From an uncultured Bifidobacteriaceae bacterium (GTDB taxonomy: Bacteria > Acidobacteriota > Vicinamibacteria > Vicinamibacterales > UBA2999): a stretch of 64,000 nt of DNA. Of the stretch, positions 1-64,000 are shown in pieces (within the stretch, counting starts at the first letter, position 1; each line of letters opens with the position of its first letter). Made by a program: the position numbers and the translations under genes. Location: assembly GCA_964535675.1 (NCBI GenBank), contig CAZHTD010000007.1, positions 5,701 through 69,700 on the forward strand, given 5' to 3'. A model generated the notes under the pieces. It made no database searches. It worked only from the letters and a program-made list of their open reading frames with translations, and had not been told where the DNA came from.

Positions 1-300
1 TTCCATCGACGTCCCGCGTAGCGGCACGAACGGCACCACGTCGACCGCGCCCATGCGCGGGTGCACGCCGGTGTGCGCTGTGAGGTCGATCGTCGAGACC
101 GCAGCCTCGATCAAGGCGCTGACTGCGGTCTGCAGCGCCGGGTCGTCACCTGCCATCGTGAGCACGATGCGGTTGTGGTCGGGATCGGACGAGACGTCGA
201 GCAGGGCGACGCCATCGACCTTGGCGGCGGCCGCCAGCGCCGACATCACCTCGGGGCGCCGGCCCTCGCTGAGGTTGGGGACGCACTCGATGATGGACAC
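1..300 (-). CDS. glutamate formimidoyltransferase-like protein, N-terminal part (gene runs off the left edge)
   Basis: Not in the ORF track because there is no stop in the window. My minus-strand translation from GTG (298-300) reads VSIIECVPNLSEGRRPEVMSALAAAAKVDGVALLDVSSDPDHNRIVLTMAGDDPALQTAVSALIEAAVSTIDLTAHTGVHPRMGAVDVVPFVPLRGTSME. The IECVPNxSEGR start and HPRxGAxDVxPF are hallmarks of the formiminotransferase N-terminal domain. The start codon is uncertain. Confidence 0.7.
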   Translation of the reverse strand, partial: MSIIECVPNLSEGRRPEVMSALAAAAKVDGVALLDVSSDPDHNRIVLTMAGDDPALQTAVSALIEAAVSTIDLTAHTGVHPRMGAVDVVPFVPLRGTSME

Positions 301-549
301 CAGTACAGTCAGTATCGCACTGCCGCGGCGGATCGCGCCGGGCACTGTGCCGGTAATTCATTGACCCAAAGGAGGTGTTGCCAGACAATCTCACCGTCGT
401 ACGCCTCCGGGCGTGCCGCCCACCCGCATGTCCCATCCGCTGCCCACCGATCCCGTCCGGGGGCTAGGCCTGACGGGCGATGCTGACCGTAGCGCCCGCG
501 TCGCTATTTCGCTGGGCAGTACGAAGACGCCATCAACATCTGGACCCGC

Positions 550-738
550 GTGGCCTTCCTCGGGCGGGGTTACGACCGTGCACGGGCCCACATCGAGCGT
601 GCACGGTGCGCGCTGGCCGAGTACCAGTACGGATCAGACGAGCAGCTGGCGGAGGGTATTGAGGTGTATCACGCCGGGGACGTTGGAGGCGCTCGGGCGT
701 TGCTAGCTGCGGCGCGCCCCACAGGGAGTGCACCATGA
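550..738 (+). CDS. small TPR-like hypothetical protein, possibly the 3' part of a frame-disrupted gene starting at ATG 428
   Basis: ORF track 550..738 (AFLGRGYDRARAHIERARCALAEYQYGSDEQLAEGIEVYHAGDVGGARALL). Its stop overlaps the next start (ATGA at 735-738). Protein-like sequence continues upstream in the same frame (YFAGQYEDAINIWTR) without a start codon, and further upstream in another frame (MSHPLPTDPVRGLGLTGDADRSARVAI from 428). Confidence 0.4.
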   Translation: MAFLGRGYDRARAHIERARCALAEYQYGSDEQLAEGIEVYHAGDVGGARALLAAARPTGSAP

Positions 739-1907
739 AGTGCCTCAAGTGCGGCTATCTCGGGTTCAAGACCGGCAGCCGCTGCGTGAACTGCGGCTTC
801 GATTTCTCGCTGCTCGTTGCCAGCGATGAGGTTACCCTCGAACGCTCCGCTGATCCCGCACTCGCGTCCGACGCCGACTGGTTCCAGGAGATGGACGAGA
901 GCCTCGGCCGATCCCGCGACTTGGATGCGACCGATACGCCAATCGACCACGAGCTGCAACACTTGGTACCGAGATCCGACGAGGAGACCGCCACGATGTC
1001 CCGCTGGTCGTCAGCGGCGCCTGAACGGACCCACGCATCGACCGCAGAGCCCACGACCGTGGTGAACCCGCACGCGGTTCCCCGCGAGCCCACGGCGGCG
1101 TCGCCCATCGCTGGACGCGAGGAGACTAGGCCCCGCGAGACGACGCCCCCCGTCCCCGATGACGGGGCGTCGCATCCCGCGGATCCGGACGAAGGCGCCG
1201 ATCCGTCCGCACCGGTCCAGAGGGTGGAGCCGGACGCAGAGTCGCCCCAGCGACCGACCGCAACCCTCCTGCCCTTGTTCAGAGACGGTGGCGACCTGCC
1301 GGGGCGACTCCGCGCGCAGCCCCGGGCACCCCTAGCGGTTCGCCGGACTCCCCACGCAGGGACGGGGCCTGCACGACACGCCCACGCCGAGGGTTTCGAA
1401 CCCGGGCAGCCGGCACGGCCCTCGACCGAGTTTCCACGACCGGATCGCGAGGGGGGGGAGGCTGCCACGCCCGCGCGACCGCGGCAGTCTGCCGCGGTGC
1501 CCTCGAAGCGCATATTTGCGGCGGTGCTCGACCTCGTCCTGTTGGTCGCGGTCTCGGCCCTCGTGGTGGCCTTGACATTGCGGATGCTCGAGTTGCCCTT
1601 GACGTCGTGGCGGCAGTTGCCGGTGGCGCCGATGGCGGGCTTTTTGGCCCTGCTCGCGTTCGTGTACGCCGCTGCCTTTACGGCGATCGGTGGCCAGACA
1701 ATTGGCATGATGGCCGCGGGTGTGCGCGTAGTGCGGGCGAGTGGCGATTCGCCGGGGGCCGCGGTCGCGGTTCGGCGAACCCTAGCCGGCGTGGTCACGC
1801 TAGCAACGCTCGGCCTCGGATTCCTCCCGGCCCTGTTCGGCTCGAGGCGGCTGGCGCTGCACGACCGTGTCACTGGCACACGCGTCGTGGACGATCACTC
1901 GTCGTGA
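735..1907 (+). CDS. RDD-family membrane protein with an N-terminal zinc ribbon and a long Pro/Ala/Arg-rich linker
   Basis: ORF track 390 aa. The N-terminus is MKCLKCGYLGFKTGSRCVNCGFDF (CxxC-N13-CxxC). The C-terminal hydrophobic block ends in LHDRVTGTRVV, which is typical of RDD domains. Confidence 0.8.
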   Translation: MKCLKCGYLGFKTGSRCVNCGFDFSLLVASDEVTLERSADPALASDADWFQEMDESLGRSRDLDATDTPIDHELQHLVPRSDEETATMSRWSSAAPERTHASTAEPTTVVNPHAVPREPTAASPIAGREETRPRETTPPVPDDGASHPADPDEGADPSAPVQRVEPDAESPQRPTATLLPLFRDGGDLPGRLRAQPRAPLAVRRTPHAGTGPARHAHAEGFEPGQPARPSTEFPRPDREGGEAATPARPRQSAAVPSKRIFAAVLDLVLLVAVSALVVALTLRMLELPLTSWRQLPVAPMAGFLALLAFVYAAAFTAIGGQTIGMMAAGVRVVRASGDSPGAAVAVRRTLAGVVTLATLGLGFLPALFGSRRLALHDRVTGTRVVDDHSS

Positions 1908-2401
1908 GCGACTCCGGCGGCGCTCCCGGCAGCTGGTACGGACAGCTCGGTGTGTTCGTGGCCACCTGCGCATGGGTCGGGTACGCGCCCGTAGCGCCGG
2001 GCACCTTCGGCTCGCTCGCCGGCCTTGTGGTGTATGCAGGGCTGCGGGCGGTGGGCTCGCTGGTGGCCGAACTCGCGATGATCGCCGTGCTGTTGGCCGT
2101 GGGCATCTGGAGCAGCAGTGTCGCCGAGCGGCACTTCGGTCACACTGACCCCGGCCACGTGGTGATTGACGAGGTGGTAGGCATGCTCGTCACGCTGGCC
2201 CTGATGCCCGTGGGCCCGGGCGGCGTGGTGGCGGCGTTCTTCGTCTTCCGCGTGCTCGACATCGTGAAGCCCTGGCCGGCACGCCGACTCGAGCGACTCC
2301 AAGGCGGGCTGGGGATCATGGCCGACGATGTGATGGCGGGCCTCTACGGCAACCTGATTGTGCGTGGCCTCTTGCTGGCTGCGCCGGGGTGGATGGGATG
2401 A
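1904..2401 (+). CDS. pgpA: phosphatidylglycerophosphatase A
   Basis: C-terminal 165 aa of ORF 1607..2401: GYAPVAPGTFGSLAG...IDEVVGM...FRVLDIVKPWPARRLE...GIMADDVMAGLY. Start moved to in-frame GTG 1904, a GTGA overlap with the upstream stop at 1905-1907. Confidence 0.85.
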   Translation: MSDSGGAPGSWYGQLGVFVATCAWVGYAPVAPGTFGSLAGLVVYAGLRAVGSLVAELAMIAVLLAVGIWSSSVAERHFGHTDPGHVVIDEVVGMLVTLALMPVGPGGVVAAFFVFRVLDIVKPWPARRLERLQGGLGIMADDVMAGLYGNLIVRGLLLAAPGWMG

Positions 2402-3657
2402 CGCCATTGAGGCGGGCTGCCATCCTGGCGGTCGGGACCGATCTGCTCACGCCAGCCCGGGTCGATACCAACTCGCTCCACATTACCGAGCAGCTCAATC
2501 GGATCGGGCTGGACGTCGTGTTCAAGTCGGTCGTCGGCGACGATCGGGCGGTGCTGGTGCACGCCCTGCGCGACGCGCTGGCACGTGTCGACCTAGTAGT
2601 GTGCAGCGGGGGGCTCGGACCCGCCGCCGACGACGTCACGCGCGACGCGGCGGCCGAGGTGCTCGGCCGCCGGATGCAGCGCGAGGAAGCACTGGCAGCC
2701 CGCATTCAGCAGCGGTTCGAGTCGCGCGGGCTGTCGATGCCAGAGATGAACCTGCGGCAGGCGATGGTGCCAGAGGGCGCTGAGTTGCTGACAAACCGGG
2801 CCGGTACCGCGCCGGGGTTGTGGATCGAGGACGGGGACTGCGTGCTGCTGCTGTTGCCGGGTCCGCTTCGCGAGCTGACGCCGATGCTTGAGGAGGCCGT
2901 CCGCGATCGCCTTGTGCGGCGCGCTGGGAGCCTGACACTGCGGCGTCGCATCATCCGTGTGACTGGCCGCACTGAGGCACACACCGAGGATGCCATCCAG
3001 TCGCTGTACGACGGGTGGGCCGGCGCGCCCGTGCCGGTCGCTGTCACCATCCTGTCGTCGCTGGGGCAGATCGAGGTGCATTTGTCGGCCCGGGCGGCCA
3101 CCGCGAACGCGGCCGGCCGCGCGCTCGACGCGGCCGTCGCGGCCGTCGCGGCCAAGCTCGGCCCCGATGCCTACAGTTCGGATGGTCGCACGATGGAGCA
3201 GGTTGTTGGCGATCTGCTGCTGGCGTGTGGGTGGCGGGTCGGCGTTGCCGAGTCGTGCACCGGTGGGTTGATCACCTCAAGACTGACCGATGTCCCGGGG
3301 AGCTCGCGCTACGTGGACCGCTCAGTGGTTACCTACAGCGACGAGGCGAAGACGGCGCTGCTCGGCGTCGCGCCGGATCTGATCGCCACGCGCGGCGCGG
3401 TCAGCGAAGAGGTGGCCGTGGCTATGGCCGAGGGGATCCGAACCCGCGGCCACGTCGATCTGGGCATCGGCGTGACAGGTATTGCGGGCCCCGGCGGTGG
3501 CACTGCGGACAAGCCTGTGGGCACGGTTGCTGTCGCCGTCTCGTCCCCCGACGGGCTACGCTCGCGCCTCCACTGGTTCGACGGCGAGCGAGCCGTGGTG
3601 AAGATCCAGGCGGCACACGCCGCGCTGAATCTTGCCCGCCTGCTGCTGCTCGACTGA
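2398..3657 (+). CDS. cinA: CinA-family protein (MoCF-like domain plus nicotinamide-nucleotide amidase PncC domain)
   Basis: ORF 2389..3657: AILAVGTDLLTPARVDTNSLHITEQLNRIGLDV... and a C-terminal VAESCTGGLITSRLTDVPGSS...GIAGPGGGT. ATG 2398 forms an ATGA overlap with the pgpA stop. Confidence 0.85.
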   Translation: MTPLRRAAILAVGTDLLTPARVDTNSLHITEQLNRIGLDVVFKSVVGDDRAVLVHALRDALARVDLVVCSGGLGPAADDVTRDAAAEVLGRRMQREEALAARIQQRFESRGLSMPEMNLRQAMVPEGAELLTNRAGTAPGLWIEDGDCVLLLLPGPLRELTPMLEEAVRDRLVRRAGSLTLRRRIIRVTGRTEAHTEDAIQSLYDGWAGAPVPVAVTILSSLGQIEVHLSARAATANAAGRALDAAVAAVAAKLGPDAYSSDGRTMEQVVGDLLLACGWRVGVAESCTGGLITSRLTDVPGSSRYVDRSVVTYSDEAKTALLGVAPDLIATRGAVSEEVAVAMAEGIRTRGHVDLGIGVTGIAGPGGGTADKPVGTVAVAVSSPDGLRSRLHWFDGERAVVKIQAAHAALNLARLLLLD

Positions 3658-3677
3658 GAAGGTACACTGAGCGTTCC

Positions 3678-4298
3678 ATGCGCTTGCTCGACATCGGGAT
3701 GATCGCGGCAGCCTATGGCTTCGGCTCGATTCCGTTCGCCTTCCTGCTAGCGCGCTGGTGCGGGATCGACCTCCGCCGCGTCGGCAGCGGCAACGTCGGC
3801 GCGAGCAACGTCCTGCGTGCCGCTGGCGCGCGGTGTGCGGTGGCCGCGCTGGCCCTCGACGCAATGAAGGGCGCCGTCGCGGTCCTTGTGGCAGCGCGCC
3901 TGACGGGCGGGACGGCAACCCCGGTGGCCGCCGGGCTGGTGTCGATCCTCGGGCACGTCTATCCGGTCTGGCTTGGCTTTCGGGGTGGGAAGGGCGTGGC
4001 CACCTCAGCGGGGGTCTTCGCCGTGCTGGCGCCGACATCGTTCGCGGTCGCGGCTGTGGCTTTTCTGGCGACCGTGTGGGTGACGCGTTACCTGTCGGTC
4101 GGCTCGCTGGTGGGCTCGGTCGCCCTCGTCGTCTCGACGATCGTGAGCGAAACGCTCAGCGTGGCAGTCGCCGCCGCGGCGGCGGCGACCGTCGTGATGT
4201 ACCAGCACCGCACGAACGTTTCGCGCCTGCGGGCCGGTACCGAACGGAGCGTCGGGTTCCGGCTGTCGCGGGCCGCTACCGAGGCCGACGGCGACTGA
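3678..4298 (+). CDS. plsY: glycerol-3-phosphate acyltransferase PlsY
   Basis: C-terminal 206 aa of ORF 3015..4298: MRLLDIGMIAAAYGFGSIPFAFLLARWCGIDLRRVGSGNVGASNVLR...HVYPVWLGFRGGKGVAT. The upstream part of the ORF is Arg/Gly junk that overlaps cinA. Confidence 0.9.
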   Translation: MRLLDIGMIAAAYGFGSIPFAFLLARWCGIDLRRVGSGNVGASNVLRAAGARCAVAALALDAMKGAVAVLVAARLTGGTATPVAAGLVSILGHVYPVWLGFRGGKGVATSAGVFAVLAPTSFAVAAVAFLATVWVTRYLSVGSLVGSVALVVSTIVSETLSVAVAAAAAATVVMYQHRTNVSRLRAGTERSVGFRLSRAATEADGD

Positions 4299-4302
4299 TC
4301 CG

Positions 4303-5313
4303 ATGATGACGACGATGCGCAAGGTCTGCGTCCTTGGGTGTGGCAGTTGGGGCACAGCTTTGGCGGTGCACCTGAAGCGCGTCGGGCATTGCACCCGGCT
4401 GTGGGGACGGGATCCGGCGCTGGTCGGCGAACTGCGTGCGGCGCGTGTGAATGCGGCCTATTTGCCAGACGTTCCCTTGCCAGCGGGGCTCGAGATCGCC
4501 GCCGACCTGCCAGCGGCGCTCGAGGGTGCCACATGCGTTGTAGCTGCCGTGCCGAGCCACGGCGTTCGCGAGGTACTGAGGCGTGCCCGGCCCCACGTGT
4601 CGGCACGGCCGACGGTCGTCAGCGCCGCTAAGGGTCTCGAGCAGGGCTCCCTCTTTCGTGTCTCCGAAATCATCGAGCAGGAATGGGGCACGGCGCCCCA
4701 GGTTGCAGTGTTGTCGGGCCCGAGCTTCGCGCGCGAGCTGGCTCGCGAGCTGCCGACGGCCGTGTCGGTGGCCTCGCGCGATTCGGAGACGGTGGCCGCG
4801 GTCCAGAAGGGCTTCCGAGCTCCGTACTTCCGCCTCTATGGCACTGGGGACGTTGTGGGTGTGGAGCTCGGCGGGGCCCTGAAGAATGTCATCGCCATCG
4901 CGGCCGGTGCGGCCGAGGGGCTGGGGCTTGGCGAGAGCGCGCGGGCGGGCCTTATCACCCGTGGCCTTGCCGAGATCACCCGGCTGGCCTGTGCGGCAGG
5001 CGCGTCGCGCGAGACCCTGGCGGGCCTGACCGGGCTCGGGGACCTCGTGCTAACCTGCACCGGGGCGCTCAGTCGCAACCGGCGCGTCGGGGTCGAGCTC
5101 GGTCGCGGGCGTTCCCTCCCCGATATTCTGGCGGGCATGCGTATGGTGGCCGAGGGCGTGCGTACGGCCGAGGCGGCGCTCGCGCTGGCTGACCGCTACG
5201 GCGTCGAACTGCCGATCACCACCCAGGTGAGGGCGCTGCTTGCCGGGCACACCGATCCGCGAACGGCGCTCGAGGAACTGATGCTCCGTCCCCAGCGCGC
5301 CGAGGTTGGGTAG
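4303..5313 (+). CDS. gpsA: NAD(P)H-dependent glycerol-3-phosphate dehydrogenase
   Basis: ORF track: KVCVLGCGSWGTALAVHL...NAAYLPDVPLP...GALKNVIAIAAG...GDLVLTCTGALSRNRRVG. Confidence 0.9.
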   Translation: MMTTMRKVCVLGCGSWGTALAVHLKRVGHCTRLWGRDPALVGELRAARVNAAYLPDVPLPAGLEIAADLPAALEGATCVVAAVPSHGVREVLRRARPHVSARPTVVSAAKGLEQGSLFRVSEIIEQEWGTAPQVAVLSGPSFARELARELPTAVSVASRDSETVAAVQKGFRAPYFRLYGTGDVVGVELGGALKNVIAIAAGAAEGLGLGESARAGLITRGLAEITRLACAAGASRETLAGLTGLGDLVLTCTGALSRNRRVGVELGRGRSLPDILAGMRMVAEGVRTAEAALALADRYGVELPITTQVRALLAGHTDPRTALEELMLRPQRAEVG

Positions 5314-5322
5314 GGCGGCCAA

Positions 5323-6240
5323 GTGGAACTGCTCGATCGACTGCGCGCGGGTCTCGACCGCACCGTCGAGCGCCTGTCAGGTCGGTTCGACGAACTGGCG
5401 CGGACGGCCGACGCCGAACGCACATGCGGTGAGGCGGTCGACGTCGACACGATCGAGGTGCTGGAGGAGTTGCTGCTCTCAGCTGACGTCGGCGTGGCCG
5501 CCACCGAGGCGGTGGTGTCGGCAATCTGCGATCGAGTCGGGCAGGGCACCAGCCTGCGCGACCTGGTGCTTGAGGAGCTGCGTGGCGTGTTTGACGTCGT
5601 GGAGCCGGGCCACGCCGTGCCTGAGGTCATCCTGATCGTCGGCGTCAACGGAACGGGTAAGACCACGACCGTCGGCAAGCTGGCCAGCCTGTTGAAGGCC
5701 AAGGGGCGCACCCCACTGGTCTGCGCCGCCGACACGTTCCGGGCCGCTGCCGTCGAGCAGCTCGCGGTCTGGGCGGGGCGCGCCGGCGTGGAGCTCGTGC
5801 AGGCTGCTGAAGGACGCGATCCCGCCTCGGTCGTCTTCGATGCCGTCACGCGGGGTGTCGATCAGGGGTGCGATCCGATCCTCGTAGACACGGCGGGCCG
5901 CCTGCACACCCGGGTGAACCTGATGCACGAGCTGAAGAAGATCCGACGCGTGGCGGGCCGCGCATTGCCCGGCGCGCCGCACGAGGTCTGGCTGGTGCTC
6001 GACGCGACCGTGGGGCAGAATGGGCTGGTGCAGGCGAAGGAGTTCATGACGGCTGCCGGCGTGACTGGCGTCGTGCTGACCAAGCTGGACGGGACGGCAA
6101 AAGGCGGCATCGCGGTCGCGATCGCCAACGACCTGCGGCTACCCATCCGCTATGTGGGCGTCGGGGAGGGTGTCGACGACCTGCTTCCGTTCTCGCCGGA
6201 TGACTATCTCGAAGCGCTGTTCCGGAAGACGACATGGTAG
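5323..6240 (+). CDS. ftsY: signal recognition particle receptor FtsY (short form)
   Basis: ORF track: ILIVGVNGTGKTTTVGKLA...VCAADTFRAAAVEQL...ILVDTAGRLH...VLTKLDGTAKGG. Confidence 0.9.
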   Translation: MELLDRLRAGLDRTVERLSGRFDELARTADAERTCGEAVDVDTIEVLEELLLSADVGVAATEAVVSAICDRVGQGTSLRDLVLEELRGVFDVVEPGHAVPEVILIVGVNGTGKTTTVGKLASLLKAKGRTPLVCAADTFRAAAVEQLAVWAGRAGVELVQAAEGRDPASVVFDAVTRGVDQGCDPILVDTAGRLHTRVNLMHELKKIRRVAGRALPGAPHEVWLVLDATVGQNGLVQAKEFMTAAGVTGVVLTKLDGTAKGGIAVAIANDLRLPIRYVGVGEGVDDLLPFSPDDYLEALFRKTTW

Positions 6241-7328
6241 ACGCGACCGACGCGCAATGGATCCGCAAGGCTTTGACGCTGGCAGAGCAGAAGGGGGGGC
6301 GCACGGTGCCGAACCCGCTGGTGGGCGCCTGCGTCGTGACCGCTGGGGGCGAGTTGGTCGGCACAGGTGTTACGGCTCCGGCGGGCGGGCCGCACGCCGA
6401 GGTGCGGGCAATCGAGACGGCCGGTGACCACGCCCGGGGCGCCACGCTCTACTGCACCCTCGAGCCGTGCGCGCACGTGGGCCGCACTGGGCCGTGCACT
6501 GACCGGATCATCGCGGCGGGCATCTCGCGTGTTGTCGCATCGATGTGCGATCCGTTTCCGCTGGTTTGCGGCTGGGGGTTCGAGGTGCTGCGCTCGCACG
6601 GTATCGCGGTGGAGGTCGGCGAAGGCCACGATGCGGCCATGCGGCTCAATCGCGGTTACTTTCGGGCCATCGAGGAGCGGCGCCCGTTCGTCGTGCTCAA
6701 GGCTGCTGCCAGCCTCGACGGCCGGATCGCGGCCCGCGAGGGCGTGCGAACACGGCTGACTTCGGAGGAGGCCAACCGCCACGTACACCGGGACCGCGCA
6801 CAGGTCGACGGGATTGCGGTGGGGTCGGGCACCGTGCTCGTCGACGATCCCCTGCTCACGGCGCGTGGTGTCACGTGCCTGCGGCCGCCCTCGCGCGTAG
6901 TCTTCGATCGACGCCTGCGGACGCCGGACACAGCCCGCCTGTTGTCGACGCTTGCCACGGGCCCGGTCATCGTACTGACGTCGCCCGAGGCGCTCGCGGC
7001 TTGGCCGGCCCGCCTGAAGGCGCTTGAGCGCGCGCGCGCGACGGTGCTCGCGGTCGAGGACGGTAGTGTGGCCGCCGGGCTGCGGGCGCTGGTGCCGCGC
7101 GGTATTCACAGCTTGGTCCTCGAGGGAGGCGCCGAGTTACACCGGGCGGCGTGGAACGAGCACGTAGTTGACTTCGTGAGCCTGTACATCGCGCCGATGG
7201 TGCTTGGCGAGCAGGGCGTGTCGCTGCTCGGCGGGTGCGGTCTGCCGCTGTCGGCGCTCGATGACATGCACGTCGAGGCGCTCGGGCCGGACGTGCTGAT
7301 CGAGGGCCATGTTCACTGGACTCATTGA
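6234..7328 (+). CDS. ribD: bifunctional riboflavin biosynthesis deaminase/reductase RibD
   Basis: ORF track: PNPLVGACVV...HAEVRAI...TLYCTLEPCAHVGRTGPC, then the reductase half KAAASLDGRIA. Overlaps the ftsY stop by 7 nt. Confidence 0.9.
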   Translation: MVDATDAQWIRKALTLAEQKGGRTVPNPLVGACVVTAGGELVGTGVTAPAGGPHAEVRAIETAGDHARGATLYCTLEPCAHVGRTGPCTDRIIAAGISRVVASMCDPFPLVCGWGFEVLRSHGIAVEVGEGHDAAMRLNRGYFRAIEERRPFVVLKAAASLDGRIAAREGVRTRLTSEEANRHVHRDRAQVDGIAVGSGTVLVDDPLLTARGVTCLRPPSRVVFDRRLRTPDTARLLSTLATGPVIVLTSPEALAAWPARLKALERARATVLAVEDGSVAAGLRALVPRGIHSLVLEGGAELHRAAWNEHVVDFVSLYIAPMVLGEQGVSLLGGCGLPLSALDDMHVEALGPDVLIEGHVHWTH

Positions 7329-7941
7329 GGCGATCGGTATTGTGAAGGATGCGCCGCTGACATCAGGCGGGACGCCCGCGCTCGTGGTGCAGTCGGGATA
7401 TCAGGGTCTGCAGTCCGGTGAGAGCGTGGCCGTCAACGGCGTATGCCTCACGGTGGTGGCCGCGGACGGGGATACGCTGCGCATGGATATCGGCCCTGAG
7501 ACGGCGCGAGTGACAACACTGGGCGATCTCTGGCCGGGCGCGCGCGTAAACCTCGAGCGGGCGATGCTGGCCGATGGCCGGTTTGGTGGCCACTTGGTTC
7601 AGGGGCATGTGGACGGAGTGGGCGTCGTCGACGAGATTCGGGACAAGGACTGGGCGCGGTGGATCAGCCTCCGATACCCCCAGGCGCTGGCTCCGTTCCT
7701 GATCCATCGGGGTGCCGTGGCGGTGGACGGCGTTAGCCTGACTGTGGCGAGGCTCGACGAGGAGCGTTTTGACGTGATGGTTGTGCCCTTCACCTGGACA
7801 CATACCAACCTATCGCGCTTGGCAGCAGGTGATCGCGTGAACCTCGAGTGCGACATGGTCGGCAAGTACGTGGTGCGAGCCCTCCAGACCACTCGACGTG
7901 ACCTGACCGGGGCCGACGTTGCGAAGACGCAGGAACCATGA
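7309..7941 (+). CDS. ribE: riboflavin synthase alpha chain
   Basis: ORF track: [10 protein letters not shown]...[11 protein letters not shown]...[10 protein letters not shown]...[12 protein letters not shown] (duplicated lumazine-binding repeats). Confidence 0.9.
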
Positions 7942-9185
7942 CCGGTAAGATTCGCATCGCGAAGGGCGCCCGCAGCCCCAAGACACCGTTCGCCTCGATC
8001 GAAGACGCTCTGGCTGTTATTCGCGAGGGGCGTATGATTGTCGTCGTCGACGACGAAGATCGCGAGAACGAAGGCGATCTCACCATCGCAGCCGAGAAGG
8101 TGACGCCGGAAGTCATCAACTTCATGGCGCGCTACGGCCGCGGGCTCATCTGCATGCCGATGACCGGCGAGCGTCTCGACGAGCTTGAGGTGCCGCTGAT
8201 GGTCCAACGGAACACGACGACCTTCAGCACGGCCTTCTGCGTGTCGATCGAGGCTAAGCAGCACGTCAGCACTGGCATCTCAGCAGCCGACCGCGCGGCC
8301 ACCGTGCAGGCGGCAATCGCGAAAGGGACGCGGCCAGCTGACCTTGCGCGGCCCGGGCACATGTTCCCGTTGCGGGCTCGCAAGGGCGGGGTCCTGGTCC
8401 GTGCGGGCCAGACCGAGGCGGCTGTCGACCTAGCCCGGATTGCGGGGCTGTACCCGGCCGGCGTGATCTGCGAAATCATGAACGAGGACGGCACGATGGC
8501 CCGCGTGCCCCAGCTCACCCGGTTCGCGAAGAAACACGACATCCCGATGATCACCATCGCGGACCTGATCCAGTACCGGATGCGCACCGAGCGCTTGGTG
8601 ACGCGTGTCGCCAACGCTACTCTGCCGACCGCACACGGCGGCTTCCGCATCATCGCCTACGAGAACCGCGTCGATGCCCAGACGCACGTAGCACTGGTGC
8701 GGGGCCAGATCGGGAGTGGCGGGGACGTGCTCGTACGCGTGCACTCGAAGTGCCTGACCGGTGACGTGTTCCACTCGGCGCGGTGCGACTGCGGCCCCCA
8801 GCTCAAGGCGGCGATGGGCCGCATCGCGCAGGAGGGCCGGGGTGTGCTGCTCTACCTCAACCAGGAGGGGCGCGGCATCGGCCTCGCCAACAAGCTCCGT
8901 GCGTATGAGCTGCAGGACCAGGGTCTGGATACGGTCGAGGCCAACGAGCAACTCGGCTTCAAGGCCGACCAGCGCGATTACGGCATCGGCGCCCAGATCC
9001 TGACCGACCTGGGTGTCCGCACCATGCGCCTGCTGACCAACAATCCACGGAAGTTCGTGGGCCTGCAGGGGTACGGGCTGTCGATTTCCGAGGTCTTGCC
9101 GCTGGAGATCCCCGCCTCGAGCCACACCCGGCGGTATCTCAAGACCAAGAAGGACAAGCTGGGCCACAAGCTGTCCTCGGTGTAG
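7938..9185 (+). CDS. ribBA: bifunctional 3,4-dihydroxy-2-butanone-4-phosphate synthase / GTP cyclohydrolase II
   Basis: ORF track: [19 protein letters not shown]...GHMFPLRA... then [24 protein letters not shown]...[16 protein letters not shown] overlap with ribE. Confidence 0.9.
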
Positions 9186-9309
9186 CCGGGGCAGCTTGCC
9201 GCGACGGGTGACCCTGCCGTAAGATGACTGTTTGCGTCCGTTGGGCATAGCGGATCAAGGACCAACCGGGCCCTAGGTGCAAGGCCCCGCACGCAGGGGC
9301 TGAGCGGTC

Positions 9310-10704
9310 ATGTTCGACGCACTGAGCACGCGGATCCAAGGCGCGTTCGCCTCGCTGAAGGGTGAGGCGCGCCTGACCGAGTTGAACGTTGAGTCAGCGT
9401 TGCGCGAGATCCGGATGGCGCTGCTCGAAGCGGACGTCAACTTTCAGGTCGTCAAGGCGTTCATTGATCGCGTGCGGGACCGCGCGATGGACCAGGCGGT
9501 TCTGCGCAGCCTAACGCCGGGGCAGCAGGTCACGAAGATCGTCCGTGACGAACTGCTCGCGCTGTTCGGCGACGGCACGGGCGGGCTAACGGCGTACGCT
9601 GGTGCGTCGCCCCGGGTGATCCTCCTGTTGGGCCTGCAGGGCTCAGGTAAGACGACGACGTCGGCCAAGCTGGCGCGGTGGTTGACGCGGGAAGGCCGGC
9701 ACCCGCTGCTGGTGTCGACGGATGTGCGGCGCCCGGCGGCCATCGAGCAGTTGCGCGTGCTCGGCGAGGAGGCGTCGATTCGCGTACACGCGCCGGGGAC
9801 GATGGATCCAGTTGCGCGCGCGGCTGAGGCCGTTGCCGAGGCAGAGGCTACCGGATTCGACACGGTGATCGTCGATACGGCCGGCCGGTTGCACATCGAC
9901 GACGAGCTGATGGCCGAGCTGGTCGCCATCAGGGAGGCGGTGCGGCCCGCCGACTTGCTGTACGTCGCCGATGCGATGACCGGGCAGGACGCCATCCAGA
10001 GCGCCGGTGAGTTCAACAGGCAGCTGGGCGTCACGGGCGTCGTGCTAACCAAGCTCGACGGCGACGCGCGGGGCGGTGCTGCACTGTCGGTGGTGTCGGT
10101 GGTCGGCGTGCCGATCGCTTTCATCGGGAGCGGCGAGCGGCTCGAGGACCTCGAGCTGTTCCATCCCGACCGGATCGTGTCGCGGATGCTCGGTATGGGT
10201 GACGTTCTGTCGCTCATCGAGAAGGCCGAGCAGGTCGTCGACAAGGACGAGGCGGAGCAGCTCGAGCAGAAGCTGCGCACGAACGCGTTCACGCTGGACG
10301 ACTTCCGCAGGCAGCTGCGGACGCTGCGCCGCATGGGGCCGCTCGAGAGCGTGCTGGGGATGATCCCAGGGCTCGGCAAGGTGGCTGCGGAGCAGGCGCC
10401 GGACGAGGGACAGCTGCGGCGCGTGGAGGCGATGGTCAGCTCGATGACGCTGGCCGAGCGGACCGATCACACGCTTCTGAACCGCAGCCGGCGGAGACGG
10501 ATCGCGCGCGGCAGCGGGACGTCGGTCGAGGATGTCAACCGGCTGGTAAAGCAATTCGTGGAGATGCGACGCGTCCTCCAGATGGTGGGGCAGAGAGGGC
10601 CGGCCGCGATGCAGAAGGGGATGGTGACGGCGCCGCGGTCCGGTACGGTCGGCCGGAAGAAGAGGAAGAAAAGCGGCCCGTGGGGGCTGATCAAGAGTCG
10701 CTGA
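9310..10704 (+). CDS. ffh: signal recognition particle protein Ffh
   Basis: ORF track: LLLGLQGSGKTTTSAKLA...DTAGRLH...LTKLDGDARGGAALS, an M-domain, and a basic C-terminal tail. Confidence 0.95.
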   Translation: MFDALSTRIQGAFASLKGEARLTELNVESALREIRMALLEADVNFQVVKAFIDRVRDRAMDQAVLRSLTPGQQVTKIVRDELLALFGDGTGGLTAYAGASPRVILLLGLQGSGKTTTSAKLARWLTREGRHPLLVSTDVRRPAAIEQLRVLGEEASIRVHAPGTMDPVARAAEAVAEAEATGFDTVIVDTAGRLHIDDELMAELVAIREAVRPADLLYVADAMTGQDAIQSAGEFNRQLGVTGVVLTKLDGDARGGAALSVVSVVGVPIAFIGSGERLEDLELFHPDRIVSRMLGMGDVLSLIEKAEQVVDKDEAEQLEQKLRTNAFTLDDFRRQLRTLRRMGPLESVLGMIPGLGKVAAEQAPDEGQLRRVEAMVSSMTLAERTDHTLLNRSRRRRIARGSGTSVEDVNRLVKQFVEMRRVLQMVGQRGPAAMQKGMVTAPRSGTVGRKKRKKSGPWGLIKSR

Positions 10705-10722
10705 CGCGATGTGTGATGAACC

Positions 10723-10765
10723 CCAAGGGGGCAGTATCTTAAGGCGGCTTGATACCGCCCCTTGG
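10723..10765 (+). other. imperfect long stem-loop between ffh and rpsP
   Basis: CCAAGGGG (10723-10730) pairs with CCCCTTGG (10758-10765), with an inner GTATC/GATAC pairing. There is no U-tract, so it is not a canonical intrinsic terminator. It may be an rpsP leader structure. Confidence 0.3.
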
Positions 10766-10793
10766 ATCAGGTGAGTGAGAGGGAGCAGGTAGG

Positions 10794-11072
10794 ATGTTGT
10801 CTATTCGTTTGCGGCGTGCGGGTTCCACCAAGCGGCCGTTTTTCCGTGTGGTAGTGACCGAGGCTCGCCAGAAGGCCGACGGCAATTTCGTTGAGCTGCT
10901 AGGCACGTACGACCCTCGGTCGAAGCCGGCCCAGGTCTCGGTCAACATCGAGCGCGTGCGGTACTGGCTGGAGCACGGTGCCCAGCCGAGCGATTCGGTC
11001 CGGACGCTGGTGCAGAAGCATCTGACGCGTGACCTGTCGGCGCAGACCGAGGCGCCCGCGGCCGCAGAGTAG
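10794..11072 (+). CDS. rpsP: 30S ribosomal protein S16
   Basis: ORF track: MLSIRLRRAGSTKRPFFRVVVTEARQKADGNFVELLGTYDP. GGGAGCAGG lies upstream as a Shine-Dalgarno. Confidence 0.95.
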   Translation: MLSIRLRRAGSTKRPFFRVVVTEARQKADGNFVELLGTYDPRSKPAQVSVNIERVRYWLEHGAQPSDSVRTLVQKHLTRDLSAQTEAPAAAE

Positions 11073-11314
11073 ATGGGCGCCGACACGGTGCGCGCCGTGA
11101 TCGAAGTCGTGTCCGGGCGCTGGTCGATGACCCGGACGCGGTGCAGATCCGTAAGCCCGAGCGGCGCAGCAGGACGGTGCTTGAACTGACCACCGTGCGA
11201 CGACATGGGAAGATCATCAGGCGACAGGGACGTACAGCGTTCGCGTTGTGCAAGCTGGTGGCCGTGAAGGCCGAGCGTCACGGCGAGGGTGTGGATCTCG
11301 ATATTCGGGATTAA
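11073..11314 (+). pseudogene. KH-domain RNA-binding protein (YlqC-like), with an apparent 1-nt frame disruption near 11112-11119
   Basis: ATG 11073 gives MGADTVRAVIEVVSG..., which stops at 11187. The -1 frame continues ALVDDPDAVQIRKPERRSRTVLELTTVRRHGKIIRRQGRTAFALCKLVAVKAERHGEGVDLDIRD to TAA 11312-11314 but has no upstream start. Joined, the two parts reproduce the usual KH protein found between rpsP and rimM. Confidence 0.6.
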
Positions 11315-11442
11315 TCACCCCAACCCGGATGTTGATCTGGCGCTGGCGCACTGTATTCTCGGAGCGGTTGGCACCGTGGCTTGGGTCGACATCCTGAGCT
11401 GATGACTGGCACGCAGTGACGGTGTGCAGGGATCTAGGGGCC

Positions 11443-12003
11443 ATGACGGACTTGACGGAGATGGTGCTCGTGGGTCGCGTCACCAAGCCGCATGGATTGC
11501 GCGGGCACGTGTTCGTCGATCCCGAGACGGACTTCGTGGAAGACCGGTTCGCACCGGGCGTTCGGCTCTGGGCACAGGTCGGCGGCGAGCCTTGTGAGTT
11601 GATCGTCACGTCGTCGCGGCTCCAGGGGTCCCGGCCGGTGGTCGCATTCGAGGGGCAGGCGAGTCGCACCGATGCCGAGGCGCTGGTCGGTGTAGAACTG
11701 CGCGTGCCGGAGGCCGAGCTGACGCCGCTGCCGGAGGGTCGCTACTACCTGCACCAGCTGCGGGGATGCACGGTGGAGACGGTGCGCGGTGATCGTGTGG
11801 GAATCGTCAGCCGCGTGGAGATCGGGGCGGGCGACGGGTGCTTGGTGGTACTCGGATCGTCAGGCGAAGTACTAGTGCCGCTAGCCGACGATATCTGCGT
11901 AGATGTCGACGTGGGGGCGGGCCGAATCCGAATTGCTCCGCCCGAAGGATTGCTCAACCTCAATGCTGCAGCGGCGCGGCGTGGCGGGGCGCACGACACG
12001 TGA
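11443..12003 (+). CDS. rimM: 16S rRNA processing protein RimM
   Basis: ORF 11416..12003: MVLVGRVTKPHGLRGHVFVDPETDF... and a PRC-barrel C-terminus. The start may be GTG 11416 or ATG 11443. Confidence 0.85.
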   Translation: MTDLTEMVLVGRVTKPHGLRGHVFVDPETDFVEDRFAPGVRLWAQVGGEPCELIVTSSRLQGSRPVVAFEGQASRTDAEALVGVELRVPEAELTPLPEGRYYLHQLRGCTVETVRGDRVGIVSRVEIGAGDGCLVVLGSSGEVLVPLADDICVDVDVGAGRIRIAPPEGLLNLNAAAARRGGAHDT

Positions 12004-12770
12004 AGTTCGACATCGTCACGATCTTCCCGCGCATGGTCGAAGCCGGTTTCGCGGAGGGCGTGGTGAGCCGGGCGATGGCTGCGGGGCGGCTCGACGTGGC
12101 AGTGCACGACCTGCGCGCCTACACGAACGACCGCCACCGGAGCGTCGATGACGTGCCGTACGGCGGCGGCCCGGGGATGGTCTTAAAGCCGGAGCCGTTG
12201 GTGCGCGCGGTCGAGGATGTCACGGCGCGCCGGGGTGCTCCCGCAGTCGTGGTGCTGCCGTCGCCGCAGGGGCACCGGTTCACGCATGCCGAGGCTCGGC
12301 GGCTCGGCGATGCGGGTCACGTGCTGCTCCTCTGCGGGCGGTACGAGGGCGTGGACGAGCGCGTGACGGCACTTGTGGGGGCCGAGGAGCTGTCGATCGG
12401 CGACTACGTGCTGAGCGGGGGCGAGCTGCCCGCGCTGGTGATCGTGGACGCCGTCAGTCGGCTGGTGCCTGGCGTGGTCGGGGATGAGCGGTCGGTGGCG
12501 GAGGACTCGTTTGCCAACGGGCTGCTGGACTACCCCCACTACACCCGGCCCGAGATGTTCCGTGGGATGCGCGTGCCGGAGGTGCTGCTGTCGGGGCACC
12601 ACGTGGAGGTGGAGCGCTGGCGGCGGCGGACCGCAGTTGAGCGCACGACGGCACGACGGCCAGACCTGCTGGCCTCCGCGGCGCTGGAGGATGCCGAGCG
12701 GGCCGTCGTCGAGCGGTTGCGCGGCGGTAAGCGTCGCAGAGATGATGAGAGGTCGGAGGACGAGCGATGA
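12000..12770 (+). CDS. trmD: tRNA (guanine37-N1)-methyltransferase TrmD
   Basis: C-terminal part of ORF 11838..12770: [17 protein letters not shown]...[18 protein letters not shown]...[13 protein letters not shown]...[17 protein letters not shown] 12000 forms a GTGA overlap with the rimM stop. Confidence 0.9.
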
Positions 12771-13114
12771 GCGCGATTGAGACGGTGGAGACGCCACAGC
12801 TGACCGAACGCCCGGACATGCGCTCCGGCGACACGGTCCGCGTGCACGTACGGGTGCGCGAGGGCGAGAAGGAACGAATCCAGGTGTTCGAGGGGATCGT
12901 GATCGGTATGCATCGTGGCAGCGCGCGCGCGTCGTTCACCGTGCGTAAGGTTTCCTTCGGCCAGGGCGTGGAGCGGATCTTTCCGCTGCACTCGCCGACC
13001 ATCGCGAAGGTCGAGGTCGTGCGGTCGGCTAGAGTGCGACGTGCGAAGCTGTACTTCCTCCGGAGCCGACGCGGCAAGGCTGCCCGGATGAAAGCAGTCA
13101 AACGCAACCGGTAG
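12767..13114 (+). CDS. rplS: 50S ribosomal protein L19
   Basis: ORF track: [57 protein letters not shown]. Confidence 0.95.
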
Positions 13115-13146
13115 GGCCGTCTGCCCTGGGAGGCCGGAGCCGAGCC

Positions 13147-13773
13147 GTGGCGAAACGGGTTCGGGCGACGCGCACGATCGAGAACGCCGTTCGGCGTTGG
13201 GGATTCCATCGGGTGGCCGGCTGTGACGAGGTCGGCCGTGGCTGCTTGGCCGGTCCGGTCGTTGCCGCGGCCGTGATCCTCGATCCCGCTAGGCATGTGC
13301 CGGGTCTGGCTGATTCCAAGACCCTCACGCCGCGGGCACGTGACCGCCTCTACGACAGCATCGCCGCTCGCGCCATTGCGTGGGCCGTCGCCTCCTCGTC
13401 GCCGACGGTGATCGATCGGGTCAACATCCATCAGGCATCGCTCGATGCGATGCGCCGTGCCGTCCTGGCGCTGGTACCTCAGCCCGATCTGGTCCTCGTT
13501 GACGCGTTCCACGTTCCGGGCCTGTTGCAGGCCCAGCGCGGGGTGCCCAAGGGCGACCGGCGCAGCGCCGCGATCGCCGCCGCGTCGATCATGGCCAAGG
13601 TCACGCGCGACCGCGAGATGCTGGTGCACGATGCCGCCGACCCGCGGTACGGCTACGGGCGTCACAAGGGTTATGCGACCCGGGCGCACCTTGAGGCTGT
13701 GGCCTTGCACGGGTATTCGCCGCTGCACCGCCGATCGTTCAGATCACCAAGCCTGTTTGATAGGATGGAGTAG
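13147..13773 (+). CDS. rnhB: ribonuclease HII
   Basis: ORF track: AGCDEVGRGCLAGPVVAAAVIL...DSKTLT...GYPS-like C-terminus (YGYGRHKGYATRAHLEA). Confidence 0.9.
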   Translation: MAKRVRATRTIENAVRRWGFHRVAGCDEVGRGCLAGPVVAAAVILDPARHVPGLADSKTLTPRARDRLYDSIAARAIAWAVASSSPTVIDRVNIHQASLDAMRRAVLALVPQPDLVLVDAFHVPGLLQAQRGVPKGDRRSAAIAAASIMAKVTRDREMLVHDAADPRYGYGRHKGYATRAHLEAVALHGYSPLHRRSFRSPSLFDRME

Positions 13774-13855
13774 CCACTCGCGGCGGAGGGCTGTCGTGCG
13801 TCGAGGCCATCCGCATGACCGTGTCCCCTCCCGTCGCAGCCTTGGTTGTCCCGAC

Positions 13856-14429
13856 ATGGCGATCGAACACGACGCGATCGTGCAGCAGGCTGAGCGGTTA
13901 CGGTGGCAGAGGCGGCTCGGCGAGGCCATCGCCGAGTATCTTCCGTCTGGTGCACGCGCGTCCGTGCGAGTGGAACGTCCGCAACGCCTTCGGCGATCTG
14001 TTTGCACACAAGGGCGAGACGGCGGAGGCCGTCGAGCAACTGCTGCTGGCCGACCACTTGGCCGTCCCCGGATTCCTGCCCTGCGCCACTGTGCTCTATA
14101 GGAGGATCCGGAAGGTCGACGCGGCCTACGAACCGGCGGGAGTGGCCGCTTGGCTCGAGCCGGGCGCGGAGGCGGCCGAGCACTTAGGCCGCGCTGCAGA
14201 CGCGATGGAGGCGAGCCTCAAGGTGGCCGAACTCCTGCTCAACCATCGGGAGGTGCGCACGTGGACGGTCGAGCCCTGCTTGGTGGCGGGCGAGCGTGAG
14301 CGGGCACTGGCCCTGCTCGACATGGACGCATGCGCCGTCGAGCCAGACCTACTGCTCGGGCTGGTGCACCATGAGCTGCTGCTCCCGGTGAATCCGTCAC
14401 GCCGGGAGCCAGTGGCGCACGGCGGATGA
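13856..14429 (+). pseudogene. TPR-like protein with an apparent +1 frame disruption at about 13940-13944
   Basis: ATG 13856 gives MAIEHDAIVQQAERLRWQRRLGEAIAEYL (frame of ORF 13445..14101). The sense then continues in the frame of ORF 13815..14429: RLVHARPCEWNVRNAFGDLFAHKGETAEAVEQLLLADHLAVPGFLPCATVLYRRIRKVD... G/C third-position bias switches frame at the same point. The annotated N-terminus of ORF 13815 (MTVSPPVAALVVPTWRSNTTRS) looks non-coding. Confidence 0.5.
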
Positions 14430-14677
14430 GACGCCTCCTGTACATCGCCTTCTTCTTCGAGGTTGGGTTCGTCCTCGTCGTGACACCGTGGTCTGGGTTC
14501 TGGGATCGGAACTATTTCCTGCAGGAGGCGTCGCTGCTACAGGCAATTCTCACCAACGACTTCGTGCGGGGAGGGATCTCAGGCCTCGGCTTAGTGAACA
14601 TCTTCGCGGGGTTTTCGGGCTTGGTCGCGCAGATCATGGCGCGCACGAGCCCGGGCTCGATCGTCGACGAGCGGTGA
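14426..14677 (+). CDS. small hydrophobic membrane protein, unknown function
   Basis: ORF track, 83 aa: MRRLLYIAFFFEVGFVLVVTPWSGFW...GLGLVNIFAGFSGLVAQ. ATGA overlap upstream and GTGA overlap downstream. Confidence 0.5.
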   Translation: MRRLLYIAFFFEVGFVLVVTPWSGFWDRNYFLQEASLLQAILTNDFVRGGISGLGLVNIFAGFSGLVAQIMARTSPGSIVDER

Positions 14678-15321
14678 CGCCGCTGGTTTGCATGGTGACG
14701 GATCGGCGTCTGGCGGGATCCGAATGGATGGACGACCTGCCGGCGCGGGTGGGGGCGGCCGCGCGCGCCGGTGTCGATCTCGTGCAGGTGCGCGAGCCGA
14801 ACCTCGATGGTGGCGCATTGGCTAGGCTCGTCACGGCGTGTGTCAGTGCGGTCCCGGACACTGGGGCGCGCGTCGTCGTCAACGATCGTCTGGACGTGGC
14901 GCTGGCCACCGGCGCGCACGGTGTGCACTTGCCGGCCGATGGTGCCCCCTCTGCGCGGGTACGGGCGGCGGTGCCGCCGGGGTTTCTCGTGGGGAGGTCG
15001 GTACACAGTGCAATCGAGGCGAAACAGGCGGCCGACGGCGGCGCAGTGGATTACTTGATCCTGGGGACGGTCTTCACCTCCGTGTCCAAGCCTGGCTGGC
15101 GGCCGTGCGGCACGACAGCGCTAGCCGCGGCCGCGGCTGGGGTGAGCGTGCCCGTGCTGGCCATCGGTGGCATCACCCTCGAGCGGGTGCCAGAGGTGGT
15201 AGCGGCCGGGGCGGGTGGTGTCGCCGGAATCAGCCTGTTTGCCACCGGGACGCCGACGAACCTGGAGAGGACCGTGGCGGCGATCCGTCGGATGTTTGAC
15301 ACCCCCGAAGGGCTTTCCTAA
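14674..15321 (+). CDS. thiamine-phosphate synthase family protein (divergent ThiE/TenI-like paralog)
   Basis: C-terminal part of ORF 14488..15321: VCMVTDRR...GVDLVQVREPNLDG...VVVNDRLDVALATGAHGVHLPADG...DYLILGTVFTSVSKPG...VLAIGGITLERV...GVAGISLF. Start at GTG 14674 (GTGA overlap). Confidence 0.7.
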   Translation: MTPLVCMVTDRRLAGSEWMDDLPARVGAAARAGVDLVQVREPNLDGGALARLVTACVSAVPDTGARVVVNDRLDVALATGAHGVHLPADGAPSARVRAAVPPGFLVGRSVHSAIEAKQAADGGAVDYLILGTVFTSVSKPGWRPCGTTALAAAAAGVSVPVLAIGGITLERVPEVVAAGAGGVAGISLFATGTPTNLERTVAAIRRMFDTPEGLS

Positions 15322-15322
15322 C

Positions 15323-16057
15323 ATGGCGCGAATGTCGACACCTAGGTCGGCGGAGGGCGCGTTCGGCACCAAGTTGAAGGAGGCCCGGGAAGCCCGTGGC
15401 GTCACGCTGCGCCAGATTGCCGACCGAACAAAGCTGTCCATGGTGACTCTTGAGGCCCTTGAGCGCAACGACATCTCGAGGCTGCCCGGCGGCATCTTCA
15501 CCCGCGCGTTCGTCCGATCCTATGCGGCTGAGATCGGCCTCGATCCCGAGCGTACTGTGCGGGAGTTTATCGAAGAGTTTCCACATGACTGGGTCACGGC
15601 GGGCAGTGCCCATATGCGGCAGGACAGCGACGGGCGCGCTTCCGAGTTGCGGCGACGGGCGCTGGCGCTGGCCGGCGGCGGCGTGATCATCGTTGCAGCG
15701 CTCGCCGGTGGATGGCTGGTTTGGAGTGGTGCGGCCGATTCCGCCGGCGGCACAGGTGTCGCGCCCGCCGGGCCGCCAGCGTCGGCGGTCGCGCCGATGG
15801 TTTTCGAAATCATGGCCGCATTGCCGTTAACCGTGGAGGTGTCGGTCGACGGTGCGCAGAGCGAAGTGCACGACGTCGTGGCTGGCGAACGACTCGTGCT
15901 GTCGGTCGAGCATGAGGTGGTGCTTAATGCCAGCGATGGTGGCAGCCTTCGCCTCAGCATCGATGGACAGTCGGTTGCCCCGATTGGGCTGCCGGGCGAG
16001 GCCGCGTCGGTGCGCATCGATCGCGACAACGTCGAGTCGTTCCTCGCCGTCCGGTAG
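15323..16057 (+). CDS. RodZ-like helix-turn-helix membrane protein
   Basis: C-terminal part of ORF 15215..16057: FGTKLKEAREARGVTLRQIADRTKLSMVTLEALERNDISRLPGGIFTRAFVRSYAAEIGLD, then a TM segment. The start is ATG 15323 or ATG 15332, the latter 7 nt after a TAACAT box. Confidence 0.7.
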   Translation: MARMSTPRSAEGAFGTKLKEAREARGVTLRQIADRTKLSMVTLEALERNDISRLPGGIFTRAFVRSYAAEIGLDPERTVREFIEEFPHDWVTAGSAHMRQDSDGRASELRRRALALAGGGVIIVAALAGGWLVWSGAADSAGGTGVAPAGPPASAVAPMVFEIMAALPLTVEVSVDGAQSEVHDVVAGERLVLSVEHEVVLNASDGGSLRLSIDGQSVAPIGLPGEAASVRIDRDNVESFLAVR

Positions 16058-16075
16058 TTCTTCACTTAGCTCCGC

Positions 16076-16760
16076 ATGGACATCCGGTCGCTGTTGCTCG
16101 AACTCTTTTCGCTGTGGGGAGGTGGCGCCCGATGTCCAGCTGCCCGCCGCGTAGGATGCCCTCGCCCCGCGGGCCCACGAGCAGATTGCGCTCCTCCTTC
16201 TGCTGTTCGGTGCCCACGGTCCCGAGATCGCTTGGACGGTGCACAGACCCTCAAGGTGATCCCTTGGGACGCGCTGGCCGGGTTCCTCGCACGGCCGGAC
16301 GTCGGCGGCGACGTGCGGGAGTTCTTCGCTGCACTCGGCATCGCGCCAGCCGACGTCTTGGCTGGGGGAGGGAGTCGAGTCGTTTGTCGATACCGCCGAG
16401 CCGGCGCCTGAAGCCAAGGAGGTCCGAGAGACGCTGGAGGACACACGCTCGACCCTTCAGCGGAGCCGCGATGCCGGTGGTGCAGAAGAGCAGCCTCCCC
16501 TGAAGGGCGGCGCAGAGGTGGAGCCCATCGAGCGGATGTCTAACATTTCGACGGACATCCTGCGCATCATCGCGACGACGCAGACGTGGGTGAAGGACTA
16601 TGCGGTCGTCGCGGCGCTGACGCGAAACGCGAACACACCGGTGGCACTGCCCACTAAACCTGCTCGGCCGGCTGAACGACTGGACCTTCGACTGTTGTCA
16701 AACGTGGCCGACAGACCGCGGATCAGCGCTCGCAAGAAGCTGGCGCTCGACACGCAGTGA
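16076..16760 (+). pseudogene. decayed conserved-hypothetical gene with three frame switches and one in-frame TAG
   Basis: Protein-like sense hops between two frames. It reads MDIRSLLLELFSLWG, then EVAPDVQLPAA-TAG(16152)-DALAPRAHEQIALLLLLFGAHGPEIA, then LDGAQTLKVIPWDALAGFLARPDVGGDVREFFAALGIAPADVL, then GVESFVDTAEPAPEAKEV...ILRIIATTQTWVKDYAVVAALTRNANTPVAL...ARKKLALDTQ. No single frame is open. Confidence 0.5.
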
Positions 16761-16761
16761 T

Positions 16762-17013
16762 TCAGGCCTTGCCCAGGTGCTTCAGGCGCTTGGTCCCGCG
16801 CCCTTTCGTCTTCCGCTCCTTTGCCTTCCGTTTCTCAGCGGTCGCCTCTCGCGGGCCCACTGCGTGCACATTGTGGTTAGGCCTCCCATGTAGACGGTCG
16901 CGCGCTCTCGATAGCTCCTCCGACTCCGGGCGGGTCAGCAGGGAGACCGCCTGGGCCAGATCCTGCTGAATCGTGGCCGGAAGTACAGGCGGCGAATCTC
17001 CTGCAGGGCCTTG
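16762..17013 (-). pseudogene. small ORF with a Lys/Arg-rich tail that lacks a canonical start; the 5' part seems frame-shifted
   Basis: The minus frame is open from 17013 to TGA 16762-16764: ...ATIQQDLAQAVSLLTRPESEELSRARDRLHGRPNHNVHAVGPREATAEKRKAKERKTKGRGTKRLKHLGKA. It has high G/C3 but no ATG/GTG/TTG. Upstream sense (VDLDKALQEIRRLYF) lies in another frame. Confidence 0.3.
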
Positions 17014-17071
17014 TCAAGGTCGACGGGGTGGCAGTGTCACGGCCCGGAGGGACACGCCCCTGTCTGACCGC

Positions 17072-18061
17072 TTAGCCACGGATGAGTCCACGGGGCTCGA
17101 TGCGGAAGTTCAGAAGACGGCCCCCGCTGGCGGACAGCGTCTGCGCGATGGCTTCCCGGCGCTCCGGAGGACCGTAGCAGAACAGGCACCCGCCCCCACC
17201 GGCGCCGCAGACCTTGGCCGCAGTGGCGCCGGCGGCGGTCGCGTCGGTGATGAGGCGCTCAATGGCCGGCGTGGTTACTCCGGGCACCAGGCGCTTACGG
17301 TGCTCCCACTCCTCGACGATGGCCTCGCCCAACCCGTTCCAATCGCGCTCACTCAGCGCGGTGCGCATAGCGGCCGTGGCACGCACAATGTCGGCCATGC
17401 AGTCGCGCACGTGAGTGTCACCGTCGATGTGTCGCTTGGTGATCTCCCAGTTGGTGATGCCTGACTGCCGGGGCGTTCCTGTGTAGCACAGCACCATGCG
17501 GCGCTCGAGCGCCTCGGCCTCGATGTCCAGTGGCACACGGCGCACACCCTCTGGTCCCAGCTCGAGGGCCGCGATGCCGCCATAGAGCGCCGGGCGGTAG
17601 TCCTGGAGGCCGGTCGGTACGCCGATGGCCTGCGCTTCGACGTTCAGGGCTAACTGGAGTAGTGCCTCTGGCTCGTAGTGGACCTGTCGCCACTCGGCGA
17701 GTGCCGCGCAGCAGGCCACGGTGAGCGCCGACGACCCGGCGATTCCGGCGCCCGCAGGAGACTCGGCCACCGACGTGATGGTCACGCCGCGCGCCTCGAA
17801 GGCCACGGCGATGAGCGAGAGGAGGCGCAGCGTGCCGGCATCGCGCAGCGCGTGCCAGTCGTCGGCCTCGACGACGGCGCCGGTGTCCTCGGAGCGGATC
17901 ACGACACGGTCGTCGCCGCGTGAGTCGATGCGCACCCGCGCACGGAGGCTGATGGCAGCGTTGAGCGTCTGCGCACCGGGGTGAAAGAGGTAGAGCGGCC
18001 AGATGTCGAGCGTGCCGCCGCCGAGGTCGATTCGCGTCGGCGCGGAAGTGTCGATGCGCAC
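17072..18061 (-). CDS. GHMP-superfamily sugar kinase (HddA/fucokinase-like sugar-1-kinase type)
   Basis: ORF 17072..18286, trimmed to GTG 18061 because the first 75 codons overlap nagZ and are Arg/Pro junk. VRIDTSAPTRIDLGGGTLDIWPLYLF..., GHMP motif II ESPAGAGIAGSSALTVA, motif III KVCGAGGGGCLF. Confidence 0.8.
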   Translation of the reverse strand: MRIDTSAPTRIDLGGGTLDIWPLYLFHPGAQTLNAAISLRARVRIDSRGDDRVVIRSEDTGAVVEADDWHALRDAGTLRLLSLIAVAFEARGVTITSVAESPAGAGIAGSSALTVACCAALAEWRQVHYEPEALLQLALNVEAQAIGVPTGLQDYRPALYGGIAALELGPEGVRRVPLDIEAEALERRMVLCYTGTPRQSGITNWEITKRHIDGDTHVRDCMADIVRATAAMRTALSERDWNGLGEAIVEEWEHRKRLVPGVTTPAIERLITDATAAGATAAKVCGAGGGGCLFCYGPPERREAIAQTLSASGGRLLNFRIEPRGLIRG

Positions 18062-18067
18062 GCCCAA

Positions 18068-18075
18068 ATTATAAT
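18068..18075. promoter_or_regulatory. palindromic ATTATAAT: a perfect TATAAT -10 hexamer on both strands, 6 nt from each divergent GTG
   Basis: The 20-bp intergenic segment 18062-18081 reads gcccaaATTATAATgagtgg. Plus strand: TATAAT 18070-18075, then 6 nt, then GTG 18082. Minus strand: TATAAT 18073-18068, then 6 nt, then GTG 18061. Confidence 0.45.
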
Positions 18076-18081
18076 GAGTGG

Positions 18082-19173
18082 GTGCCCGCGCCCTCGCGAC
18101 GCCGGATCGGTCAGCTCTTGATCGGCAGTCTTCCGGGCGTCGTGATTCCACCAGAGCTACGCGCGCTGGCGCGCGAGTTCGAGCTCGGCGGGGTGATCCT
18201 CTTTGCCCGGAACGTCGAGTCACCCGAGCAGGTACGCGACCTCTCGGCCGAGCTGCAGGGCCTGGTGCCTCTCGCCGCCCCGCCACTGTGGATCAGCGTC
18301 GATCAGGAGGGCGGCCGCGTGGCGCGGCTCCGCGCGCCGTTCACCGAGTGGCCGCCGATGGCCACGCTGGGTCGTAGCGGTGATGTGGCGCTCGCCGCGC
18401 GGTTCGGCGCCGCGCTTGGCCGTGAGCTGCGGGCCGTGGGCGTGACGTTGGACTACGCCCCCGTCCTCGACGTCCACACCAACCCGGCGAATCCAGTCAT
18501 CGGCGACCGCGCACTGTCGGAGGACCCGGTCACGGTAGCCCGCCTCGGCGGCGTGTTGATCGAGGCATTGCAGACGGCGGGTGTCGCGGCCTGTGGCAAA
18601 CACTTTCCGGGCCACGGCGACACCTCACTCGACTCGCACGTCGACCTCCCGGTCGTCGAACACGACCTCACCCGGCTGCGGCACGTCGAGTTCGAGCCGT
18701 TTCGGGAGGCCGTACGCCGACGCGTCGCGTTCATCATGACTGCCCACGTGTTGCTGCCGGCGCTCGACGAGGAGCGGCCGGCGACGCTCTCACCAGCAAT
18801 CGTCGACGGGCTGCTCCGTCGGGAGATTGGCTTCGAGGGCGCGATTCTCAGTGACGACCTTGAGATGCGGGCGATCGCTGATCGCTACTCGGTACCCGAG
18901 GCGGGCGTGAAGGCGCTAGCGGCCGGCTGTGATGGCCTGCTCGTGACGAACGGCAATGTCGATCTGCAGGCGGCTACGCTTGAGGGCCTCGTCCACTGGG
19001 TCGAGGACGGATGGATCGCGCGGCAACGCCTCCACGATGCCCATGCGCGCATGGAGGCCCAGAAGGTGCGCTTCCTGACCGGGGGTGCCCGCCCGCCTCG
19101 CGAGGCGCTCGATGGGCTGGTCGGGTGCGACGAGCACCGGGCCGTGGCCGAGGAGATGGCACGGTTCGCATGA
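18082..19173 (+). CDS. nagZ: beta-N-acetylhexosaminidase NagZ (GH3)
   Basis: ORF track: GGVILFARNV...WISVDQEGGRVARL...TLDYAPVLDV...IGDRALS...CGKHFPGHGDTSLDSH. Confidence 0.9.
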   Translation: MPAPSRRRIGQLLIGSLPGVVIPPELRALAREFELGGVILFARNVESPEQVRDLSAELQGLVPLAAPPLWISVDQEGGRVARLRAPFTEWPPMATLGRSGDVALAARFGAALGRELRAVGVTLDYAPVLDVHTNPANPVIGDRALSEDPVTVARLGGVLIEALQTAGVAACGKHFPGHGDTSLDSHVDLPVVEHDLTRLRHVEFEPFREAVRRRVAFIMTAHVLLPALDEERPATLSPAIVDGLLRREIGFEGAILSDDLEMRAIADRYSVPEAGVKALAAGCDGLLVTNGNVDLQAATLEGLVHWVEDGWIARQRLHDAHARMEAQKVRFLTGGARPPREALDGLVGCDEHRAVAEEMARFA

Positions 19174-20102
19174 CGGCGGCCCCGATGGTGCGCGGACCGC
19201 GGCTGACCCGCGGCGACCGGGTGGCGCTGGTCGCGCCTTCCAGCCCGTTCGAGGGAGATGTGGTCGACGCCGGGCGGGCGGAGTTGGCGCGGCTCGGCTA
19301 TGAGCCGGTCCACGACGAGAGCATCTTCGCCAGGCGGGGCTTCGTGGCCGGGACGTCCGGCGAGCGAGCCGAGACCTTTACCCGCATCTGGCTCGACCCT
19401 GACGTGAAGGCGCTGCTCGCTGTGCGAGGCGGGTACGGGAGCGCGCAGATGCTGCCGCTCCTCGACGCCGCGATCCTGCGACGCGTGCCGAAGTTGTTTA
19501 TCGGCTACAGCGACACGACTTCCCTGGCGGCATGGCTTAGCTGCCACGCGGGGATTACCGCCGTGCACGGTCCGATGCTGGAGGGTCGTCTGGCCAAGGG
19601 GCCGATGGCTTACGATGAGCGGTCGTTCGTGCGCCTGCTGTCCGGGGAGGCCGGCTTCACACTGGCGCCGCCAGGGCTGGAGGTGGTGCGGGGCGGGACA
19701 GCAGAGGGCCCGCTCTACGGAGGGACGCTAACCCAGCTGGCTGCCTCGCTCGGCACGCCCTACGCCTTCGAGCCACCGGACGGCTGCGTGCTCTTTCTTG
19801 AGGATGCTAACGAACGTCCGTATCGCCTCGATCGTCTGCTGACGCAGCTCAGCCAAGCGGGCACACTGGGCCGGGCGCGGGCCATCGTATTCGGCGAGAT
19901 GCGGGGCTGCGATGAGCCGGGGGGTGGGCCGACCGCGCGCGAGGTGATCGCTGACTTCGCGGCGACGGTCGACGGGCCCGTCCTCGTCAGGTTCCCCTCT
20001 GGCCACACGACTGGCCCGTGCTGGAGCCTGCCCCTCGGCACATGCGTACGCGTGACGACGGCGCCGGCGGGCGTGGTCGTGGAGAAGCCCGTCGTTGTCT
20101 GA
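19170..20102 (+). CDS. ldcA: LD-carboxypeptidase (muramoyltetrapeptide carboxypeptidase)
   Basis: C-terminal part of ORF 19011..20102 from ATG 19170 (ATGA overlap): GDRVALVAPSSPF...GFVAGTSGERAE...ALLAVRGGYGSAQMLPLLD...IGYSDTTSL...FPSGHT. Confidence 0.85.
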   Translation: MTAAPMVRGPRLTRGDRVALVAPSSPFEGDVVDAGRAELARLGYEPVHDESIFARRGFVAGTSGERAETFTRIWLDPDVKALLAVRGGYGSAQMLPLLDAAILRRVPKLFIGYSDTTSLAAWLSCHAGITAVHGPMLEGRLAKGPMAYDERSFVRLLSGEAGFTLAPPGLEVVRGGTAEGPLYGGTLTQLAASLGTPYAFEPPDGCVLFLEDANERPYRLDRLLTQLSQAGTLGRARAIVFGEMRGCDEPGGGPTAREVIADFAATVDGPVLVRFPSGHTTGPCWSLPLGTCVRVTTAPAGVVVEKPVVV

Positions 20103-21507
20103 GCCACGGCGCATCTACCTGATCGGCATCTGCGGCACGGCGATGGCCACGCTGGCGGCGCTGCTGAAGCGCCGGGGGTTCGACGTTCGGGGATCGGATC
20201 AGCAGGTCTACCCACCCATGAGTGACTTCCTGGCGGCTGAGGGGATCGCCGTCCATGCGGGCTACGCCGCCGTCCATGTGCCGGACGACGCCGACGTGAT
20301 CGTGGTCGGGAACACCATTTCACGCGGGAATCCCGAGCTTGAGGCGGTGTTGGCCCGGCGGTTGCGTTTTACCTCTCTTCCCGAGATCGTGCGCGACCAC
20401 TTCCTGTGGGGGGCCAGGCCAATCGTTGTAGCCGGCACACACGGCAAGACCACGACGACCTCGCTGCTCGGTTGGCTGCTGACCAGCGGCGGTATCGACC
20501 CGACGGTCTTCGTGGGCGGGATTGTGCTGAACTTTGGGGAGCAGGGGGCAAGCTATCGTCTCGGGGAAGGCAGGACCGTCGTGATCGAGGGTGACGAATA
20601 CGACAGCGCCTTCTACGACAAGAGCCCCAAGTTCTTGAAATACGTGCCGGAAGTTGCCATCGTCGGCAACATCGAGTTCGACCATGCCGACATCTACGGC
20701 GAACTTGATGAAATTCTGCTGCAGTTCCGGCGCCTGACGCGACTCGTTCCGCGAAACGGCCTCCTGCTCGTCGGCAGGGACAGTCCGACGGCGGCGGCCC
20801 TTGCCGACGAGGCCCTCAGCCCGGTGGAGACCTTCGGGCTCGATCCAGCGAGCACTTGGCGTGCCGACAGAATCGAGCACGCCGACGGCGCAGCGTACTT
20901 TGATGTCTTTAGGGATGGCTGGCCCTTTGGGCGCTTTCGTTTGCCGCTGCTGGGCGCACACAACGTGTGCAACGCGCTGGCGGCGATTGCCGCGGGTGCC
21001 CATGCTGGGCTCGACCGCGACGCGCTGGCCGAGGGGTTGGCCACGTTCCGCGGCGTCCGCCGTCGCCTAGAGCGCCGGGGCGAGGTGCGAGGCGTCGTGG
21101 TGATCGACGACTTCGCTCACCACCCGACGGCGGTTCGCGAGACGCTGGCGGCCCTGCGATCGGGGTATCCCGGGCGGCGCATCTGGGCGGTCTTTGAGCC
21201 TCGGTCAAACACGTCGTGCCGCCACGTTTTCCAGGACCAGTTCGCCGACGCGTTCGCGGGGGCCGACGAGGTGATCGTTGCAGCGGTCTTCCGCGCGTCG
21301 CTGCCGGAGGCCGAGCGCCTGTCGCCCGAAGGGCTCGTCGAGGCCATCGGCGCGCACGGCCAGTCGGCACGGTATGTGCCGACGGTCGACGAGATCGTCA
21401 AGACCGTTGACAACGAGGCGCGTCCCGGCGACGTGGTGGCGGTGATGTCCAACGGGGGCTTCGGTGGCATCCACGGCAAGCTGCTGCAGGCGCTCGCGGG
21501 TGAGTAG
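20095..21507 (+). CDS. mpl: UDP-N-acetylmuramate:L-alanyl-gamma-D-glutamyl-meso-diaminopimelate ligase
   Basis: ORF track (TTG start): IYLIGICGTAMATLAALLKRRGFDVRGSDQQVYPPMSDFL...VAGTHGKTTTTSLL...EGDEYDSAFYDK...DDFAHHPTA. Confidence 0.9.
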   Translation: MSEPRRIYLIGICGTAMATLAALLKRRGFDVRGSDQQVYPPMSDFLAAEGIAVHAGYAAVHVPDDADVIVVGNTISRGNPELEAVLARRLRFTSLPEIVRDHFLWGARPIVVAGTHGKTTTTSLLGWLLTSGGIDPTVFVGGIVLNFGEQGASYRLGEGRTVVIEGDEYDSAFYDKSPKFLKYVPEVAIVGNIEFDHADIYGELDEILLQFRRLTRLVPRNGLLLVGRDSPTAAALADEALSPVETFGLDPASTWRADRIEHADGAAYFDVFRDGWPFGRFRLPLLGAHNVCNALAAIAAGAHAGLDRDALAEGLATFRGVRRRLERRGEVRGVVVIDDFAHHPTAVRETLAALRSGYPGRRIWAVFEPRSNTSCRHVFQDQFADAFAGADEVIVAAVFRASLPEAERLSPEGLVEAIGAHGQSARYVPTVDEIVKTVDNEARPGDVVAVMSNGGFGGIHGKLLQALAGE

Positions 21508-21523
21508 GTCCCCCACGACTCCG

Positions 21524-23116
21524 GTGGTGCGGGAGGTCGGCGACTCGGCGCTGCTGCTTGAGTTCGACGCGCGGATCGATCCGGCCGTCAACGACCGGGC
21601 CGTCGCGGCCGCTGCAACCGTACGCGCGTACGGGCTGGCCGGGGTGCGCGACGTCGTGGCCGCGTTCCGTTCGGTTGCCGTCTTTTTCGACCCGACACGC
21701 GCCGACGCCAGCCAGGTGGCCTCCGCGCTGCGGGAGGCCGTCGCCGGACCAGCGCCCGCCGTGCGGGGCCAGGTGGTCCAGATTCCTGTGGTCTACGGCG
21801 GCGAGGCAGGCCCCGACCTCGACGAAGTAGCCGAGTGGGCCGGCCTGTCGTCTGCCGGGGTCATCGCCCGCCATGCCGCCCAGGAATACCGCGTCTACAC
21901 TATGGGGTTCCTGCCAGGATTCGCCTATCTGGGCACGGTGGATTCGGCGGTGGCCGCGCCGCGTCGCGCACGACCACGCGTACACGTGCCGCGCGGGTCA
22001 GTGGGCATTGCCGGGTCCCAGACGGGCGTGTATCCGATGACGTCACCCGGGGGATGGCAGCTCGTCGGGCGCAGCCACGTCCGGATGTTCGACATCGCGC
22101 GCGAGCCAATCTCCCTGCTTGCCGTTGGCGACCGCGTGCGGTTCCGTCCCGAGCCCGGCCCCTGGCGCGATGCCGGGGCAGAGACGAGCAGGGCCGCAGC
22201 GCGACTGATAGCGGCGCGCCAGGTAACGGTGGTGACGCCGGGCCTGTTCACCACCGTGCAGGACCTGGGGCGCTGGGGATACCAAGACCGGGGCGTGCCG
22301 GTGGCGGGGGCAATGGACGTTGACGCCTGTCGCCGGGCGAACCGGGCGGTGGGGAACGCCCCCGGTGCCGCAGTCCTCGAGGTTACACTGATCGGGCCCG
22401 AGCTCCACTTCGAGTCTGGCGCGCGTGTGGCGGTGGCGGGTGCCGATCTGTCTCCCGCGCTTGACGGGCGAGCCCTGCCGCGGGATCGGGCGACGACGGC
22501 TTCGCCAAGCAGCGTGCTGCGATTTGGCGAGCGGCGGGGAGGTGCCCGGGCATACGTGGCCTTTGATGGCGGGGTGAACGTACCCCTGGTGCTGGGGAGC
22601 CGCGCGACGCACGCGCGCAGCGCCCTCGGGGGGCTCGACGGCCGGCCACTACAATCGGGTGACCGCCTCGGGCTCGGACGTGTGTCCGGAGAGCCCGTCG
22701 CGATGCCGGAGCGGTGGTTGCCCGACGGGGGCGCGCGGGTCCGTGTCCTGCCCGGCCCGCAGCTCGAGGCCTTCGGGGCAGGTGCGCTTGATGCCCTCAC
22801 CGGGACGCGGTTCGTGATCTCCCCTCAGTCCGATCGGATGGGATATCGCCTCGATGGCCCAGTGCTTCCCGGGGCGCCGGCGGCTGGGACGATGATCTCC
22901 GACGTGACGTTTCCCGGGGCAATCCAGGTGCCGCCGTCGGGCGAGCCGATTCTCCTGCTTGCCGACCGTCCGACCACGGGCGGGTACCCGCAGATCGGCG
23001 TGGTGGCCACCGCCGATCTCGACACCGTGGGCCAGCTCGCGCCCGGCGACTGGATCGAGTTCGCGCCATGCACACGGGTTGAGGCGGTTGCTGCACTGGA
23101 GGGCGAGGGTGGCTGA
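21524..23116 (+). CDS. fused KipI/PxpB-like and KipA/PxpC-like protein (allophanate-hydrolase subunit 1 plus subunit 2 domains)
   Basis: Single ORF 21464..23116. The N-terminal half (VREVGDSALLLEFDARIDPAVNDR...GFLPGFAYLG...GSVGIAGSQTGVYP) is PxpB-type. The C-terminal half (VVTPGLFTTVQDLGRWGYQDRGVPVAGAMD...SPQSDRMGYRL...TGGYPQIGVV) is PxpC-type. Start placed at GTG 21524. Confidence 0.8.
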   Translation: MVREVGDSALLLEFDARIDPAVNDRAVAAAATVRAYGLAGVRDVVAAFRSVAVFFDPTRADASQVASALREAVAGPAPAVRGQVVQIPVVYGGEAGPDLDEVAEWAGLSSAGVIARHAAQEYRVYTMGFLPGFAYLGTVDSAVAAPRRARPRVHVPRGSVGIAGSQTGVYPMTSPGGWQLVGRSHVRMFDIAREPISLLAVGDRVRFRPEPGPWRDAGAETSRAAARLIAARQVTVVTPGLFTTVQDLGRWGYQDRGVPVAGAMDVDACRRANRAVGNAPGAAVLEVTLIGPELHFESGARVAVAGADLSPALDGRALPRDRATTASPSSVLRFGERRGGARAYVAFDGGVNVPLVLGSRATHARSALGGLDGRPLQSGDRLGLGRVSGEPVAMPERWLPDGGARVRVLPGPQLEAFGAGALDALTGTRFVISPQSDRMGYRLDGPVLPGAPAAGTMISDVTFPGAIQVPPSGEPILLLADRPTTGGYPQIGVVATADLDTVGQLAPGDWIEFAPCTRVEAVAALEGEGG

Positions 23117-24200
23117 AAGCGTCTGCCGCCCGGAGGCCGGTGTACCCCTAGCGGAGTCGACCACGCTCGGCGTCGGCGGGCCGGCCCGCTGGTTCGTCCG
23201 GGCGTCCGGGGTCGCGGAGGTGGCCGCCGCGCACCGCTGGAACCAGGCCCATGATTTCCCACTAACCGTCCTTGGCGGTGGCAGCAATGTGGTCGTGGCC
23301 GACCGAGGTATCGATGGGTTGGTGCTGCACATGACTGGTGACGGTGTGGATCTGGAGCCGGACGGGTCGGCCACCCTGGTGCACGCGGCGGCGGGTGCAG
23401 AGTGGTCGGCCGTCGTGGACGCGGCCGTGGGGCAAGGGCTCGCGGGCATCGAGTGTCTGGCCGGGATTCCCGGCAGTGTTGGCGGTACCCCGATCCAAAA
23501 TGTCGGGGCGTACGGGCAGGAGGTCGCGTCGGTCATCGCACGGGTCGAGGTCTTTGACCGCGTGGTGAGCGCGTCGGTGAGGCTCGGGCCAGACGAGTGT
23601 GGCTTCGGCTATCGGACCAGCCGGTTCCGCGACGTCGAAGCCGGGCGGTTTGTGGTGTGCGGAGTGAGCTATCGGCTGCGGGCGGGTGCGCCGACCGTGG
23701 CCTATCCGGATCTGGCCAGGTACCTGGACGAGTCCGGCGTTCCGGAACCGAATCTCGCGGACGTGCGGCGGGCCGTGCTTGCGATCCGGCAGCGGAAGGG
23801 GATGGTACTCGACCGCGCGTACCCCGAGATGCGCAGCGTGGGATCGTTCTTTGCGAACCCGATGGTGTCCGAGGGCGACTACGCGCGGCTGCGCGACACG
23901 CTCGGGGATGTCCCGGGCACGAGCCAGCCTGAAGGCCGTGTGCGGGTGCCGGCGGCATGGCTCATCGAGCGTAGCGGGTTCGAGCGTGGGCACCGGACGG
24001 GCACGGTCGGCGTTTCCGCCATGCACCCGCTGGCGATTGTCGCGGGCGAGGGCGCGACCGCTCGTGACGTGGTGCGCTTGGCGGTGTCGATCAAGCGCCG
24101 GATCGCCGAACGCTTCGGGGTGTGGCTGCGCGCTGAGCCCGTGTTCCTGGGTTTCGGCGCTGACGCGGATGTCGAGTACCTGCGGCGCGTGGGGCCGTAG
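23109..24200 (+). CDS. murB: UDP-N-acetylenolpyruvoylglucosamine reductase
   Basis: C-terminal part of ORF 22959..24200 from GTG 23109: TTLGVGGPARWFV...LTVLGGGSNVVVAD...LAGIPGSVGGTPIQNVGAYG...SVGSFFANP. Confidence 0.9.
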   Translation: MAESVCRPEAGVPLAESTTLGVGGPARWFVRASGVAEVAAAHRWNQAHDFPLTVLGGGSNVVVADRGIDGLVLHMTGDGVDLEPDGSATLVHAAAGAEWSAVVDAAVGQGLAGIECLAGIPGSVGGTPIQNVGAYGQEVASVIARVEVFDRVVSASVRLGPDECGFGYRTSRFRDVEAGRFVVCGVSYRLRAGAPTVAYPDLARYLDESGVPEPNLADVRRAVLAIRQRKGMVLDRAYPEMRSVGSFFANPMVSEGDYARLRDTLGDVPGTSQPEGRVRVPAAWLIERSGFERGHRTGTVGVSAMHPLAIVAGEGATARDVVRLAVSIKRRIAERFGVWLRAEPVFLGFGADADVEYLRRVGP

Positions 24201-24230
24201 CGGCAGTGGGCCAGCGGGACGGGTGGGGAG

Positions 24231-25484
24231 ATGTCGGCACTGGTGATTGAAGGTGGCCATCGGCTCGAGGGGCGGGTGGCCGTCGAAGGTAACAAGAACG
24301 CGGCGCTGCCGCTGCTGGCTGCGTGTCTGCTCACAGACCAGGAATGTGTTCTCCACAACGTCCCGCGAATCGGCGACGTCGACGTGATGGCCCGGCTGCT
24401 CGCCGATCTTGGCGTGGAGGTGGAGGGGGTTGGTACGACCACGCTACGCGTTCGTGCGGGGGCGCTACGAACCCACGACCCCGATCACGCACTAGTCAGC
24501 CGGCTGCGCGGGTCGGTGCTGTTGCTGGGGCCACTGCTGGCGCGCCTCGGGCGAGCGCACATCGTGTCACCCGGCGGTGACTTCCCAGCGCGGCGGTCGA
24601 TCGCGACGCACTTGGCCGCGCTGAGCGCGATGGGGGTGCGGCGGCGCGAGGGTCCCGGTTACGACCTCGAGGCACCCAACGGGCTGATGCCCGCCTCGAT
24701 GTACCTCTACGAGGCGTCGGTCACCGGTACGGGGACGGCGCTGCTGGCGGCGGCCACTACCCCCGGGCGCACCGAGATCCGCCACGCTGCCACCGAGCCC
24801 CACGTGGTGGAACTGTGCGAGTTCCTGGCATCGATGGGTGCCTCGATTGCTGGCACGGGCAGCTCACAGCTGGTGGTCGAGGGGGGGCGCTTGGGCGGTG
24901 CGACCCACGAGCTCAACGGCGACTACATCGAGGCTGGGAGCTGGGCCGTGGTCGGCGCTCTCACAGGCAGCGAGCTGGCTGTCGAGGGTGCACGTGAGGA
25001 GGATGTCGAAGTGGTGGTCTCGGTGCTGCAGCGGATGCGTGTGCGCTGCAGCATGCGTGACGGAGTGCTGGAAGTGCACCCGTCCACGCCGACAGCGGTG
25101 CGACGGCTCACCACGGGGCTCTGGCCCGGGTTCCCTAGCGATCTGGTCAGCCTCTTCACGGTGTTAGCCACCCAGGCGGAGGGCCGGACCCTGATCCACG
25201 ACTGGATGTACGAGCTGCGTCTCTTCGCGCTTGAGCAGCTGAGTGGGATGGGCGCCGACATGTTTCTCGCAGACGCACACCGGATCATCGTGACGGGCCC
25301 GACGCAGTTGCGCGGGGGCCGTACCCTCGACAGCCGGGACCTGCGCTCGGGGATGTCGCTGATCGCCGCCGGGCTGGCGGCCGATGGAGAAACCCGCGTG
25401 CTGCCTGTCGAGACTGTCGAGCGTGGCTACAGTCGGCTCGTGGAGCGGCTCCGGCAACTCGGTGCTAGGGTGGAAAAGCGCTAG
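24231..25484 (+). CDS. murA: UDP-N-acetylglucosamine 1-carboxyvinyltransferase (Asp at the catalytic Cys position)
   Basis: ORF track: VAVEGNKNAALPLLAACLL...VSPGGDFPARRSIATHL (E. coli PGGC115TIGARPVDLH)...GFPSDLVS...DLRSGMSLIAAGLAA...ERGYSRLVERL. Confidence 0.85.
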   Translation: MSALVIEGGHRLEGRVAVEGNKNAALPLLAACLLTDQECVLHNVPRIGDVDVMARLLADLGVEVEGVGTTTLRVRAGALRTHDPDHALVSRLRGSVLLLGPLLARLGRAHIVSPGGDFPARRSIATHLAALSAMGVRRREGPGYDLEAPNGLMPASMYLYEASVTGTGTALLAAATTPGRTEIRHAATEPHVVELCEFLASMGASIAGTGSSQLVVEGGRLGGATHELNGDYIEAGSWAVVGALTGSELAVEGAREEDVEVVVSVLQRMRVRCSMRDGVLEVHPSTPTAVRRLTTGLWPGFPSDLVSLFTVLATQAEGRTLIHDWMYELRLFALEQLSGMGADMFLADAHRIIVTGPTQLRGGRTLDSRDLRSGMSLIAAGLAADGETRVLPVETVERGYSRLVERLRQLGARVEKR

Positions 25485-25499
25485 CGCGCGAGGGGCGAC

Positions 25500-27320
25500 C
25501 TACTCGTCCCCCTGCTCGTCGTTTGCCGCCGGCAGCTCGACGGGAGCGGGGGGGGCGATCGGCACCACGGGGGCGAGGCCGTCAGGCAGGATGATTCCGC
25601 CTGCGGGAGGCTGGGGCAGCGCAACCGGCGGCAGTGCTCCGGCGTTCCCGAGGTCGTTGAGGCCGGCGGCCTCGCTACGTACGGTGAAGGCGCGTAGGTC
25701 TTCCTCGTCGAGGTCGAGGACGCGCACGATGCGGGGTGTCAGCGTCAGGACGATATCGGTTTCCTGCGTCTCACGTCGCGTGTGGGCGAAGAGCCGGCCG
25801 ATGACTGGGATATCGCTCAGGCCGGGTACTCCCCTGATGACCTGCCGTTCGTCGTCTCGGATCAGGCCTGCCAGCAGGTTGGTTTCGCCGTCGCGCAGCC
25901 GGATCACCGTGTTGATCTGGCGCGTGCCGAAGGTGGGCAGGCCGCTGAACCCCGTGCCCGTGATGCTGCTCACCTCGATGTTGAGCGCCAACGAGACTTC
26001 GTCGTCGTGGTGCATCCGTGGCGTGATGTCGATGTTCACACCGATGTTCCGGTAGTTGAACGACGTGATCGGCTGCTGGTTCACGCCGCCGGTGGCGATC
26101 GGCGAGAAGACCGTGACCGGCACCGGCACCTCCTCGCCGAAGGCTGCCTGCGCGACGATGCCCTCCGAAGTGCGGAGCTGCGGATTCGCCAGCGTCCGGG
26201 TGCTCGTGTCCTGCTTGAGCAGCCGGTAGAACAGGCTCGGAAGGTTCGTCAGGAACAGGTCCGACTGCGTCAGGTTCCGGAGGTCGCGTAACGTCAGGTC
26301 GGCCTGGTCGGCGACGATGGCCCCGTCGATGCCGGGCGAGTCACCCGAAGCCAGCTGCAGCCCGTACTCCTGGAGGCTCGATCGGTCGACCTCGAGAAGC
26401 TCGACGTCGATGATGACCTCGGGCCGCGCCTTGTCGATTGCGTCGATGACACGCGCGGCAGCCGCCACGCGGTTGGGCGTGTCGCGAATCGTCAGGGCGT
26501 TGGTAGCCGCGATCGGCGCAATGCGCCGCGCGTCCATGACGATCCGGAGCAAATCGATCGTCTCAGTGAGCTCGGCGTTGCTCAGGTAGAAGGTCCGGAC
26601 GATCTCGGTGCTGTAGACAGCGCGACGCTCGGCTGTGTCGGGCACGACCGTGATCGTGCGGGGCCCGGTTACTTGGTAGAAGTTGGTTGACGCCAGCCCG
26701 ACGGTCTCGAGTGCCTCCGCGATGGTGGCGCCCCGGAGGTCGATGCTGAGCGTCCGGTTCTGGTACTGTGGGTCGAACGCCAAGCTCAGGTTCGCGAATT
26801 GCGCGAGTGCAGCGTAGATGTCGCGGACACTGGCCTCACGGAAGGTGAGCGTCGCCGGCAGCGTCGCGTCGTCGGGCAGCTCCAGGCCGAGTGGCGGCAG
26901 ATCGCGGGTGCGCTCAATCATAGCCTCGAGTGCGGTCTGGCCGTTGCGGGTGAGCGTGATGCGGTTTCGGAGCCTCGTGCGTAGGCCGCGCAGCGCCTCG
27001 TCGATCTGGGCGCTTCCGGGATTCAGCTCGGCTGCGAGCTGGAATTCGAGGAGGGCCTGATCGAGTTGGCCGGCGGCCTCAAGCCGACGCCCAGCGGCGA
27101 AATGGTCCTGCGCGGCGCGGAGCCGGGCGCGCTCAAGCGCGTCGCGGACGGCCTGATTCCCAGGGTCCTCTTGCAGAATCCGGGTGTATTCGGCCACGGC
27201 ACGGTCGTAGTCCTGCGAGGCCTCAGCCTGTTGCGCAGTGCGCAGGCTCGCGGTCGTGGCACAGCCGGCTAGGCAGGCAGCGGCTAGGACCGCGACGAGG
27301 AGCCTACTGAATCGAGCCAT
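25500..27320 (-). CDS. secretin-family outer-membrane protein with a lipoprotein signal and an N-terminal TPR region
   Basis: ORF track, 606 aa. Lipobox: MARFSRLLVAVLAAACLAGC. TPR-like region: DYDRAVAEYTRILQEDPGNQAVRDALERA... C-terminal secretin core: ANPQLRTSEG...NYRNIGVNIDITPRM...TRQINTVIRLRDGETNLLAGLIRDDE...GVPGLSDIPVIGRLF...ETDIVLTLTPRIV. Confidence 0.8.
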   Translation of the reverse strand: MARFSRLLVAVLAAACLAGCATTASLRTAQQAEASQDYDRAVAEYTRILQEDPGNQAVRDALERARLRAAQDHFAAGRRLEAAGQLDQALLEFQLAAELNPGSAQIDEALRGLRTRLRNRITLTRNGQTALEAMIERTRDLPPLGLELPDDATLPATLTFREASVRDIYAALAQFANLSLAFDPQYQNRTLSIDLRGATIAEALETVGLASTNFYQVTGPRTITVVPDTAERRAVYSTEIVRTFYLSNAELTETIDLLRIVMDARRIAPIAATNALTIRDTPNRVAAAARVIDAIDKARPEVIIDVELLEVDRSSLQEYGLQLASGDSPGIDGAIVADQADLTLRDLRNLTQSDLFLTNLPSLFYRLLKQDTSTRTLANPQLRTSEGIVAQAAFGEEVPVPVTVFSPIATGGVNQQPITSFNYRNIGVNIDITPRMHHDDEVSLALNIEVSSITGTGFSGLPTFGTRQINTVIRLRDGETNLLAGLIRDDERQVIRGVPGLSDIPVIGRLFAHTRRETQETDIVLTLTPRIVRVLDLDEEDLRAFTVRSEAAGLNDLGNAGALPPVALPQPPAGGIILPDGLAPVVPIAPPAPVELPAANDEQGDE

Positions 27321-27984
27321 CGCTGATCACATCCGTTCCGCGCGGGATGCGGAACACGAAGTCGTTATCGGTCAGTCCCTGGTTTTCCTGCAGATTGGCG
27401 AAGGAGATGGTCGAGTCGCCGCCCTGGAAGTCGCGCGCTGAGAGCGCGAGGATCTGGAGCGAGTCGATGTCTAGCGTCAGCAGCAGGTACTCGAACTCTG
27501 GGTCGGCGCCGAGGGGCGTGAGCCGGAGCACTGTAGTGCCTTCTGCTACCGGTACGTCGGCGTACGCGGCCTCGAAGTCCCGCGTGATGTTGCCCTTGCC
27601 GGCGAGGAAGAGGGCCGGCGTGCCCAACTTGTCGTCGGGGGGTACGTCGGCCACGAATACCTTCTGGTCGGCCGGGATGTACGAGTAGACGCGCTCGCCA
27701 TCAGACACGAATTCCTTTGGCTCGGGGCTGGTGTACACCCACCGCATCATGCCGGGCTTCCTGACCTGCACCGTGCCCTGCTCGGTGGCTGTCGTCCGCA
27801 GTACTCCGCCACGGTACGTCTGAACGAAGTCGGCGGAGAAGTCACGAACGCTCGCGTAGCGCGTTTGGAGCGCCACGGCCAGCGCGTCGGCCCCGTCCGT
27901 ATCCTGCGCCACGAGGCCCCAAGGGGCCACGACCGCCGCCACGATCAAGCCACTGCGTAACACGCGCGTCATAAGCGTTTCCAT
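27304..27984 (-). CDS. lolA: outer-membrane lipoprotein carrier protein LolA-like
   Basis: ORF 27304..28029 trimmed to ATG 27984 (METLMTRVLRSGLIVAAVVAPWGLVAQ signal peptide). FSADFVQTYRGGVLRTTATEQGTVQVRKPGMMRWVY...FVSDGERVYSYIP. The stop overlaps the secretin start by 17 nt. Confidence 0.8.
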   Translation of the reverse strand: METLMTRVLRSGLIVAAVVAPWGLVAQDTDGADALAVALQTRYASVRDFSADFVQTYRGGVLRTTATEQGTVQVRKPGMMRWVYTSPEPKEFVSDGERVYSYIPADQKVFVADVPPDDKLGTPALFLAGKGNITRDFEAAYADVPVAEGTTVLRLTPLGADPEFEYLLLTLDIDSLQILALSARDFQGGDSTISFANLQENQGLTDNDFVFRIPRGTDVISDGSIQ

Positions 27985-28080
27985 CCTAACTCGAACCTTA
28001 TCACGCGGCGTGTTTCGAGCACGTAACACGGCTGGTTGTGAGGCCGTGGCAACCGTGACGCGGGCTGTGACGGAAAGGCA

Positions 28081-28089
28081 TGGTGGACC
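28081..28089 (+). repeat. 9-nt direct copy (TGGTGGACC) of the 3' end of tRNA-Ala at 33498-33506; possible att remnant
   Basis: An exact 9-mer occurs in the same orientation at both sites. On the tRNA strand, the tRNA end GCGGTCCACCA compares with GTGGTCCACCA here (10 of 11). The match is short, so chance cannot be excluded. Confidence 0.3.
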
Positions 28090-28160
28090 ACCGACTTTCG
28101 CTTTGTAGCATCATCACGTGTTGTCCAGCACTAGTCTTTGCAAAATACCTGCAAATCTAC

Positions 28161-29014
28161 TTATTGTGACGATGTTGCCTTGGTTCGTTCGGACACTATC
28201 GCGAAGGCGTCAATGCCGAACACCACGTAGACGACCTCGTCCCATGTGGCCACATACGTCAGGTCCGCCACCCACAAGGCGTTTGACGTATCGCGGCGAA
28301 ACACACGCCGCACTAGACCGGTCGGACGGGAGGTCGAGACGGCCGGCACAATCGTCCTACAGCGCCGGCCCTGCACAGTGCCGGGTAGCCCCACCTGCTG
28401 CATCCCGTCGCGACACCGTGCAACGTGCGACCAAGATGCCCTCGCGGCCCAACTGCCGCCAGCCCTTGCGGGCACCGTAGACCTGAACGTGCGTGTCTCC
28501 CACACATCGGATCGCGGTCTGTAGCCACGCATCGTGTCGAGCCCTCGCCGGGCGTCGTTTAGGGTCCACTTGGCGTGCCTAGTGGGTGTAGTACGGCGAC
28601 GGGGCAATCGGCGCACCGCGCAGATCGGCTCAACGTCACCACGGCTTCGGTCGGCGGGCAAGTTCCCCTTGGGTAACAAACTGCCCAAGCTTTATGCAGG
28701 ATCACATTCGCACTCTGCAACTCTCGACGCTTGCGCTCGAGTGCCTTCACCCGCGTCGGTTTCTTGGCCGTCAGCCTCGCTCATCGCCCCTGGCCCCTCT
28801 CCGTCAACAAGGGGCGGATGCTTACAACGCTGAGTGCGCTGGGGTCGTCGTAGAAGGGGGCATAGGAGGAAGGGATCCACCAACGCATAGGGCGACCCCG
28901 CGAGCGCTATCCCACTCCGAGGACCGCCGCCATGGCCACCGTCGCGGCCAGCCCCGCACGGACGATGCGCTAGGTGAGGGTGAGATCCCGCAAGAAACGT
29001 TCCATCACTGACTC
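28161..29014 (-). mobile_element. decayed, 3'-truncated IS3-family insertion sequence (orfA/orfB remnants)
   Basis: Minus-strand fragments lie in several frames. OrfA HTH part: RIVRAGLAATVAMAAVLGV. OrfA end: RLTAKKPTRVKALERKRRELQSANVILHKA. OrfB: IAPSPYYTH-TAG-ARQVDPKRRPARARHDAWLQTAIRCVGDTHVQVYGARKGWRQLGREGILVARCTVSRR then MQQVGLPGTVQGRRCRT...NALWVADLTYVATWDEVVYVVFGIDAFA, ending just after the first catalytic-core strand. It carries stops and frameshifts, and the outer boundary is approximate. Confidence 0.7.
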
Positions 29015-29079
29015 AGACACCACCCCTCATCGGTGACCCACCAAGTCTGGCGGCAGCAGCAGGTTCTTCTGCATCCTAG

Positions 29080-32019
29080 CTAGAAGCGGAAGCCCATGGC
29101 GACTAGGAACGACCGCGCGGCACGATAAGCGCCGGCCGAGGTGGCTTCGCCGAAACGGTCTCCCTCCACGTAAGCGGTCGGGATCCCCAGTGCGTCGAGC
29201 GGCCCCTCCCAATCTGGACGGATCGTGGTATTGAAGGAGATCAGCTTGTCGTTGTTGGTCAGGTTGTACCACTCGATCTTCAGCCACGGCCGCAGGCTTC
29301 GCCAGACCGGGATCTCGTAATGGAGGGACAGGTCGAACCGGCCGGAGCCATTGTAGAGTTCGGAACCGCGGCCGGCCGCGTAGTACAACGTCCGCGACGA
29401 AGGACCGTCGACGTAGCCGAGTTCATCCAGCATCGCCTGCTGCTCCGGCGTCACGCGGAAGTTGCTCGACGTAAGGCTGTAGTTCTCCGCCGAGTCGTAG
29501 CGCCAGAACCCGCCGACATCGAGTTCGCCCGCGGCGCCCATGCCGAGGGTGTAGATCCCCCAGACACGGAACCGGTGCTTTTGGTAGTCGTCGAGGTGGC
29601 CCCAGGGATAGAACCGGTCCTCCGGTGAAATTTCTGGCCAGTCGCCATAGACCGACGAGGTACCAGGCGTGTTCGTGCCTTCTCCGTCGAAGTTCCCCTC
29701 GTTGCGGAGCTGGATCGTCCAAGACCCGTTCAGTAGCAGATCGTCGAACGACTGGTAGCGCGTCATAAACTGGAGTCCGTCGTAGTTTCGTTGCAGCGCC
29801 CCGCGCTCGTCCCCCAGGTCTCCCGGGTTGCGGTAGAACTTGTTCGTGAACTCGCCGTACTCGTCGCCGGTCTCCGGATCCGTCAGTACCGTTGTCCCCG
29901 TCGTCAAGTCCTGGTAGGCCTCCACGAAGCTGCGGGCGCGGCGCCGGACGTAGGTCGCCTGGAGGTACCCGCGCGTCCCGAGCGTCGCGCCGCTCGACAG
30001 CGTGAACTCCTCGGTGACGGGCGAATTGAGTCGTTCGTCCGTGAAGACGTTCTGCGTCGGGAAGCGTCCCAGGATAGGGATGTAGTTGGCTGGGTCGAGT
30101 CCGGGGCAGTCGAGCGCAGTGGCGGTGGGAAGGCCCGGGCAGTCGTGCGGCGGACCGGTGTAGAGCCCGAGCAACAGGCTAGGGTTGCCGACGTTAGTGT
30201 TCTCGGCGAACTGCGCTTCGCTGTATTTCCCGGAGTAGTGGCTGTAGGTCGCCTGGATCGAGTAGCGACCGTCGCCGAGCGGATCGTAGGAGGTGGCCAG
30301 ACGCGGGACGATTGCCCGCGTGTCGACAGTCGTGATGTCGCCTGGGGTCGCCTCGCTCGATACGTACTCACCCCGTAAGCCTAGGTTGAACGAGAGGTGC
30401 TCGTTCAGGATCCAGTTGTCGTTGACGAAGAACGACGTCGTGTCAATGTCAATGCGGGCCCCCCGCGACGGAATCCAGTGCTCGATAAGCGACTCGAACG
30501 TGGAGAACACTGGGATCAGTCGGTTGTCGACCAGCACCGGATCGCCGTTCTCATCCACCTTGTAGTCCGCGTCAAAGACGTAACCCGTGGACGTCTGCGA
30601 GTTGCCGCCGGTGCGCGTCGAGCGGTAGCGCTCGACGCCCACCTTCACGTTGTGCGACCCGAACGACTCGGTTCCCCGGTACCAGGTGACGTTGCCAGTC
30701 ACCTGGAGGTTGTCCCGGTCCTCGGGATCGGTCGCATCGAAATACGGCGCGTTGTAGTGCCCCAACTCCTGCGTCAGGGTCACGAAGGGCGAGTACCCGA
30801 TGCTCGTCTCCTCCCCGCCACCGCCCCGGAAGCCGAAGCGCTTGCGGGACACCTGCGCCTCGGCGAAGACGTTCCGACTCAGGCCGCCTCGGTAAGTCGT
30901 CACGTACAGATCGTTCGGCCGCGTTGCGTCGTTCTGCACGTCGGGGGTGATGCTGAAACCGAACGTGGGCCGGCCGAAGTGAGCTGTCTGGTTCCGCATG
31001 TATTGGCTCGACAACGTGTGTCCCGGCGCCAGTGTCGCGGTCAGCTTGACTTGGTTCCGGTCGTTGTTGGTACTCGTGTTGTAGGAGATGCCGGTCTGCC
31101 CGAAGCTATCGCTGTCGGTGGTCCGGGCGCGGCGCATCGAGTAGAAAAACCAGAGTCGGTCGTGCACGATCGGTCCGCCGAGCGTCGCCTCGTGCGTCTG
31201 GTTCAGAACGTCCTCCCGCTCCACCTCGTTTTCCACCTCGTACGGATTAAGCCCTTCCCAAGTGGGGTTGTCGAAGTTGGTACGCCAACTGCCCGAGAAC
31301 ATGTTGCCGCCGCTCTTCGTAATGACGTTGACGACACCGCCGGAAAACCGCCCGTACTCGGCAGAAATACCGGAGGTGAGCACCTGCGTCTCCTCGATCG
31401 CGTCGGCGACGTACAGCGCGTTCGACGTGCCGAACAAGTTGTCGTTCGTGTCCACTCCGTCGATCAAGTAGACGTTGTCATATGCGAACGAGCCGTTGAT
31501 CGCCAGCTGCCCCCCGTTCGGTGTGTTTGTGTTCAACCCGGGCTGAACGGCGGCGATGCCGAACGGTGTCCGGCCCACCGGCAGTGCATTCACTTCGTCG
31601 ACCACCATGTTCGAAGCGGTCTCAGTTGTCTGGATCTCCGCCGGGATGACGCCCACGACCTGGACCGACTCGGTCACGCCGGCGGGGGTGAGGATCGTGT
31701 TGACGCCGACCTCGCCGCCGAGCGGCACGGTCACCCTCTCCTCCACGTCGTCGAACCCGGACAGGGCAAATACCACGGCGTAGTTCCCCGGCGGGAGTTG
31801 CGGCAGCGAGTAGTTGCCGTTGACGTCAGTGACGGCGATCCGCGTTCCCTGCAGGGACGGTGAGCTGACTGTGACGGAGACGCCGGGGAGCGCGAGCCCC
31901 TGCGAATCGATCGTGGTGCCGCTGATGGTGCCGGTCTGGCGACCTTGCCCGAGCGCATCGGTCGTGCACATGAGGGCCAGCGCGAAACCGATCCCAGGCG
32001 CGAGCACTCTCTTCAACAT
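29080..32019 (-). CDS. TonB-dependent receptor with a carboxypeptidase-regulatory-like N-terminal domain
   Basis: ORF track, 979 aa. Signal peptide, then GTISGTTIDSQGLALPGVSVTVSSP...TDVNGNYSLPQLPPGNYAVVFALSGF, a plug region (YLIDGVDTND, GISAEYGRFSGGVVNVITKSG), a long beta-barrel, and a terminal aromatic (MGFRF). Confidence 0.9.
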   Translation of the reverse strand: MLKRVLAPGIGFALALMCTTDALGQGRQTGTISGTTIDSQGLALPGVSVTVSSPSLQGTRIAVTDVNGNYSLPQLPPGNYAVVFALSGFDDVEERVTVPLGGEVGVNTILTPAGVTESVQVVGVIPAEIQTTETASNMVVDEVNALPVGRTPFGIAAVQPGLNTNTPNGGQLAINGSFAYDNVYLIDGVDTNDNLFGTSNALYVADAIEETQVLTSGISAEYGRFSGGVVNVITKSGGNMFSGSWRTNFDNPTWEGLNPYEVENEVEREDVLNQTHEATLGGPIVHDRLWFFYSMRRARTTDSDSFGQTGISYNTSTNNDRNQVKLTATLAPGHTLSSQYMRNQTAHFGRPTFGFSITPDVQNDATRPNDLYVTTYRGGLSRNVFAEAQVSRKRFGFRGGGGEETSIGYSPFVTLTQELGHYNAPYFDATDPEDRDNLQVTGNVTWYRGTESFGSHNVKVGVERYRSTRTGGNSQTSTGYVFDADYKVDENGDPVLVDNRLIPVFSTFESLIEHWIPSRGARIDIDTTSFFVNDNWILNEHLSFNLGLRGEYVSSEATPGDITTVDTRAIVPRLATSYDPLGDGRYSIQATYSHYSGKYSEAQFAENTNVGNPSLLLGLYTGPPHDCPGLPTATALDCPGLDPANYIPILGRFPTQNVFTDERLNSPVTEEFTLSSGATLGTRGYLQATYVRRRARSFVEAYQDLTTGTTVLTDPETGDEYGEFTNKFYRNPGDLGDERGALQRNYDGLQFMTRYQSFDDLLLNGSWTIQLRNEGNFDGEGTNTPGTSSVYGDWPEISPEDRFYPWGHLDDYQKHRFRVWGIYTLGMGAAGELDVGGFWRYDSAENYSLTSSNFRVTPEQQAMLDELGYVDGPSSRTLYYAAGRGSELYNGSGRFDLSLHYEIPVWRSLRPWLKIEWYNLTNNDKLISFNTTIRPDWEGPLDALGIPTAYVEGDRFGEATSAGAYRAARSFLVAMGFRF

Positions 32020-32694
32020 TCTCGATACCTGCCAACTAGGGCAGCGAGCCCCATTATGGTGTTACCCGCTGATATCTAACGGAGGCCGCAAAGAAACAGA
32101 AGCACGCAAAGTAACAGGGCCTAGCTAAGCCCCGGCGGTGCCGGCGCGACTGATCGTCGAACTCGGACACAACTGACAAGACCGGAACGGCATGGAGAAC
32201 CCGCACCGTCGGTTGACACGCCGTCCAACAGAGTGATTCACCTCAAGCAGACTCGGTTCGGGCCGAATCCAAAGACCTCCACCATTGAATCATATCGCTA
32301 AGAGCGAAACTCGGAACGGTACCCAGTCGTACCCTGTATTCATGGGGTGAAAGGAGTTGCTTGGAGGTAGTGGTGCTCGGAGTTACGACGCTTCTTGGCA
32401 TCGATTGTCGGCATCGTCATCCTCTCATGATACGTTGCTCGCTAGATCAGAGCCGCGGCAGATGGTTCGGATCACACGCACGCGTCGAGGCAGGTGCCGA
32501 CGGAGTAACGCGAGCCATCCACCGGCGAATGGCATCGTTGTCCGGCCCCCTAGGTGTAGCGCCTCGTCGACGAGGACCATGAAGCTTGGGCCGAAGCTGG
32601 TAGCTGGGCACTTGCCGGGCTCGATCGTGACAGCGCATCCGGCAGGCCGTGGGCGGCTTAAGCCGACATGCGCCTGCTTATGTAGCTGCCACGT

Positions 32695-33087
32695 TCAGAC
32701 GCTCATCGCGATCCGACGTGCGGTTTCCGCGCGACCGGCCATCCAGGCAACCACGAGGTAGAATGGCATCTCAAGCCACGTCCACGCTGGCGCTGCCAGC
32801 AGCATCGCATTCGCAATGCCGGATCCGAGTGACACGATGCCGACGATCATCGCCAGTATCATCCAGTGGGAGCTGCCCAACCGTGCGGCGACCCACGCCC
32901 CGACGAACGACTGACCCAGATGGGCCACGAACACCAGAATCCACGCCGCTGCAGGGAGGTCTTGGATCGCATCCCGCATCCGCGCCCTATCCGCGAGGTC
33001 GACGCCATCGGGAAGAGGAAAGAGGACGGTGTTGAGCTGGACGAGCGCGAGATTGACGATCATCCCAACGACGAGTCCCGCGATCAT
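32695..33087 (-). CDS. small multi-pass membrane protein, unknown function
   Basis: ORF 32695..33237 trimmed to ATG 33087: MIAGLVVGMIVNLALVQLNTVLFPLPDGVDLADRARMRDAIQDLPAAAWILVFVAHLGQSFVGAWVAARLG... The start is uncertain. Confidence 0.5.
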   Translation of the reverse strand: MIAGLVVGMIVNLALVQLNTVLFPLPDGVDLADRARMRDAIQDLPAAAWILVFVAHLGQSFVGAWVAARLGSSHWMILAMIVGIVSLGSGIANAMLLAAPAWTWLEMPFYLVVAWMAGRAETARRIAMSV

Positions 33088-33249
33088 GGCGCCGACGTTT
33101 CGGAGTACGGCAACCTCCCGGATAACGATCCCTAGTATTTTACGTGAAGGCCTGTAGGACGGGCTGGCCGTGATCCGGAACGGTTCAGGGGCTCCTGCCC
33201 GCCTCGACGATAGCCACCTCTCGGAGGGTTCTCGCATTCTTTCAATTCG

Positions 33250-33272
33250 CCGCAGTGCTCATTGCACTGCGG
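33250..33272. other. perfect 9-bp stem / 5-nt loop hairpin
   Basis: CCGCAGTGC tcatt GCACTGCGG. It lies between tRNA-Ala and the membrane-protein gene and has no flanking U-tract. Confidence 0.35.
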
Positions 33273-33497
33273 AGGGTATGACACCGATTCTAGCCACCAT
33301 GGCCGCGCGGAGTCGAACGATAGCGTGCGGCCACCTGCAAAGCAAAGGACCGGCCTTCATTTGGCCTAGTGGGGAGTAGGTTGGAGGAACTGCGACGTTA
33401 CGGGTCCGACGTGGCTCAAGAATGGGTAACGAAACAGGCAATAGCCCAAAATGTGATCCAGTAACCTCAATAAAAACAACAAGTTAATGATGTGTAG

Positions 33498-33573
33498 TGG
33501 TGGACCGCATGGGGCTCGAACCCACGACCTTCGCGTTGCGAACGCGACGCTCTCCCAGCTGAGCTAGCGGCCC
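33498..33573 (-). tRNA. tRNA-Ala (anticodon CGC)
   Basis: The reverse complement GGGCCGCTAGCTCAGCTGGGAGAGCGTCGCGTTCGCAACGCGAAGGTCGTGGGTTCGAGCCCCATGCGGTCCACCA folds as a 76-nt cloverleaf. It has a 7-bp acceptor stem with the G3:U70 alanine identity pair, anticodon loop TTCGCAA, a GTTCGAG T-loop, and an encoded CCA. Confidence 0.95.
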
Positions 33574-33791
33574 GATCGAACTCGCGCCGGTTACGCGACC
33601 CTAACGGCCGCTAATGACCCCGCGCACCCGATCTGCGATCGTAGCATGCTCCCCGAGGGCGGGCAACGAGACGACCGATGGGGTGGTGTCTCTCCGTCAA
33701 ACGGAGACACTACCGCCAATGGTGGGTGCTATACTCGATGTGTCCCCCTCCCCACGAACTGACACTTCCCCCTGCTGCGAGCAATCGGTAC

Positions 33792-34871
33792 ATGGTCCTT
33801 AACCGACTTGGAATCCTCACCGGTGGCGGTGATGCCCCTGGCCTCAATGCGGTCATTCGCGCGGTCGTCAAGTCGGCACACAACGCCGGCATCGAGGTGG
33901 TCGGCCTTGAGGACAGTTTCGATGGTTTGATCTACCCGGAGAAGGCGCGGCCACTCGGATTGCGTGACGTTACTGGCATTTTGCGCCGAGGCGGCACGAT
34001 TCTCGGCACCGTCAACACTGGCAACCCGTTCGCCAAGCCGATCGAAACACCCGAAGGCACGTTCGATTACGCGGACCGCGTGATGGAGCGATTCCAGGAA
34101 ACCGACTTGGACGCTCTCATCTGTATCGGCGGCGACGGGACGCTGGCGATTGCCTACGAGTTCCACAAGCGTGGCATCCCGCTGGTCGGCGTGCCCAAGA
34201 CCATCGACAACGACATCGTGGGCACGACCAGCTGCTTTGGCTTCGACACGGCGGTGAGCTTCGCGACCGAGGCGATCGATCGCCTGCATACGACGGCCGA
34301 ATCACACCGGCGTGTAATTGTGGTGGAGGTGATGGGTCGCCACGCCGGGTGGATCGCGCTGCACGGCGGCGTGGCCGGTGGTGCCGACGTCATCCTGATT
34401 CCCGAAGTCCCCTATGACATCGACAAGGTGACGGCGACGATCCGCCGCCGCGATGCGTGGGGCGGGAAATTTAGCATCGTGGTCGTGGCCGAGGGCGCCA
34501 TACCGGTCGGGGGTGCGCCTTCGGTGATCGATCCTGGCGACGAGAGCCACGCCGCGCGACTCGGCGGCGCAGGAATCCGCGTGACTGCCGAGCTTGAGGA
34601 GCGCATGGGCAAGGAAACTCGATGTGTGGTACTCGGCCATCTGCAGCGCGGCGGTTCTCCCACGGCGTTCGATCGCGCCCTGGCGACCCGTTTCGGCGGC
34701 AAGGCTGTGGAACTGCTCCAGAATGGCCAGTTCGGAAAGGTGACCGCAAATCATCCGCCGGACATCGTGCCCATGCCGCTCGGGGAGATCGTGGGTCGGA
34801 CGAAGCTCGTTCCGCTTGACTACGACCTTTTCCTAACCGCCCGCGCCCTCGGCATCGGCTTCGGTGACTGA
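33792..34871 (+). CDS. pfkA: 6-phosphofructokinase
   Basis: ORF 33678..34871 trimmed to ATG 33792: LGILTGGGDAPGLNAVIRAVV...ICIGGDGTLAIA...GVPKTIDNDIVGT...VVEVMGRHAGWIAL...LGHLQRGG. Confidence 0.85.
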   Translation: MVLNRLGILTGGGDAPGLNAVIRAVVKSAHNAGIEVVGLEDSFDGLIYPEKARPLGLRDVTGILRRGGTILGTVNTGNPFAKPIETPEGTFDYADRVMERFQETDLDALICIGGDGTLAIAYEFHKRGIPLVGVPKTIDNDIVGTTSCFGFDTAVSFATEAIDRLHTTAESHRRVIVVEVMGRHAGWIALHGGVAGGADVILIPEVPYDIDKVTATIRRRDAWGGKFSIVVVAEGAIPVGGAPSVIDPGDESHAARLGGAGIRVTAELEERMGKETRCVVLGHLQRGGSPTAFDRALATRFGGKAVELLQNGQFGKVTANHPPDIVPMPLGEIVGRTKLVPLDYDLFLTARALGIGFGD

Positions 34872-34888
34872 GGCGCAGAGCGCCTCAG
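34868..34888 (+). terminator. stem-loop at the pfkA stop (9-bp perfect stem, 3-nt loop)
   Basis: CTGAGGCGC aga GCGCCTCAG, which includes the TGA stop. There is no clear U-tract. Confidence 0.45.
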
Positions 34889-34910
34889 TCGCCCTCGGCA
34901 TCGTCTCTCC

Positions 34911-34930
34911 GGAGCGGCTGCCGCCGCTCC
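34911..34930 (-). terminator. stem-loop just downstream of frr (8-bp perfect stem, 4-nt loop)
   Basis: GGAGCGGC tgcc GCCGCTCC lies between the convergent pfkA and frr genes. Confidence 0.45.
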
Positions 34931-34936
34931 TTGGAA

Positions 34937-35506
34937 TCAGTTGGCGAGCAGCTCTTCGTCCTTTTTCTTCTGTAGCTCGTCGATCTTCTCGACGTGCTTG
35001 TCGGTCAGTTTCTGGATCTGGTTGAGTCCCTTGTGCTCGTCGTCCTCGGAGATCTCATGGTTCTTGAGCAGCTTCTTCAGGCGGTCGTTCGCGTCGCGGC
35101 GGACTTGGCGGACCGCATTACGGCCCTCCTCGGCGAGTCTGTGGACGTGGCGCGAGAGCTCCTTGCGGCGCTCGTCGGTGAGGGACGGGATCGGGATCCG
35201 GATCACCTTGCCGTCGCTTGCCGGGTTGAGTCCTAGGTTGGCGGCGGTGATGGCCTTCTCGATGGCCTTGCCGAGTGCAGGGTCGAACGGGGTGGCGACC
35301 AGCAGCGCAGGCTTGGGAACCGAAAGCGAGGCGACTTGGTTCAGGGGGATCGACGAGCCGTAGGCATCCACGTGCACCCTGTCGAGCAGGTTGACGCTGG
35401 CGCGGCCGGTCCGCACGCCGGCGATCTCGCGGCGCACGTGGTCGATCGCGCCATCCATGCGCAAACTCACGTCATCGAACAGGCCTTTCAGGTCGCTGAA
35501 CTCCAT
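34937..35506 (-). CDS. frr: ribosome recycling factor
   Basis: ORF track: [32 protein letters not shown]...[27 protein letters not shown]-like sequence. Confidence 0.95.
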   Translation of the reverse strand: [189 protein letters not shown]

Positions 35507-35513
35507 GTCTACC

Positions 35514-36263
35514 TCATGTGGTCACGGTCGTGCCGATGTCGTCGCCGAGGACCGCGCGCCGCACGGTGCCCGGCTCCAGTATGTTGAACACGACGATCGG
35601 CAGCCGGTTGTCCATGCAGAGCGAGATCGCCGTGGCGTCCATGACGCGCAGCTTGCGCTCGAGCACCTGCAGGTAGGAAATGCTCGTGTACTTGGTCGCG
35701 CTGGGATCGACCATGGGGTCGGCCGAGTAGACACCGTCGACCTTCGTGCCTTTCAGGATGACCTTCGCCTTGATTTCCATGGCCCGCAGGGCGGCCGCCG
35801 TGTCGGTGGTGAAATAGGGGTTGCCGGTGCCGGCGGCGAAGATGACTACCCGGCCCTTCTCGAGGTGGCGAATGGCCCGGCGACGAATGAAGGGCTCGGC
35901 GACGGCTCGCATCTCGATGGCGGTGACCACGCGAGTGGTCACGCCCTGCTGCTCGAGCGCGTCCTGCAGCGCCAGCGCGTTGATGACCGTGGCGAGCATT
36001 CCCATGTAATCGCCCGTGGCGCGATCTATCCCGTGGGTACTCGCTGCCAGCCCGCGGAAGATGTTCCCGCCGCCGATCACGATGGCAGTCTCCACTCCAA
36101 GCGACTGGATGTCGTGGACATCGTGCGCGATGCGCGCGGCGACGGCCGGGTCGATCCCATACTGCTGATCACCCATCAGGGCCTCGCCGGACAGCTTCAG
36201 GAGGACGCGGGAGTAGGCGGGCGCCGCCGCGGGGCTCGACGCGGGGGCAAGGGAGTCGACCAT
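35514..36263 (-). CDS. pyrH: UMP kinase
   Basis: ORF track: [15 protein letters not shown]...[11 protein letters not shown]...[15 protein letters not shown]...[23 protein letters not shown]. Confidence 0.95.
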
Positions 36264-36314
36264 CGCCCCAGATTATACGGGTCCCGGCCCGACCGGGACC
36301 CGAAGTGTGGGCGG

Positions 36315-36929
36315 CTACTTGCTGCCCGCGGTCTCACCGACGCGATACCGCGTGAAGCGGCCAATAGTGATGTTCTCCCCGGTCTTGGCGCTGGTCTGCG
36401 CCACGAGCTGCCCGATCGTGACGTCGTTATCGCGAATCGACGGCTGGTCCAGCAGCACGAACTGCGAGTAGAAGCTGCCGAGCTTGCCCTTGATGATCTT
36501 GTCGATGACCTGGGATGGCTTGTTTTGTCCCTCGATCTGAGCCCGGTAGATGGCCTTCTCCTTCTCGATGGTCTCGCCCGGGACGTCTTCCCGGCGCACC
36601 CAACGCGGCTCGGCGGCGGCGATGTGCATCGAGACCTCCTTTACCAGGTCCAGGAAGTCGTCGGTTCGAGCCACGAAATCCGACTCGCAGTTGAGCTCGA
36701 CGAGAACCCCGATCCGACCGCCCATGTGGATATAGCTCGATACGACGCCTTGGGCGGTGACCCGCCCGGCCCGCTTGGCGGCCTTGGCGAGCCCGCGCGT
36801 GCGAAGGAGCGTGACGGCCTCCTCCATGTTGCCGGTGGCCTCGGTCAGGGCGCCTTTGCACTCCATCATGCCCGCGCCGGTCCGGTCGCGCAGTTGCTTC
36901 ACCATCGCTGCCGTAATCGTCGTTGCCAT
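36315..36929 (-). CDS. tsf: elongation factor Ts (short form)
   Basis: ORF track: ITAAMVKQLRDRTGAGMMECKGALTEATGNMEEAVTLLRTRGLAKAAKRAGR...IGVLVELNCESDFVA. Confidence 0.9.
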   Translation of the reverse strand: MATTITAAMVKQLRDRTGAGMMECKGALTEATGNMEEAVTLLRTRGLAKAAKRAGRVTAQGVVSSYIHMGGRIGVLVELNCESDFVARTDDFLDLVKEVSMHIAAAEPRWVRREDVPGETIEKEKAIYRAQIEGQNKPSQVIDKIIKGKLGSFYSQFVLLDQPSIRDNDVTIGQLVAQTSAKTGENITIGRFTRYRVGETAGSK

Positions 36930-37028
36930 CTTCGATACTCCGTGTCGGGTCGATGCCGCGTCAGCGGCTGTACAAGCAAAGCGCCGGCCCGCGAGCCGGC
37001 GCCTGATGCCGGGATCTCCCCACGCCCA

Positions 37029-37838
37029 TCAGGCCCCTGCGGCTGAGGTCGCATCCCGGCGCTGAGGTCGGACAGCGTTGGTCAGCCTGGCGGCAGCGTC
37101 GGCCGCCTGACTCTCCTTGGCTTGGGCGGCTGCTTCCTCCTTGAGGCTGGACTCGCGCTGCGTCCGGCCGTTCAGCACGGCGTCGGCGATCTTCGACGTG
37201 AAGAGCCGGATCGAGCGCAGGGCGTCGTCGTTGCCTGGGATGACGTAGTCGATCTCGTCTGGGTTGCAGTTGGTGTCGACGACGCCGATCACCGGGATCT
37301 TCAGCTTCCGCGCCTCGTCGACGGCAATCTTCTCCTTGCGGGTGTCGATCACGAACACTGCGTCCGGAAGCCGTGACATATTCCGGATACCTTCGAGGTT
37401 CTTTTGGAGCCGCCGGGTTTCCTTCTCGCTCCGGGCGATTTCCTTCTTCGACAGCGTGTCGTAGCGCCCGTCGGTAACCATCGCCTCGAGGTCACGCAGT
37501 CGCGCCAGACTGCGCTGGATCGTCATGAAGTTGGTCAGTAGGCCGCCCAGCCAGCGCTGGTTCACATAGAACATGCCGCAGCGCGCGGCCTCCTCGGCGA
37601 CGACGTCCTGTGCCTGCCGCTTGGTGCCGACGAAAAGGATGGTGTGCCCACCGGCCGCGAGATCGCTGACGAAGGTCTCAGCCTCCTGGAAGCGATCGGC
37701 CGTCTTGGCGAGGTCGATGACGTAGATGCCATTCCGCTCGCCGAAGATGAACTGCCTCATCTTCGGATTCCAGCGCTTCGTCTGGTGGCCGAAATGAACG
37801 CCAGCCTCGAGCAGATCCTTGATCGCGATAACCGCCAA
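37029..37838 (-). CDS. rpsB: 30S ribosomal protein S2
   Basis: ORF track: [36 protein letters not shown]...[11 protein letters not shown]...[10 protein letters not shown]. Confidence 0.95.
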
Positions 37839-37870
37839 GCGTCCTCCTTGCCCTTCCCTTGTCCGCGAGC

Positions 37871-38263
37871 TTACCGCTTGCTGAACTGGAAGCGCTTGCG
37901 GGCGCCGGCCAGTCCGTACTTCTTCCGCTCCTTGACGCGCGAGTCGGAGGTCAGCAGGCCGTCCTTCTTGAGGGGCGCACGCAGCGCAGAGTCGTGGGCC
38001 ACGAGGGCCCGTGCGATGCCGAGCCGCAGGGCCCCGGCCTGCCCGTTGGGACCGCCGCCCGAGACGGTGGCCAAGATGTCGAATTTCTCGCCCGCCACGG
38101 TGACGGCCAGCGGCCGGCGGACCTGCATGCGAACCGCATCGGTCTTGAAGTAGTCGTTGAACTCGCGACGGTTGACGGTGATGGTGCCCGAGCCTGGCCG
38201 GAGGAAGACGCGGGCGGTCGACGTCTTGCGACGTCCAGTGCCGTAGGTTTCTGTAGTGGCCAA
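37871..38263 (-). CDS. rpsI: 30S ribosomal protein S9
   Basis: ORF 37871..38353 trimmed to TTG 38263: [30 protein letters not shown]...[19 protein letters not shown]...[18 protein letters not shown]. Confidence 0.9.
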
Positions 38264-38264
38264 G

Positions 38265-38699
38265 CTATGCAACCTCGAATGTCTGGGGCTGTTGGGCAAC
38301 GTGCCGTGCGCTTTGGTCGTCGGCGTACACCCTGAGCTTCCGGTACATCGCATCGCCCATCTTCGTCTTGGGCAGCATGCCCCGGATGGCCTCCTCGACG
38401 AGCCGCTCCGGGCGGCGCTTCCGAACGATCGCGGCGCGCTCCTCGCGCAGACCTCCCTCGTAGCCGCTGTGGCGACGATAGAGCTTCTGCTGCTCCTTCT
38501 GGCCGGTCAGCGTGACGGCCGCCGCGTTGATCACGACCACGTGGTCACCCGTGTCGATGAACGGCGTGTAGATGGGCTTGTGCTTGCCTTGGAGCAGGCG
38601 GGCTGCCTGGGTGGCGACCCGGCCCAACACTTTGCCCTTGGCATCGATCAGATGCCACCGCCGAGGGGTGCTGCCCGCCGAAGGTACACGCGTCCGCAT
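38265..38699 (-). CDS. rplM: 50S ribosomal protein L13
   Basis: ORF 38265..38714: [47 protein letters not shown]...[11 protein letters not shown]. The start is ATG 38699 or 38714. Confidence 0.9.
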
Positions 38700-38790
38700 G
38701 GGTAGTCGATCCAAGCCTCGTTATGGTGCCAACCGTCAGTCGATTCCGATCTCGAACGGTGTCGGCAAGCGCAGGAAACCGCAAACCTCA

Positions 38791-38820
38791 ATGATAAGAA
38801 CGGTTGGATGGAGGTGTCAA
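38791..38820 (-). promoter_or_regulatory. sigma70-type promoter for rplM-rpsI (TTGACA-N18-TATCAT)
   Basis: The minus strand reads cgtctgcTTGACAcctccatccaaccgttctTATCATtgagg. -35 at 38820-38815, -10 at 38796-38791, about 80-95 nt upstream of the rplM start. Confidence 0.45.
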
Positions 38821-38873
38821 GCAGACGAAGCCGACTGGCAGCCTGTACCTGCATGCGATACGACTGCGAACGT

Positions 38874-39287
38874 CTACCTTGAGGATGCTGGGTGAATGCA
38901 ATCGGTCGTCGCAACACCTTGATGATGAGGTCCTGCGATGCAAACACGACGAAGACGGTCCGACCGGCCTCCAATGCGTTCACCTGGTCGGCCACCCCGA
39001 GCGACGGCTGAGGATCGACCATGATTCTGGCGGACAATTGCCCGGGGGCTGTCGTGTGGCGTGTCGCCGCCAGTGGGTGGCCAATGGTTCCGCGCGCGCG
39101 GCACCTGCGCCCGCGCCGTGTACGGGTCTTCCTCGTCGAGTTCCCGATCGGTTAAGCGAGCCAGCCTCCCGTCGAGGCCCGCGTGAATAAGGCTGATGGT
39201 GCTGGCCGGGCACGTGTGGCTGGTACGGTGACCGGCAGCACGTAGGCGGCCGTTAGCCAGGCGGGTCACCGTGACACTGACCGTCAT
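38874..39287 (-). pseudogene. hypothetical protein, apparently frame-disrupted (sense switches frame near 39040-39110)
   Basis: The frame from ATG 39287 (or 39368) reads MTVSVTVTRLANGRLRAAGHRTSHTCPASTISLIHAGLDGRLARLTDRELDEEDPYT, then degenerates to Arg/Gly/Pro-rich text until TAG 38874. The +1 frame reads like protein instead (GQLSARIMVDPQPSLGVADQVNALEAGRTVFVVFASQDLIIKVLRRPIAFTQHP), but it has no stop before it runs into the rplM promoter. Confidence 0.35.
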
Positions 39288-39356
39288 CGACAGTCTCGGC
39301 AACACGATGAGGGTACTGCCGAGATCGAGGTGTGGTAGCACGGACTGCCGACTGGC

Positions 39357-39362
39357 TAGAAT
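39357..39362 (+). promoter_or_regulatory. -10 box TAGAAT, 6 nt upstream of GTG 39369 (leaderless-type arrangement)
   Basis: ggcTAGAATaaccatGTGgtg. Confidence 0.4.
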
Positions 39363-39368
39363 AACCAT

Positions 39369-40088
39369 GTGGTGGATCGCACCCGCATCGAACAGCTCCA
39401 ACGCCGGGCCCTGGAGGCCTCGGCGTCGGTGGTCTTTGCCCAGCTCGCCGAGGAGCATCGGCGCGCCGACGAGTACGACGAGGCCGTCCGCATTGCCCGC
39501 CACGGCCTGATGCACTTGGCGTATCTCTCGGTCGACATGACCTTGACGCGGGCGTTCACCCATCTCCAGCGTTACGAAGAGGCGAAGACTGCGTTCGAGT
39601 ACGCGCTGGTCGGCCCCGACAACGTAGTGGCCATCTGCGACCTAGCCGACCTGTGCCAGCGCACGGGCGAAGGCGCGGGAGAGGAGGGCGCGGAAGTTGA
39701 GGAGCCGGCGGCCGCATCCGCAGCGGCGCCTGATGCGTCACCTTTCCTAGTCGTGCCGCCGCCGCTGGATGACCGGAACCTAGGCTCTCGCGTCGAGCCC
39801 GCGGTGGACGAGGAGCGGCTAGAGCTGTGCCTGCCCGACCGCGAGCCGGAGGGTGAAGATCAGTGGGACCAATTTGACACGGGCCTCCTGCCTGTGCCTC
39901 TAGGGCTGTCTGCTGTCGGCGACCTGGAGCGGTTCCTAGCGGCCGACCCGGGGGCAGCGCCCACGTCCTGGGGGAGGTTGCCTGCCCGGACCCGGCGCTC
40001 GAGCCGCGTTGATAGCGGTGGCTCAAGGCGAGCGAGCTCAAGCGCCTGCGAATTGGCGTGCGCGGCTCGACGGAATGAATCGCCCTGA
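39369..40088 (+). CDS. TPR-containing protein with an acidic/Pro-rich C-terminal half
   Basis: ORF track: VDRTRIEQLQRRALEASASVVFAQLAEEHRRADEYDEAVRIARHGLMHLAYLSVDMTLTRAFTHLQRYEEAKTAFEYAL. The 3' end overlaps pepP, and the C-terminal approx. 30 aa look non-coding. Confidence 0.65.
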   Translation: MVDRTRIEQLQRRALEASASVVFAQLAEEHRRADEYDEAVRIARHGLMHLAYLSVDMTLTRAFTHLQRYEEAKTAFEYALVGPDNVVAICDLADLCQRTGEGAGEEGAEVEEPAAASAAAPDASPFLVVPPPLDDRNLGSRVEPAVDEERLELCLPDREPEGEDQWDQFDTGLLPVPLGLSAVGDLERFLAADPGAAPTSWGRLPARTRRSSRVDSGGSRRASSSACELACAARRNESP

Positions 40089-41217
40089 CACGGCCGTCCT
40101 TGCGGCCCGGCAGGCAGGGCTGCGACGGGCGCTCATGGCACTGGACGTCGGGACTCTGGTCGTCACGCGCCTCTGCAACGTCCGCTATCTTACCAACCAT
40201 GCCGGGAGCGCGGGGATCGCCGTGCTCACCGGCGAGGGCCTCCATCTGCTGGTCGACCTGCGGTACTCGGAGGCTGTCCGGCAGTTGCAGGACTCGCCCG
40301 GTGCGTGTCCTGACCTGTCGCTGCACGTGGTGGAGGGCAGTGGCAGCTACGACGAGTCGCTGGCCGCGTGCTTGGCCGAGACGACCGCCGGCCGCATCGG
40401 CTTCGAAGCCAACGAGGTCAGTGTCAGCCGCCACGGGCGCTGGTCACGGATGCTCGGGGCCCTCGATCGGCCGGTGACGCTGGTCTCGACCGAGGATGTG
40501 GTGGAGCGCCTGCGCATGGTGAAGGACGCGTGGGAGATCGATGCCCTGCGCGAAGCAGCCACGCGGCTGGCCCCGGTGGCCGAGGCCGCCTTCCAGGCGG
40601 CCCAGGCGGGCATCTGCGAGCGGCAGGTGGCGGCGGCAATCGATGCTGCCCTCAGTGGGGTCGGCTTCGAGCGGCCGTCGTTCGACACGATCGTGGCGAG
40701 TGGGCCGAACTCGGCGCTGCCGCACCATCATCCGGGAGACCGCCGGCTGGAGACGGGAGATTTAGTCGTGCTGGACTTCGGCGGCGTCTTGAGCGGATAC
40801 TGCAGCGATCTCACTAGGACCGTTGCCATCGGCGGGCTAACGCGCGAGCGCGCGGAGCTCTACAACGCGGTGCGTGAGGCGCAGGTGGCGGCCTTGGCGG
40901 TAGTGAGACCGGGCGTGGAGGCCTGGCAGGTGGACGCGGCGGCCCGGGACGTGCTGACCCGGCACGGTCTCGGCGAGGCATTCGGCCACGGGACGGGCCA
41001 CGGGTTGGGCCTTACGGTGCACGAGGAACCGCGGGTTTCGCGTCGGCGTGACGGGGTGGCCCCCGAGGTGCTGGAGGCCGGTATGGTGTTCACGGTCGAG
41101 CCCGGCGCCTACGTGCCCGGCCTCGGTGGCGTACGGATCGAGGACGACGTACTCGTCACCGATGAAGGGTGTGAACTCCTCACCTCGGTGCCCCGAGTGC
41201 TGCAGACGCTGGGCTGA
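40075..41217 (+). CDS. pepP: Xaa-Pro aminopeptidase (M24B)
   Basis: ORF 40009..41217 trimmed to ATG 40075: NVRYLTN...DTIVASGPNSALPHH...GDLVVLDFGG...GYCSDLTRT...FGHGTGHGLGLTVHE...VFTVEPGAY..GGVRIED. Confidence 0.85.
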   Translation: MNRPDTAVLAARQAGLRRALMALDVGTLVVTRLCNVRYLTNHAGSAGIAVLTGEGLHLLVDLRYSEAVRQLQDSPGACPDLSLHVVEGSGSYDESLAACLAETTAGRIGFEANEVSVSRHGRWSRMLGALDRPVTLVSTEDVVERLRMVKDAWEIDALREAATRLAPVAEAAFQAAQAGICERQVAAAIDAALSGVGFERPSFDTIVASGPNSALPHHHPGDRRLETGDLVVLDFGGVLSGYCSDLTRTVAIGGLTRERAELYNAVREAQVAALAVVRPGVEAWQVDAAARDVLTRHGLGEAFGHGTGHGLGLTVHEEPRVSRRRDGVAPEVLEAGMVFTVEPGAYVPGLGGVRIEDDVLVTDEGCELLTSVPRVLQTLG

Positions 41218-41277
41218 CGGGCGCCGAAGTGTCTCCCGCCACATTGGGGCGGTGGATCCACGACAGACTGGCAGGAC

Positions 41278-41733
41278 ATGGACTTCGACGAGATCACACG
41301 AATCCTCGAGATGATGCGCCAGCACGACCTCATCGAGTTCGAGTTGGAGCGCGACAACGTCAAGCTGCGGCTGCAGAAAGCGGCCCCGCACGCGCTACCC
41401 GCTCTTGAGTCGCTCCGTGGGGCGCGCGTCGCCACAGCTGGAGCCGCGAAGCCGGCCGCCCCGGCGCCAGAGGCAGTACCGGTCGACGACTCACTGGTCC
41501 ATGTGACGTCGCCGATCGTGGGTACGTTCTACCGCGCGTCGGAGCCGGGAGTGAAGCCGTTCACCGACGTCGGCGAGCGGGTGACACGTGGCCAAGTGGT
41601 GTGCATCATCGAGGCGATGAAGCTCATGAACGAGATCAACGCCGAGGTCGACGGCGAAGTCGTCGAGGTGCATGTAGAGAACGGCCAGGCCGTGCAGTAC
41701 GGCGACCGGCTGTTTGCGATCAGGCCCGCCTAG
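41278..41733 (+). CDS. accB: acetyl-CoA carboxylase biotin carboxyl carrier protein
   Basis: ORF track: SPIVGTFYRASEPGVKPFTDVGERVTRGQVVCIIEAMKLMNEINAEVDGEV. Confidence 0.9.
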   Translation: MDFDEITRILEMMRQHDLIEFELERDNVKLRLQKAAPHALPALESLRGARVATAGAAKPAAPAPEAVPVDDSLVHVTSPIVGTFYRASEPGVKPFTDVGERVTRGQVVCIIEAMKLMNEINAEVDGEVVEVHVENGQAVQYGDRLFAIRPA

Positions 41734-41739
41734 GGAGCG

Positions 41740-43107
41740 ATGTTCAAGAAGATCCTAATCGCCAACCGTGGCGAAGTCGCACTTCGAGTCATCGTGGCGT
41801 GCCGTGAGCTCGGCATTAAGACGGTGGCAGTGTATTCGGAGGCCGACGTCGACTCGCTGCACGTACGCTTCGCTGACGAGGAGGTCTGCATCGGGCCGCC
41901 GCGCAGCGCCGACAGCTATCTCAACGTGCCGTCGATCATCAGCGCCGCAGAAATAACTGGTGCCGACGCGATCCACCCCGGCTACGGGTTTCTGTCCGAG
42001 AGCGCGTACCTGGCCGAGGTGTGCGAGGCGTGCCACATCCGCTTCATCGGGCCCGACCCGAGCGTGATCCGCTTGCTGGGCGACAAGGCCCGGGCGCGTC
42101 GCGCGATGAAGAAGGCGGGCGTGCCGATGCTCCCGGGGAGCACGGGGCCGGTGGACGGCGAGCAGGCGGCCGCCTCGACTGCCCAGCGGATTGGCTACCC
42201 TGTGATCATTAAGGCAGTCGCTGGCGGCGGTGGCCGCGGGATGCGCATCGTACGGGCGCCGAACGAACTGCCAGCAGCGCTGCGGACTGCACAGCGGGAG
42301 GCCGAGGCAGCCTTCGGCGTCGGGGATGTCTACGTCGAGAAGTACCTCGACAGCCCGAGGCACATCGAGTTCCAGGTGCTCGGGGACCATCACGGCAACG
42401 TCATCCACCTGGGCGAGCGCGAGTGCTCGATCCAGCGACGGCACCAGAAGCTCATCGAGGAATCGCCCTCGCCCGCGCTCACCGGCAGGATGCGCCAGAA
42501 AATGGGCGCGACGGTGGTCGACGCGGCTCGGGCGGTGCGGTACACCAACGCCGGAACGTTCGAGTTTCTGATGGACGCTGACGGCAAGATGTACTTCATG
42601 GAGGTCAACACTCGTCTCCAAGTGGAGCATCCGGTAACCGAGATGGTCACCGGCATCGACATCGTCAAGGAGCAGATCCGGATTGCCGCGGGCGATCGGC
42701 TTGCGTACACGCAGAGCGACGTGCGGTTCACGGGGCATGCAATCGAGTGCCGGATCAACGCCGAGGATCCCGAGACGTTCACGCCCTCGCCCGGCGAGAT
42801 CCAGGCCTTCAGCAAGCCCGGCGGCCCGGGCGTGCGCATCGACACGGCCGCCCACGCCCAATGCACGATCTCACCCTACTACGACTCGATGATCGCTAAG
42901 CTCATCGTGCACGCGCGCGACCGCGACGAAGCCATCGCCCGAATGCGCTGCAGCCTTGAGATGACCGTCATCGAGGGCATCCGGACTACGGTTCCGCTGC
43001 ACTTGAAGATCCTCGCCAATCCGGACTTCGCGGCTGGCCGCCTGAGCACCGCTTTCATGGACCGCTTCGCGAAGCCGGAGCCTGGCAGCCTCGTCGAATC
43101 GGCCTGA
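41740..43107 (+). CDS. accC: acetyl-CoA carboxylase biotin carboxylase subunit
   Basis: ORF track: [33 protein letters not shown]...HPGYGFLSE...[10 protein letters not shown]...[14 protein letters not shown]. Confidence 0.95.
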
Positions 43108-43113
43108 GCACCG

Positions 43114-43758
43114 GTGTGGTTTCCGCGCCTCCAGGCCATCGTTGACACCGACGTGGCGACCCTCGCCGGCTGGGAGCCCGGGGCGCTGGCGGCCCGCTAT
43201 CTCGAGGGTGGCGCGCGCTGGCTGCAGATTCGTGCCAAGGGCATGCACACTGGGCCACTGCTTGACCTCTGTGACCGGGTGGTGGCGCTGGCGCGTCCGG
43301 CGAGGGGACTCGTCATTGTGAACGACCGCGCCGACGTGGCCTGGCTGGCAGGCGCGGCTGGCGTGCACGTCGGCCAGGAAGACCTGGCCCCGTCGGTGGC
43401 CCGGTCGCTGCTCGGGCCGGAGGCCATCGTCGGCTGGTCCACGCATAGCCGCGACCAGCTGGCGGCGGCACCCGAGCCAGCGACCTATGTCGCCGTGGGG
43501 CCGGTCTTCGGCACCCGCACTAAGGACACCGGCTACGAGGCGGTGGGGCTCGACCTGCTGCGCACCGCAGCGGTCGCCAGCCGTCCCGTGGTTGCAATCG
43601 GGGGGATCACCCTGGACCGCGTTCCGGACGTGCTCGGCGCGGGTGCGTCGGCCGTAGCGGTAGTCACCGACCTGCTCGCGGGCGGCGACCCGGCCACCCG
43701 GGTGCGGCAGTATGTCGAGACGCTGGAGCACAGCCCCGATGAGGCTGGGGCTACCTGA
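43114..43758 (+). CDS. thiE: thiamine-phosphate synthase
   Basis: ORF track: WLQIRAKG...VIVNDRADVAWLAGAAGVHVGQEDL...VGWSTHS...YVAVGPVFGTRTKD...VVAIGGITLDRV...AVAVVTDL. Confidence 0.85.
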   Translation: MWFPRLQAIVDTDVATLAGWEPGALAARYLEGGARWLQIRAKGMHTGPLLDLCDRVVALARPARGLVIVNDRADVAWLAGAAGVHVGQEDLAPSVARSLLGPEAIVGWSTHSRDQLAAAPEPATYVAVGPVFGTRTKDTGYEAVGLDLLRTAAVASRPVVAIGGITLDRVPDVLGAGASAVAVVTDLLAGGDPATRVRQYVETLEHSPDEAGAT

Positions 43759-45415
43759 ACGCCGCGTATTCGCCCGCCCGCAGGCGCGACCAGTAGTCGT
43801 CGAGCGCTCTACGCACGTGCCCGTGTAGCAGGTACACGCCCAGTAGGTTGGGCAGTGCCATCCCGAGGATCATCAGGTCGCCGAAGGACAGGACGTTGAT
43901 AGACGTGACTATCGAGCCGAGGAAGGTGAACAGCAGGAACGCGGCCTTGTACCAGTTCGACGCGCCGTAACCGAACAGCCAGACCGCGCAGCGCTCACCG
44001 TAGTAGGACCACGCGATCATCGTTGACAAAGCGAAGAGGAATACTGCCAGCGACAGCACGTACGGAAACCAGGCGATGTACTCGCTGAAGGCACGGGAGG
44101 TCAGGGCAGCGCCTTGGGCCGTCGTGATCAAGTCCGCGTACTCCGGGTTGTTGTAGGCACCGGTGATGTTGATGACGAGGGCGGTCATCGTGCAGATGAC
44201 GACCGTGTCGATGAAGGGCTCGAGCAGGGCCACGAAGCCTTCGCGCACAGGGTACTTCGTCCGTGCGGCCGAATGGGCGATGGCGGCCGAGCCGGCCCCG
44301 GCCTCGTTCGAGAAGGCCGCCCGTTGGAAGCCGGTGACCAGGACTCCGATGAACCCGCCGTAGGCTGCCTCTGGGGCGAAGGCTTCGGTGACGATGGCGG
44401 CGAGCGCGGCCGGGACCATCGGCAGGTTGGCCACGATCACGACGAAAGCGGCCGTGACGTAGACCGCCGACATGAACGGCATCAGCTTGTCGGTCACCGT
44501 GGCGATGCGCCGGATGCCGCCAATGATTACTACACCGACGAGGCCCGTCATCACAATGCCGTACACCCAGGGCGCGCCGGCCAGCGCGGGCACTGTCTCC
44601 TGAATCGCGTTCAGCGACTGGTTCACCTGGAAGCTGTTGCCTCCGCCGAACGAGCCGCCGATGCACAGCACGGCGAAGAACACCGCAAGGAACTTGCCAA
44701 GGCCAGTCAGGCCTCGCTCGGCTAGGCCGTGCTCGAGGTAGCGCACGGGTCCGCCCAAGACGTGGCCGTCCGGCGCGATGACGCGGTACATCTGGCCCAG
44801 CGTGCACTCGGTGAATTTGGTGGTCATACCGATCAGGCCCGCAACAATCATCCAGAAGGTGGCGCCAGGGCCGCCGATGCTGATGGCGATGGCGACGCCC
44901 GCGATGTTGCCGAGGCCAACCGTGGCCGAGAGCGCCGTGCTCAGTGCTTGGAAGTGGGAGACGTCGCCGGGCTCCTTCGGGTCGGTGTAGCGGCCGGTGA
45001 CCAGCCGCAGGGCGTGACGGAAGCCGCGGACGTTGATGAAGCCCATGCGGAGCGTCAGGAAGACCGCGGCTACCACCAGCCAGACGACGATGAAGGGCAG
45101 CTGCGTCACGTCGGTCCAGAACGCCAGGTCGAAGAAGAACACGGCGCCGATGGCGTTGTTGACGACGCCGAACACTTGGTCGGCCCGGTCCAGCAGGCCC
45201 AGCGCTTGGGGTGCGGCGTTGCTAGAAGCCTGCTGCTGTGCCAGCCCGGCCGCTAGGGCGCCCCGTAGGGGCACGGTTGCGGACCGTCCGCCGTTTGTGC
45301 TGATCGGGTTGGCAGTCGACACGGCGGTCTGGCCGTCCCCGATGGGCCCGGCCACGATTATTGCCGGGAGGAGGCAGAGGATTAGGGCGGTGCGCACAAG
45401 ATGGCGAATTGGCAT
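43751..45415 (-). CDS. alanine/glycine:cation symporter (AGCS) family transporter with an extra N-terminal signal-like segment
   Basis: ORF 43751..45580 trimmed to ATG 45415: MPIRHLVRTALILCLLPAIIVAG..., then FFFDLAFW...RGFRHALRLVTGRY...SHFQALSTALSATVGLGNIAGVAIAISIGGPGATFWM...KFTECTLGQMYR. Confidence 0.85.
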   Translation of the reverse strand: MPIRHLVRTALILCLLPAIIVAGPIGDGQTAVSTANPISTNGGRSATVPLRGALAAGLAQQQASSNAAPQALGLLDRADQVFGVVNNAIGAVFFFDLAFWTDVTQLPFIVVWLVVAAVFLTLRMGFINVRGFRHALRLVTGRYTDPKEPGDVSHFQALSTALSATVGLGNIAGVAIAISIGGPGATFWMIVAGLIGMTTKFTECTLGQMYRVIAPDGHVLGGPVRYLEHGLAERGLTGLGKFLAVFFAVLCIGGSFGGGNSFQVNQSLNAIQETVPALAGAPWVYGIVMTGLVGVVIIGGIRRIATVTDKLMPFMSAVYVTAAFVVIVANLPMVPAALAAIVTEAFAPEAAYGGFIGVLVTGFQRAAFSNEAGAGSAAIAHSAARTKYPVREGFVALLEPFIDTVVICTMTALVINITGAYNNPEYADLITTAQGAALTSRAFSEYIAWFPYVLSLAVFLFALSTMIAWSYYGERCAVWLFGYGASNWYKAAFLLFTFLGSIVTSINVLSFGDLMILGMALPNLLGVYLLHGHVRRALDDYWSRLRAGEYAAFR

Positions 45416-45460
45416 GGGTTCGAGTGTCTTCGCGGTCGATCGGGCGATGGGTCGTGACAG

Positions 45461-45489
45461 AGAATCCGGGAACGGGCGCAAAATGTCAA
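45461..45489 (-). promoter_or_regulatory. candidate promoter for the AGCS transporter (TTGACA-N17-GATTCT)
   Basis: The minus strand reads cgtTTGACAttttgcgcccgttcccgGATTCTctg. -35 at 45489-45484, -10 at 45466-45461. Confidence 0.4.
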
Positions 45490-45583
45490 ACGTGGTGACG
45501 CTGTGGCCGTGCCGGCGCCGGACACTAGAATTGTGATCGCGCACGAGACCGCTGGGAGTGAAGATGATCGATGGGGACACGGC

Positions 45584-46528
45584 ATGAGCGCGCGGCTGCT
45601 GGACGGCAAGGCCGCCGCCGCGCGAATTCGGGACGAGTTGCAGCCGTTGGTGAAACGGTTCCGGGAGGCGCGCGGGCGGGCGCCTGGCCTAGGCATCGTG
45701 CTGGCGGGCGACGATCCGGCCTCTGCCGTGTACGTGCGGAACAAGATGGCGTTGGCAGAGAAGGTCGGGCTCAGGGCCGATCTCGAGCGCTTGCCGACAT
45801 CGGCGCCGGTCGACGATGTGCTCGCCATCGTGACGCGGCTCAATGCGAGCCCGGACCACGACGGGATTCTCGTGCAGTCACCGTTGCCGGCCGGGATGGG
45901 CGCCGACGCCGAGCAGCGCGTGTTCGACGCCATCGATGCGAGAAAGGACGTCGATGGCCTGACCACGACGAACGTCGGCCTGCTGGTCCAGAAGCGGCCG
46001 TCGCTGGTCTCGTGCACGCCGGCTGGCATTATTCGGTTGCTGGCAATCGAGCGGGTTTCGATCGCCGGGGCTCACGCGGTAGTGGTGGGGCGGAGCGACA
46101 TCGTGGGCAAGCCCATGGCGCTACTGCTGCTGCACTGCGATGCTACGGTCACCTTGGCCCATTCCCGCACGCCGGAGCTCGCCACCGTCTGTCGCGGCGC
46201 CGACATCCTGGTCACCGCGGCCGGCCAGGCTGGCCTGATCCGCCGCGAGTACGTCAAGCCGGGCGCCGTGGTGGTCGACGTGGGGATGAATCGCGTGACT
46301 GACCCGGCGGTGGCGGCGGGCCTGTTCCCTGAGGGCGATCGGCGACTGGAACTGTTCCGGTCGAACGGCTCGGTGCTGGTGGGTGACGTGCAACCGGAGG
46401 TGGAGCAGGTCGCCGGTGCGCTCACGCCGGTGCCCGGGGGCGTGGGGCCGCTGACCGTCGCAATGCTGATGTCAAACGTGCTGCAGGCGGCTGGCGCACT
46501 CGACGGGGCGCGGGCGCCCACCGGATGA
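45584..46528 (+). CDS. folD: bifunctional methylenetetrahydrofolate dehydrogenase/cyclohydrolase
   Basis: ORF 45503..46528 trimmed to ATG 45584: LLDGKAAAARIRDEL...PGLGIVLAGDDPASAVYVRNK...GILVQSPLP...VVVGRSDIVGKPMALLL...PVPGGVGPLTVAML. Confidence 0.9.
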   Translation: MSARLLDGKAAAARIRDELQPLVKRFREARGRAPGLGIVLAGDDPASAVYVRNKMALAEKVGLRADLERLPTSAPVDDVLAIVTRLNASPDHDGILVQSPLPAGMGADAEQRVFDAIDARKDVDGLTTTNVGLLVQKRPSLVSCTPAGIIRLLAIERVSIAGAHAVVVGRSDIVGKPMALLLLHCDATVTLAHSRTPELATVCRGADILVTAAGQAGLIRREYVKPGAVVVDVGMNRVTDPAVAAGLFPEGDRRLELFRSNGSVLVGDVQPEVEQVAGALTPVPGGVGPLTVAMLMSNVLQAAGALDGARAPTG

Positions 46529-47121
46529 AACACATCGCGCTCACGGGAGGGCTCGCCACTGGCAAGTCCTTCGTGCGTGACGCGTTCGCGCGGCGCGGCG
46601 TGCCGACATTCGATGCCGACGCTGCGGCGCGGGCGGCGGTCGCCCCGGGCACGCTGGGGCTCGACGCTGTGATAGCCCGCTTCGGTGACACGGTGCTCGA
46701 TCAGTCGGGCCGGCTCGATCGCCGGCGGCTGGCCGGCGTGGTTTTTGGTGACCCGGGCGCGCGGGCGACCCTTGAGGGCATCGTCCACCCGGAGGTAGAG
46801 TGGGCGCGCGACGCTTGGTTCTCCAGCTTGGCTGACAGTCCGCAGGGCTTCGCGGTAGCGGAGATCCAGTTGTTCTACGAGGCTGGTTTCGAGGCCGGCT
46901 TCGACGCTGTGATCGTGGCGGCCTGCGCGCCAGAGACCCAGGTCGCCCGCGCGGTGGCCCGGGGCGGGCTGACCGAAGAGGAAGCGCGGCTGCGCATCGC
47001 CGCCCAACTGCCGATTGCCGAGAAGGCGCGGCGCGCCGACCACGTCGTCCGCACCGACGGTACGCTGGAGGACACTGAGCGCCAGGTGTGGGAGCTGTAC
47101 GAGGCGCTGTGTGTGCGGTAG
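46525..47121 (+). CDS. coaE: dephospho-CoA kinase
   Basis: ORF track: MKHIALTGGLATGKSFV...FDADAAA...IVHPEV... ATGA overlap with folD. Confidence 0.85.
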   Translation: MKHIALTGGLATGKSFVRDAFARRGVPTFDADAAARAAVAPGTLGLDAVIARFGDTVLDQSGRLDRRRLAGVVFGDPGARATLEGIVHPEVEWARDAWFSSLADSPQGFAVAEIQLFYEAGFEAGFDAVIVAACAPETQVARAVARGGLTEEEARLRIAAQLPIAEKARRADHVVRTDGTLEDTERQVWELYEALCVR

Positions 47122-47140
47122 CGGGCGACGGCTGTTGCCG

Positions 47141-47176
47141 AGGGGCCAGACGGTCCCTTTCGGCAGAGTGGCCCCT
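47141..47176. terminator. hairpin between convergent coaE and lapB (8-bp stem AGGGGCCA/TGGCCCCT, 20-nt loop)
   Basis: Inverted repeat at 47141-47148 and 47169-47176. The loop is large and there is no clear U-tract. Confidence 0.35.
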
Positions 47177-47187
47177 GGATTCGGGCC

Positions 47188-48417
47188 TCAGGACTCAGTC
47201 GTGGTAGCGCGGGTATCGGCGGTCTCGTCATGGCGGGCTGGAGCGATCCGCTCTTCGACGAATGTGTTCCATTCGTGACACTGCGGGCACTGCCACAACA
47301 GCTCGGTACTGCGGTAGCGGCAGCGCACGCACACATGCGGGTCGAGGTAGAAGACCGCCTCCCTGGCTAGGGCCACGTAGCGAGCCACCAGCGTGGGGTC
47401 TAGGCCGAGGCCCGCGAGCGCCCGCCACGCTGCTTGGTGGATCACTAGGCCGTGCGGGTTGTGGGGGAGGGCGTCGAGGAGCACGTCGAAGGCCTCCCGG
47501 TGGCGGCCGGCTGTGTCCAAGTGCCGCGACAGGGCTAGCCGGGCCCGCCAGTCTTGGTCGTTGGTGGCGATGAGCCGCTGGCACAGCGCCGCGAAGGCGT
47601 CCGAACGGTTCAGCGATCGGTACGCCCGTTCCAGCCGATCGAAGACCAAGTGGGCCCGGTCGGGCGCCATCTCCACCAGCGTCTCCCACGCATGGACCGC
47701 TCCAGGCAGGTCACCCAGCTGTTCGCGGACGTCGCCAAGGTTCAGGTGGGCAGGGAGCGTCCGTGCGTCGGCCTCCATGGCGCAGGTGAAGGTACGCGCG
47801 GCCTCGTCGAGCGCGCCGTTGCCCAACTGGACCTCGCCCATGGCGTTGTGCAGGAACCCCTGGATCTGGCCGTCGCCTGTGCCGAGCTCGACGTCGAGCT
47901 GTTCCCGCACCCGCAGCGCATCGGCCCACTGATGCTGCTCCTCGTGCAGCTTCTGGAGGTTGATCAGCGCGTAGCGGTTGCGGGGGTCGAGACGCAGGAC
48001 CTCGGTGAAGGCCTCGAGCGCGCGGTCCACGAATCCGCCGTGGCGAAAATCGAGCCCCAGGCAAAGCAGAATGTACGCATGCTCAAGTGTTGTCAGGTCG
48101 GCACGCTGGAGCAGCGCCTCGTGCACGTTGATGGCACGGCCCACCTGCCCCTTCTCACGGTAGAGGTTGCCCTGGATCAAGTGCAGCTCAAGGGCGTCGT
48201 TGCCGGCCGAAATTGCGCGCCCAAGCTCGTCGAGTGCTTGGTCGCGCCGGTTGTCGGCGAGGTAGTTGAGGCCCAGCATGTAGTGGGGCGTCTCGCGGAG
48301 CCGGCGCCGGTCGACCCAGCGGCCATCGTGCAGCTTGTAACGCTCCCAGGCCTTGCCGACGGTCAGTCCCAGTAGCAGCGCCACCAGCGGGAGGACGATG
48401 ATCAGGGAGTCGCCCAT
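47188..48417 (-). CDS. lapB: LPS assembly regulator LapB/YciM-like (N-terminal TM, TPR repeats, C-terminal zinc knuckle)
   Basis: ORF track: MGDSLIIVLPLVALLLGLTVGKAW..., multiple TPRs, and a C-terminal CVRCRYRSTELLWQCPQCHEWNTF. Confidence 0.8.
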   Translation of the reverse strand: MGDSLIIVLPLVALLLGLTVGKAWERYKLHDGRWVDRRRLRETPHYMLGLNYLADNRRDQALDELGRAISAGNDALELHLIQGNLYREKGQVGRAINVHEALLQRADLTTLEHAYILLCLGLDFRHGGFVDRALEAFTEVLRLDPRNRYALINLQKLHEEQHQWADALRVREQLDVELGTGDGQIQGFLHNAMGEVQLGNGALDEAARTFTCAMEADARTLPAHLNLGDVREQLGDLPGAVHAWETLVEMAPDRAHLVFDRLERAYRSLNRSDAFAALCQRLIATNDQDWRARLALSRHLDTAGRHREAFDVLLDALPHNPHGLVIHQAAWRALAGLGLDPTLVARYVALAREAVFYLDPHVCVRCRYRSTELLWQCPQCHEWNTFVEERIAPARHDETADTRATTTES

Positions 48418-48429
48418 GGTGGTCCTCGG

Positions 48430-49401
48430 TCAAATCATCTCGGTACGCCAGAGGGCGTGGAGGTGCACGACGCCCGCCACGCTGCCGGCAGGCTCGACGA
48501 CGATGATCGAGGTGTACTTGTGCGCTTCGAGGAGCCGCAGCGCCTCGACGGCTAGGGCGTCGCGTGTGAGGGTGAGCGGTTCGCGCGTCATCACGTCCAC
48601 GGCACGGCGCTCAAGCAGGGTGGGCGACGCGCTCATGTGGCGCCGCAGGTCGCCGTCGGTGATTATGCCCACTAGGCGGCGATCGCTGTCCACCACGCAC
48701 GTCATCCCCAGGCCCTTGCTCGACATCTCATAGATGACCTCGGGCATGACGGCGTCGCGGCCTACCACTGGGGCGTCGTCGCCGGCCTGCATGAGCTGCT
48801 CGACCCGCATCAGGCGCTTGCCCAGCTTGCCGCCGGGGTGGAGCGAGGCGAAGTCCTCTTGCCGGAAGCCCTTCGCGACGGAGAGCGTCATGGCGAGCGC
48901 GTCGCCGAGCGCCAGCGCCGCCGTGGTGCTGGCGGTGGGTGCGAGGTTCATCGGGCACGCCTCCTCCGAGACGTGGCAGTCGAGCACAACGTCGGCGGCT
49001 TGGCCCAGCGTCGAGGTCGGGGTGCCCGTCAGCGCGATCAGTGAGGCGCCCAGTCGCCGGATTGTCTCCAGCAAGCGCACCAGTTCGTCGGTCTCGCCGC
49101 TGTGGGAGAGCGCGATGACCACATCGCTGCCCTGGACGACGCCGAGGTCCCCGTGCAGCGCCTCAGCCGGGTGCAAGAAGAAGGCCGGCGTACCGGTGCT
49201 CGCCAGTGTAGCGGCGACCTTGCGGCAGACGATACCCGATTTGCCCATGCCCGTGACGATCACACGGCCCTGGCACTCGAGCAGCAGACGCGCAGCGGCC
49301 TTGAACCGGGTGTCCAGACGATCGATCAGGCCGAGGATGGCCGCCGCCTCAGTCTCAAGCACCTGTTGGGCCAGCGCCAAGTCGAAACACGGCGCGGTCA
49401 C
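48430..49401 (-). CDS. kdsD: arabinose-5-phosphate isomerase (KpsF/KdsD; SIS plus tandem CBS)
   Basis: ORF track: RVIVTGMGKSGIVCRKVAATLASTGTPAFFLHPAEALHGDLG...ALSHSGETDE...APTASTTAALALGDAL, then CBS domains. Confidence 0.85.
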   Translation of the reverse strand: MTAPCFDLALAQQVLETEAAAILGLIDRLDTRFKAAARLLLECQGRVIVTGMGKSGIVCRKVAATLASTGTPAFFLHPAEALHGDLGVVQGSDVVIALSHSGETDELVRLLETIRRLGASLIALTGTPTSTLGQAADVVLDCHVSEEACPMNLAPTASTTAALALGDALAMTLSVAKGFRQEDFASLHPGGKLGKRLMRVEQLMQAGDDAPVVGRDAVMPEVIYEMSSKGLGMTCVVDSDRRLVGIITDGDLRRHMSASPTLLERRAVDVMTREPLTLTRDALAVEALRLLEAHKYTSIIVVEPAGSVAGVVHLHALWRTEMI

Positions 49402-50243
49402 GCTGGCCGCTCCGTTTCCGCGTCGCGGCCGTGCGAGGCCTCGTCGACGCGCAGGAGCTTGCCGACCAAGGTTTCGAGGAGGTCAAGTCGTAGGGCGTTG
49501 CCGCCGTCGCTCGGCGCGCGCGCCGGATCGTCGTGGACCTCCACGAACACTGCGTCGACCCCGGCGGCTACACCGGCGGCGGCCATCGGCTCGATGTACT
49601 CAGCTAGGCCCGTGGTAGCCCCGTTGCCGGCCCCCGGCAGCTGGAGACTGTGGGTGACGTCGAATACCACCGGGTGTCCCAGTGCGCGCAGCATCGGGAA
49701 GGCGCGGACATCGACCACCAAGTTGTTGTAGCCGAAGCTGACGCCTCGCTCTGTTACCAGAACGTTGGCGTTGCCCTCGGCGGTGATCTTGTCGATCGCA
49801 TGGCGCATGTCCCGCGGCGCGAGGAACTGTCCCTTCTTGATGTTGACGGCCTTGCCGCTGCGGGCTGCGGCCACGAGCAGGTCGGTCTGCCGCGAGAGGA
49901 AAGCGGGGATCTGCAGGACGTCAACGACTGCCGCGGTGGGCTCGACCTGCTGCGTCTCGTGGACGTCGGTCAGCACCGGCAGCCCGGTGCGCGCGCGGAC
50001 CTCGGCGAGAACGCGCAGGCCGGCCTCGAGTCCCGGGCCGCGGAAGGCCGTGCCTGAGGTGCGGTTGGCCTTGTCGAACGAGGCCTTGAAAACCACGGGC
50101 ACGCCCGTCCGCTCGGCAATGGCTCGTAGGGCGTCGGCCATCTCGAGGGCGTGCTCCCGGCTCTCGATGACGCACGGTCCTAGGATAAAGGTTAGGGGCT
50201 GGCCAGTGCCCACGGTCAGGGGGCCGATGCGGGCCGGTTGCAC
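49398..50243 (-). CDS. kdsA: 3-deoxy-8-phosphooctulonate synthase
   Basis: ORF track: ILGPCVIESREHAL...FKASFDKANRTS...LTDVHE...LQIPAFLSRQTDLL...NIKKGQFLAP...FDVTHSLQLPG. Confidence 0.9.
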   Translation of the reverse strand: MQPARIGPLTVGTGQPLTFILGPCVIESREHALEMADALRAIAERTGVPVVFKASFDKANRTSGTAFRGPGLEAGLRVLAEVRARTGLPVLTDVHETQQVEPTAAVVDVLQIPAFLSRQTDLLVAAARSGKAVNIKKGQFLAPRDMRHAIDKITAEGNANVLVTERGVSFGYNNLVVDVRAFPMLRALGHPVVFDVTHSLQLPGAGNGATTGLAEYIEPMAAAGVAAGVDAVFVEVHDDPARAPSDGGNALRLDLLETLVGKLLRVDEASHGRDAETERPA

Positions 50244-50274
50244 GGCCCCATTCTACCCACAGCGGGTGTCGCCG

Positions 50275-52709
<2,435 letters not shown>

Positions 52710-52780
52710 ATTAAATCATAGCACGTAGGTTAACGTAACCGACTCGTCACACCGAAACAGTACAATCGGGCTACGCACCG

Positions 52781-53299
52781 ATGGACTGGAAGACGACCGC
52801 GGTGATGTCGGGCTTCGGGATCGTGGCGACGTGGATGGCATCTGCGCCGCCGGTGCCACCGCGCGCGCCGGTGGGGTCCGTACCCGTTCCCCCGACCACG
52901 CAGGTCGTGGCGTCCCCGATTGAGCAGGAGGCCGCCCGCCTCGCGCGCGGGCTCGACCTCCAGGCGCGCCCTGGCCCGCCGTCGCGGAACCCGTTCCGGT
53001 TCGGTGTTGCGACCCCCGCGCCGACGGTCGCCCCGGCCGCCTCGGTGGTACCCGCCGCCGCGGCTGCGCCCACGGCGGCAGCCCACGCGGTGCCGTCGCT
53101 CTCGCTAGCGGGCATCGCCGAGGACGTCGTGGAGGGAACGATCGTCCGGACCGCTATCCTGAGCGGACCGTCGGGGATCGTGCTGGCCCGGGTGGGGGAT
53201 GTGGTGACGGAGGGCTACCGCGTCTCGTCCATCGAGGCCGGTGCAGTGGAGCTCGCGGCCGATGGAGCCGTGCCTCTCACTCTTTCGCTGACACCCTGA
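52781..53299 (+). CDS. membrane-anchored Ala/Pro-rich hypothetical protein
   Basis: ORF track, 172 aa. An N-terminal TM (TTAVMSGFGIVATWMA), a Pro/Ala linker, and a C-terminal beta-like module (LSLAGIAEDVVEGTIVRTAILSGPSGIVLARVGDVVTEGYRVSSIEAGAVEL) reminiscent of PilP/GspC-type domains. This is a weak call. Confidence 0.45.
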   Translation: MDWKTTAVMSGFGIVATWMASAPPVPPRAPVGSVPVPPTTQVVASPIEQEAARLARGLDLQARPGPPSRNPFRFGVATPAPTVAPAASVVPAAAAAPTAAAHAVPSLSLAGIAEDVVEGTIVRTAILSGPSGIVLARVGDVVTEGYRVSSIEAGAVELAADGAVPLTLSLTP

Positions 53300-54866
53300 C
53301 TAGGTGCGCGTCTTGGACGGCCTTCACACCGCGCAGTTCGTCGAGCAGCGCGGGCGCGATGTCCTCACGCTCGTCCACGTTGACGACGCCGATGGCGCGC
53401 CTGCCGTCGCGGCCGAGGGCGAAGTTGGCGATGTTCACGCGGTGGCGCCCGAGCAGCGAGCCGACGTCGCCGATCACCCCGGGCAGGTCCTCGTTCCGCA
53501 GGACGATCAGGGTGCCGGCTAGCGGCGCGTCGACGCCAATGCCGTCCACTAGCACAAGCCGGGGCGCGAGGCCATCGAACACCGCGCCCTCAACCCACAG
53601 CTCGCTCTTGTCGGTAAGGAGCTTGACCGAAATCAGGCTCGTGAAGTTCCGGGGCCGCGAGCTGCGCGACTCGACGATGTCGATGCCGCGATCGGCCGCC
53701 ACCTGTCGCGCGTTGACGGGGGTCACCGTCGACGAGAGGATCGGCTTGAACAGCCCCACGAGGACCGCGTTGACGAGCATGTCGTTCCGTCCGTCGGCCA
53801 GCTCGCCATAGTACCGAACGCCGAGCGAGTGGCCCCGGCCCTCGTTCATCTGCGCTAGGAACTCGCCGAGTCGCTCGCCGAGTATCAGGAAGGGCTGGAG
53901 TCGGGTGAACTCCTCAGGTGACACCGACGGGAAGTTCACCGCGTTGCGGATGACATTGTCGCGCAGGAAGTCGCGCAGGGCTGCGGCCGTCTCGGTACCG
54001 ACCAACTCCTGCCCCTCGCGCGTGGAGGCCGCAATGTGCGGCGAGGCCACCACCTGGGGCAGGGCCTGGAGCCGTCGGTCGGTGGGCGGCTCCTTGCGGT
54101 AGACGTCCAGCGCCGCGCCGCCGACCTGGCCGGACTCGATGGCGTCGGCCAGCGCAGCTTCGTCCACGAGGTCGCCACGGGCGGTGTTGATGATCCGGAT
54201 GTCCTTCTTGGCGCGCGCCAGACGCTCGGCGTTCACTAGATTCCGCGTGTTCACGTTCGACGGCATGTGGAGCGACACGTAGTCGGCGCGCGCGAAGAGG
54301 TAGTCGAGCGATACCAACTCGGCCCCAAGGTCGCGCGCGACCTGCTCGGCAATGAACGGGTCGTGGGCGATCAGTCGCATGCCGAAGGCCGCCGCGCGGT
54401 GGGCCACCTCCTGCCCGATCCGGCCGAGCCCCGCGAGGCCGAGTGTTTTCTCCCGGAGCTCCTGCCCGAGGAACTTCCTCTTTTCCCACTTGCCCTGCTT
54501 CATCGACGCGTCGGCGGCGGGCAGATGGCGGGCCAGCGACAGCATCATCCCGAGCGCGAGCTCGGCCACGCTGACGCTGTTGGCGCCGGGCGCGTTCATC
54601 ACCACGATGCCGCGGGCGCTCGCGGCCGGAACGTCGACGTTATCGACGCCGGTGCCAGCGCGGGCAATCACCCGCAGCTTGGGCGCCGCCTCAATGAGCG
54701 GTGCAGTGACCTTGGTGGCGCTGCGGACGACGATGGCGTCGGCGTTCTTCAGGTCCTCGGCGAGTTGTGCGGGGCCCCGGCCGGTCCGGGCATCAATCTC
54801 CCAGCCTTCGGCGCGGAGCAGATCGAGGGCACTGGCGGGGAGGTCATCGGCAACGACGATCTTCAC
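53277..54866 (-). CDS. serA: D-3-phosphoglycerate dehydrogenase (long form with a C-terminal ACT domain)
   Basis: ORF track: MKIVVADDL...GLAGLGRIGQEVA...VSLHMPS...ARGDLVDE...ALDVY..EP...SPHIAAST. Confidence 0.9.
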   Translation of the reverse strand: MKIVVADDLPASALDLLRAEGWEIDARTGRGPAQLAEDLKNADAIVVRSATKVTAPLIEAAPKLRVIARAGTGVDNVDVPAASARGIVVMNAPGANSVSVAELALGMMLSLARHLPAADASMKQGKWEKRKFLGQELREKTLGLAGLGRIGQEVAHRAAAFGMRLIAHDPFIAEQVARDLGAELVSLDYLFARADYVSLHMPSNVNTRNLVNAERLARAKKDIRIINTARGDLVDEAALADAIESGQVGGAALDVYRKEPPTDRRLQALPQVVASPHIAASTREGQELVGTETAAALRDFLRDNVIRNAVNFPSVSPEEFTRLQPFLILGERLGEFLAQMNEGRGHSLGVRYYGELADGRNDMLVNAVLVGLFKPILSSTVTPVNARQVAADRGIDIVESRSSRPRNFTSLISVKLLTDKSELWVEGAVFDGLAPRLVLVDGIGVDAPLAGTLIVLRNEDLPGVIGDVGSLLGRHRVNIANFALGRDGRRAIGVVNVDEREDIAPALLDELRGVKAVQDAHLVRVSAKE

Positions 54867-55113
54867 GGGTGGTTGGCGAGGTTAGAGGTTGGAATCAACC
54901 AGCATTCTCGCAAGTATAATCTCCCATCGTGGCCTTGGCGCATCACTGCGTCCAGGCGGCGCGCACCACGAAGGTGCAAACTGCAAGAACCTGCGGAATT
55001 TACCCGGTGTTGACAGGGATGACGGCGGGTTTTCAACAGGGTTTTCCACAGGAAGTGTGCGTAACCGGTCTCACAGGTGGGGGTCGGTGCCCTAACGAAG
55101 CTCGAGGATCTTC

Positions 55114-56040
55114 ATGAATCGCAAAGTGACAGTGGTAGGGGGTGCCGGCAACGTCGGCGCAACGGTGGCGCGGGCCATCGCAGAGAAGGAGTTGGCGGAT
55201 GTCGTGATCATCGACATCGCCGATCAAAAGGCGGCAGGAATCGCACTCGATGTCTTGCAGGCGTGCCCGATCGGCCAGTCGGACTCGCGTGTGGTCGGCG
55301 GCAACGACTGGACTGCCGCGGCTCGCTCGGACATCGTCGTCATCACCTCGGGCAAGCCTCGTAAGCCCGGGATGAGCCGTGACGACCTTGTGCGCGACAA
55401 CTACACGATCATGGAAAGCATTGCTCCCAAGGTGGTGCAGCACTGCCCGGACGCCATCGTGATCCCCGTGGCGAACCCGCTCGATGCCATGGCGCAAGCG
55501 CTCTTCCGGCTGACGAAGTTTCCCCGGGAGCGCATCATCGGGATGGCCGGGGTGCTGGACTCGGCCCGGATGAGCACGTTTGTAGCCATGGAATTGGGTG
55601 TCTCGGTGGAGAACATCCATTCGTTCGTACTCGGTGGCCACGGCGACACCATGGTGCCGCTGCCGCGCTACTCCACGGTGGCTGGCGTGCCGCTGACCGA
55701 GCTGCTCCCCAGCGCCACGATCGATGCCATCACCGCTCGCACCGCCCAGGGGGGCGCTGAGATCACCAAGCTGGTGGGTACCAGCGCTTGGTACGCGCCG
55801 GGCTCGGCGGTGTCCGAGATGGTGGAGGCCATCCTCAAGGACAAGAAGAAGATCCTCCCGTGCTCGGTCTTCCTGCAGGGCGAGTACGGCATCCACGACC
55901 TGTTCGTTGGCGTGCCAGTGAAGCTGGGTGCAAAGGGCGTGGAGGAGATCATCCAGATCACGCTGACGCCAGAGGAGGACGCAGCGCTCAAGAAGTCGGC
56001 GGCGGCCGTCAAGGAGCTCGTCGATGTCGTGGGGGCATAA
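55114..56040 (+). CDS. mdh: malate dehydrogenase (LDH-like type)
   Basis: ORF track: [16 protein letters not shown]...[18 protein letters not shown]...PVANPLDAM...[15 protein letters not shown] Shine-Dalgarno upstream. Confidence 0.9.
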
Positions 56041-56468
56041 GCCCGAGAAGCAGGCAGGAAGGCCTAGGCGGCTCTAGTCGCCACGGGGCGGCTTCGCGTA
56101 CGTGCGCCAGCCTTCAGACTCACACGCCACGGGCTAGTCGGCGCCGGCCTCGAGTTATGGGATGGCCGAGCCCCGGTGGCACGTCATGCACGAAACGGCG
56201 GGCACCTCGTCGGGGCCCTTACCGGTGGCCATGGCGGTCGGCTGGGCCCGCGACGATAGCACTGGTCAGCACCTGAGGTTGGTGGAGGTGTTCTGGGCCT
56301 GTGGGGAGGCGGTTGCCATGGCAATCGCGAACCCGCAGCACGGTAGCGGTAGGCCTCGTTCAAATCCACAGACGGCTGCTTGACGCTACTCCGGGTCCGC
56401 CGATAGCATGGGGCGTTGCCTGGGTGTCCGCGGGCAGGCCGGAGCCGTCACATCAGCGTAACATTCCA

Positions 56469-57632
56469 GTGAAAATCCACGAATATCAGGCCAAGTCTGT
56501 GCTCGCGCGCTTCGGCGTACCGGTGCCGCGCGGAGAGGTAGCGTTCTCGCCCTCGGAAGCCGGCGAGATCGCGCGGCGGCTCGGCGGCGAGATCAGCGTC
56601 GTCAAGGCGCAGATCCATGCGGGCGGGCGGGGCAAGAGCGGCGGCGTGAAGCTGGCTAAGTCGCCGGATGAGGCCGAGCAGCTCGGCAAGCAGATGATCG
56701 GCCTAACGCTGGTTACACATCAGACCGGACCCGAGGGCAGGAAGGTCGGCCGGGTGCTCATCGAGGAAGGGCTCGAGATCGCCCGCGAGCTCTACCTGAG
56801 TGTGGTGATTGACCGGGCGTCAGCCTGCCCAGTGATCATCGCCAGCGCGGCTGGCGGCATGGACATCGAGGAGGTGGCCGCATCCGCGCCGGAGAAGATC
56901 CTCCGTGAGAGAGTGAACCGGGGCACGGGCATCCTACCGTTCCAGGCGCGCAAGCTGGCGTTTCGGATGGGGCTCGACGCGGCGGTGGCCGGAAGGCTCG
57001 TCAAGGTATTGTCGTCGATCTATACGGCCTTCATCGAGACCGATGCGTCGATGGTCGAGATCAACCCGCTGGTCCTCACCACCGGCGGCGCCCTGCTGGC
57101 GCTCGATGCCAAGGTCAGCTTCGACGACAACGCGCTCTACCGCCACGCGGACCTGCGCGACCTGCGCGACCTCTCCGAGGAGGACCCCCTCGAAGTGGAG
57201 GCGTCGAAGTTTTCGCTGAACTATATCCGGCTCGACGGCAACATCGCGTGCATGGTCAACGGTGCCGGCCTCGCCATGGCGACGATGGACATCATCAAGC
57301 TGTCGGGCGGGGATCCGGCTAACTTCCTCGACGTGGGAGGAGGCGCCAACGCTGATCAGATTCGCAACGCCTTCAAAATCCTCACCTCCGACGCCAATGT
57401 CAAGGCCGTGCTGATCAACATCTTCGGTGGCATCCTGCGGTGCGACGTGCTGGCGCAGGGCGTGATTGCCGCTGTCACTGAACTCGGGGTGCCCTTGCCG
57501 ATCGTCATTCGCATGGAGGGTACAAACGTGGAGGAGGGCAAGCGGATACTGCGCGAGAGCGGCCTGAACTTCACGACGGCCGATTCGATAGGCGAGGCCG
57601 CCGAGCAGGTCGTCTTGTTGGCGGAGGCTTAG
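56469..57632 (+). CDS. sucC: succinyl-CoA synthetase beta subunit
   Basis: ORF 56301..57632 trimmed to GTG 56469: VKIHEYQAKSVLARFGVPVPRG...VVKAQIHAGGRGKSGGVK...EINPL...NGAGLAMATMD...NIFGGI. Confidence 0.9.
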   Translation: MKIHEYQAKSVLARFGVPVPRGEVAFSPSEAGEIARRLGGEISVVKAQIHAGGRGKSGGVKLAKSPDEAEQLGKQMIGLTLVTHQTGPEGRKVGRVLIEEGLEIARELYLSVVIDRASACPVIIASAAGGMDIEEVAASAPEKILRERVNRGTGILPFQARKLAFRMGLDAAVAGRLVKVLSSIYTAFIETDASMVEINPLVLTTGGALLALDAKVSFDDNALYRHADLRDLRDLSEEDPLEVEASKFSLNYIRLDGNIACMVNGAGLAMATMDIIKLSGGDPANFLDVGGGANADQIRNAFKILTSDANVKAVLINIFGGILRCDVLAQGVIAAVTELGVPLPIVIRMEGTNVEEGKRILRESGLNFTTADSIGEAAEQVVLLAEA

Positions 57633-57635
57633 GCA

Positions 57636-58508
57636 ATGGCGGTCCTGCTCGACGAGAACACCCGGCTGATCGTCCAGGGCCTGACGGGTCGTGAGGGCAC
57701 GTTCCATGCCAAACAGGCGGCCGCGTACGACACCAAGGTCGTCGGGGGTGTCACGCCAGGCAAGGGCGGTACGATCCACGAGGGCTGGCCAATCTTCAAC
57801 AGTGTCCATGACGCGATGGCGCAGACCGGTGCCAATGCGTCGGTCATCTTCGTGCCGCCGCCGTTTGCGGCCGACGCCATCATGGAGGCCACCGACGCGG
57901 GGCTCCCGCTCACCGTGTGCATCACCGAGGGCATCCCCACTATCGACATGCTGAAGGTGCTTACCTTCATGGATGGGAAGCCGACGCGCCTGATCGGCCC
58001 GAACTGTCCCGGCATCATCTCGGTGGGGAAGGCCAAGGCAGGGATCATTCCCGGCCACATCTGCCGCGAAGGCCGTGTCGGCATCGTGTCCAAGAGCGGC
58101 ACGCTGACCTACGAGGCCATCCACCAGCTTTCAGCGCTCGACATGGGGCAGACGACTTGCATTGGCATCGGCGGCGATCCGCTGATCGGTACCAGCTTCA
58201 TCGATGCGCTGCGGCTGTTCGACGCGGACCCGGAGACCGAGGCGGTCATCATGATCGGCGAGATCGGCGGCACGGCCGAGGAGGAGGCCGCCGAGTTCAT
58301 CAAAACCTCATTTTCCAAGCCGGTGGCCGGCTTCATCGCCGGGCAGACGGCGCCGCCAGGGCGCCGGATGGGGCATGCAGGCGCCATCATCGCCGGCGGC
58401 AAGGGTACTGCGGCGGAGAAGATGGCTGCGCTCAAGCGGGCCGGCGTGCGGGTGGCGAAGAGCCCAGCCGGCATGGGTACGGCACTCGTCGAGGTCATTG
58501 GGCGCTAA
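57636..58508 (+). CDS. sucD: succinyl-CoA synthetase alpha subunit
   Basis: ORF track: [12 protein letters not shown]...ITEGIP...GPNCPGII...SKSGTLTYE...GIGGDP...MGHAGAII. Confidence 0.95.
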
Positions 58509-58532
58509 GCCTAGGACGGAGAGGCAGTAGTT

Positions 58533-58946
58533 GTGGAACGGACGTTCGGCATCATTAAGCCCGACGTGGTCGGGCGCGGGCTGACGGGGCAGATCCTCGC
58601 CCGAATCGAGGAGGCGGGCTTCGCGGTGCGGGCCATGCGGTTGCAGCACCTGACCAAGCGGGAGGCCGAGGGCTTCTACGCGGTGCACTGCGAACGCCCC
58701 TTTTTCGGCGAGCTCACCGATTTCATATCGTCGGGCCCCTGCGTGTTGCTGGCGCTTGAGGCCCCCGACGCGATCGCGCGGTGGCGAGGGCTGATGGGGG
58801 CCACCGACCCAACCAAGGCGGAGGAAGGCACCCTCCGCAAGGCATTCGGGACCTCGATTGGCAACAATGCTGTCCACGGGTCAGATGCCCCGGACACGGC
58901 CGCCTTCGAGTTGGGCTACTTCTTCCGGGGGCTGGAGCTGCTCTAG
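58533..58946 (+). CDS. ndk: nucleoside-diphosphate kinase
   Basis: ORF track: ERTFGIIKPD...FYAVHCERPFFGEL..F..SGP...GATDP..A..GT+R...NAVHGSD. Confidence 0.9.
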   Translation: MERTFGIIKPDVVGRGLTGQILARIEEAGFAVRAMRLQHLTKREAEGFYAVHCERPFFGELTDFISSGPCVLLALEAPDAIARWRGLMGATDPTKAEEGTLRKAFGTSIGNNAVHGSDAPDTAAFELGYFFRGLELL

Positions 58947-58964
58947 GGCGAGCAGGAGAGCGCG

Positions 58965-59159
58965 CTGGGACGGTCACTCATCGTCATTGGACTCGTTATC
59001 GCCGCGGTAGGCGTACTTGTGTCGATCGGCATGCCCCTCGGACGGCTACCCGGCGATGTGACTATCCGGCGCGGTAACTTCACGTTCTACTTTCCGCTGG
59101 TGAGCTCGCTGCTGGCCAGCGTGGTACTGACGCTCCTGTTGATGTTCCTGAGGCGTTAG
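58965..59159 (+). CDS. DUF2905-like small membrane protein, probably initiating at CTG
   Basis: Not in the ORF track. My translation is [64 protein letters not shown] (64 codons, TAG 59157-59159). AGGAGA at 58954-58959 lies 5 nt before CTG 58965. The first canonical start (GTG) would delete the first TM segment. Confidence 0.55.
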
Positions 59160-59166
59160 ACTCGCG

Positions 59167-59724
59167 ATGGCTTCGATCAAGGCCGACCGGTGGATTCGGA
59201 AGATGGCGCTCGAGCATCGCATGATCGAGCCCTTCGAGGGCCGGCAGGTGCGGGATGGTGTGGTCTCGTACGGCCTGTCGTCCTACGGCTACGACCTTCG
59301 CGTGGCCGACGAGTTCAAGGTTTTCACCAACCTCAACAGCACAGTCGTCGATCCAAAGCGGTTCGACGCGCGCTCGTTCGTCGACGTGCGGGCCGAGGTT
59401 TGCATCATCCCGCCCAACTCGTTCGCGTTGGCGAAGACCGTCGAGTACTTCCGGATCCCGCGCGACGTCCTGACGGTGTGCGTGGGCAAGTCGACCTACG
59501 CCCGGTGCGGCCTGATCGTCAACGTCACGCCGTTCGAGCCCGAGTGGGAGGGCTACGTGACGCTGGAGATCTCCAACACCACGCCGTTGCCGGCCCGCGT
59601 CTACTCGAACGAAGGCATCGCCCAAGTGCTCTTTTTCCAGGGCGACGAGCCCTGCGAGGTTTCCTACGCCGACAAGGCCGGCAAGTACCAGAAGCAAGCA
59701 GGCCTGACGCTCCCCAAGCCCTAG
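59167..59724 (+). CDS. dcd: dCTP deaminase
   Basis: ORF track: IEPF...[11 protein letters not shown]...[18 protein letters not shown]...[31 protein letters not shown]. Confidence 0.9.
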
Positions 59725-60001
59725 GCGGCCCCCTTCGAGTTGGTGGTGCGGCGCACGGGCTCAGCGCCGGAGCCGGCCACGATCCTGCGGGTCAGGAGCG
59801 CCTCGTGCCGCGCCCCGTCGAGCAGCGCCCGTACGAGTGTGTGGGGTGTCGGCGAGCGGGGCCAGGACACCAGGATGTCCCCGAGCCCCTTTTTGCCTGT
59901 GCCGTTGCCTACGTGGCCAGGCGATCTGGGTCGAACGGGGCGTCGAGGGACAGGCACTTGGGCTCCCACTCGTCGAAGTGCCACCGGAGCGCTAGCCACT
60001 G

Positions 60002-60420
60002 TTAGAGCCGGATCGTTTGCATGAACTCCATAGAATGAGTTGCGAGAAATACGGCGACTCACGCTGTTTGTTGGATCGCCAGCGCGAGGCCGTGGGTCGG
60101 TAGCCGTTCCTGCTCGTCGAGAACCAGGAGGGGGTGCGGCCGGTGCAGCACTATGCGGCTGCAGAAGCTTCGATGGGCTGGCCTCGGTCGAGGCGCACAC
60201 TTTCCACTGCAGTATCCTGCCGATGCTCTGGGGCTGCGCATGAGTGTCGGCCTCGGCGGCGGCCTCCAGCATCGTGCGCTTGCGTCGGGTGTCGCCGACC
60301 AGGGCCTGATACAACCCCCCCCCCCCCGCGCCAGCACACGCGCGACCACACCGGGAGCCCCCGCGGCCCACAGCAGGAAAGAGACACGCGGCTTGAACGT
60401 TACTTCTTCGGCAGGCTGTT
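60002..60420 (-). pseudogene. decayed ABC-transporter ATPase-like gene fragment
   Basis: The minus strand reads ...SRIVLHRPHPLLVLDEQERLPTHGLALAIQQTA-TGA-VAVFLATHSMEFMQTIRL-TAA, which is Walker-B-like LLVLDE and H-loop-like ATH interrupted by a stop. Upstream sense lies in other frames (LYQALVGDTRRKRTMLEAAAE) and crosses the G13 run. Low-information call. Confidence 0.35.
60315..60327. repeat. homopolymeric tract C13 (G13 on the minus strand)
   Basis: Read directly from the sequence: acaaCCCCCCCCCCCCCgcg. It is the longest homopolymer I noticed in the window, about 150 nt upstream of the SET-gene promoter. Confidence 0.9.
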
Positions 60421-60475
60421 AAGCACCGAGCGCCGAGTGACTCATGGTCTATTGTGCGTGAACCGGTGATCGCTT

Positions 60476-60484
60476 TGGTATTCT
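60476..60484 (+). promoter_or_regulatory. extended -10 promoter TGgTATTCT, 7 nt upstream of GTG 60492
   Basis: cgctttGgTATTCTgtagcgcGTG. The TG lies at 60476-60477 and the hexamer at 60479-60484. I see no convincing -35. Confidence 0.4.
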
Positions 60485-60491
60485 GTAGCGC

Positions 60492-60908
60492 GTGGCGAGG
60501 GAACTCTACTTTCCGAAGATCGTCCGGAAGCGCTCGAAACTCCACGGCTGGGGCGTTTTCGTCAGGGAACCGATCAACAAGAACAAGTACATCATCGATT
60601 ACACGGGCGAACTGATCGATCACAAGGAAAGTTATAGACGCGAGACGAAGTACCTGAAGCGGGGCGAGATCTGGTGCTTCACGGTCAATCGGCGCTGGGT
60701 GCGTGACGCCCACGTAGGCGGCAACCTCGCGCGCTTCATCAACCATTCCTGTAAGCCCAACTGCTACAGTCGAATCATCGGGCGGACGATCTGGATCTGC
60801 GCGAGCCGGCACATCGAGCCGGGTGAGGAACTGACCTACGACTACTACACCGACGGGGATCGCATCATCCCGTGCCGCTGCCGGCCGGGGTGCAAGCGAA
60901 TGCTGTAG
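60492..60908 (+). CDS. SET-domain protein-lysine methyltransferase-like protein with a post-SET Cys motif
   Basis: ORF track, 138 aa: LHGWGVFVREPINKNKYIIDYTGELI...GNLARFINHSCKPNC...IEPGEELTYDYY...IPCRCRPGCKRML (GxG, NHSC, ELTYDY and CxCx4C motifs). Codons are visibly more A/T-rich than in neighbouring genes. Confidence 0.85.
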   Translation: MARELYFPKIVRKRSKLHGWGVFVREPINKNKYIIDYTGELIDHKESYRRETKYLKRGEIWCFTVNRRWVRDAHVGGNLARFINHSCKPNCYSRIIGRTIWICASRHIEPGEELTYDYYTDGDRIIPCRCRPGCKRML

Positions 60909-60927
60909 CCGGGGCCTCCTGGCCACC

Positions 60928-62406
60928 TTGTGCCGTGCGCTGACCGCGGCGGTGGCGGTGGTGGCTTTTGTTCCCGCGCAGACGGACGCGCAGGCGTTCA
61001 TCTCTGAAGGCGACCTGGTCCGTGCGAGCGAAGGCCGGACGGTGCAGGTGGGCTCGCCCGCAACGGGACGGACTCAGAGCCTGCCGCTCGAGGTTTACGT
61101 CGCGCGCGTGCTGGCCGGGGAGGGCGAGGCAAACGCGGCGATGGCTGCGCGGCAGGCGCTGGCAGTGGCCATCCGCACCTTCGCGGCTGCCAACGTGGCC
61201 CGGCATGCCGATGAGGGCTTTGAGCTCTGCGACGAGACGCACTGTCAGGTGCTAGGCGAGTCGACACCGGATTCTCGCGAGGCCGCGCTGGCGACTGCGG
61301 GTGTGGTGTTGCTCCACGATGGGGTGCCGGCCGAACTGTTCTATTCGGCCTCGTGCGGTGGGCGCACCGAGCGAGCGGCCGACGTCTGGGGCGTGGATTT
61401 CCCGTACCTGCAGTCCAGGATCGACGACGTACACGCGGACGATGAGCCGTGGACAGCCGAAATCTCGCTGAACGAGATCCAGCGCGGCCTTCGCCAGGCA
61501 GGCTTCGTGGGCGTCAGGCTACGCGGTGTGCGCGTGGTGGCGCGCAGCGTCTCTGGGCGCGTCAACCGGCTGGCCGTAGACGGCATGCGCCCGGCCGTGG
61601 TCTCGGGCGACGACTTTCGGCTGGCGGTTGGGCCGACAGTGGTGCGCAGCACCGCGTTCGAGGTAGTGAGCGGACGCGACCCGGTCCGTTTCACCGGGCA
61701 GGGCTACGGCCACGGCGTGGGGATGTGCGTCATCGGCGCCGGTCGGCGTGCCGCGCGCGGTGAAACCTACGAGGAGATCCTCGAGCAGTACTACCCGGGT
61801 CTGGTCTTAGCGCGGCATGGTGCACTGCCGATGGTGCCCGAGGCGACCGTCGCCGTGTCGGCGCCTGGGCCGGTGGTGGCGCACGTGGCGGCCCGTGGTG
61901 GGATCGACGCGGCTGAGCTTGAGGCGATGGCCGCCTTGGCGCAGGCGCGGCTCGGTGACCTGCTCGGGGTGTCGACCGGCGCGGCTGGCGGGCTCACAAT
62001 CGAGCTGCACGAGTCACTCGACAGGTTTTGGCTGGCCACCGGCCAGCCATGGTGGACGGGTGCGGTTTCCCGCGGCGCGATCATCCATCTAGCCCCGGCG
62101 GCGGCGCTTACCGAGCGGGGCGGGCTGGAGATGACAGTGCGCGTGGCGGTGGCGGCCCTGCTCCTCTCTGGCGCCGTCGCCGATCGTCCGGTGTGGATTC
62201 GCGCGGGGGCTGCCCGGCATTTCGCGCGTATGTCGCTCGGACTGCCACGAGTGACGGTGGCCGGGAGCGCGAATGATTGTCCCGCCGACGCTGAGCTCAC
62301 GCTAGCTGTTTCGCCAGCTGCCCTGCGGAGCGCTGAGGCGCGGGCCGAGGCCTGCTTCGTGAATGCTTTGGCCCGCACGAATGGTGACTGGCGCCAAGTC
62401 CGCTGA
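60928..62406 (+). CDS. SpoIID/LytB-domain protein with a C-terminal extension of about 200 aa
   Basis: ORF track (TTG start, signal peptide MCRALTAAVAVVAFVPAQTDAQA): LEVYVARVLAGEGEANAAMAARQALAVAIRTFA...LCDETHCQV...FYSASCGGRTE...GQGYGHGVGMCVIGA. It lies 19 nt after the SET gene. Confidence 0.8.
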   Translation: MCRALTAAVAVVAFVPAQTDAQAFISEGDLVRASEGRTVQVGSPATGRTQSLPLEVYVARVLAGEGEANAAMAARQALAVAIRTFAAANVARHADEGFELCDETHCQVLGESTPDSREAALATAGVVLLHDGVPAELFYSASCGGRTERAADVWGVDFPYLQSRIDDVHADDEPWTAEISLNEIQRGLRQAGFVGVRLRGVRVVARSVSGRVNRLAVDGMRPAVVSGDDFRLAVGPTVVRSTAFEVVSGRDPVRFTGQGYGHGVGMCVIGAGRRAARGETYEEILEQYYPGLVLARHGALPMVPEATVAVSAPGPVVAHVAARGGIDAAELEAMAALAQARLGDLLGVSTGAAGGLTIELHESLDRFWLATGQPWWTGAVSRGAIIHLAPAAALTERGGLEMTVRVAVAALLLSGAVADRPVWIRAGAARHFARMSLGLPRVTVAGSANDCPADAELTLAVSPAALRSAEARAEACFVNALARTNGDWRQVR

Positions 62407-62450
62407 TCCACTGGAAACAGCGCGGGGGATTCAGCCCTCGCGTCACGTCG

Positions 62451-63122
62451 TCAGCCGTACCAGCGCGCGAGGAGTGCCGGCGATACCCCTAGGCCGTACA
62501 ATGTGAGCAAGGCTAGGTTGTGGGTGCTGCGGCGCAGCCAGCCGTCGCGTTCCCACCGCCGAGCCGACGTGACGAGTGGCAATGGCGCCTCGAACACGGG
62601 GCTGTCTCTGACGAGCCGGCGCATGAACGCGACGTCCTCCATGAGCGGCAGGTTCCCAAACCCGCCGAGCCGCGCGAATACCTCGCGTCTGACGAAGAGC
62701 CCCTGATCACCGTACGCGAGCCGGAAGACACGGACGCGCCATGCCACCAGCTGCTCTAGCAGGCGCGCCTGCCACGCCGGTGAGTCGAGGGCGAAACGAA
62801 ACCAGCCGCCACCGGCAACGGCTGGTGCCGTGGCGAACACGCCCCGCCAGCCGGAGGGAAGGCGCGAGTCGGCGTGGACGAACCACAGCCAAGCGCCGGT
62901 GGCGGCGGCGGCGCCCGCGTCCAGCTGTGCGCCACGGCCGCGAGGGGCGCGTACTACGCGCACGGCGGGGTGGTGTGTGGCGAGGGCCTTGACGGCCGGG
63001 TCTGGACCACCGTCGGCGATGACCAACTCAACCGTAGGGTCGTCGGGCAACTGGCCCACCAGATCGGATGCGGCTTGGCGGTCGTCGAGTACAGGCACGA
63101 TGAGGGAGATCGTGATGGGCAC
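62451..63122 (-). CDS. family-2 glycosyltransferase-like protein
   Basis: ORF track (GTG start): ISLIVPVLDD...ELVIADGGPD...RGRGAQLDAGA...WLWFVHADSRLP...YGDQGLFVRREVF..LGGF..LPLMEDV. Confidence 0.75.
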   Translation of the reverse strand: MPITISLIVPVLDDRQAASDLVGQLPDDPTVELVIADGGPDPAVKALATHHPAVRVVRAPRGRGAQLDAGAAAATGAWLWFVHADSRLPSGWRGVFATAPAVAGGGWFRFALDSPAWQARLLEQLVAWRVRVFRLAYGDQGLFVRREVFARLGGFGNLPLMEDVAFMRRLVRDSPVFEAPLPLVTSARRWERDGWLRRSTHNLALLTLYGLGVSPALLARWYG

Positions 63123-63160
63123 GGCGGCAGGAATCTACAGTAGCATGCGCGCCTATCACC

Positions 63161-63166
63161 TATAAT
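63161..63166 (+). promoter_or_regulatory. perfect TATAAT box, 8 nt upstream of ATG 63175
   Basis: caccTATAATacggggcgATG. Confidence 0.4.
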
Positions 63167-63174
63167 ACGGGGCG

Positions 63175-64000
<826 letters not shown>

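What the first reader, a model, noticed from the sequence alone, without database searches (positions are those of the whole stretch)
17072..25484. Murein recycling and UDP-MurNAc synthesis in one operon, head-to-head with a GHMP sugar-1-kinase-like gene
Seen:
- nagZ, ldcA, mpl, a pxpB-pxpC fusion, murB and murA lie on one strand with overlaps or gaps of 30 nt or less. These include an ATGA overlap at 19170-19173, an 8-nt overlap at 20095-20102 and an 8-nt overlap at 23109-23116, so they are probably one transcript.

Established:
- NagZ, LdcA and Mpl are the cytoplasmic peptidoglycan-recycling enzymes.
- MurA and MurB are the de novo route to UDP-MurNAc.
- In the E. coli and Pseudomonas paradigms these genes are scattered.

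Inference:
- The divergent gene (17072-18061) is a GHMP kinase of the anomeric sugar-kinase type (APTRIDLGGGTLDIWP, GAGIAGSSAL, CGAGGGG).
- The known recycling-shunt anomeric kinase, AmgK, has a different fold.
- A GHMP kinase sharing a 20-bp control region with nagZ is therefore a candidate for an undescribed amino-sugar (GlcNAc, MurNAc or anhMurNAc-derived) kinase step.
- No MurU-like nucleotidyltransferase, AnmK, MurQ or AmpG is present in the window, so the pathway is incomplete as seen.
Basis: partly seen in the sequence, partly recalled or inferred. Interest (0 to 1): 0.6.

Follow-up and report, generated by a model that had tools for sequence, protein, structure and literature searches.

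The report
Cell-wall recycling operon, uncharacterized sugar kinase
A soil acidobacterium packs six cell-wall recycling and precursor-synthesis genes into one tight operon, back-to-back with a sugar kinase from a large unstudied family whose neighbours in many other microbes also handle N-acetylglucosamine-type sugars, so it is a testable candidate for a missing salvage step.

Summary
nagZ, ldcA, mpl, a pxpB-pxpC fusion, murB and murA lie at 18082-25484 (+) with 4- or 8-nt overlaps and one 30-nt gap. A GHMP kinase gene lies at 17072-18061 (-), 20 nt from nagZ.

- The kinase is not HddA: it scores 128.6 bits against a 600-bit cut-off, and no heptose genes occur in any of 178 loci.
- It belongs to a separate, large, uncharacterised clade next to HddA/WcbL and fucokinase. 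The catalytic Arg and Asp are kept; the specificity loop differs.
- The pairing with nagZ holds only in Vicinamibacterales-type genomes: 66 loci at 20-285 nt and 11 more with unrelated insertions. It is absent from 76 other loci.
- Elsewhere, family members sit beside other amino-sugar or envelope genes: archaeal glmS-glmM-GNAT-nucleotidyltransferase operons, a beta-lactamase-NamZ fusion, a PIG-L deacetylase, an M23 peptidase, DedA plus a ROK kinase, and a GT-C transferase.

Best reading (confidence about 0.5): an anomeric kinase for GlcNAc or a related (amino)sugar that feeds UDP-sugar salvage. The substrate is unproven.

An extra finding: one palindromic ATTATAAT box lies 6 nt from both GTG start codons, which suggests two leaderless divergent transcripts.

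The parts
17072..18061 (-). GHMP-family anomeric sugar kinase (329 aa, GTG start) from an uncharacterised clade sister to HddA/WcbL and fucokinase. Candidate N-acetylhexosamine-type 1-kinase.
   Evidence: Pfam GHMP N and C domains. HddA model 128.6 bits against a 600-bit cut-off. AF2 model pLDDT 96, TM 0.92 to WcbL. Homologues are almost all 329 aa long, which supports the start at 18061. Separate clade in the tree and in HMM scores.
18068..18075 (.). Palindrome ATTATAAT, which reads TATAAT on both strands. It lies 6 nt upstream of both the kinase GTG (18061) and the nagZ GTG (18082). Inferred to be a shared -10 element for two divergent leaderless transcripts.
   Evidence: Sequence read. The palindrome occurs only once in the window, and TATAAT lies 6-7 nt before the kinase GTG in nearly all of the ~57 aligned orthologous loci, whatever the spacer length. 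A TATAAT-like box (at least 5 of 6) lies 4-9 nt before the nagZ start in 32 of 57 loci, and further away (10-13 nt) in about a dozen more. No -35 match was found. Transcription starts have not been measured.
18082..19173 (+). nagZ, a GH3 beta-N-acetylglucosaminidase and the first gene of the operon.
   Evidence: PF00933, 274 bits; NF003740, 245 against 207.
19170..20102 (+). ldcA-type LD-carboxypeptidase (S66). Its start overlaps the nagZ stop (ATGA).
   Evidence: Peptidase_S66 N and C domains. NF008424 gives 128.8 bits, below the 378-bit E. coli-type cut-off. Junction read.
20095..21507 (+). mpl, the UDP-MurNAc:L-Ala-gamma-D-Glu-mDAP ligase. TTG start with an 8-nt overlap on ldcA.
   Evidence: TIGR01081, 426.5 against 388.7. 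The next in-frame ATG (20143) would remove the conserved N-terminal glycine-rich segment.
21500..23116 (+). pxpB-pxpC fusion (CT_C_D plus CT_A_B). Probable GTG start at 21500, giving an 8-nt overlap with mpl. No pxpA lies alongside.
   Evidence: Pfam 236 and 288 bits; TIGR00370, 188 against 145.6; TIGR00724, 263 against 230. Start inferred from the 8-nt overlap called in L003. The gene is absent from this position in L015, L033, L055, L063 and L074.
23109..24200 (+). murB, UDP-N-acetylenolpyruvoylglucosamine reductase. 8-nt overlap with pxpBC.
   Evidence: NF010478, 347.5 against 231. Junction read.
24231..25484 (+). murA, UDP-GlcNAc 1-carboxyvinyltransferase and the last gene of the operon. 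It converges on a secretin gene that ends at 25500.
   Evidence: NF006873, 408 against 297; TIGR01072, 382.3 against 392.7. Secretin identified.

Best explanation
Shown: nagZ-ldcA-mpl-pxpBC-murB-murA is one translationally coupled unit in a Vicinamibacterales-type acidobacterium.

From the established roles of these families, the operon would work as follows:
- NagZ releases GlcNAc from imported muropeptides.
- LdcA trims the stem peptide to a tripeptide.
- MurA and MurB turn UDP-GlcNAc into UDP-MurNAc.
- Mpl joins the recycled tripeptide to UDP-MurNAc.

Inferred: the divergent gene encodes an ATP-dependent anomeric (C1) kinase of a distinct GHMP clade. Its substrate is a hexosamine-type sugar, most probably GlcNAc, less probably MurNAc, GlcN or a 6-phosphate of one of these. 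The sugar-1-phosphate product would go to a nucleotidyltransferase (the GlmU uridylyltransferase or a MurU-like enzyme encoded elsewhere). GlcNAc released by NagZ would then re-enter the pathway as UDP-GlcNAc without passing through the NagK, NagA and GlmM steps or being re-acetylated by GlmU.

Also inferred: both transcription units start as leaderless mRNAs from TATAAT boxes 6 nt upstream of their GTG codons. In this genome the two boxes are fused into one palindrome.
For: Gene identities and overlaps. Conserved gene order in dozens of independent contigs.

Kinase chemistry:
- GHMP fold, TM 0.92 to the heptokinase WcbL.
- The WcbL catalytic residues R13 and D163 and sugar contacts D22 and Q162 (PMC4691232) correspond to R10, D154, D19 and Q153 here. 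All four are invariant in the family alignment.

Separate family:
- HddA model 128.6 bits against 600; fucokinase model 84 against 721.
- In an NJ tree all family representatives are separated from the three HddA-type PDB sequences by a long branch.
- An HMM built only from acidobacterial members scores archaeal members at 304-379 bits and HddA types at 153-178.
- Motifs PTRIDLxGGTLDI[WY]P, QDYY, NNW and KVCGAGGGGC are shared with the archaeal members but not with HddA types.

Independent hexosamine, peptidoglycan or envelope neighbours of family members:
- Archaeal glmS-glmM-glmU-kinase-NTP_transferase (L091).
- glmS-glmM-unknown-GNAT-kinase-NTP_transferase (L173).
- glmS-HAD-kinase-GNAT-mutase (L174).
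- glmS-NTP_transferase-unknown-kinase-GNAT (L087).
- A GlmU-like gene two genes upstream of the kinase (L172).
- A beta-lactamase-NamZ exo-muramidase fusion abutting the kinase (L117, L120, L170).
- A PIG-L deacetylase (L148).
- An M23 peptidase directly upstream of kinase fusions (L088, L089).
- DedA (weakly UptA-like) co-directional with the kinase in 30 loci, and a divergent ROK kinase in 22 of them. A ROK kinase also occurs in L118.
- A PMT_2 GT-C transferase 3 nt upstream (L175-177).
- nagZ again divergent from the kinase in a Terriglobia-type locus (L171).

No paper in the held library describes this family.
Against: - No enzyme assay exists, and no close homologue has been characterised.
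- The nagZ pairing is confined to one syntenic order. It tolerates 0.55-5.7 kb insertions of unrelated genes, so it may simply be inherited gene order.
- 76 of the 153 loci with enough upstream sequence have no nagZ nearby.
- Many Terriglobia-type loci show only a CPBP protease, an unknown protein and gap-pgk-tpiA. Other loci have uninformative neighbours (L090, L097, L053).
- Neighbours were judged 'envelope-related' after the fact, without a formal enrichment test.
- The archaeal members share only 35-37% identity with the window protein, so specificity may differ.
- No nucleotidyltransferase or phosphatase partner lies in the window.
- Whether the genome already has NagK, NagA, AmgK or MurU could not be checked.
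- The nearest solved relatives act on a sugar phosphate (heptose 7-phosphate), so the true substrate could be phosphorylated.
Confidence: 0.5

Rival explanations
1. The kinase is simply HddA (D-glycero-alpha-D-manno-heptose 7-phosphate kinase), as JGI annotates its homologues. It would make GDP-heptose for LPS, capsule or S-layer glycans and have nothing to do with murein recycling.
For: HddA is the best-scoring NCBIfam model and the best-scoring PDB sequences are HddA types; by structure the WcbL heptokinase is the closest match. Many homologues carry the JGI name. KDO and LPS genes (kdsA, kdsB, kdsD, lapB) lie in the same window at 47-53 kb.
Against: The score is 128.6 bits against a curated cut-off of 600. 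The kinase falls in a separate clade with a clear score gap: family members score at least 248 bits and HddA types at most 178. The substrate loop reads RIDLxGGTLD, whereas HddA types read RLGLAGGG[ST]D. No GmhA homologue occurs in 178 loci, and no HddC-type transferase occurs in any bacterial locus (the GmhA query was recalled from memory). In archaea the nearby SIS enzyme is a true GlmS at 701 bits, not GmhA.
Confidence: 0.07
2. The kinase acts on some other sugar or metabolite unrelated to cell-wall recycling, for example a sugar for exopolysaccharide or glycoconjugate synthesis. Its position next to nagZ would then be inherited synteny of one order with no functional meaning.
For: The whole flank (rnhB, rplS, trmD, rimM, rpsP, ffh, rib genes) is syntenic wherever the pairing occurs. 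Unrelated cargo is inserted between the two genes in 11 loci. The pairing is absent from 76 loci of other lineages. Terriglobia-type loci place the kinase before a CPBP protease, an unknown protein and gap-pgk-tpiA. The kinase keeps its own conserved TATAAT box whatever its distance from nagZ, so it is transcribed independently.
Against: Hexosamine, peptidoglycan or envelope neighbours recur in at least eight different arrangements across bacteria and archaea. nagZ is again divergent from the kinase in a non-Vicinamibacterales-type locus (L171).
Confidence: 0.3
3. A variant of the main explanation. Like HddA, the enzyme phosphorylates C1 of a sugar that already carries a distal phosphate (GlcNAc-6-P, GlcN-6-P or MurNAc-6-P). 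The resulting 1,6-bisphosphate would then follow one of two fates. A HAD phosphatase could trim it to the sugar-1-phosphate, giving a route that needs no mutase. Alternatively it could serve as the activating cofactor of GlmM-type mutases.
For: The family is sister to kinases whose substrate is a sugar phosphate, and it keeps WcbL's Q162 equivalent (Q153), which the WcbL paper links to an enlarged pocket. A HAD hydrolase lies directly upstream of the kinase in L174. A conserved unknown protein with a weak HAD-like hit occurs in L087 and L173. ROK-family kinases, which typically phosphorylate O6, sit beside the kinase in Blastocatellia-type loci and in L118. The archaeal kinases lie in operons with GlmM-type mutases.
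Against: Mutases are present in three of the four glmS-containing archaeal operons, so a bypass is not needed there. At the position that is Gly in HddA types the family has Asp12, as in fucokinase, which takes a free sugar. No phosphatase lies in the Vicinamibacterales operon. No phosphate-binding residues could be identified with the tools available.
Confidence: 0.13

Closest known systems
[quoted passage not shown]
   Same: Same fold (TM 0.92, rmsd 2.2 Å to WcbL). Same catalytic Arg and Asp, and the same Asp/Gln sugar contacts. Similar length (~330-345 aa). C1 phosphorylation is expected.
   Different: Only 24-28% identity. The curated HddA cut-off is missed by a factor of almost five. It forms a separate clade. 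The substrate loop differs (RIDLxGGTLD against RLGLAGGG[ST]D), as do NNW/QDYY/KVCGAGGGGC against QDQY/KVSGAGGGGF. It is never found with gmhA, gmhB or hddC.
Fucokinase domain of Bacteroides Fkp (PDB 9IIP, 5YYS)
   Same: GHMP anomeric kinase acting on a free sugar. It shares the R-I-D start of the substrate loop and the Gln-Asp pair.
   Different: The fucose-stacking Trp599 is replaced by Thr17. There is no fused pyrophosphorylase. The PRK13412 model gives 84 bits against 721.
AmgK-MurU(-MupP) shunt of Pseudomonas, Caulobacter and Tannerella
   Same: The proposed logic is the same: an anomeric kinase makes MurNAc- or GlcNAc-alpha-1-phosphate, which a small nucleotidyltransferase converts to the UDP-sugar, bypassing de novo steps (pathway as summarised in PMC13046382, and PMC5371407). 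In the archaeal operons a 225-244 aa NTP_transferase lies within two genes of the kinase, and a HAD hydrolase lies beside it in L174.
   Different: AmgK has an unrelated fold, that of the aminoglycoside-phosphotransferase-like kinases (from my own knowledge). No MurU-like gene lies next to the kinase in Acidobacteriota. Activity here is unproven.
NahK (N-acetylhexosamine 1-kinase of Bifidobacterium) and human GalNAc kinase GALK2
   Same: Both catalyse the reaction type proposed here, HexNAc to HexNAc-1-phosphate. GALK2 is itself a GHMP kinase, and the WcbL paper uses it as a structural comparison.
   Different: NahK is not a GHMP protein (from my own knowledge). GALK2 (PDB 2A2C) is only a remote match, at 39 bits to the family profile.
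Clustered peptidoglycan-recycling operons such as B. subtilis murQ-murR-murP-amiE-nagZ-namZ(ybbC)
   Same: Recycling enzymes, including NagZ, are grouped in one transcription unit (background in PMC8054146).
   Different: Here the recycling enzymes (NagZ, LdcA, Mpl) are fused with the de novo UDP-MurNAc enzymes MurB and MurA and with a PxpBC fusion. There is no transporter, MurQ or regulator.

Membership tests
GHMP kinase superfamily | GHMP N- and C-terminal domains and the GHMP two-domain fold | tested here: met
   PF00288 52.5 bits and PF08544 48.1 bits, both above their cut-offs. AF2 model pLDDT 96; Foldseek TM 0.92 to WcbL.
GHMP kinase superfamily | Catalytic Arg and Asp, and the glycine-rich phosphate loop | tested here: met
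   R10, D154 and the GSGLGGSS-type loop are invariant or nearly so in a 45-sequence alignment. They correspond to WcbL R13 and D163.
HddA (D-glycero-alpha-D-manno-heptose 7-phosphate kinase, NF049969) | Score at or above the curated equivalog cut-off of 600 bits | tested here: not met
   128.6 bits. Relatives score 122-172 bits.
HddA (D-glycero-alpha-D-manno-heptose 7-phosphate kinase, NF049969) | Placement inside the HddA/WcbL clade | tested here: not met
   NJ tree with a long separating branch. HMM score gap of at least 248 bits for family members against at most 178 for HddA types. The tree has no bootstrap and only three outgroup sequences.
HddA (D-glycero-alpha-D-manno-heptose 7-phosphate kinase, NF049969) | Genomic association with gmhA, gmhB and hddC | tested here: not met
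   No GmhA hit in 178 loci (the query was recalled from memory). NTP_transferases occur only in the archaeal loci, where they accompany a true GlmS.
Fucokinase (Fkp C-terminal domain, PRK13412) | Curated score, and the fucose-stacking Trp599 | tested here: not met
   84.2 bits against 721. The aligned position is Thr17.
AmgK (anomeric MurNAc/GlcNAc kinase) | Homology to the AmgK protein family | tested here: not met
   Every family match (Pfam, NCBIfam) and every solved-structure match to the protein is a GHMP kinase. That AmgK has a different fold is from my own knowledge.
AmgK (anomeric MurNAc/GlcNAc kinase) | MurNAc/GlcNAc 1-kinase activity coupled to a MurU-type uridylyltransferase | not testable with these tools
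   Context only. Small NTP_transferases lie within two genes of the archaeal family members. None lies in the window.
NagZ (NF003740) | Curated cut-off and the GH3 N-terminal domain | tested here: met
   245.3 against 207; PF00933, 274.5 bits.
Mpl (TIGR01081) | Curated cut-off, and a higher score than MurC | tested here: met
   426.5 against 388.7. The MurC model gives 325.1, below its own cut-off of 335.1.
LdcA (E. coli-type, NF008424) | Curated equivalog cut-off | tested here: not met
   128.8 against 378. Both S66 domains are present, so this is an S66 LD-carboxypeptidase-family protein whose exact substrate is inferred.
MurB / MurA | Curated cut-offs | tested here: met
   MurB NF010478, 347.5 against 231. 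MurA NF006873, 408.4 against 297; TIGR01072, 382.3, is just under its cut-off of 392.7.
5-oxoprolinase PxpABC | PxpB and PxpC domains together with a PxpA (LamB/YcsF) partner | tested here: inconclusive
   PxpB passes (188 against 145.6). PxpC NF045499 gives 225.9 against 500 and fails, although TIGR00724 gives 262.8 against 230.2. No PxpA was seen among the annotated ORFs of the window or in the operon in other loci. The rest of the genome could not be searched.

The most novel reading that the evidence does not exclude
The kinase founds a previously unrecognised family of GHMP-fold N-acetylhexosamine (GlcNAc and/or MurNAc) anomeric kinases, widespread in Acidobacteriota and Archaea. The family would provide a direct route from GlcNAc to GlcNAc-1-P to UDP-GlcNAc. 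That would make it a non-homologous counterpart of AmgK and NahK, and a bypass of the NagK, NagA and GlmM steps and of re-acetylation. In Vicinamibacterales, together with the leaderless nagZ-ldcA-mpl-murB-murA operon, it would form a self-contained line that rebuilds UDP-MurNAc-tripeptide from turnover products.
Probability: 0.35. Interest if true: 0.7.

Novelty: new variant of a known kind. Interest (0 to 1): 0.55.

Why it matters
Peptidoglycan recycling has been worked out almost entirely in Proteobacteria, Firmicutes and Bacteroidetes. Nothing in the held literature covers Acidobacteriota, which are among the most abundant soil bacteria.

If the kinase is an amino-sugar 1-kinase, several things follow:
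- A new enzyme family would join amino-sugar salvage, and thousands of genes now labelled 'heptose-7-phosphate kinase' would be re-annotated.
- The kinase gene embedded in archaeal UDP-GlcNAc operons would be explained.
- It could supply a thermostable or promiscuous HexNAc-1-kinase for chemo-enzymatic synthesis of nucleotide sugars.
- It would predict a fosfomycin- and beta-lactam-relevant salvage flux in this phylum.

The shared palindromic -10 box driving two leaderless genes is a compact, testable example of divergent promoter architecture.

Tried and rejected
- Profile search of the big protein collection with a diverse alignment. It returned almost only Vicinamibacterales-type sequences and added no diversity.
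- Metagenome scan seeded with archaeal-type members. It found no close relatives of them (43% identity at most) and mostly re-sampled soil Acidobacteriota. It was still useful as an unbiased sample of contexts.
- Sigma-70 consensus scan. It found no full promoter, so the promoter inference rests only on the conserved -10 boxes.
- Foldseek against afdb50 was unavailable.
- Literature searches for a GHMP kinase in peptidoglycan recycling, GHMP plus MurNAc, COG2605, and Vicinamibacter plus peptidoglycan found nothing relevant.
- The C-terminal ~300 aa of the 620-632 aa kinase fusions has no Pfam match.
- I considered and dropped a strict 'mutase-bypass' reading of the archaeal operons, because the 449-aa gene in L174 proved to be a GlmM-type mutase.
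- I could not determine from sequence whether the substrate carries a phosphate. The WEN[RK]K motif is shared with fucokinase, so it is not informative.

Full report
**1. What is in the sequence**

The window is high-GC (about 68%). Judging by the names attached to near-identical homologues, it comes from a Vicinamibacterales-type acidobacterium.

- GHMP kinase, 17072-18061 (-).
- nagZ, 18082-19173: NF003740, 245 bits against a cut-off of 207.
- An S66 LD-carboxypeptidase, 19170-20102.
- mpl, 20095-21507: TIGR01081, 426.5 against 388.7, above the MurC score.
- A pxpB-pxpC fusion ending at 23116.
- murB, 23109-24200: 347.5 against 231.
- murA, 24231-25484: 408 against 297.

The junctions read ATGA (19170-19173), TTGTCTGA (20095-20102) and GTGGCTGA (23109-23116). 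A fourth 8-nt overlap, GTGAGTAG at 21500-21507, is likely, because the orthologous mpl and pxpBC genes in L003 are called with the same overlap. A 30-nt gap separates murB from murA. No terminator-like site lies on the operon strand within it. One transcript with translational coupling is the simplest reading. That is an inference.

The rest of the window is housekeeping. It includes kdsA, kdsB, kdsD and lapB, and a SpoIID-like gene. No AnmK, MurQ, AmpG or MurU-like gene was found among the annotated ORFs.

**2. The kinase is not HddA**

- The best curated model is HddA, but at 128.6 bits against a 600-bit cut-off. Fucokinase gives 84 bits against 721.
- The best solved sequences are the HddA types 3K85 and 4N3O, then WcbL, at 24-28% identity.
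- A high-confidence model (pLDDT 96) superposes on WcbL with TM 0.92.
- The residues the WcbL paper names as catalytic (R13, D163) and sugar-contacting (D22, Q162) correspond to R10, D154, D19 and Q153 here. All are invariant in a 45-sequence family alignment. C1 phosphorylation of a pyranose is therefore a sound inference.
- An exhaustive search of 1.84 billion representatives found 579 clusters at E<1e-30. The 150 best-scoring representatives it listed share 34-62% identity with the window protein, and 131 near-full-length ones (four of them the N-terminal halves of fusions) went into the tree.
- In an NJ tree, all of these representatives are separated from the three HddA-type structures by a long branch. 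The tree has no bootstrap and only three outgroups.
- An HMM built from 12 acidobacterial members alone scores other family members at 248-475 bits and archaeal members at 304-379. The HddA types score only 153-178.
- The family has its own motifs: PTRIDLxGGTLDI[WY]PLYLF, PTGxQDYY, SGxNNW and KVCGAGGGGC. HddA types have PLRLGLAGGG[ST]D, QDQY and KVSGAGGGGF.
- Fucokinase stacks Trp599 on the sugar, and HddA types have Gly at that position. This family has Thr17-Leu18 there. Its specificity should therefore match neither.

**3. How far the nagZ pairing is conserved**

I collected 177 loci carrying family members, which makes 178 with the window. Of the 153 with at least 900 nt upstream of the kinase:
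- 66 have nagZ divergent at 20-285 nt. The kinases in these share 48-100% identity with the window's.
- 11 have nagZ divergent but separated by 0.55-5.7 kb.
- 76 have no nagZ.

All loci with the pairing also share the wider synteny, with thiE-like and rnhB genes (plus the rplS-trmD-rimM-rpsP-ffh-rib block wherever genes were called) on one side and the operon on the other. The pairing could therefore be inherited order.

The inserted DNA encodes unrelated cargo: NRAMP plus Usp, an ABC transporter, a transposase, an FtsX-type permease and an MBL-fold protein. pxpBC is missing from the operon in five loci.

Other Acidobacteriota use different arrangements:
- Blastocatellia/Pyrinomonadaceae: a divergent ROK kinase, then DedA and the kinase co-directional.
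- Terriglobia type: kinase, CPBP protease, an unknown protein, then gap-pgk-tpiA.

One Terriglobia-type contig (L171) again has nagZ divergent from the kinase.

**4. Independent context evidence**

Family members in other lineages sit beside other amino-sugar or envelope genes.

*Archaea.* Five contexts were sampled, recognised as archaeal by thermosome, GINS, Rpb7, Pelota and S3Ae neighbours. Four place the kinase inside glmS operons:
- glmS-glmM-glmU-kinase-NTP_transferase (L091).
- glmS-glmM-unknown-GNAT-kinase-NTP_transferase (L173).
- glmS-HAD-kinase-GNAT-mutase (L174).
- glmS-NTP_transferase-unknown-kinase-GNAT (L087).

The fifth has a GlmU-like gene two genes upstream (L172).

*Bacteria.*
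- A beta-lactamase-NamZ (exo-N-acetylmuramidase) fusion abuts the kinase in three contigs.
- A PIG-L-family deacetylase follows it in L148, and a ROK kinase lies nearby in L118.
- An M23 peptidase precedes kinase fusions by 16 nt.
- A PMT_2 GT-C glycosyltransferase precedes it by 3 nt in a deep-branching acidobacterial MAG.

No locus contains a GmhA homologue (the query was recalled from memory).

Archaea have no murein, yet their kinases are bona fide family members. The shared substrate is therefore more likely GlcNAc or GlcN than MurNAc.

There are caveats. Neighbours were classified after the fact, no enrichment statistic was computed, and many contexts are uninformative.

**5. Mechanism proposed**

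*Shown:* gene content, gene order and coupling.

*From established family functions:*
- NagZ frees GlcNAc from GlcNAc-anhMurNAc-peptides.
- LdcA yields the tripeptide.
- MurA and MurB make UDP-MurNAc.
- Mpl ligates the tripeptide to UDP-MurNAc.

*Inferred:* the kinase converts the freed GlcNAc (or a related amino sugar) into the 1-phosphate, ready for uridylylation. That would close the loop to UDP-GlcNAc, which is the MurA substrate, without deacetylation and re-acetylation.

*A variant:* the substrate is the 6-phosphate, by analogy with HddA. This is suggested by the HAD and ROK neighbours, and it is listed as a rival explanation.

The pathway is incomplete in the window. No transferase, phosphatase, AmpG, AmpD or AnmK was seen.

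**6. Promoter architecture (new observation)**

- The 20-nt spacer contains the palindrome ATTATAAT (18068-18075). This places TATAAT 6 nt upstream of both GTG start codons.
- The palindrome occurs only once in the 64-kb window.
- In the ~57 aligned Vicinamibacterales-type loci, TATAAT lies 6-7 nt before the kinase GTG in nearly all, whatever the spacer length.
- A TATAAT-like box (at least 5 of 6) lies 4-9 nt before the nagZ start in 32 of 57 loci. About a dozen more have it at 10-13 nt.
- In about 18 of these loci it is the same palindromic box as the kinase's.
- This is the signature of leaderless mRNAs, which is an inference. No -35 element was detected.

Sharing one box implies that RNA polymerase occupies it in only one orientation at a time. 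It does not imply a shared regulator.

**7. Comparison with what is known, and novelty**

- The operon is a new combination of known genes. Clustered recycling operons are known elsewhere, for example in B. subtilis (PMC8054146).
- The proposed kinase step works like AmgK, NahK or GALK2. The protein is a member of none of those families, and it fails every HddA membership test.
- The searches of the held library that I ran retrieved no description of this family.
- I rate it a new variant of a known kind. It is a distinct GHMP anomeric-kinase clade with probable amino-sugar specificity and an order-specific link to a murein recycling and synthesis operon.
- Interest is moderate (0.55). The hypothesis is concrete and directly testable, and its context support spans both bacteria and archaea. 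It is not proven, and the chemistry is an expected type.

Noticed in passing
window 18062-18081; same position in L003, L010-L013, L015, L017, L020-L022, L024, L025, L027, L031, L032, L055, L063, L074: A single palindromic ATTATAAT lies between the divergent kinase and nagZ start codons. In the window it is 6 nt from each GTG. In the other loci the distances are 6-7 nt (kinase side) and 6-13 nt (nagZ side). This suggests two leaderless transcripts sharing one -10 element. Other loci have two separate TATAAT boxes.
   Followed up: partly
window 21500-23116; absent at this position in L015, L033, L055, L063, L074: A pxpB-pxpC fusion sits inside a murein recycling operon with no pxpA (LamB/YcsF) nearby. 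It is an optional component of the operon. Its role is unexplained. One speculation is removal of 5-oxoproline derived from gamma-D-Glu peptides.
   Followed up: partly
P0140, P0161, P0166, P0187; loci L088 3329-5227 and L089 2932-4830: Proteins of 620-632 aa fuse the kinase to a ~300-aa C-terminal region that is charged and looks helical by eye. The region has no Pfam match. These genes lie between an M23 (Csd3-like) peptidase and an NAD-dependent epimerase.
   Followed up: partly
L087 6493-7530 and L173 4045-5172: A conserved unknown protein of 345-375 aa occurs in the archaeal glmS/GNAT/kinase/nucleotidyltransferase operons. It has no Pfam family and only a faint HAD-like hit. It may be a further step of an undescribed archaeal hexosamine pathway.
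   Followed up: no
L117 8354-10867 (-), L120 5907-8129 (-), L170: Large proteins fuse a serine beta-lactamase/PBP-like domain to a complete NamZ exo-beta-N-acetylmuramidase (NamZ_N plus NamZ_C). They converge on the kinase gene.
   Followed up: partly
L057-L083 and L095-L154 (30 loci), e.g. L075 8107-10990: In Blastocatellia/Pyrinomonadaceae-type loci the kinase follows a DedA-family membrane protein on the same strand. That protein gives weak hits to the undecaprenyl-phosphate transporter UptA. A ROK-family kinase of unknown specificity lies divergent upstream.
   Followed up: partly
window 16065-17079: Two conserved small genes found downstream of the kinase in relatives look damaged in the window. 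An ~85-aa protein matches in two frames at 17079-16824 (-). A ~220-aa protein matches at 16107-16745 (+), but that frame contains stop codons, leaving only an 80-aa ORF (16518-16760). These could be pseudogenes or assembly errors.
   Followed up: partly
window 47188-52715 and 60835-62406: An LPS and envelope cluster (lapB-like TPR/zinc-ribbon protein, kdsD, kdsA, pyrG, kdsB) and a SpoIID-domain protein lie in the same window. The organism therefore makes KDO-containing LPS, but no heptose-pathway gene was seen.
   Followed up: no
window 14488-15321 and 43108-43758: There are two TMP-TENI (ThiE-like) genes in one window. The first is part of the conserved block next to a RodZ-like HTH_25 protein (15215-16057).
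   Followed up: no

Follow-up and report, generated by a model that had tools for sequence, protein, structure and literature searches.

How does a bacterium of the order Vicinamibacterales come to carry a lysine methyltransferase gene of eukaryotic appearance and low G+C content, and what might the product of this gene modify? The gene lies near the end of the stretch of 64,000 nucleotides that was analyzed here as a whole, which we call the window. A model that had seen only the letters and the open reading frames (the sequence-only reading) took the gene to be a probable horizontal acquisition that stands before a gene for a cell-wall-remodelling protein. We examined the identity of the gene, its descent, its expression and its partners.

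The predicted gene of the SET plus post-SET protein-lysine methyltransferase occupies positions 60,492 to 60,908 of the forward strand and encodes 138 amino acids between a GTG start and a TAG stop codon. Because an in-frame TAG is located at 60,486-60,488, two codons 5' of the GTG at 60,492, this GTG is the sole usable start. The Pfam SET profile (PF00856) matched the ORF with an E-value of 1.7e-23 and a score of 83.4 bits (cut-off, 22.4) over profile positions 1-104 of 105, confirming the compact methyltransferase of 138 residues that had been read from the letters, and it was the only Pfam profile matched over the whole protein. An antisense ORF at 59,721-61,001 (426 amino acids) was rejected as a gene, since its third-position G+C is low over the SET gene and it overlaps this Pfam-supported gene.

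The catalytic motifs claimed for the protein are present, that is, GWGVF at residues 19-23, RFINHSCKPNC at 81-91, and ELTYDYY at 113-119. In an alignment of 28 orthologues the cofactor and catalytic motifs G19-W-G21, R81-FINHSCKPN-C91 and E113-LTYDY-Y119 were invariant; the invariant residues were H18, G19, G21, R81, F82, N84, H85, C87, N90, C91, Y92, E112, E113, Y116, Y118, C128, C130 and C134. The claim of a canonical CxCx4C post-SET motif, in contrast, did not stand. The cysteine motif as read from the sequence (positions 60,873-60,893, forward strand) is C128-R-C130-R-P-G-C134, that is, CxCx3C, which is one residue shorter, and neither this spacing nor any of the three cysteines varied in the 28 orthologues. 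It can be aligned with the post-SET sequence PCNCGAKKC of MLL1 with a one-residue gap. C87 and C91 would be available as the fourth ligand of a putative zinc cluster; with the shorter CxCx3C spacing, zinc binding and closure of the cofactor pocket are assumptions.

We then compared the protein with solved structures. Its best sequence matches in the PDB were the SET domains of MLL1 and Set1, and human MLL1 (2W5Y/5F5E) and yeast Set1 (6CHG) were 40-45% identical to it over all 138 residues (E about 5e-24). An AlphaFold model built from 28 close orthologues was unusable (pLDDT 47), but the model from a more diverse alignment of 45 sequences reached a pLDDT of 93 and a pTM of 0.86. A Foldseek search with the latter model gave 377 PDB matches at E<=0.001, of which the best were MLL1, MLL3, Set1 and EZH2 with TM-scores of 0.75-0.86 and 34-43% identity. 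As judged from the model, the protein is predicted to have the SET beta-fold of these structures. Its catalytic domain is nearest to KMT2 members, since MLL1-4 and Set1 were the top matches of both sequence and structure, and the description of the protein as eukaryote-like was therefore appropriate.

The resemblance to the eukaryotic SET1/MLL (KMT2) enzymes extends to the GxG, RFINHSCxPNC and EELTYDY motifs, to the Tyr at the Phe/Tyr-switch position, and to the cysteine cluster at the C terminus. The differences are also clear. The bacterial protein is a bare catalytic module without N-SET, Win motif, PHD, FYRN or FYRC, and both the Pfam search and the upstream in-frame stop show that it does not have the multi-domain architecture of KMT2. 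Its SET-I insert is shorter, its post-SET motif has CxCx3C where SET1/MLL has CxCx4C, and its host is a bacterium, which has no nucleosomes. The small ORFs of the 64-kb window included no histone gene, although the window tells little about the rest of the genome. Isolated MLL-type SET domains are weak enzymes that require partner proteins, and no WRAD partners are known for the bacterial protein.

Such a similarity (40-50% identity to eukaryotic SET1/MLL SET domains) would be expected if the gene were a foreign insert, recently acquired from a eukaryote, a virus or an unrelated bacterium. The base composition at first sight also favors a recent transfer, because the G+C content of the gene is about 0.588 compared with 0.671 for the window, and it falls locally to 0.555. 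The sequence-only reading had described the codons as A/T-richer than those of the surrounding genes. This is correct at the nucleotide level, but the deficit is confined to codon positions 1 and 2: the G+C content was 0.50, 0.43 and 0.83 at the first, second and third positions, respectively, and the third value is typical of the window. The GC3s of the gene was 0.827 (0.830±0.037 for the window's genes) and its CAI-like index was 0.683 (0.686±0.050), showing that its composition is not atypical.

The G+C content expected from the amino-acid sequence was 0.595 and that observed was 0.589. That is, the G+C of the gene is low because of the amino-acid composition of the protein, in which Lys, Ile, Tyr, Asn, Cys, Trp and Arg are frequent and Ala is scarce. 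The same deficit was found in 82 relatives (mean, 5.6 points), and over these 82 loci, of which the flanking G+C ranged from 0.48 to 0.74, the GC3 of the SET gene followed the flanking G+C with r=0.93. For genome scans in general, a local G+C dip that arises from amino-acid composition, with low GC1 and GC2 and a normal GC3, should not be taken as a sign of horizontal transfer.

The distribution of the family also argues against a recent arrival. Relatives were gathered by similarity to the SET protein, so that the counts cover SET carriers only. There were more than 3360 close homologues (identity 73-93% among 120 listed), and the number of species genomes with a relative was at least 541. 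The best 80 relatives came from environmental metagenome-assembled genomes, nearly all of Vicinamibacterales or Acidobacteriota, with 64-82% identity and a common synteny, and the metagenome sources of the order are soil, groundwater, lake and marine samples, not host-associated niches. The distribution is accordingly not of a patchy, host-associated kind, and the gene proved to be vertically conserved in the lineage. Pairwise identities of the SET protein co-varied with those of the neighboring MsrP (r=0.69) and of the SpoIID N-terminal domain (r=0.80). The SET protein was more conserved than its neighbors (71-75% vs 56-62%), and its dN/dS was about 0.13-0.22, with dS near saturation.

The DNA upstream of the gene offers a further argument for a recent insertion, since it is non-coding relic DNA with a hypervariable C tract. 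The reading of decayed ORF fragments and a C13 tract in this place was accurate. Between 59,725 and 60,491 there is no intact gene, and a six-frame Pfam search of this interval found nothing. An Rfam search of 59,000-63,000 gave no match, and that of the whole window gave only a tRNA-Ala at 33,498-33,573. At 60,060-60,211 of the forward strand, however, blastn and tblastn revealed what remains of the 3' end of a gene for a dnaE2/imuC-type DNA polymerase III alpha subunit, now a pseudogene. By blastn, the 3' end of the polymerase gene of the related loci L085 and L086 matched it with 75% identity over 85 nt, and L087 also matched; tblastn recovered the last ~50 codons, including RSFDGLASVEAHTFH compared with QEFDGAASIEAHDFY. 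In the DNA alignment, the relic is disrupted by a frameshift, an in-frame stop and a deletion of 12 nt, and its stop codon is mutated. On the same strand, 60,220-60,300 weakly resembles the start of a ROK-family kinase gene (LRMSVGLGGG vs LRIGIDLGGT) and is taken as a relic of its 5' end. Its DNA can be aligned to the ROK start in L086, its tblastn match is weak (E 0.13), and its position fits the order dnaE2-ROK-SET of L085 and L086. The poly-C tract lies within the relic DNA at 60,315-60,327 (forward strand). Its length varies between assemblies, being C13 here, C11 in L084 and C7 in L081-L083, and its flanks are identical in L081-L084 except for one substitution in L082.

By these alignments, the upstream relics are former dnaE2-type polymerase and ROK kinase genes, which flank the SET gene in relatives. 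They are ancestral neighbors, not genes of a mobile element. The last intact gene before them is the dCTP deaminase gene dcd at 59,167-59,724 of the forward strand (Pfam DCD, 131 bits), the end of a housekeeping block sucC-sucD-ndk-DUF2905-dcd that is here joined to the SET region; none of the 80 relatives has the genes of this block 5' of SET. A radical SAM remnant in the gap was considered and rejected (profile 1.6 bits vs 3.3 for the best shuffle). Of 87 loci, 51 have a radical SAM gene divergent from SET, and a short N-terminal resemblance to radical SAM in the gap, MSHSALGA, is probably due to chance. Comparison of the gap with all loci by tblastx gave compositional noise only.

One more observation favors mobility, namely a 54%-identical SET homologue on a phage-like contig, and because of it the family is not immobile. 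At the locus itself no integrase, transposase or adjacent tRNA was found, and searches of the SET, SpoIID and glycosyltransferase proteins against PHROGs and with PADLOC gave no matches. The typical GC3s and codon index, the Vicinamibacterales-wide relatives with kept synteny, and the divergence in step with the neighbors contradict the recent horizontal acquisition that had been proposed. This reading is already refuted by the composition and by the lineage-wide vertical conservation, and we give it almost no credence.

An older event is a different matter. A SET1/MLL-like domain may have passed from an early eukaryote to the ancestor of Vicinamibacterales, or in reverse, and have been inherited vertically since. 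We sought the next-best matches of the SET protein in a library of 1.84 billion representatives, and those outside the clusters of the family included long SET1/MLL-type proteins with 44-50% identity, one of which bears PHD, FYRN and FYRC domains. The best solved structures are likewise all eukaryotic KMT2 or EZH proteins. However, small single-domain SET proteins of 136-165 residues, which are presumably prokaryotic, matched at 42-54% identity, and because they match similarly, the family is not clearly nested in eukaryotes. Published analyses also favor separate bacterial and eukaryotic groups of SET domains and an origin of the domain in prokaryotes, according to a review (PMC3980110, citing Alvarez-Venegas 2007 and Aravind 2011). 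In view of the 40-50% similarity to eukaryotic KMT2 SET domains, an ancient transfer between the domains of life is conceivable, but we consider it rather unlikely.

A candidate promoter is found directly before the SET gene. The extended -10 element TGGTATTCT (60,476-60,484, forward strand) ends 7 nt before the GTG, as the sequence-only reading had noted. The two strands of the 64-kb window together contain three matches to TGnTAYnnT, of which the one at 60,476 alone precedes an ORF. Of 82 relatives, 32 have the same extended -10 with its end 7-11 nt upstream of the SET start codon, compared with a frequency of 0.0002 at random positions, and many further relatives have TACACT, TACAAT or CATAAT in its place. 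A generic sigma-70 scan of 59,600-62,700 found no promoter, since the extended -10 is not accompanied by a good -35 box. The conservation of the -10 box supports a promoter belonging to the SET gene itself. Since this box lies only 7-11 nt before the start, we infer that the SET mRNA would be leaderless or have a 1-nt leader, with its 5' end at the GTG or beside it.

Downstream, on the same strand, there is a predicted gene for an exported SpoIID/LytB-domain protein at 60,928-62,406 (TIGR02669, Pfam SpoIID). It encodes 492 amino acids from a TTG at 60,928, or 482 from a GTG at 60,958, the start in public gene calls. With the TTG as the start the gap to the SET gene is 19 nt, and the N terminus of the protein has a hydrophobic, signal-like segment, with a similar one in relatives. 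Both points agree with what had been described from the letters. The protein scored 156.1 bits with the SpoIID/LytB family TIGR02669 (cut-off, 83.3), but with the sporulation equivalog TIGR02870 only 122 bits (cut-off, 234.75). The SpoIID domain spans roughly residues 50-295, and the C-terminal ~190 residues had no Pfam or NCBIfam match.

Farther on, the conserved downstream block continues with a TIGR04283-family glycosyltransferase gene at 62,451-63,122 of the reverse strand, convergent with SpoIID (205 bits; NCBIfam cut-off, 182), and with msrP at 63,175-64,000 of the forward strand, which encodes the catalytic subunit of the periplasmic methionine-sulfoxide reductase and is cut by the window end (NCBIfam NF003767, 385 bits). 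Of 80 relatives, 23 have the glycosyltransferase gene in the vicinity of SET, and so do L085 and L086; msrP is 3' of SET in 44 relatives. The downstream synteny is common with loci at 86% and 80% identity.

Is the adjacency of SET and SpoIID conserved? Among the 82 relatives, SpoIID is on the same strand directly 3' of SET in 49, including 34 of the 37 closest, and its ORF frequently overlaps or abuts the SET stop. It is absent beside SET in a more distant clade; 31 of the 82 have no SpoIID within the flank (27 of these with a flank long enough to judge), and the next genes there are those for a UPF0227 esterase, a glycosyltransferase or msrP. The conserved adjacency thus holds for part of the family only. 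In a more distant clade SpoIID still adjoins SET, there as a larger protein that includes a penicillin-binding transpeptidase-like region. A terminator scan gave three matches, which is within chance (expected, 1.2±1.2), and none was between SET and SpoIID. Because of the 19-nt gap, the lack of a significant terminator, and the overlapping or abutting ORFs in relatives, SET and SpoIID probably form a two-gene operon in this clade. Judged from the gene orders, SpoIID appears to be a clade-level operon partner of SET, not an obligatory one.

The arrangement also suggests that the two proteins may act in one process, such as cell-wall remodelling or division, in which SET could methylate the SpoIID precursor or a factor of envelope biogenesis. 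The frequent adjacency, the overlap with the SET stop, which suggests translational coupling, and the larger SpoIID protein that still adjoins SET in a distant clade would fit this idea. However, the relatives without SpoIID in the flank speak against it, as does the fact that SpoIID is exported and SET has no export signal; moreover, SET, SpoIID, the glycosyltransferase and the MsrPQ block behave as a conserved synteny of unrelated functions. We therefore regard a common process as improbable. That the two are a true functional pair, with lysine methylation controlling a wall-remodelling or division factor in Vicinamibacterales, is still less probable, and such a link between SET methylation and the envelope would be without precedent.

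What, then, does the enzyme methylate? Bacterial SET proteins are known mainly as effectors, and the present protein might be secreted to methylate the histones of eukaryotes such as protist grazers, fungi or plants, like Legionella RomA/LegAS4, Chlamydia NUE, Burkholderia BtSET and Bacillus BaSET. According to reviews, every bacterial SET protein characterized by experiment is active, or can be active, on the histones of eukaryotes (PMC10117894). In its catalytic domain the present protein most resembles H3K4 and H3K27 histone methyltransferases, and the NCBIfam profile of AnkI/LegAS4 (NF043024) matches it weakly with an E-value of 1.9e-9. This match, however, scored 36.8 bits against a cut-off of 550, which excludes membership. 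RomA/LegAS4 shares a bacterial SET catalytic domain with our protein, but it has ankyrin repeats and an NLS, is type IV-secreted and is believed to originate from protozoan hosts (PMC10117894, PMC10653858), and none of this applies here. The 138 residues hold no ankyrin repeat, NLS-bearing region, extra domain or Sec/Tat signal. An order-wide presence in soil and water metagenomes, a housekeeping genomic context, and strong purifying selection with conservation above that of the neighbors, unlike fast-evolving effectors, also disagree with such a role, and we judge it very unlikely.

Other small SET proteins offer a different model. Those of Chlamydia, cpnSET and NUE, are small bacterial SET proteins like ours, and cpnSET methylates the histone-like protein Hc1 of the bacterium itself (PMC10117894), which is the mechanism that we would propose by analogy for the present protein. 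The chlamydial proteins differ in that they are also type III-secreted into host cells, where host histones are methylated, and Chlamydiae are obligate intracellular bacteria, unlike the present host. Go1-SET of Methanosarcina mazei and vSET of Paramecium bursaria chlorella virus are likewise single-domain SET proteins of about 120-140 residues. vSET has no post-SET motif and works as a dimer. Viral SET proteins (BFVD) were only distant structural matches of our model, with at most 29% identity and TM-scores of at most 0.67; the eukaryotic KMT2 structures matched clearly better. The substrate of Go1-SET is the endogenous DNA-binding protein MC1-alpha, as cited in the review PMC10117894.

Taken together, we think it likely that the gene encodes a small cytoplasmic SAM-dependent lysine methyltransferase and has long resided in Vicinamibacterales, where it is inherited vertically and strongly conserved. 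The gene has kept its ancestral position before the SpoIID-glycosyltransferase-MsrPQ block, and only its upstream flank was rearranged, leaving the dnaE2 and ROK relics. Its mRNA would begin at or next to the GTG and run on into the SpoIID/LytB gene. The enzyme is predicted to be cytoplasmic because its N terminus, MARELYFPKIVRKRSK, has no hydrophobic signal segment on inspection. It would add one or two methyl groups to lysine, since Tyr116 lies at the position of the Phe/Tyr-switch residue Tyr3942 of MLL1. The target may be a cytoplasmic protein of the cell itself, an abundant basic protein that binds DNA or RNA being the most plausible candidate. This is the weakest step of our proposal, which is drawn by analogy from cpnSET with Hc1 and Go1-SET with MC1-alpha, the precedents for endogenous SET targets in the reviews PMC10117894 and PMC3980110.

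Bacterial SET methyltransferases have been studied almost solely as effectors of pathogens. Their role in free-living bacteria is a question raised but unanswered in reviews, and a search of the literature library that was accessible for SET domains and Vicinamibacter together found no paper. Vicinamibacterales, which correspond to Acidobacteria subgroup 6, are among the most abundant orders in soils, and their cultured members include Luteitalea and Vicinamibacter. The SET family described here is small, without visible extra domains, more conserved than its neighbors and present across the order, and these characteristics suggest that it serves a housekeeping function by acting on a bacterial substrate. 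Since the order has cultured members, the function of the SET protein is directly testable.

The SET gene runs from 60492 to 60908 on the + strand and comprises 138 codons from a GTG start. An in-frame TAG at 60486-60488 makes a start further upstream impossible, and no other start codon lies between GTG 60492 and the conserved N-terminal residues; the start codon is ATG in 71 of 82 relatives versus GTG in the window. The product matched the Pfam SET profile (PF00856) over nearly its whole length, scoring 83.4 bits where the cut-off is 22.4. The motifs named in the sequence-only reading, GWGVF, RFINHSCKPNC and ELTYDYY, were found at residues 19-23, 81-91 and 113-119, respectively. That reading also described a post-SET CxCx4C motif, which had to be corrected. 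That is, the C-terminus carries C128-R-C130-R-P-G-C134 (CxCx3C), one residue short of the canonical CxCx4C of MLL1, with a one-residue gap in the alignment to MLL1. This spacing is unchanged in an alignment of 28 orthologues. An antisense ORF of 426 codons (59721-61001, -) extends across SET and the upstream gap; its third positions are G+C-poor over the SET region, which marks it as a product of high G+C rather than a gene.

The gene had been called eukaryote-like, which is a fair description of its similarity. The AlphaFold model of the protein, made from a diverse alignment, had a pLDDT of 93, and the closest solved structures were the SET domains of MLL1, MLL3, MLL4, yeast Set1 and EZH2 (TM 0.75-0.86, 34-43% identity). 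The sequence search gave the same closest relatives. In contrast, the structural likeness to viral SET proteins was much more distant, and the protein scored only 36.8 bits against the Legionella AnkI/LegAS4 model, of which the cut-off is 550. Among 1.84 billion representatives, no more than 48 clusters scored below 1e-30; past these came long SET1/MLL-type proteins of 42-54% identity, one of them with PHD, FYRN and FYRC, and small single-domain proteins of similar identity. Two protein-library matches carry more than one SET or SET-like stretch: P0122 (4152 aa, E 7.7e-61) has five separate SET-like stretches, and P0127 (352 aa) has two SET domains. In the literature, it is argued that SET is of prokaryotic origin and that its bacterial and eukaryotic members form separate groups (PMC3980110).

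At 0.588, the G+C content of the gene is below the 0.671 of the window, and it dips locally to 0.555. The lower G+C noted earlier thus holds at the nucleotide level. The GC3s value was 0.827 (0.830 ± 0.037 in 48 window genes), and a CAI-like index built from the same 48 genes was 0.683 (0.686 ± 0.050). The deficit is confined to codon positions 1 (0.50) and 2 (0.43), while position 3, at 0.83, is in the middle of the range of the window genes. When the amino-acid sequence was encoded with the average codon usage of the window, the predicted G+C was 0.595 and the observed value 0.589. The lower G+C is therefore due to the amino-acid make-up of the protein itself, which is rich in Lys (7.2% against 2.0% in the comparison), Ile (10.1% against 4.1%), Tyr (6.5% against 1.9%) and Cys (5.1% against 1.0%), and poor in Ala (2.9% against 12.7%). 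Relatives show the same pattern: over 82 loci with flank G+C of 0.48-0.74, the SET gene averages 5.6 points below its flanks, and its GC3 follows flank G+C with r=0.93. These results indicate that the composition offers no evidence for a foreign origin.

The distribution of the gene was examined among 5.8 billion clustered proteins. Homologues numbered more than 3360, of which the 120 best were 73-93% identical and mostly exactly 138-139 aa long. Source names included 'SET domain-containing protein' and 'MAG: ... [Vicinamibacterales bacterium]', and a member of a neighbouring cluster bears the NCBI name 'SET domain-containing protein-lysine N-methyltransferase [Luteitalea sp.]'. In GTDB, with one genome per species, at least 541 genomes encode relatives; these were collected by similarity to SET itself, so that the counts cover SET-bearing genomes. 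The best 80 of them showed 64-82% identity, and nearly all were labelled Vicinamibacterales, Vicinamibacteria or Acidobacteriota. Some loci with orthologues of 65-77% identity bear implausible labels, namely Bifidobacteriaceae (L007, L013, L031, L065), Acidimicrobiia (L005, L014), Woeseiaceae (L051) and delta proteobacterium (L036). Several oddly labelled contigs have SpoIID or glycosyltransferase neighbours as in Vicinamibacterales, and the labels of these MAGs are probably wrong. An identical SET protein was found on 16 metagenome contigs of one study, with the gene order of the window.

Pairwise identity of SET between species correlated with the identity of two neighbours, msrP (r=0.69, 946 pairs) and SpoIID in its N-terminal domain (r=0.80, 1128 pairs), and SET was the more conserved, with a mean of 71-75% compared to 62% and 58%, respectively. 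The dN/dS value against six relatives was 0.13-0.22, with synonymous sites near saturation. The sequence-only reading had proposed horizontal acquisition and had named typical composition and vertical conservation beforehand as findings against it. Both were found, and the proposal is refuted. Separately, a 34-kb Logan contig (L088, SRR14194051) holds a 136-aa SET homologue at 5001-5411, 54% identical to the window protein. This contig is phage-like, with tightly packed genes all on one strand, almost no Pfam matches and a neighbour matching PHROG tail-fibre families, which suggests that SET genes of this kind can be carried by phages.

Upstream of SET lies a gap of 767 nt with no gene, preceded by sucC-sucD-ndk-DUF2905-dcd, none of which is found upstream of SET in the relatives (0/80). 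In the closest relative with context, these genes are intact and the order is imuA-imuB-dnaE2-ROK kinase-SET. The decayed ORF fragments reported earlier in this gap could be confirmed and named. The stretch 60060-60211 aligns with a dnaE2/imuC-type error-prone polymerase gene over its final ~50 codons; it is interrupted by an in-frame stop and a frameshift, lacks 12 nt and has a mutated stop codon. At about 60220-60300, the sequence is similar to the beginning of the ROK kinase gene. No intact dnaE2-type polymerase or ROK gene was found elsewhere in the window. The relics show that SET stands at its ancestral position and that a deletion upstream of it brought a housekeeping block next to the remnants. 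Searches around the locus found no integrase, transposase, phage or defence signatures. The stretch 59900-60030 (-) has coding-like codon-position G+C periodicity (0.62/0.40/0.88) and matched no family and none of the relatives' flanking genes; it may be a further gene relic. The C13 tract was also confirmed, at 60315-60327 inside the relic DNA. In independent assemblies of the same population it measures C11 (L084, 1050-1060) and C7 (L081-L083), with identical flanks except for one substitution in L082. This variation is either neutral slippage of a hypermutable homopolymer in relic DNA or a sequencing or assembly artefact.

The extended -10 element reported before the GTG is present as TGGTATTCT at 60476-60484. 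Over the two strands of the window, the restricted motif TGnTAYnnT matches only three times, and the match at 60476 is the sole one ahead of an ORF. In 32 of 82 loci such an element (consensus tTTGcTATCCT) ends 7-11 nt 5' of the SET start codon (0.0002 at random positions), and TACACT, TACAAT or CATAAT occupies the same place in many of the others. With a -10 box so near the start codon, the SET mRNA is predicted to be leaderless. An uncharacterised radical SAM gene divergent from SET occurs in 51 of 87 loci (for example, 4846-5904 (-) in the relative's locus L087) and is absent from the window. It matched only Pfam Radical_SAM, without reaching NCBIfam cut-offs, and its C-terminus is Cys-rich. 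In all three loci checked (L004, L006, L008), its ATG follows a CATAAT at a distance of 9-10 nt, so that it too seems leaderless; the two -10 boxes stand back to back within a spacer of 40-70 nt.

Downstream of SET the window has a SpoIID/LytB gene, a convergent TIGR04283-family glycosyltransferase gene (62451-63122, -) and msrP (63175-64000, +). The same order occurs at a locus with 86%-identical SET and partly at one with 80%-identical SET. The conserved block (8049-10991 in L085) also includes msrQ and, in relatives, a DUF2064 gene; TIGR04283 is an 'arsenosugar biosynthesis' type family. The SpoIID/LytB gene does begin 19 nt after the SET stop, as had been stated, if TTG 60928 is used. The protein then begins MCRALTAAVAVVAFVPAQTDAQA, and its hydrophobic, signal-like N-terminus resembles those of relatives; public gene calls start at GTG 60958 (482 aa), which loses most of this segment. 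The protein passes the SpoIID/LytB domain model and fails the sporulation-specific equivalog, and its C-terminal ~190 aa (61831-62403) had no Pfam or NCBIfam match and thus form an unassigned domain joined to the SpoIID/LytB module.

Conservation of this adjacency is partial. Of 82 relatives, 49 have a SpoIID-domain gene immediately after SET and in the same orientation, among them 34 of the 37 closest, and its open frame often overlaps or abuts the SET stop; 31 of 82 loci lack it within the fetched flank, four of them with too little flank to judge. In SpoIID-less loci the next gene encodes a UPF0227 esterase, glycosyltransferase or MsrP. One group of more distant relatives has a larger partner of ~800 aa (804 aa in L060), to which an N-terminal penicillin-binding transpeptidase-like region is added. 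Since no convincing terminator was found between the two genes in the window, SET and SpoIID are probably co-transcribed in the clade, although the partnership is not obligatory.

The catalytic module is intact, its cofactor and catalytic residues are all conserved, and no export signal or extra domain was found in the 138-aa protein. Purifying selection on it is strong in this environmental lineage. From family chemistry, the enzyme would transfer methyl from S-adenosylmethionine to protein lysine. Tyr116 aligns with the Phe/Tyr-switch residue of MLL1, Tyr3942, and by the switch rule the product would be mono- or di-methyl. The substrate would be endogenous, and by analogy the most plausible candidate is an abundant basic protein that binds nucleic acids: chlamydial Hc1 is methylated by cpnSET, and MC1-alpha by Go1-SET (PMC10117894). 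The substrate is the weakest link of our explanation, and we put forward a nucleoid or ribosomal target of the cell itself only tentatively.

In conclusion, what the sequence-only reading saw is confirmed except for the spacing of the post-SET motif. The gene encodes a bacterial SET-domain lysine methyltransferase of the kind known from free-living bacteria, uncharacterised and already so annotated publicly, and nothing categorically new is found here. We are highly confident of its identity as a resident SET methyltransferase gene and of its vertical descent. Its conservation across the order, its predicted leaderless promoter and the operon that it probably forms, within its clade, with the gene of an exported SpoIID-like protein make it a reasonable model for the roles of SET enzymes in non-pathogenic bacteria.
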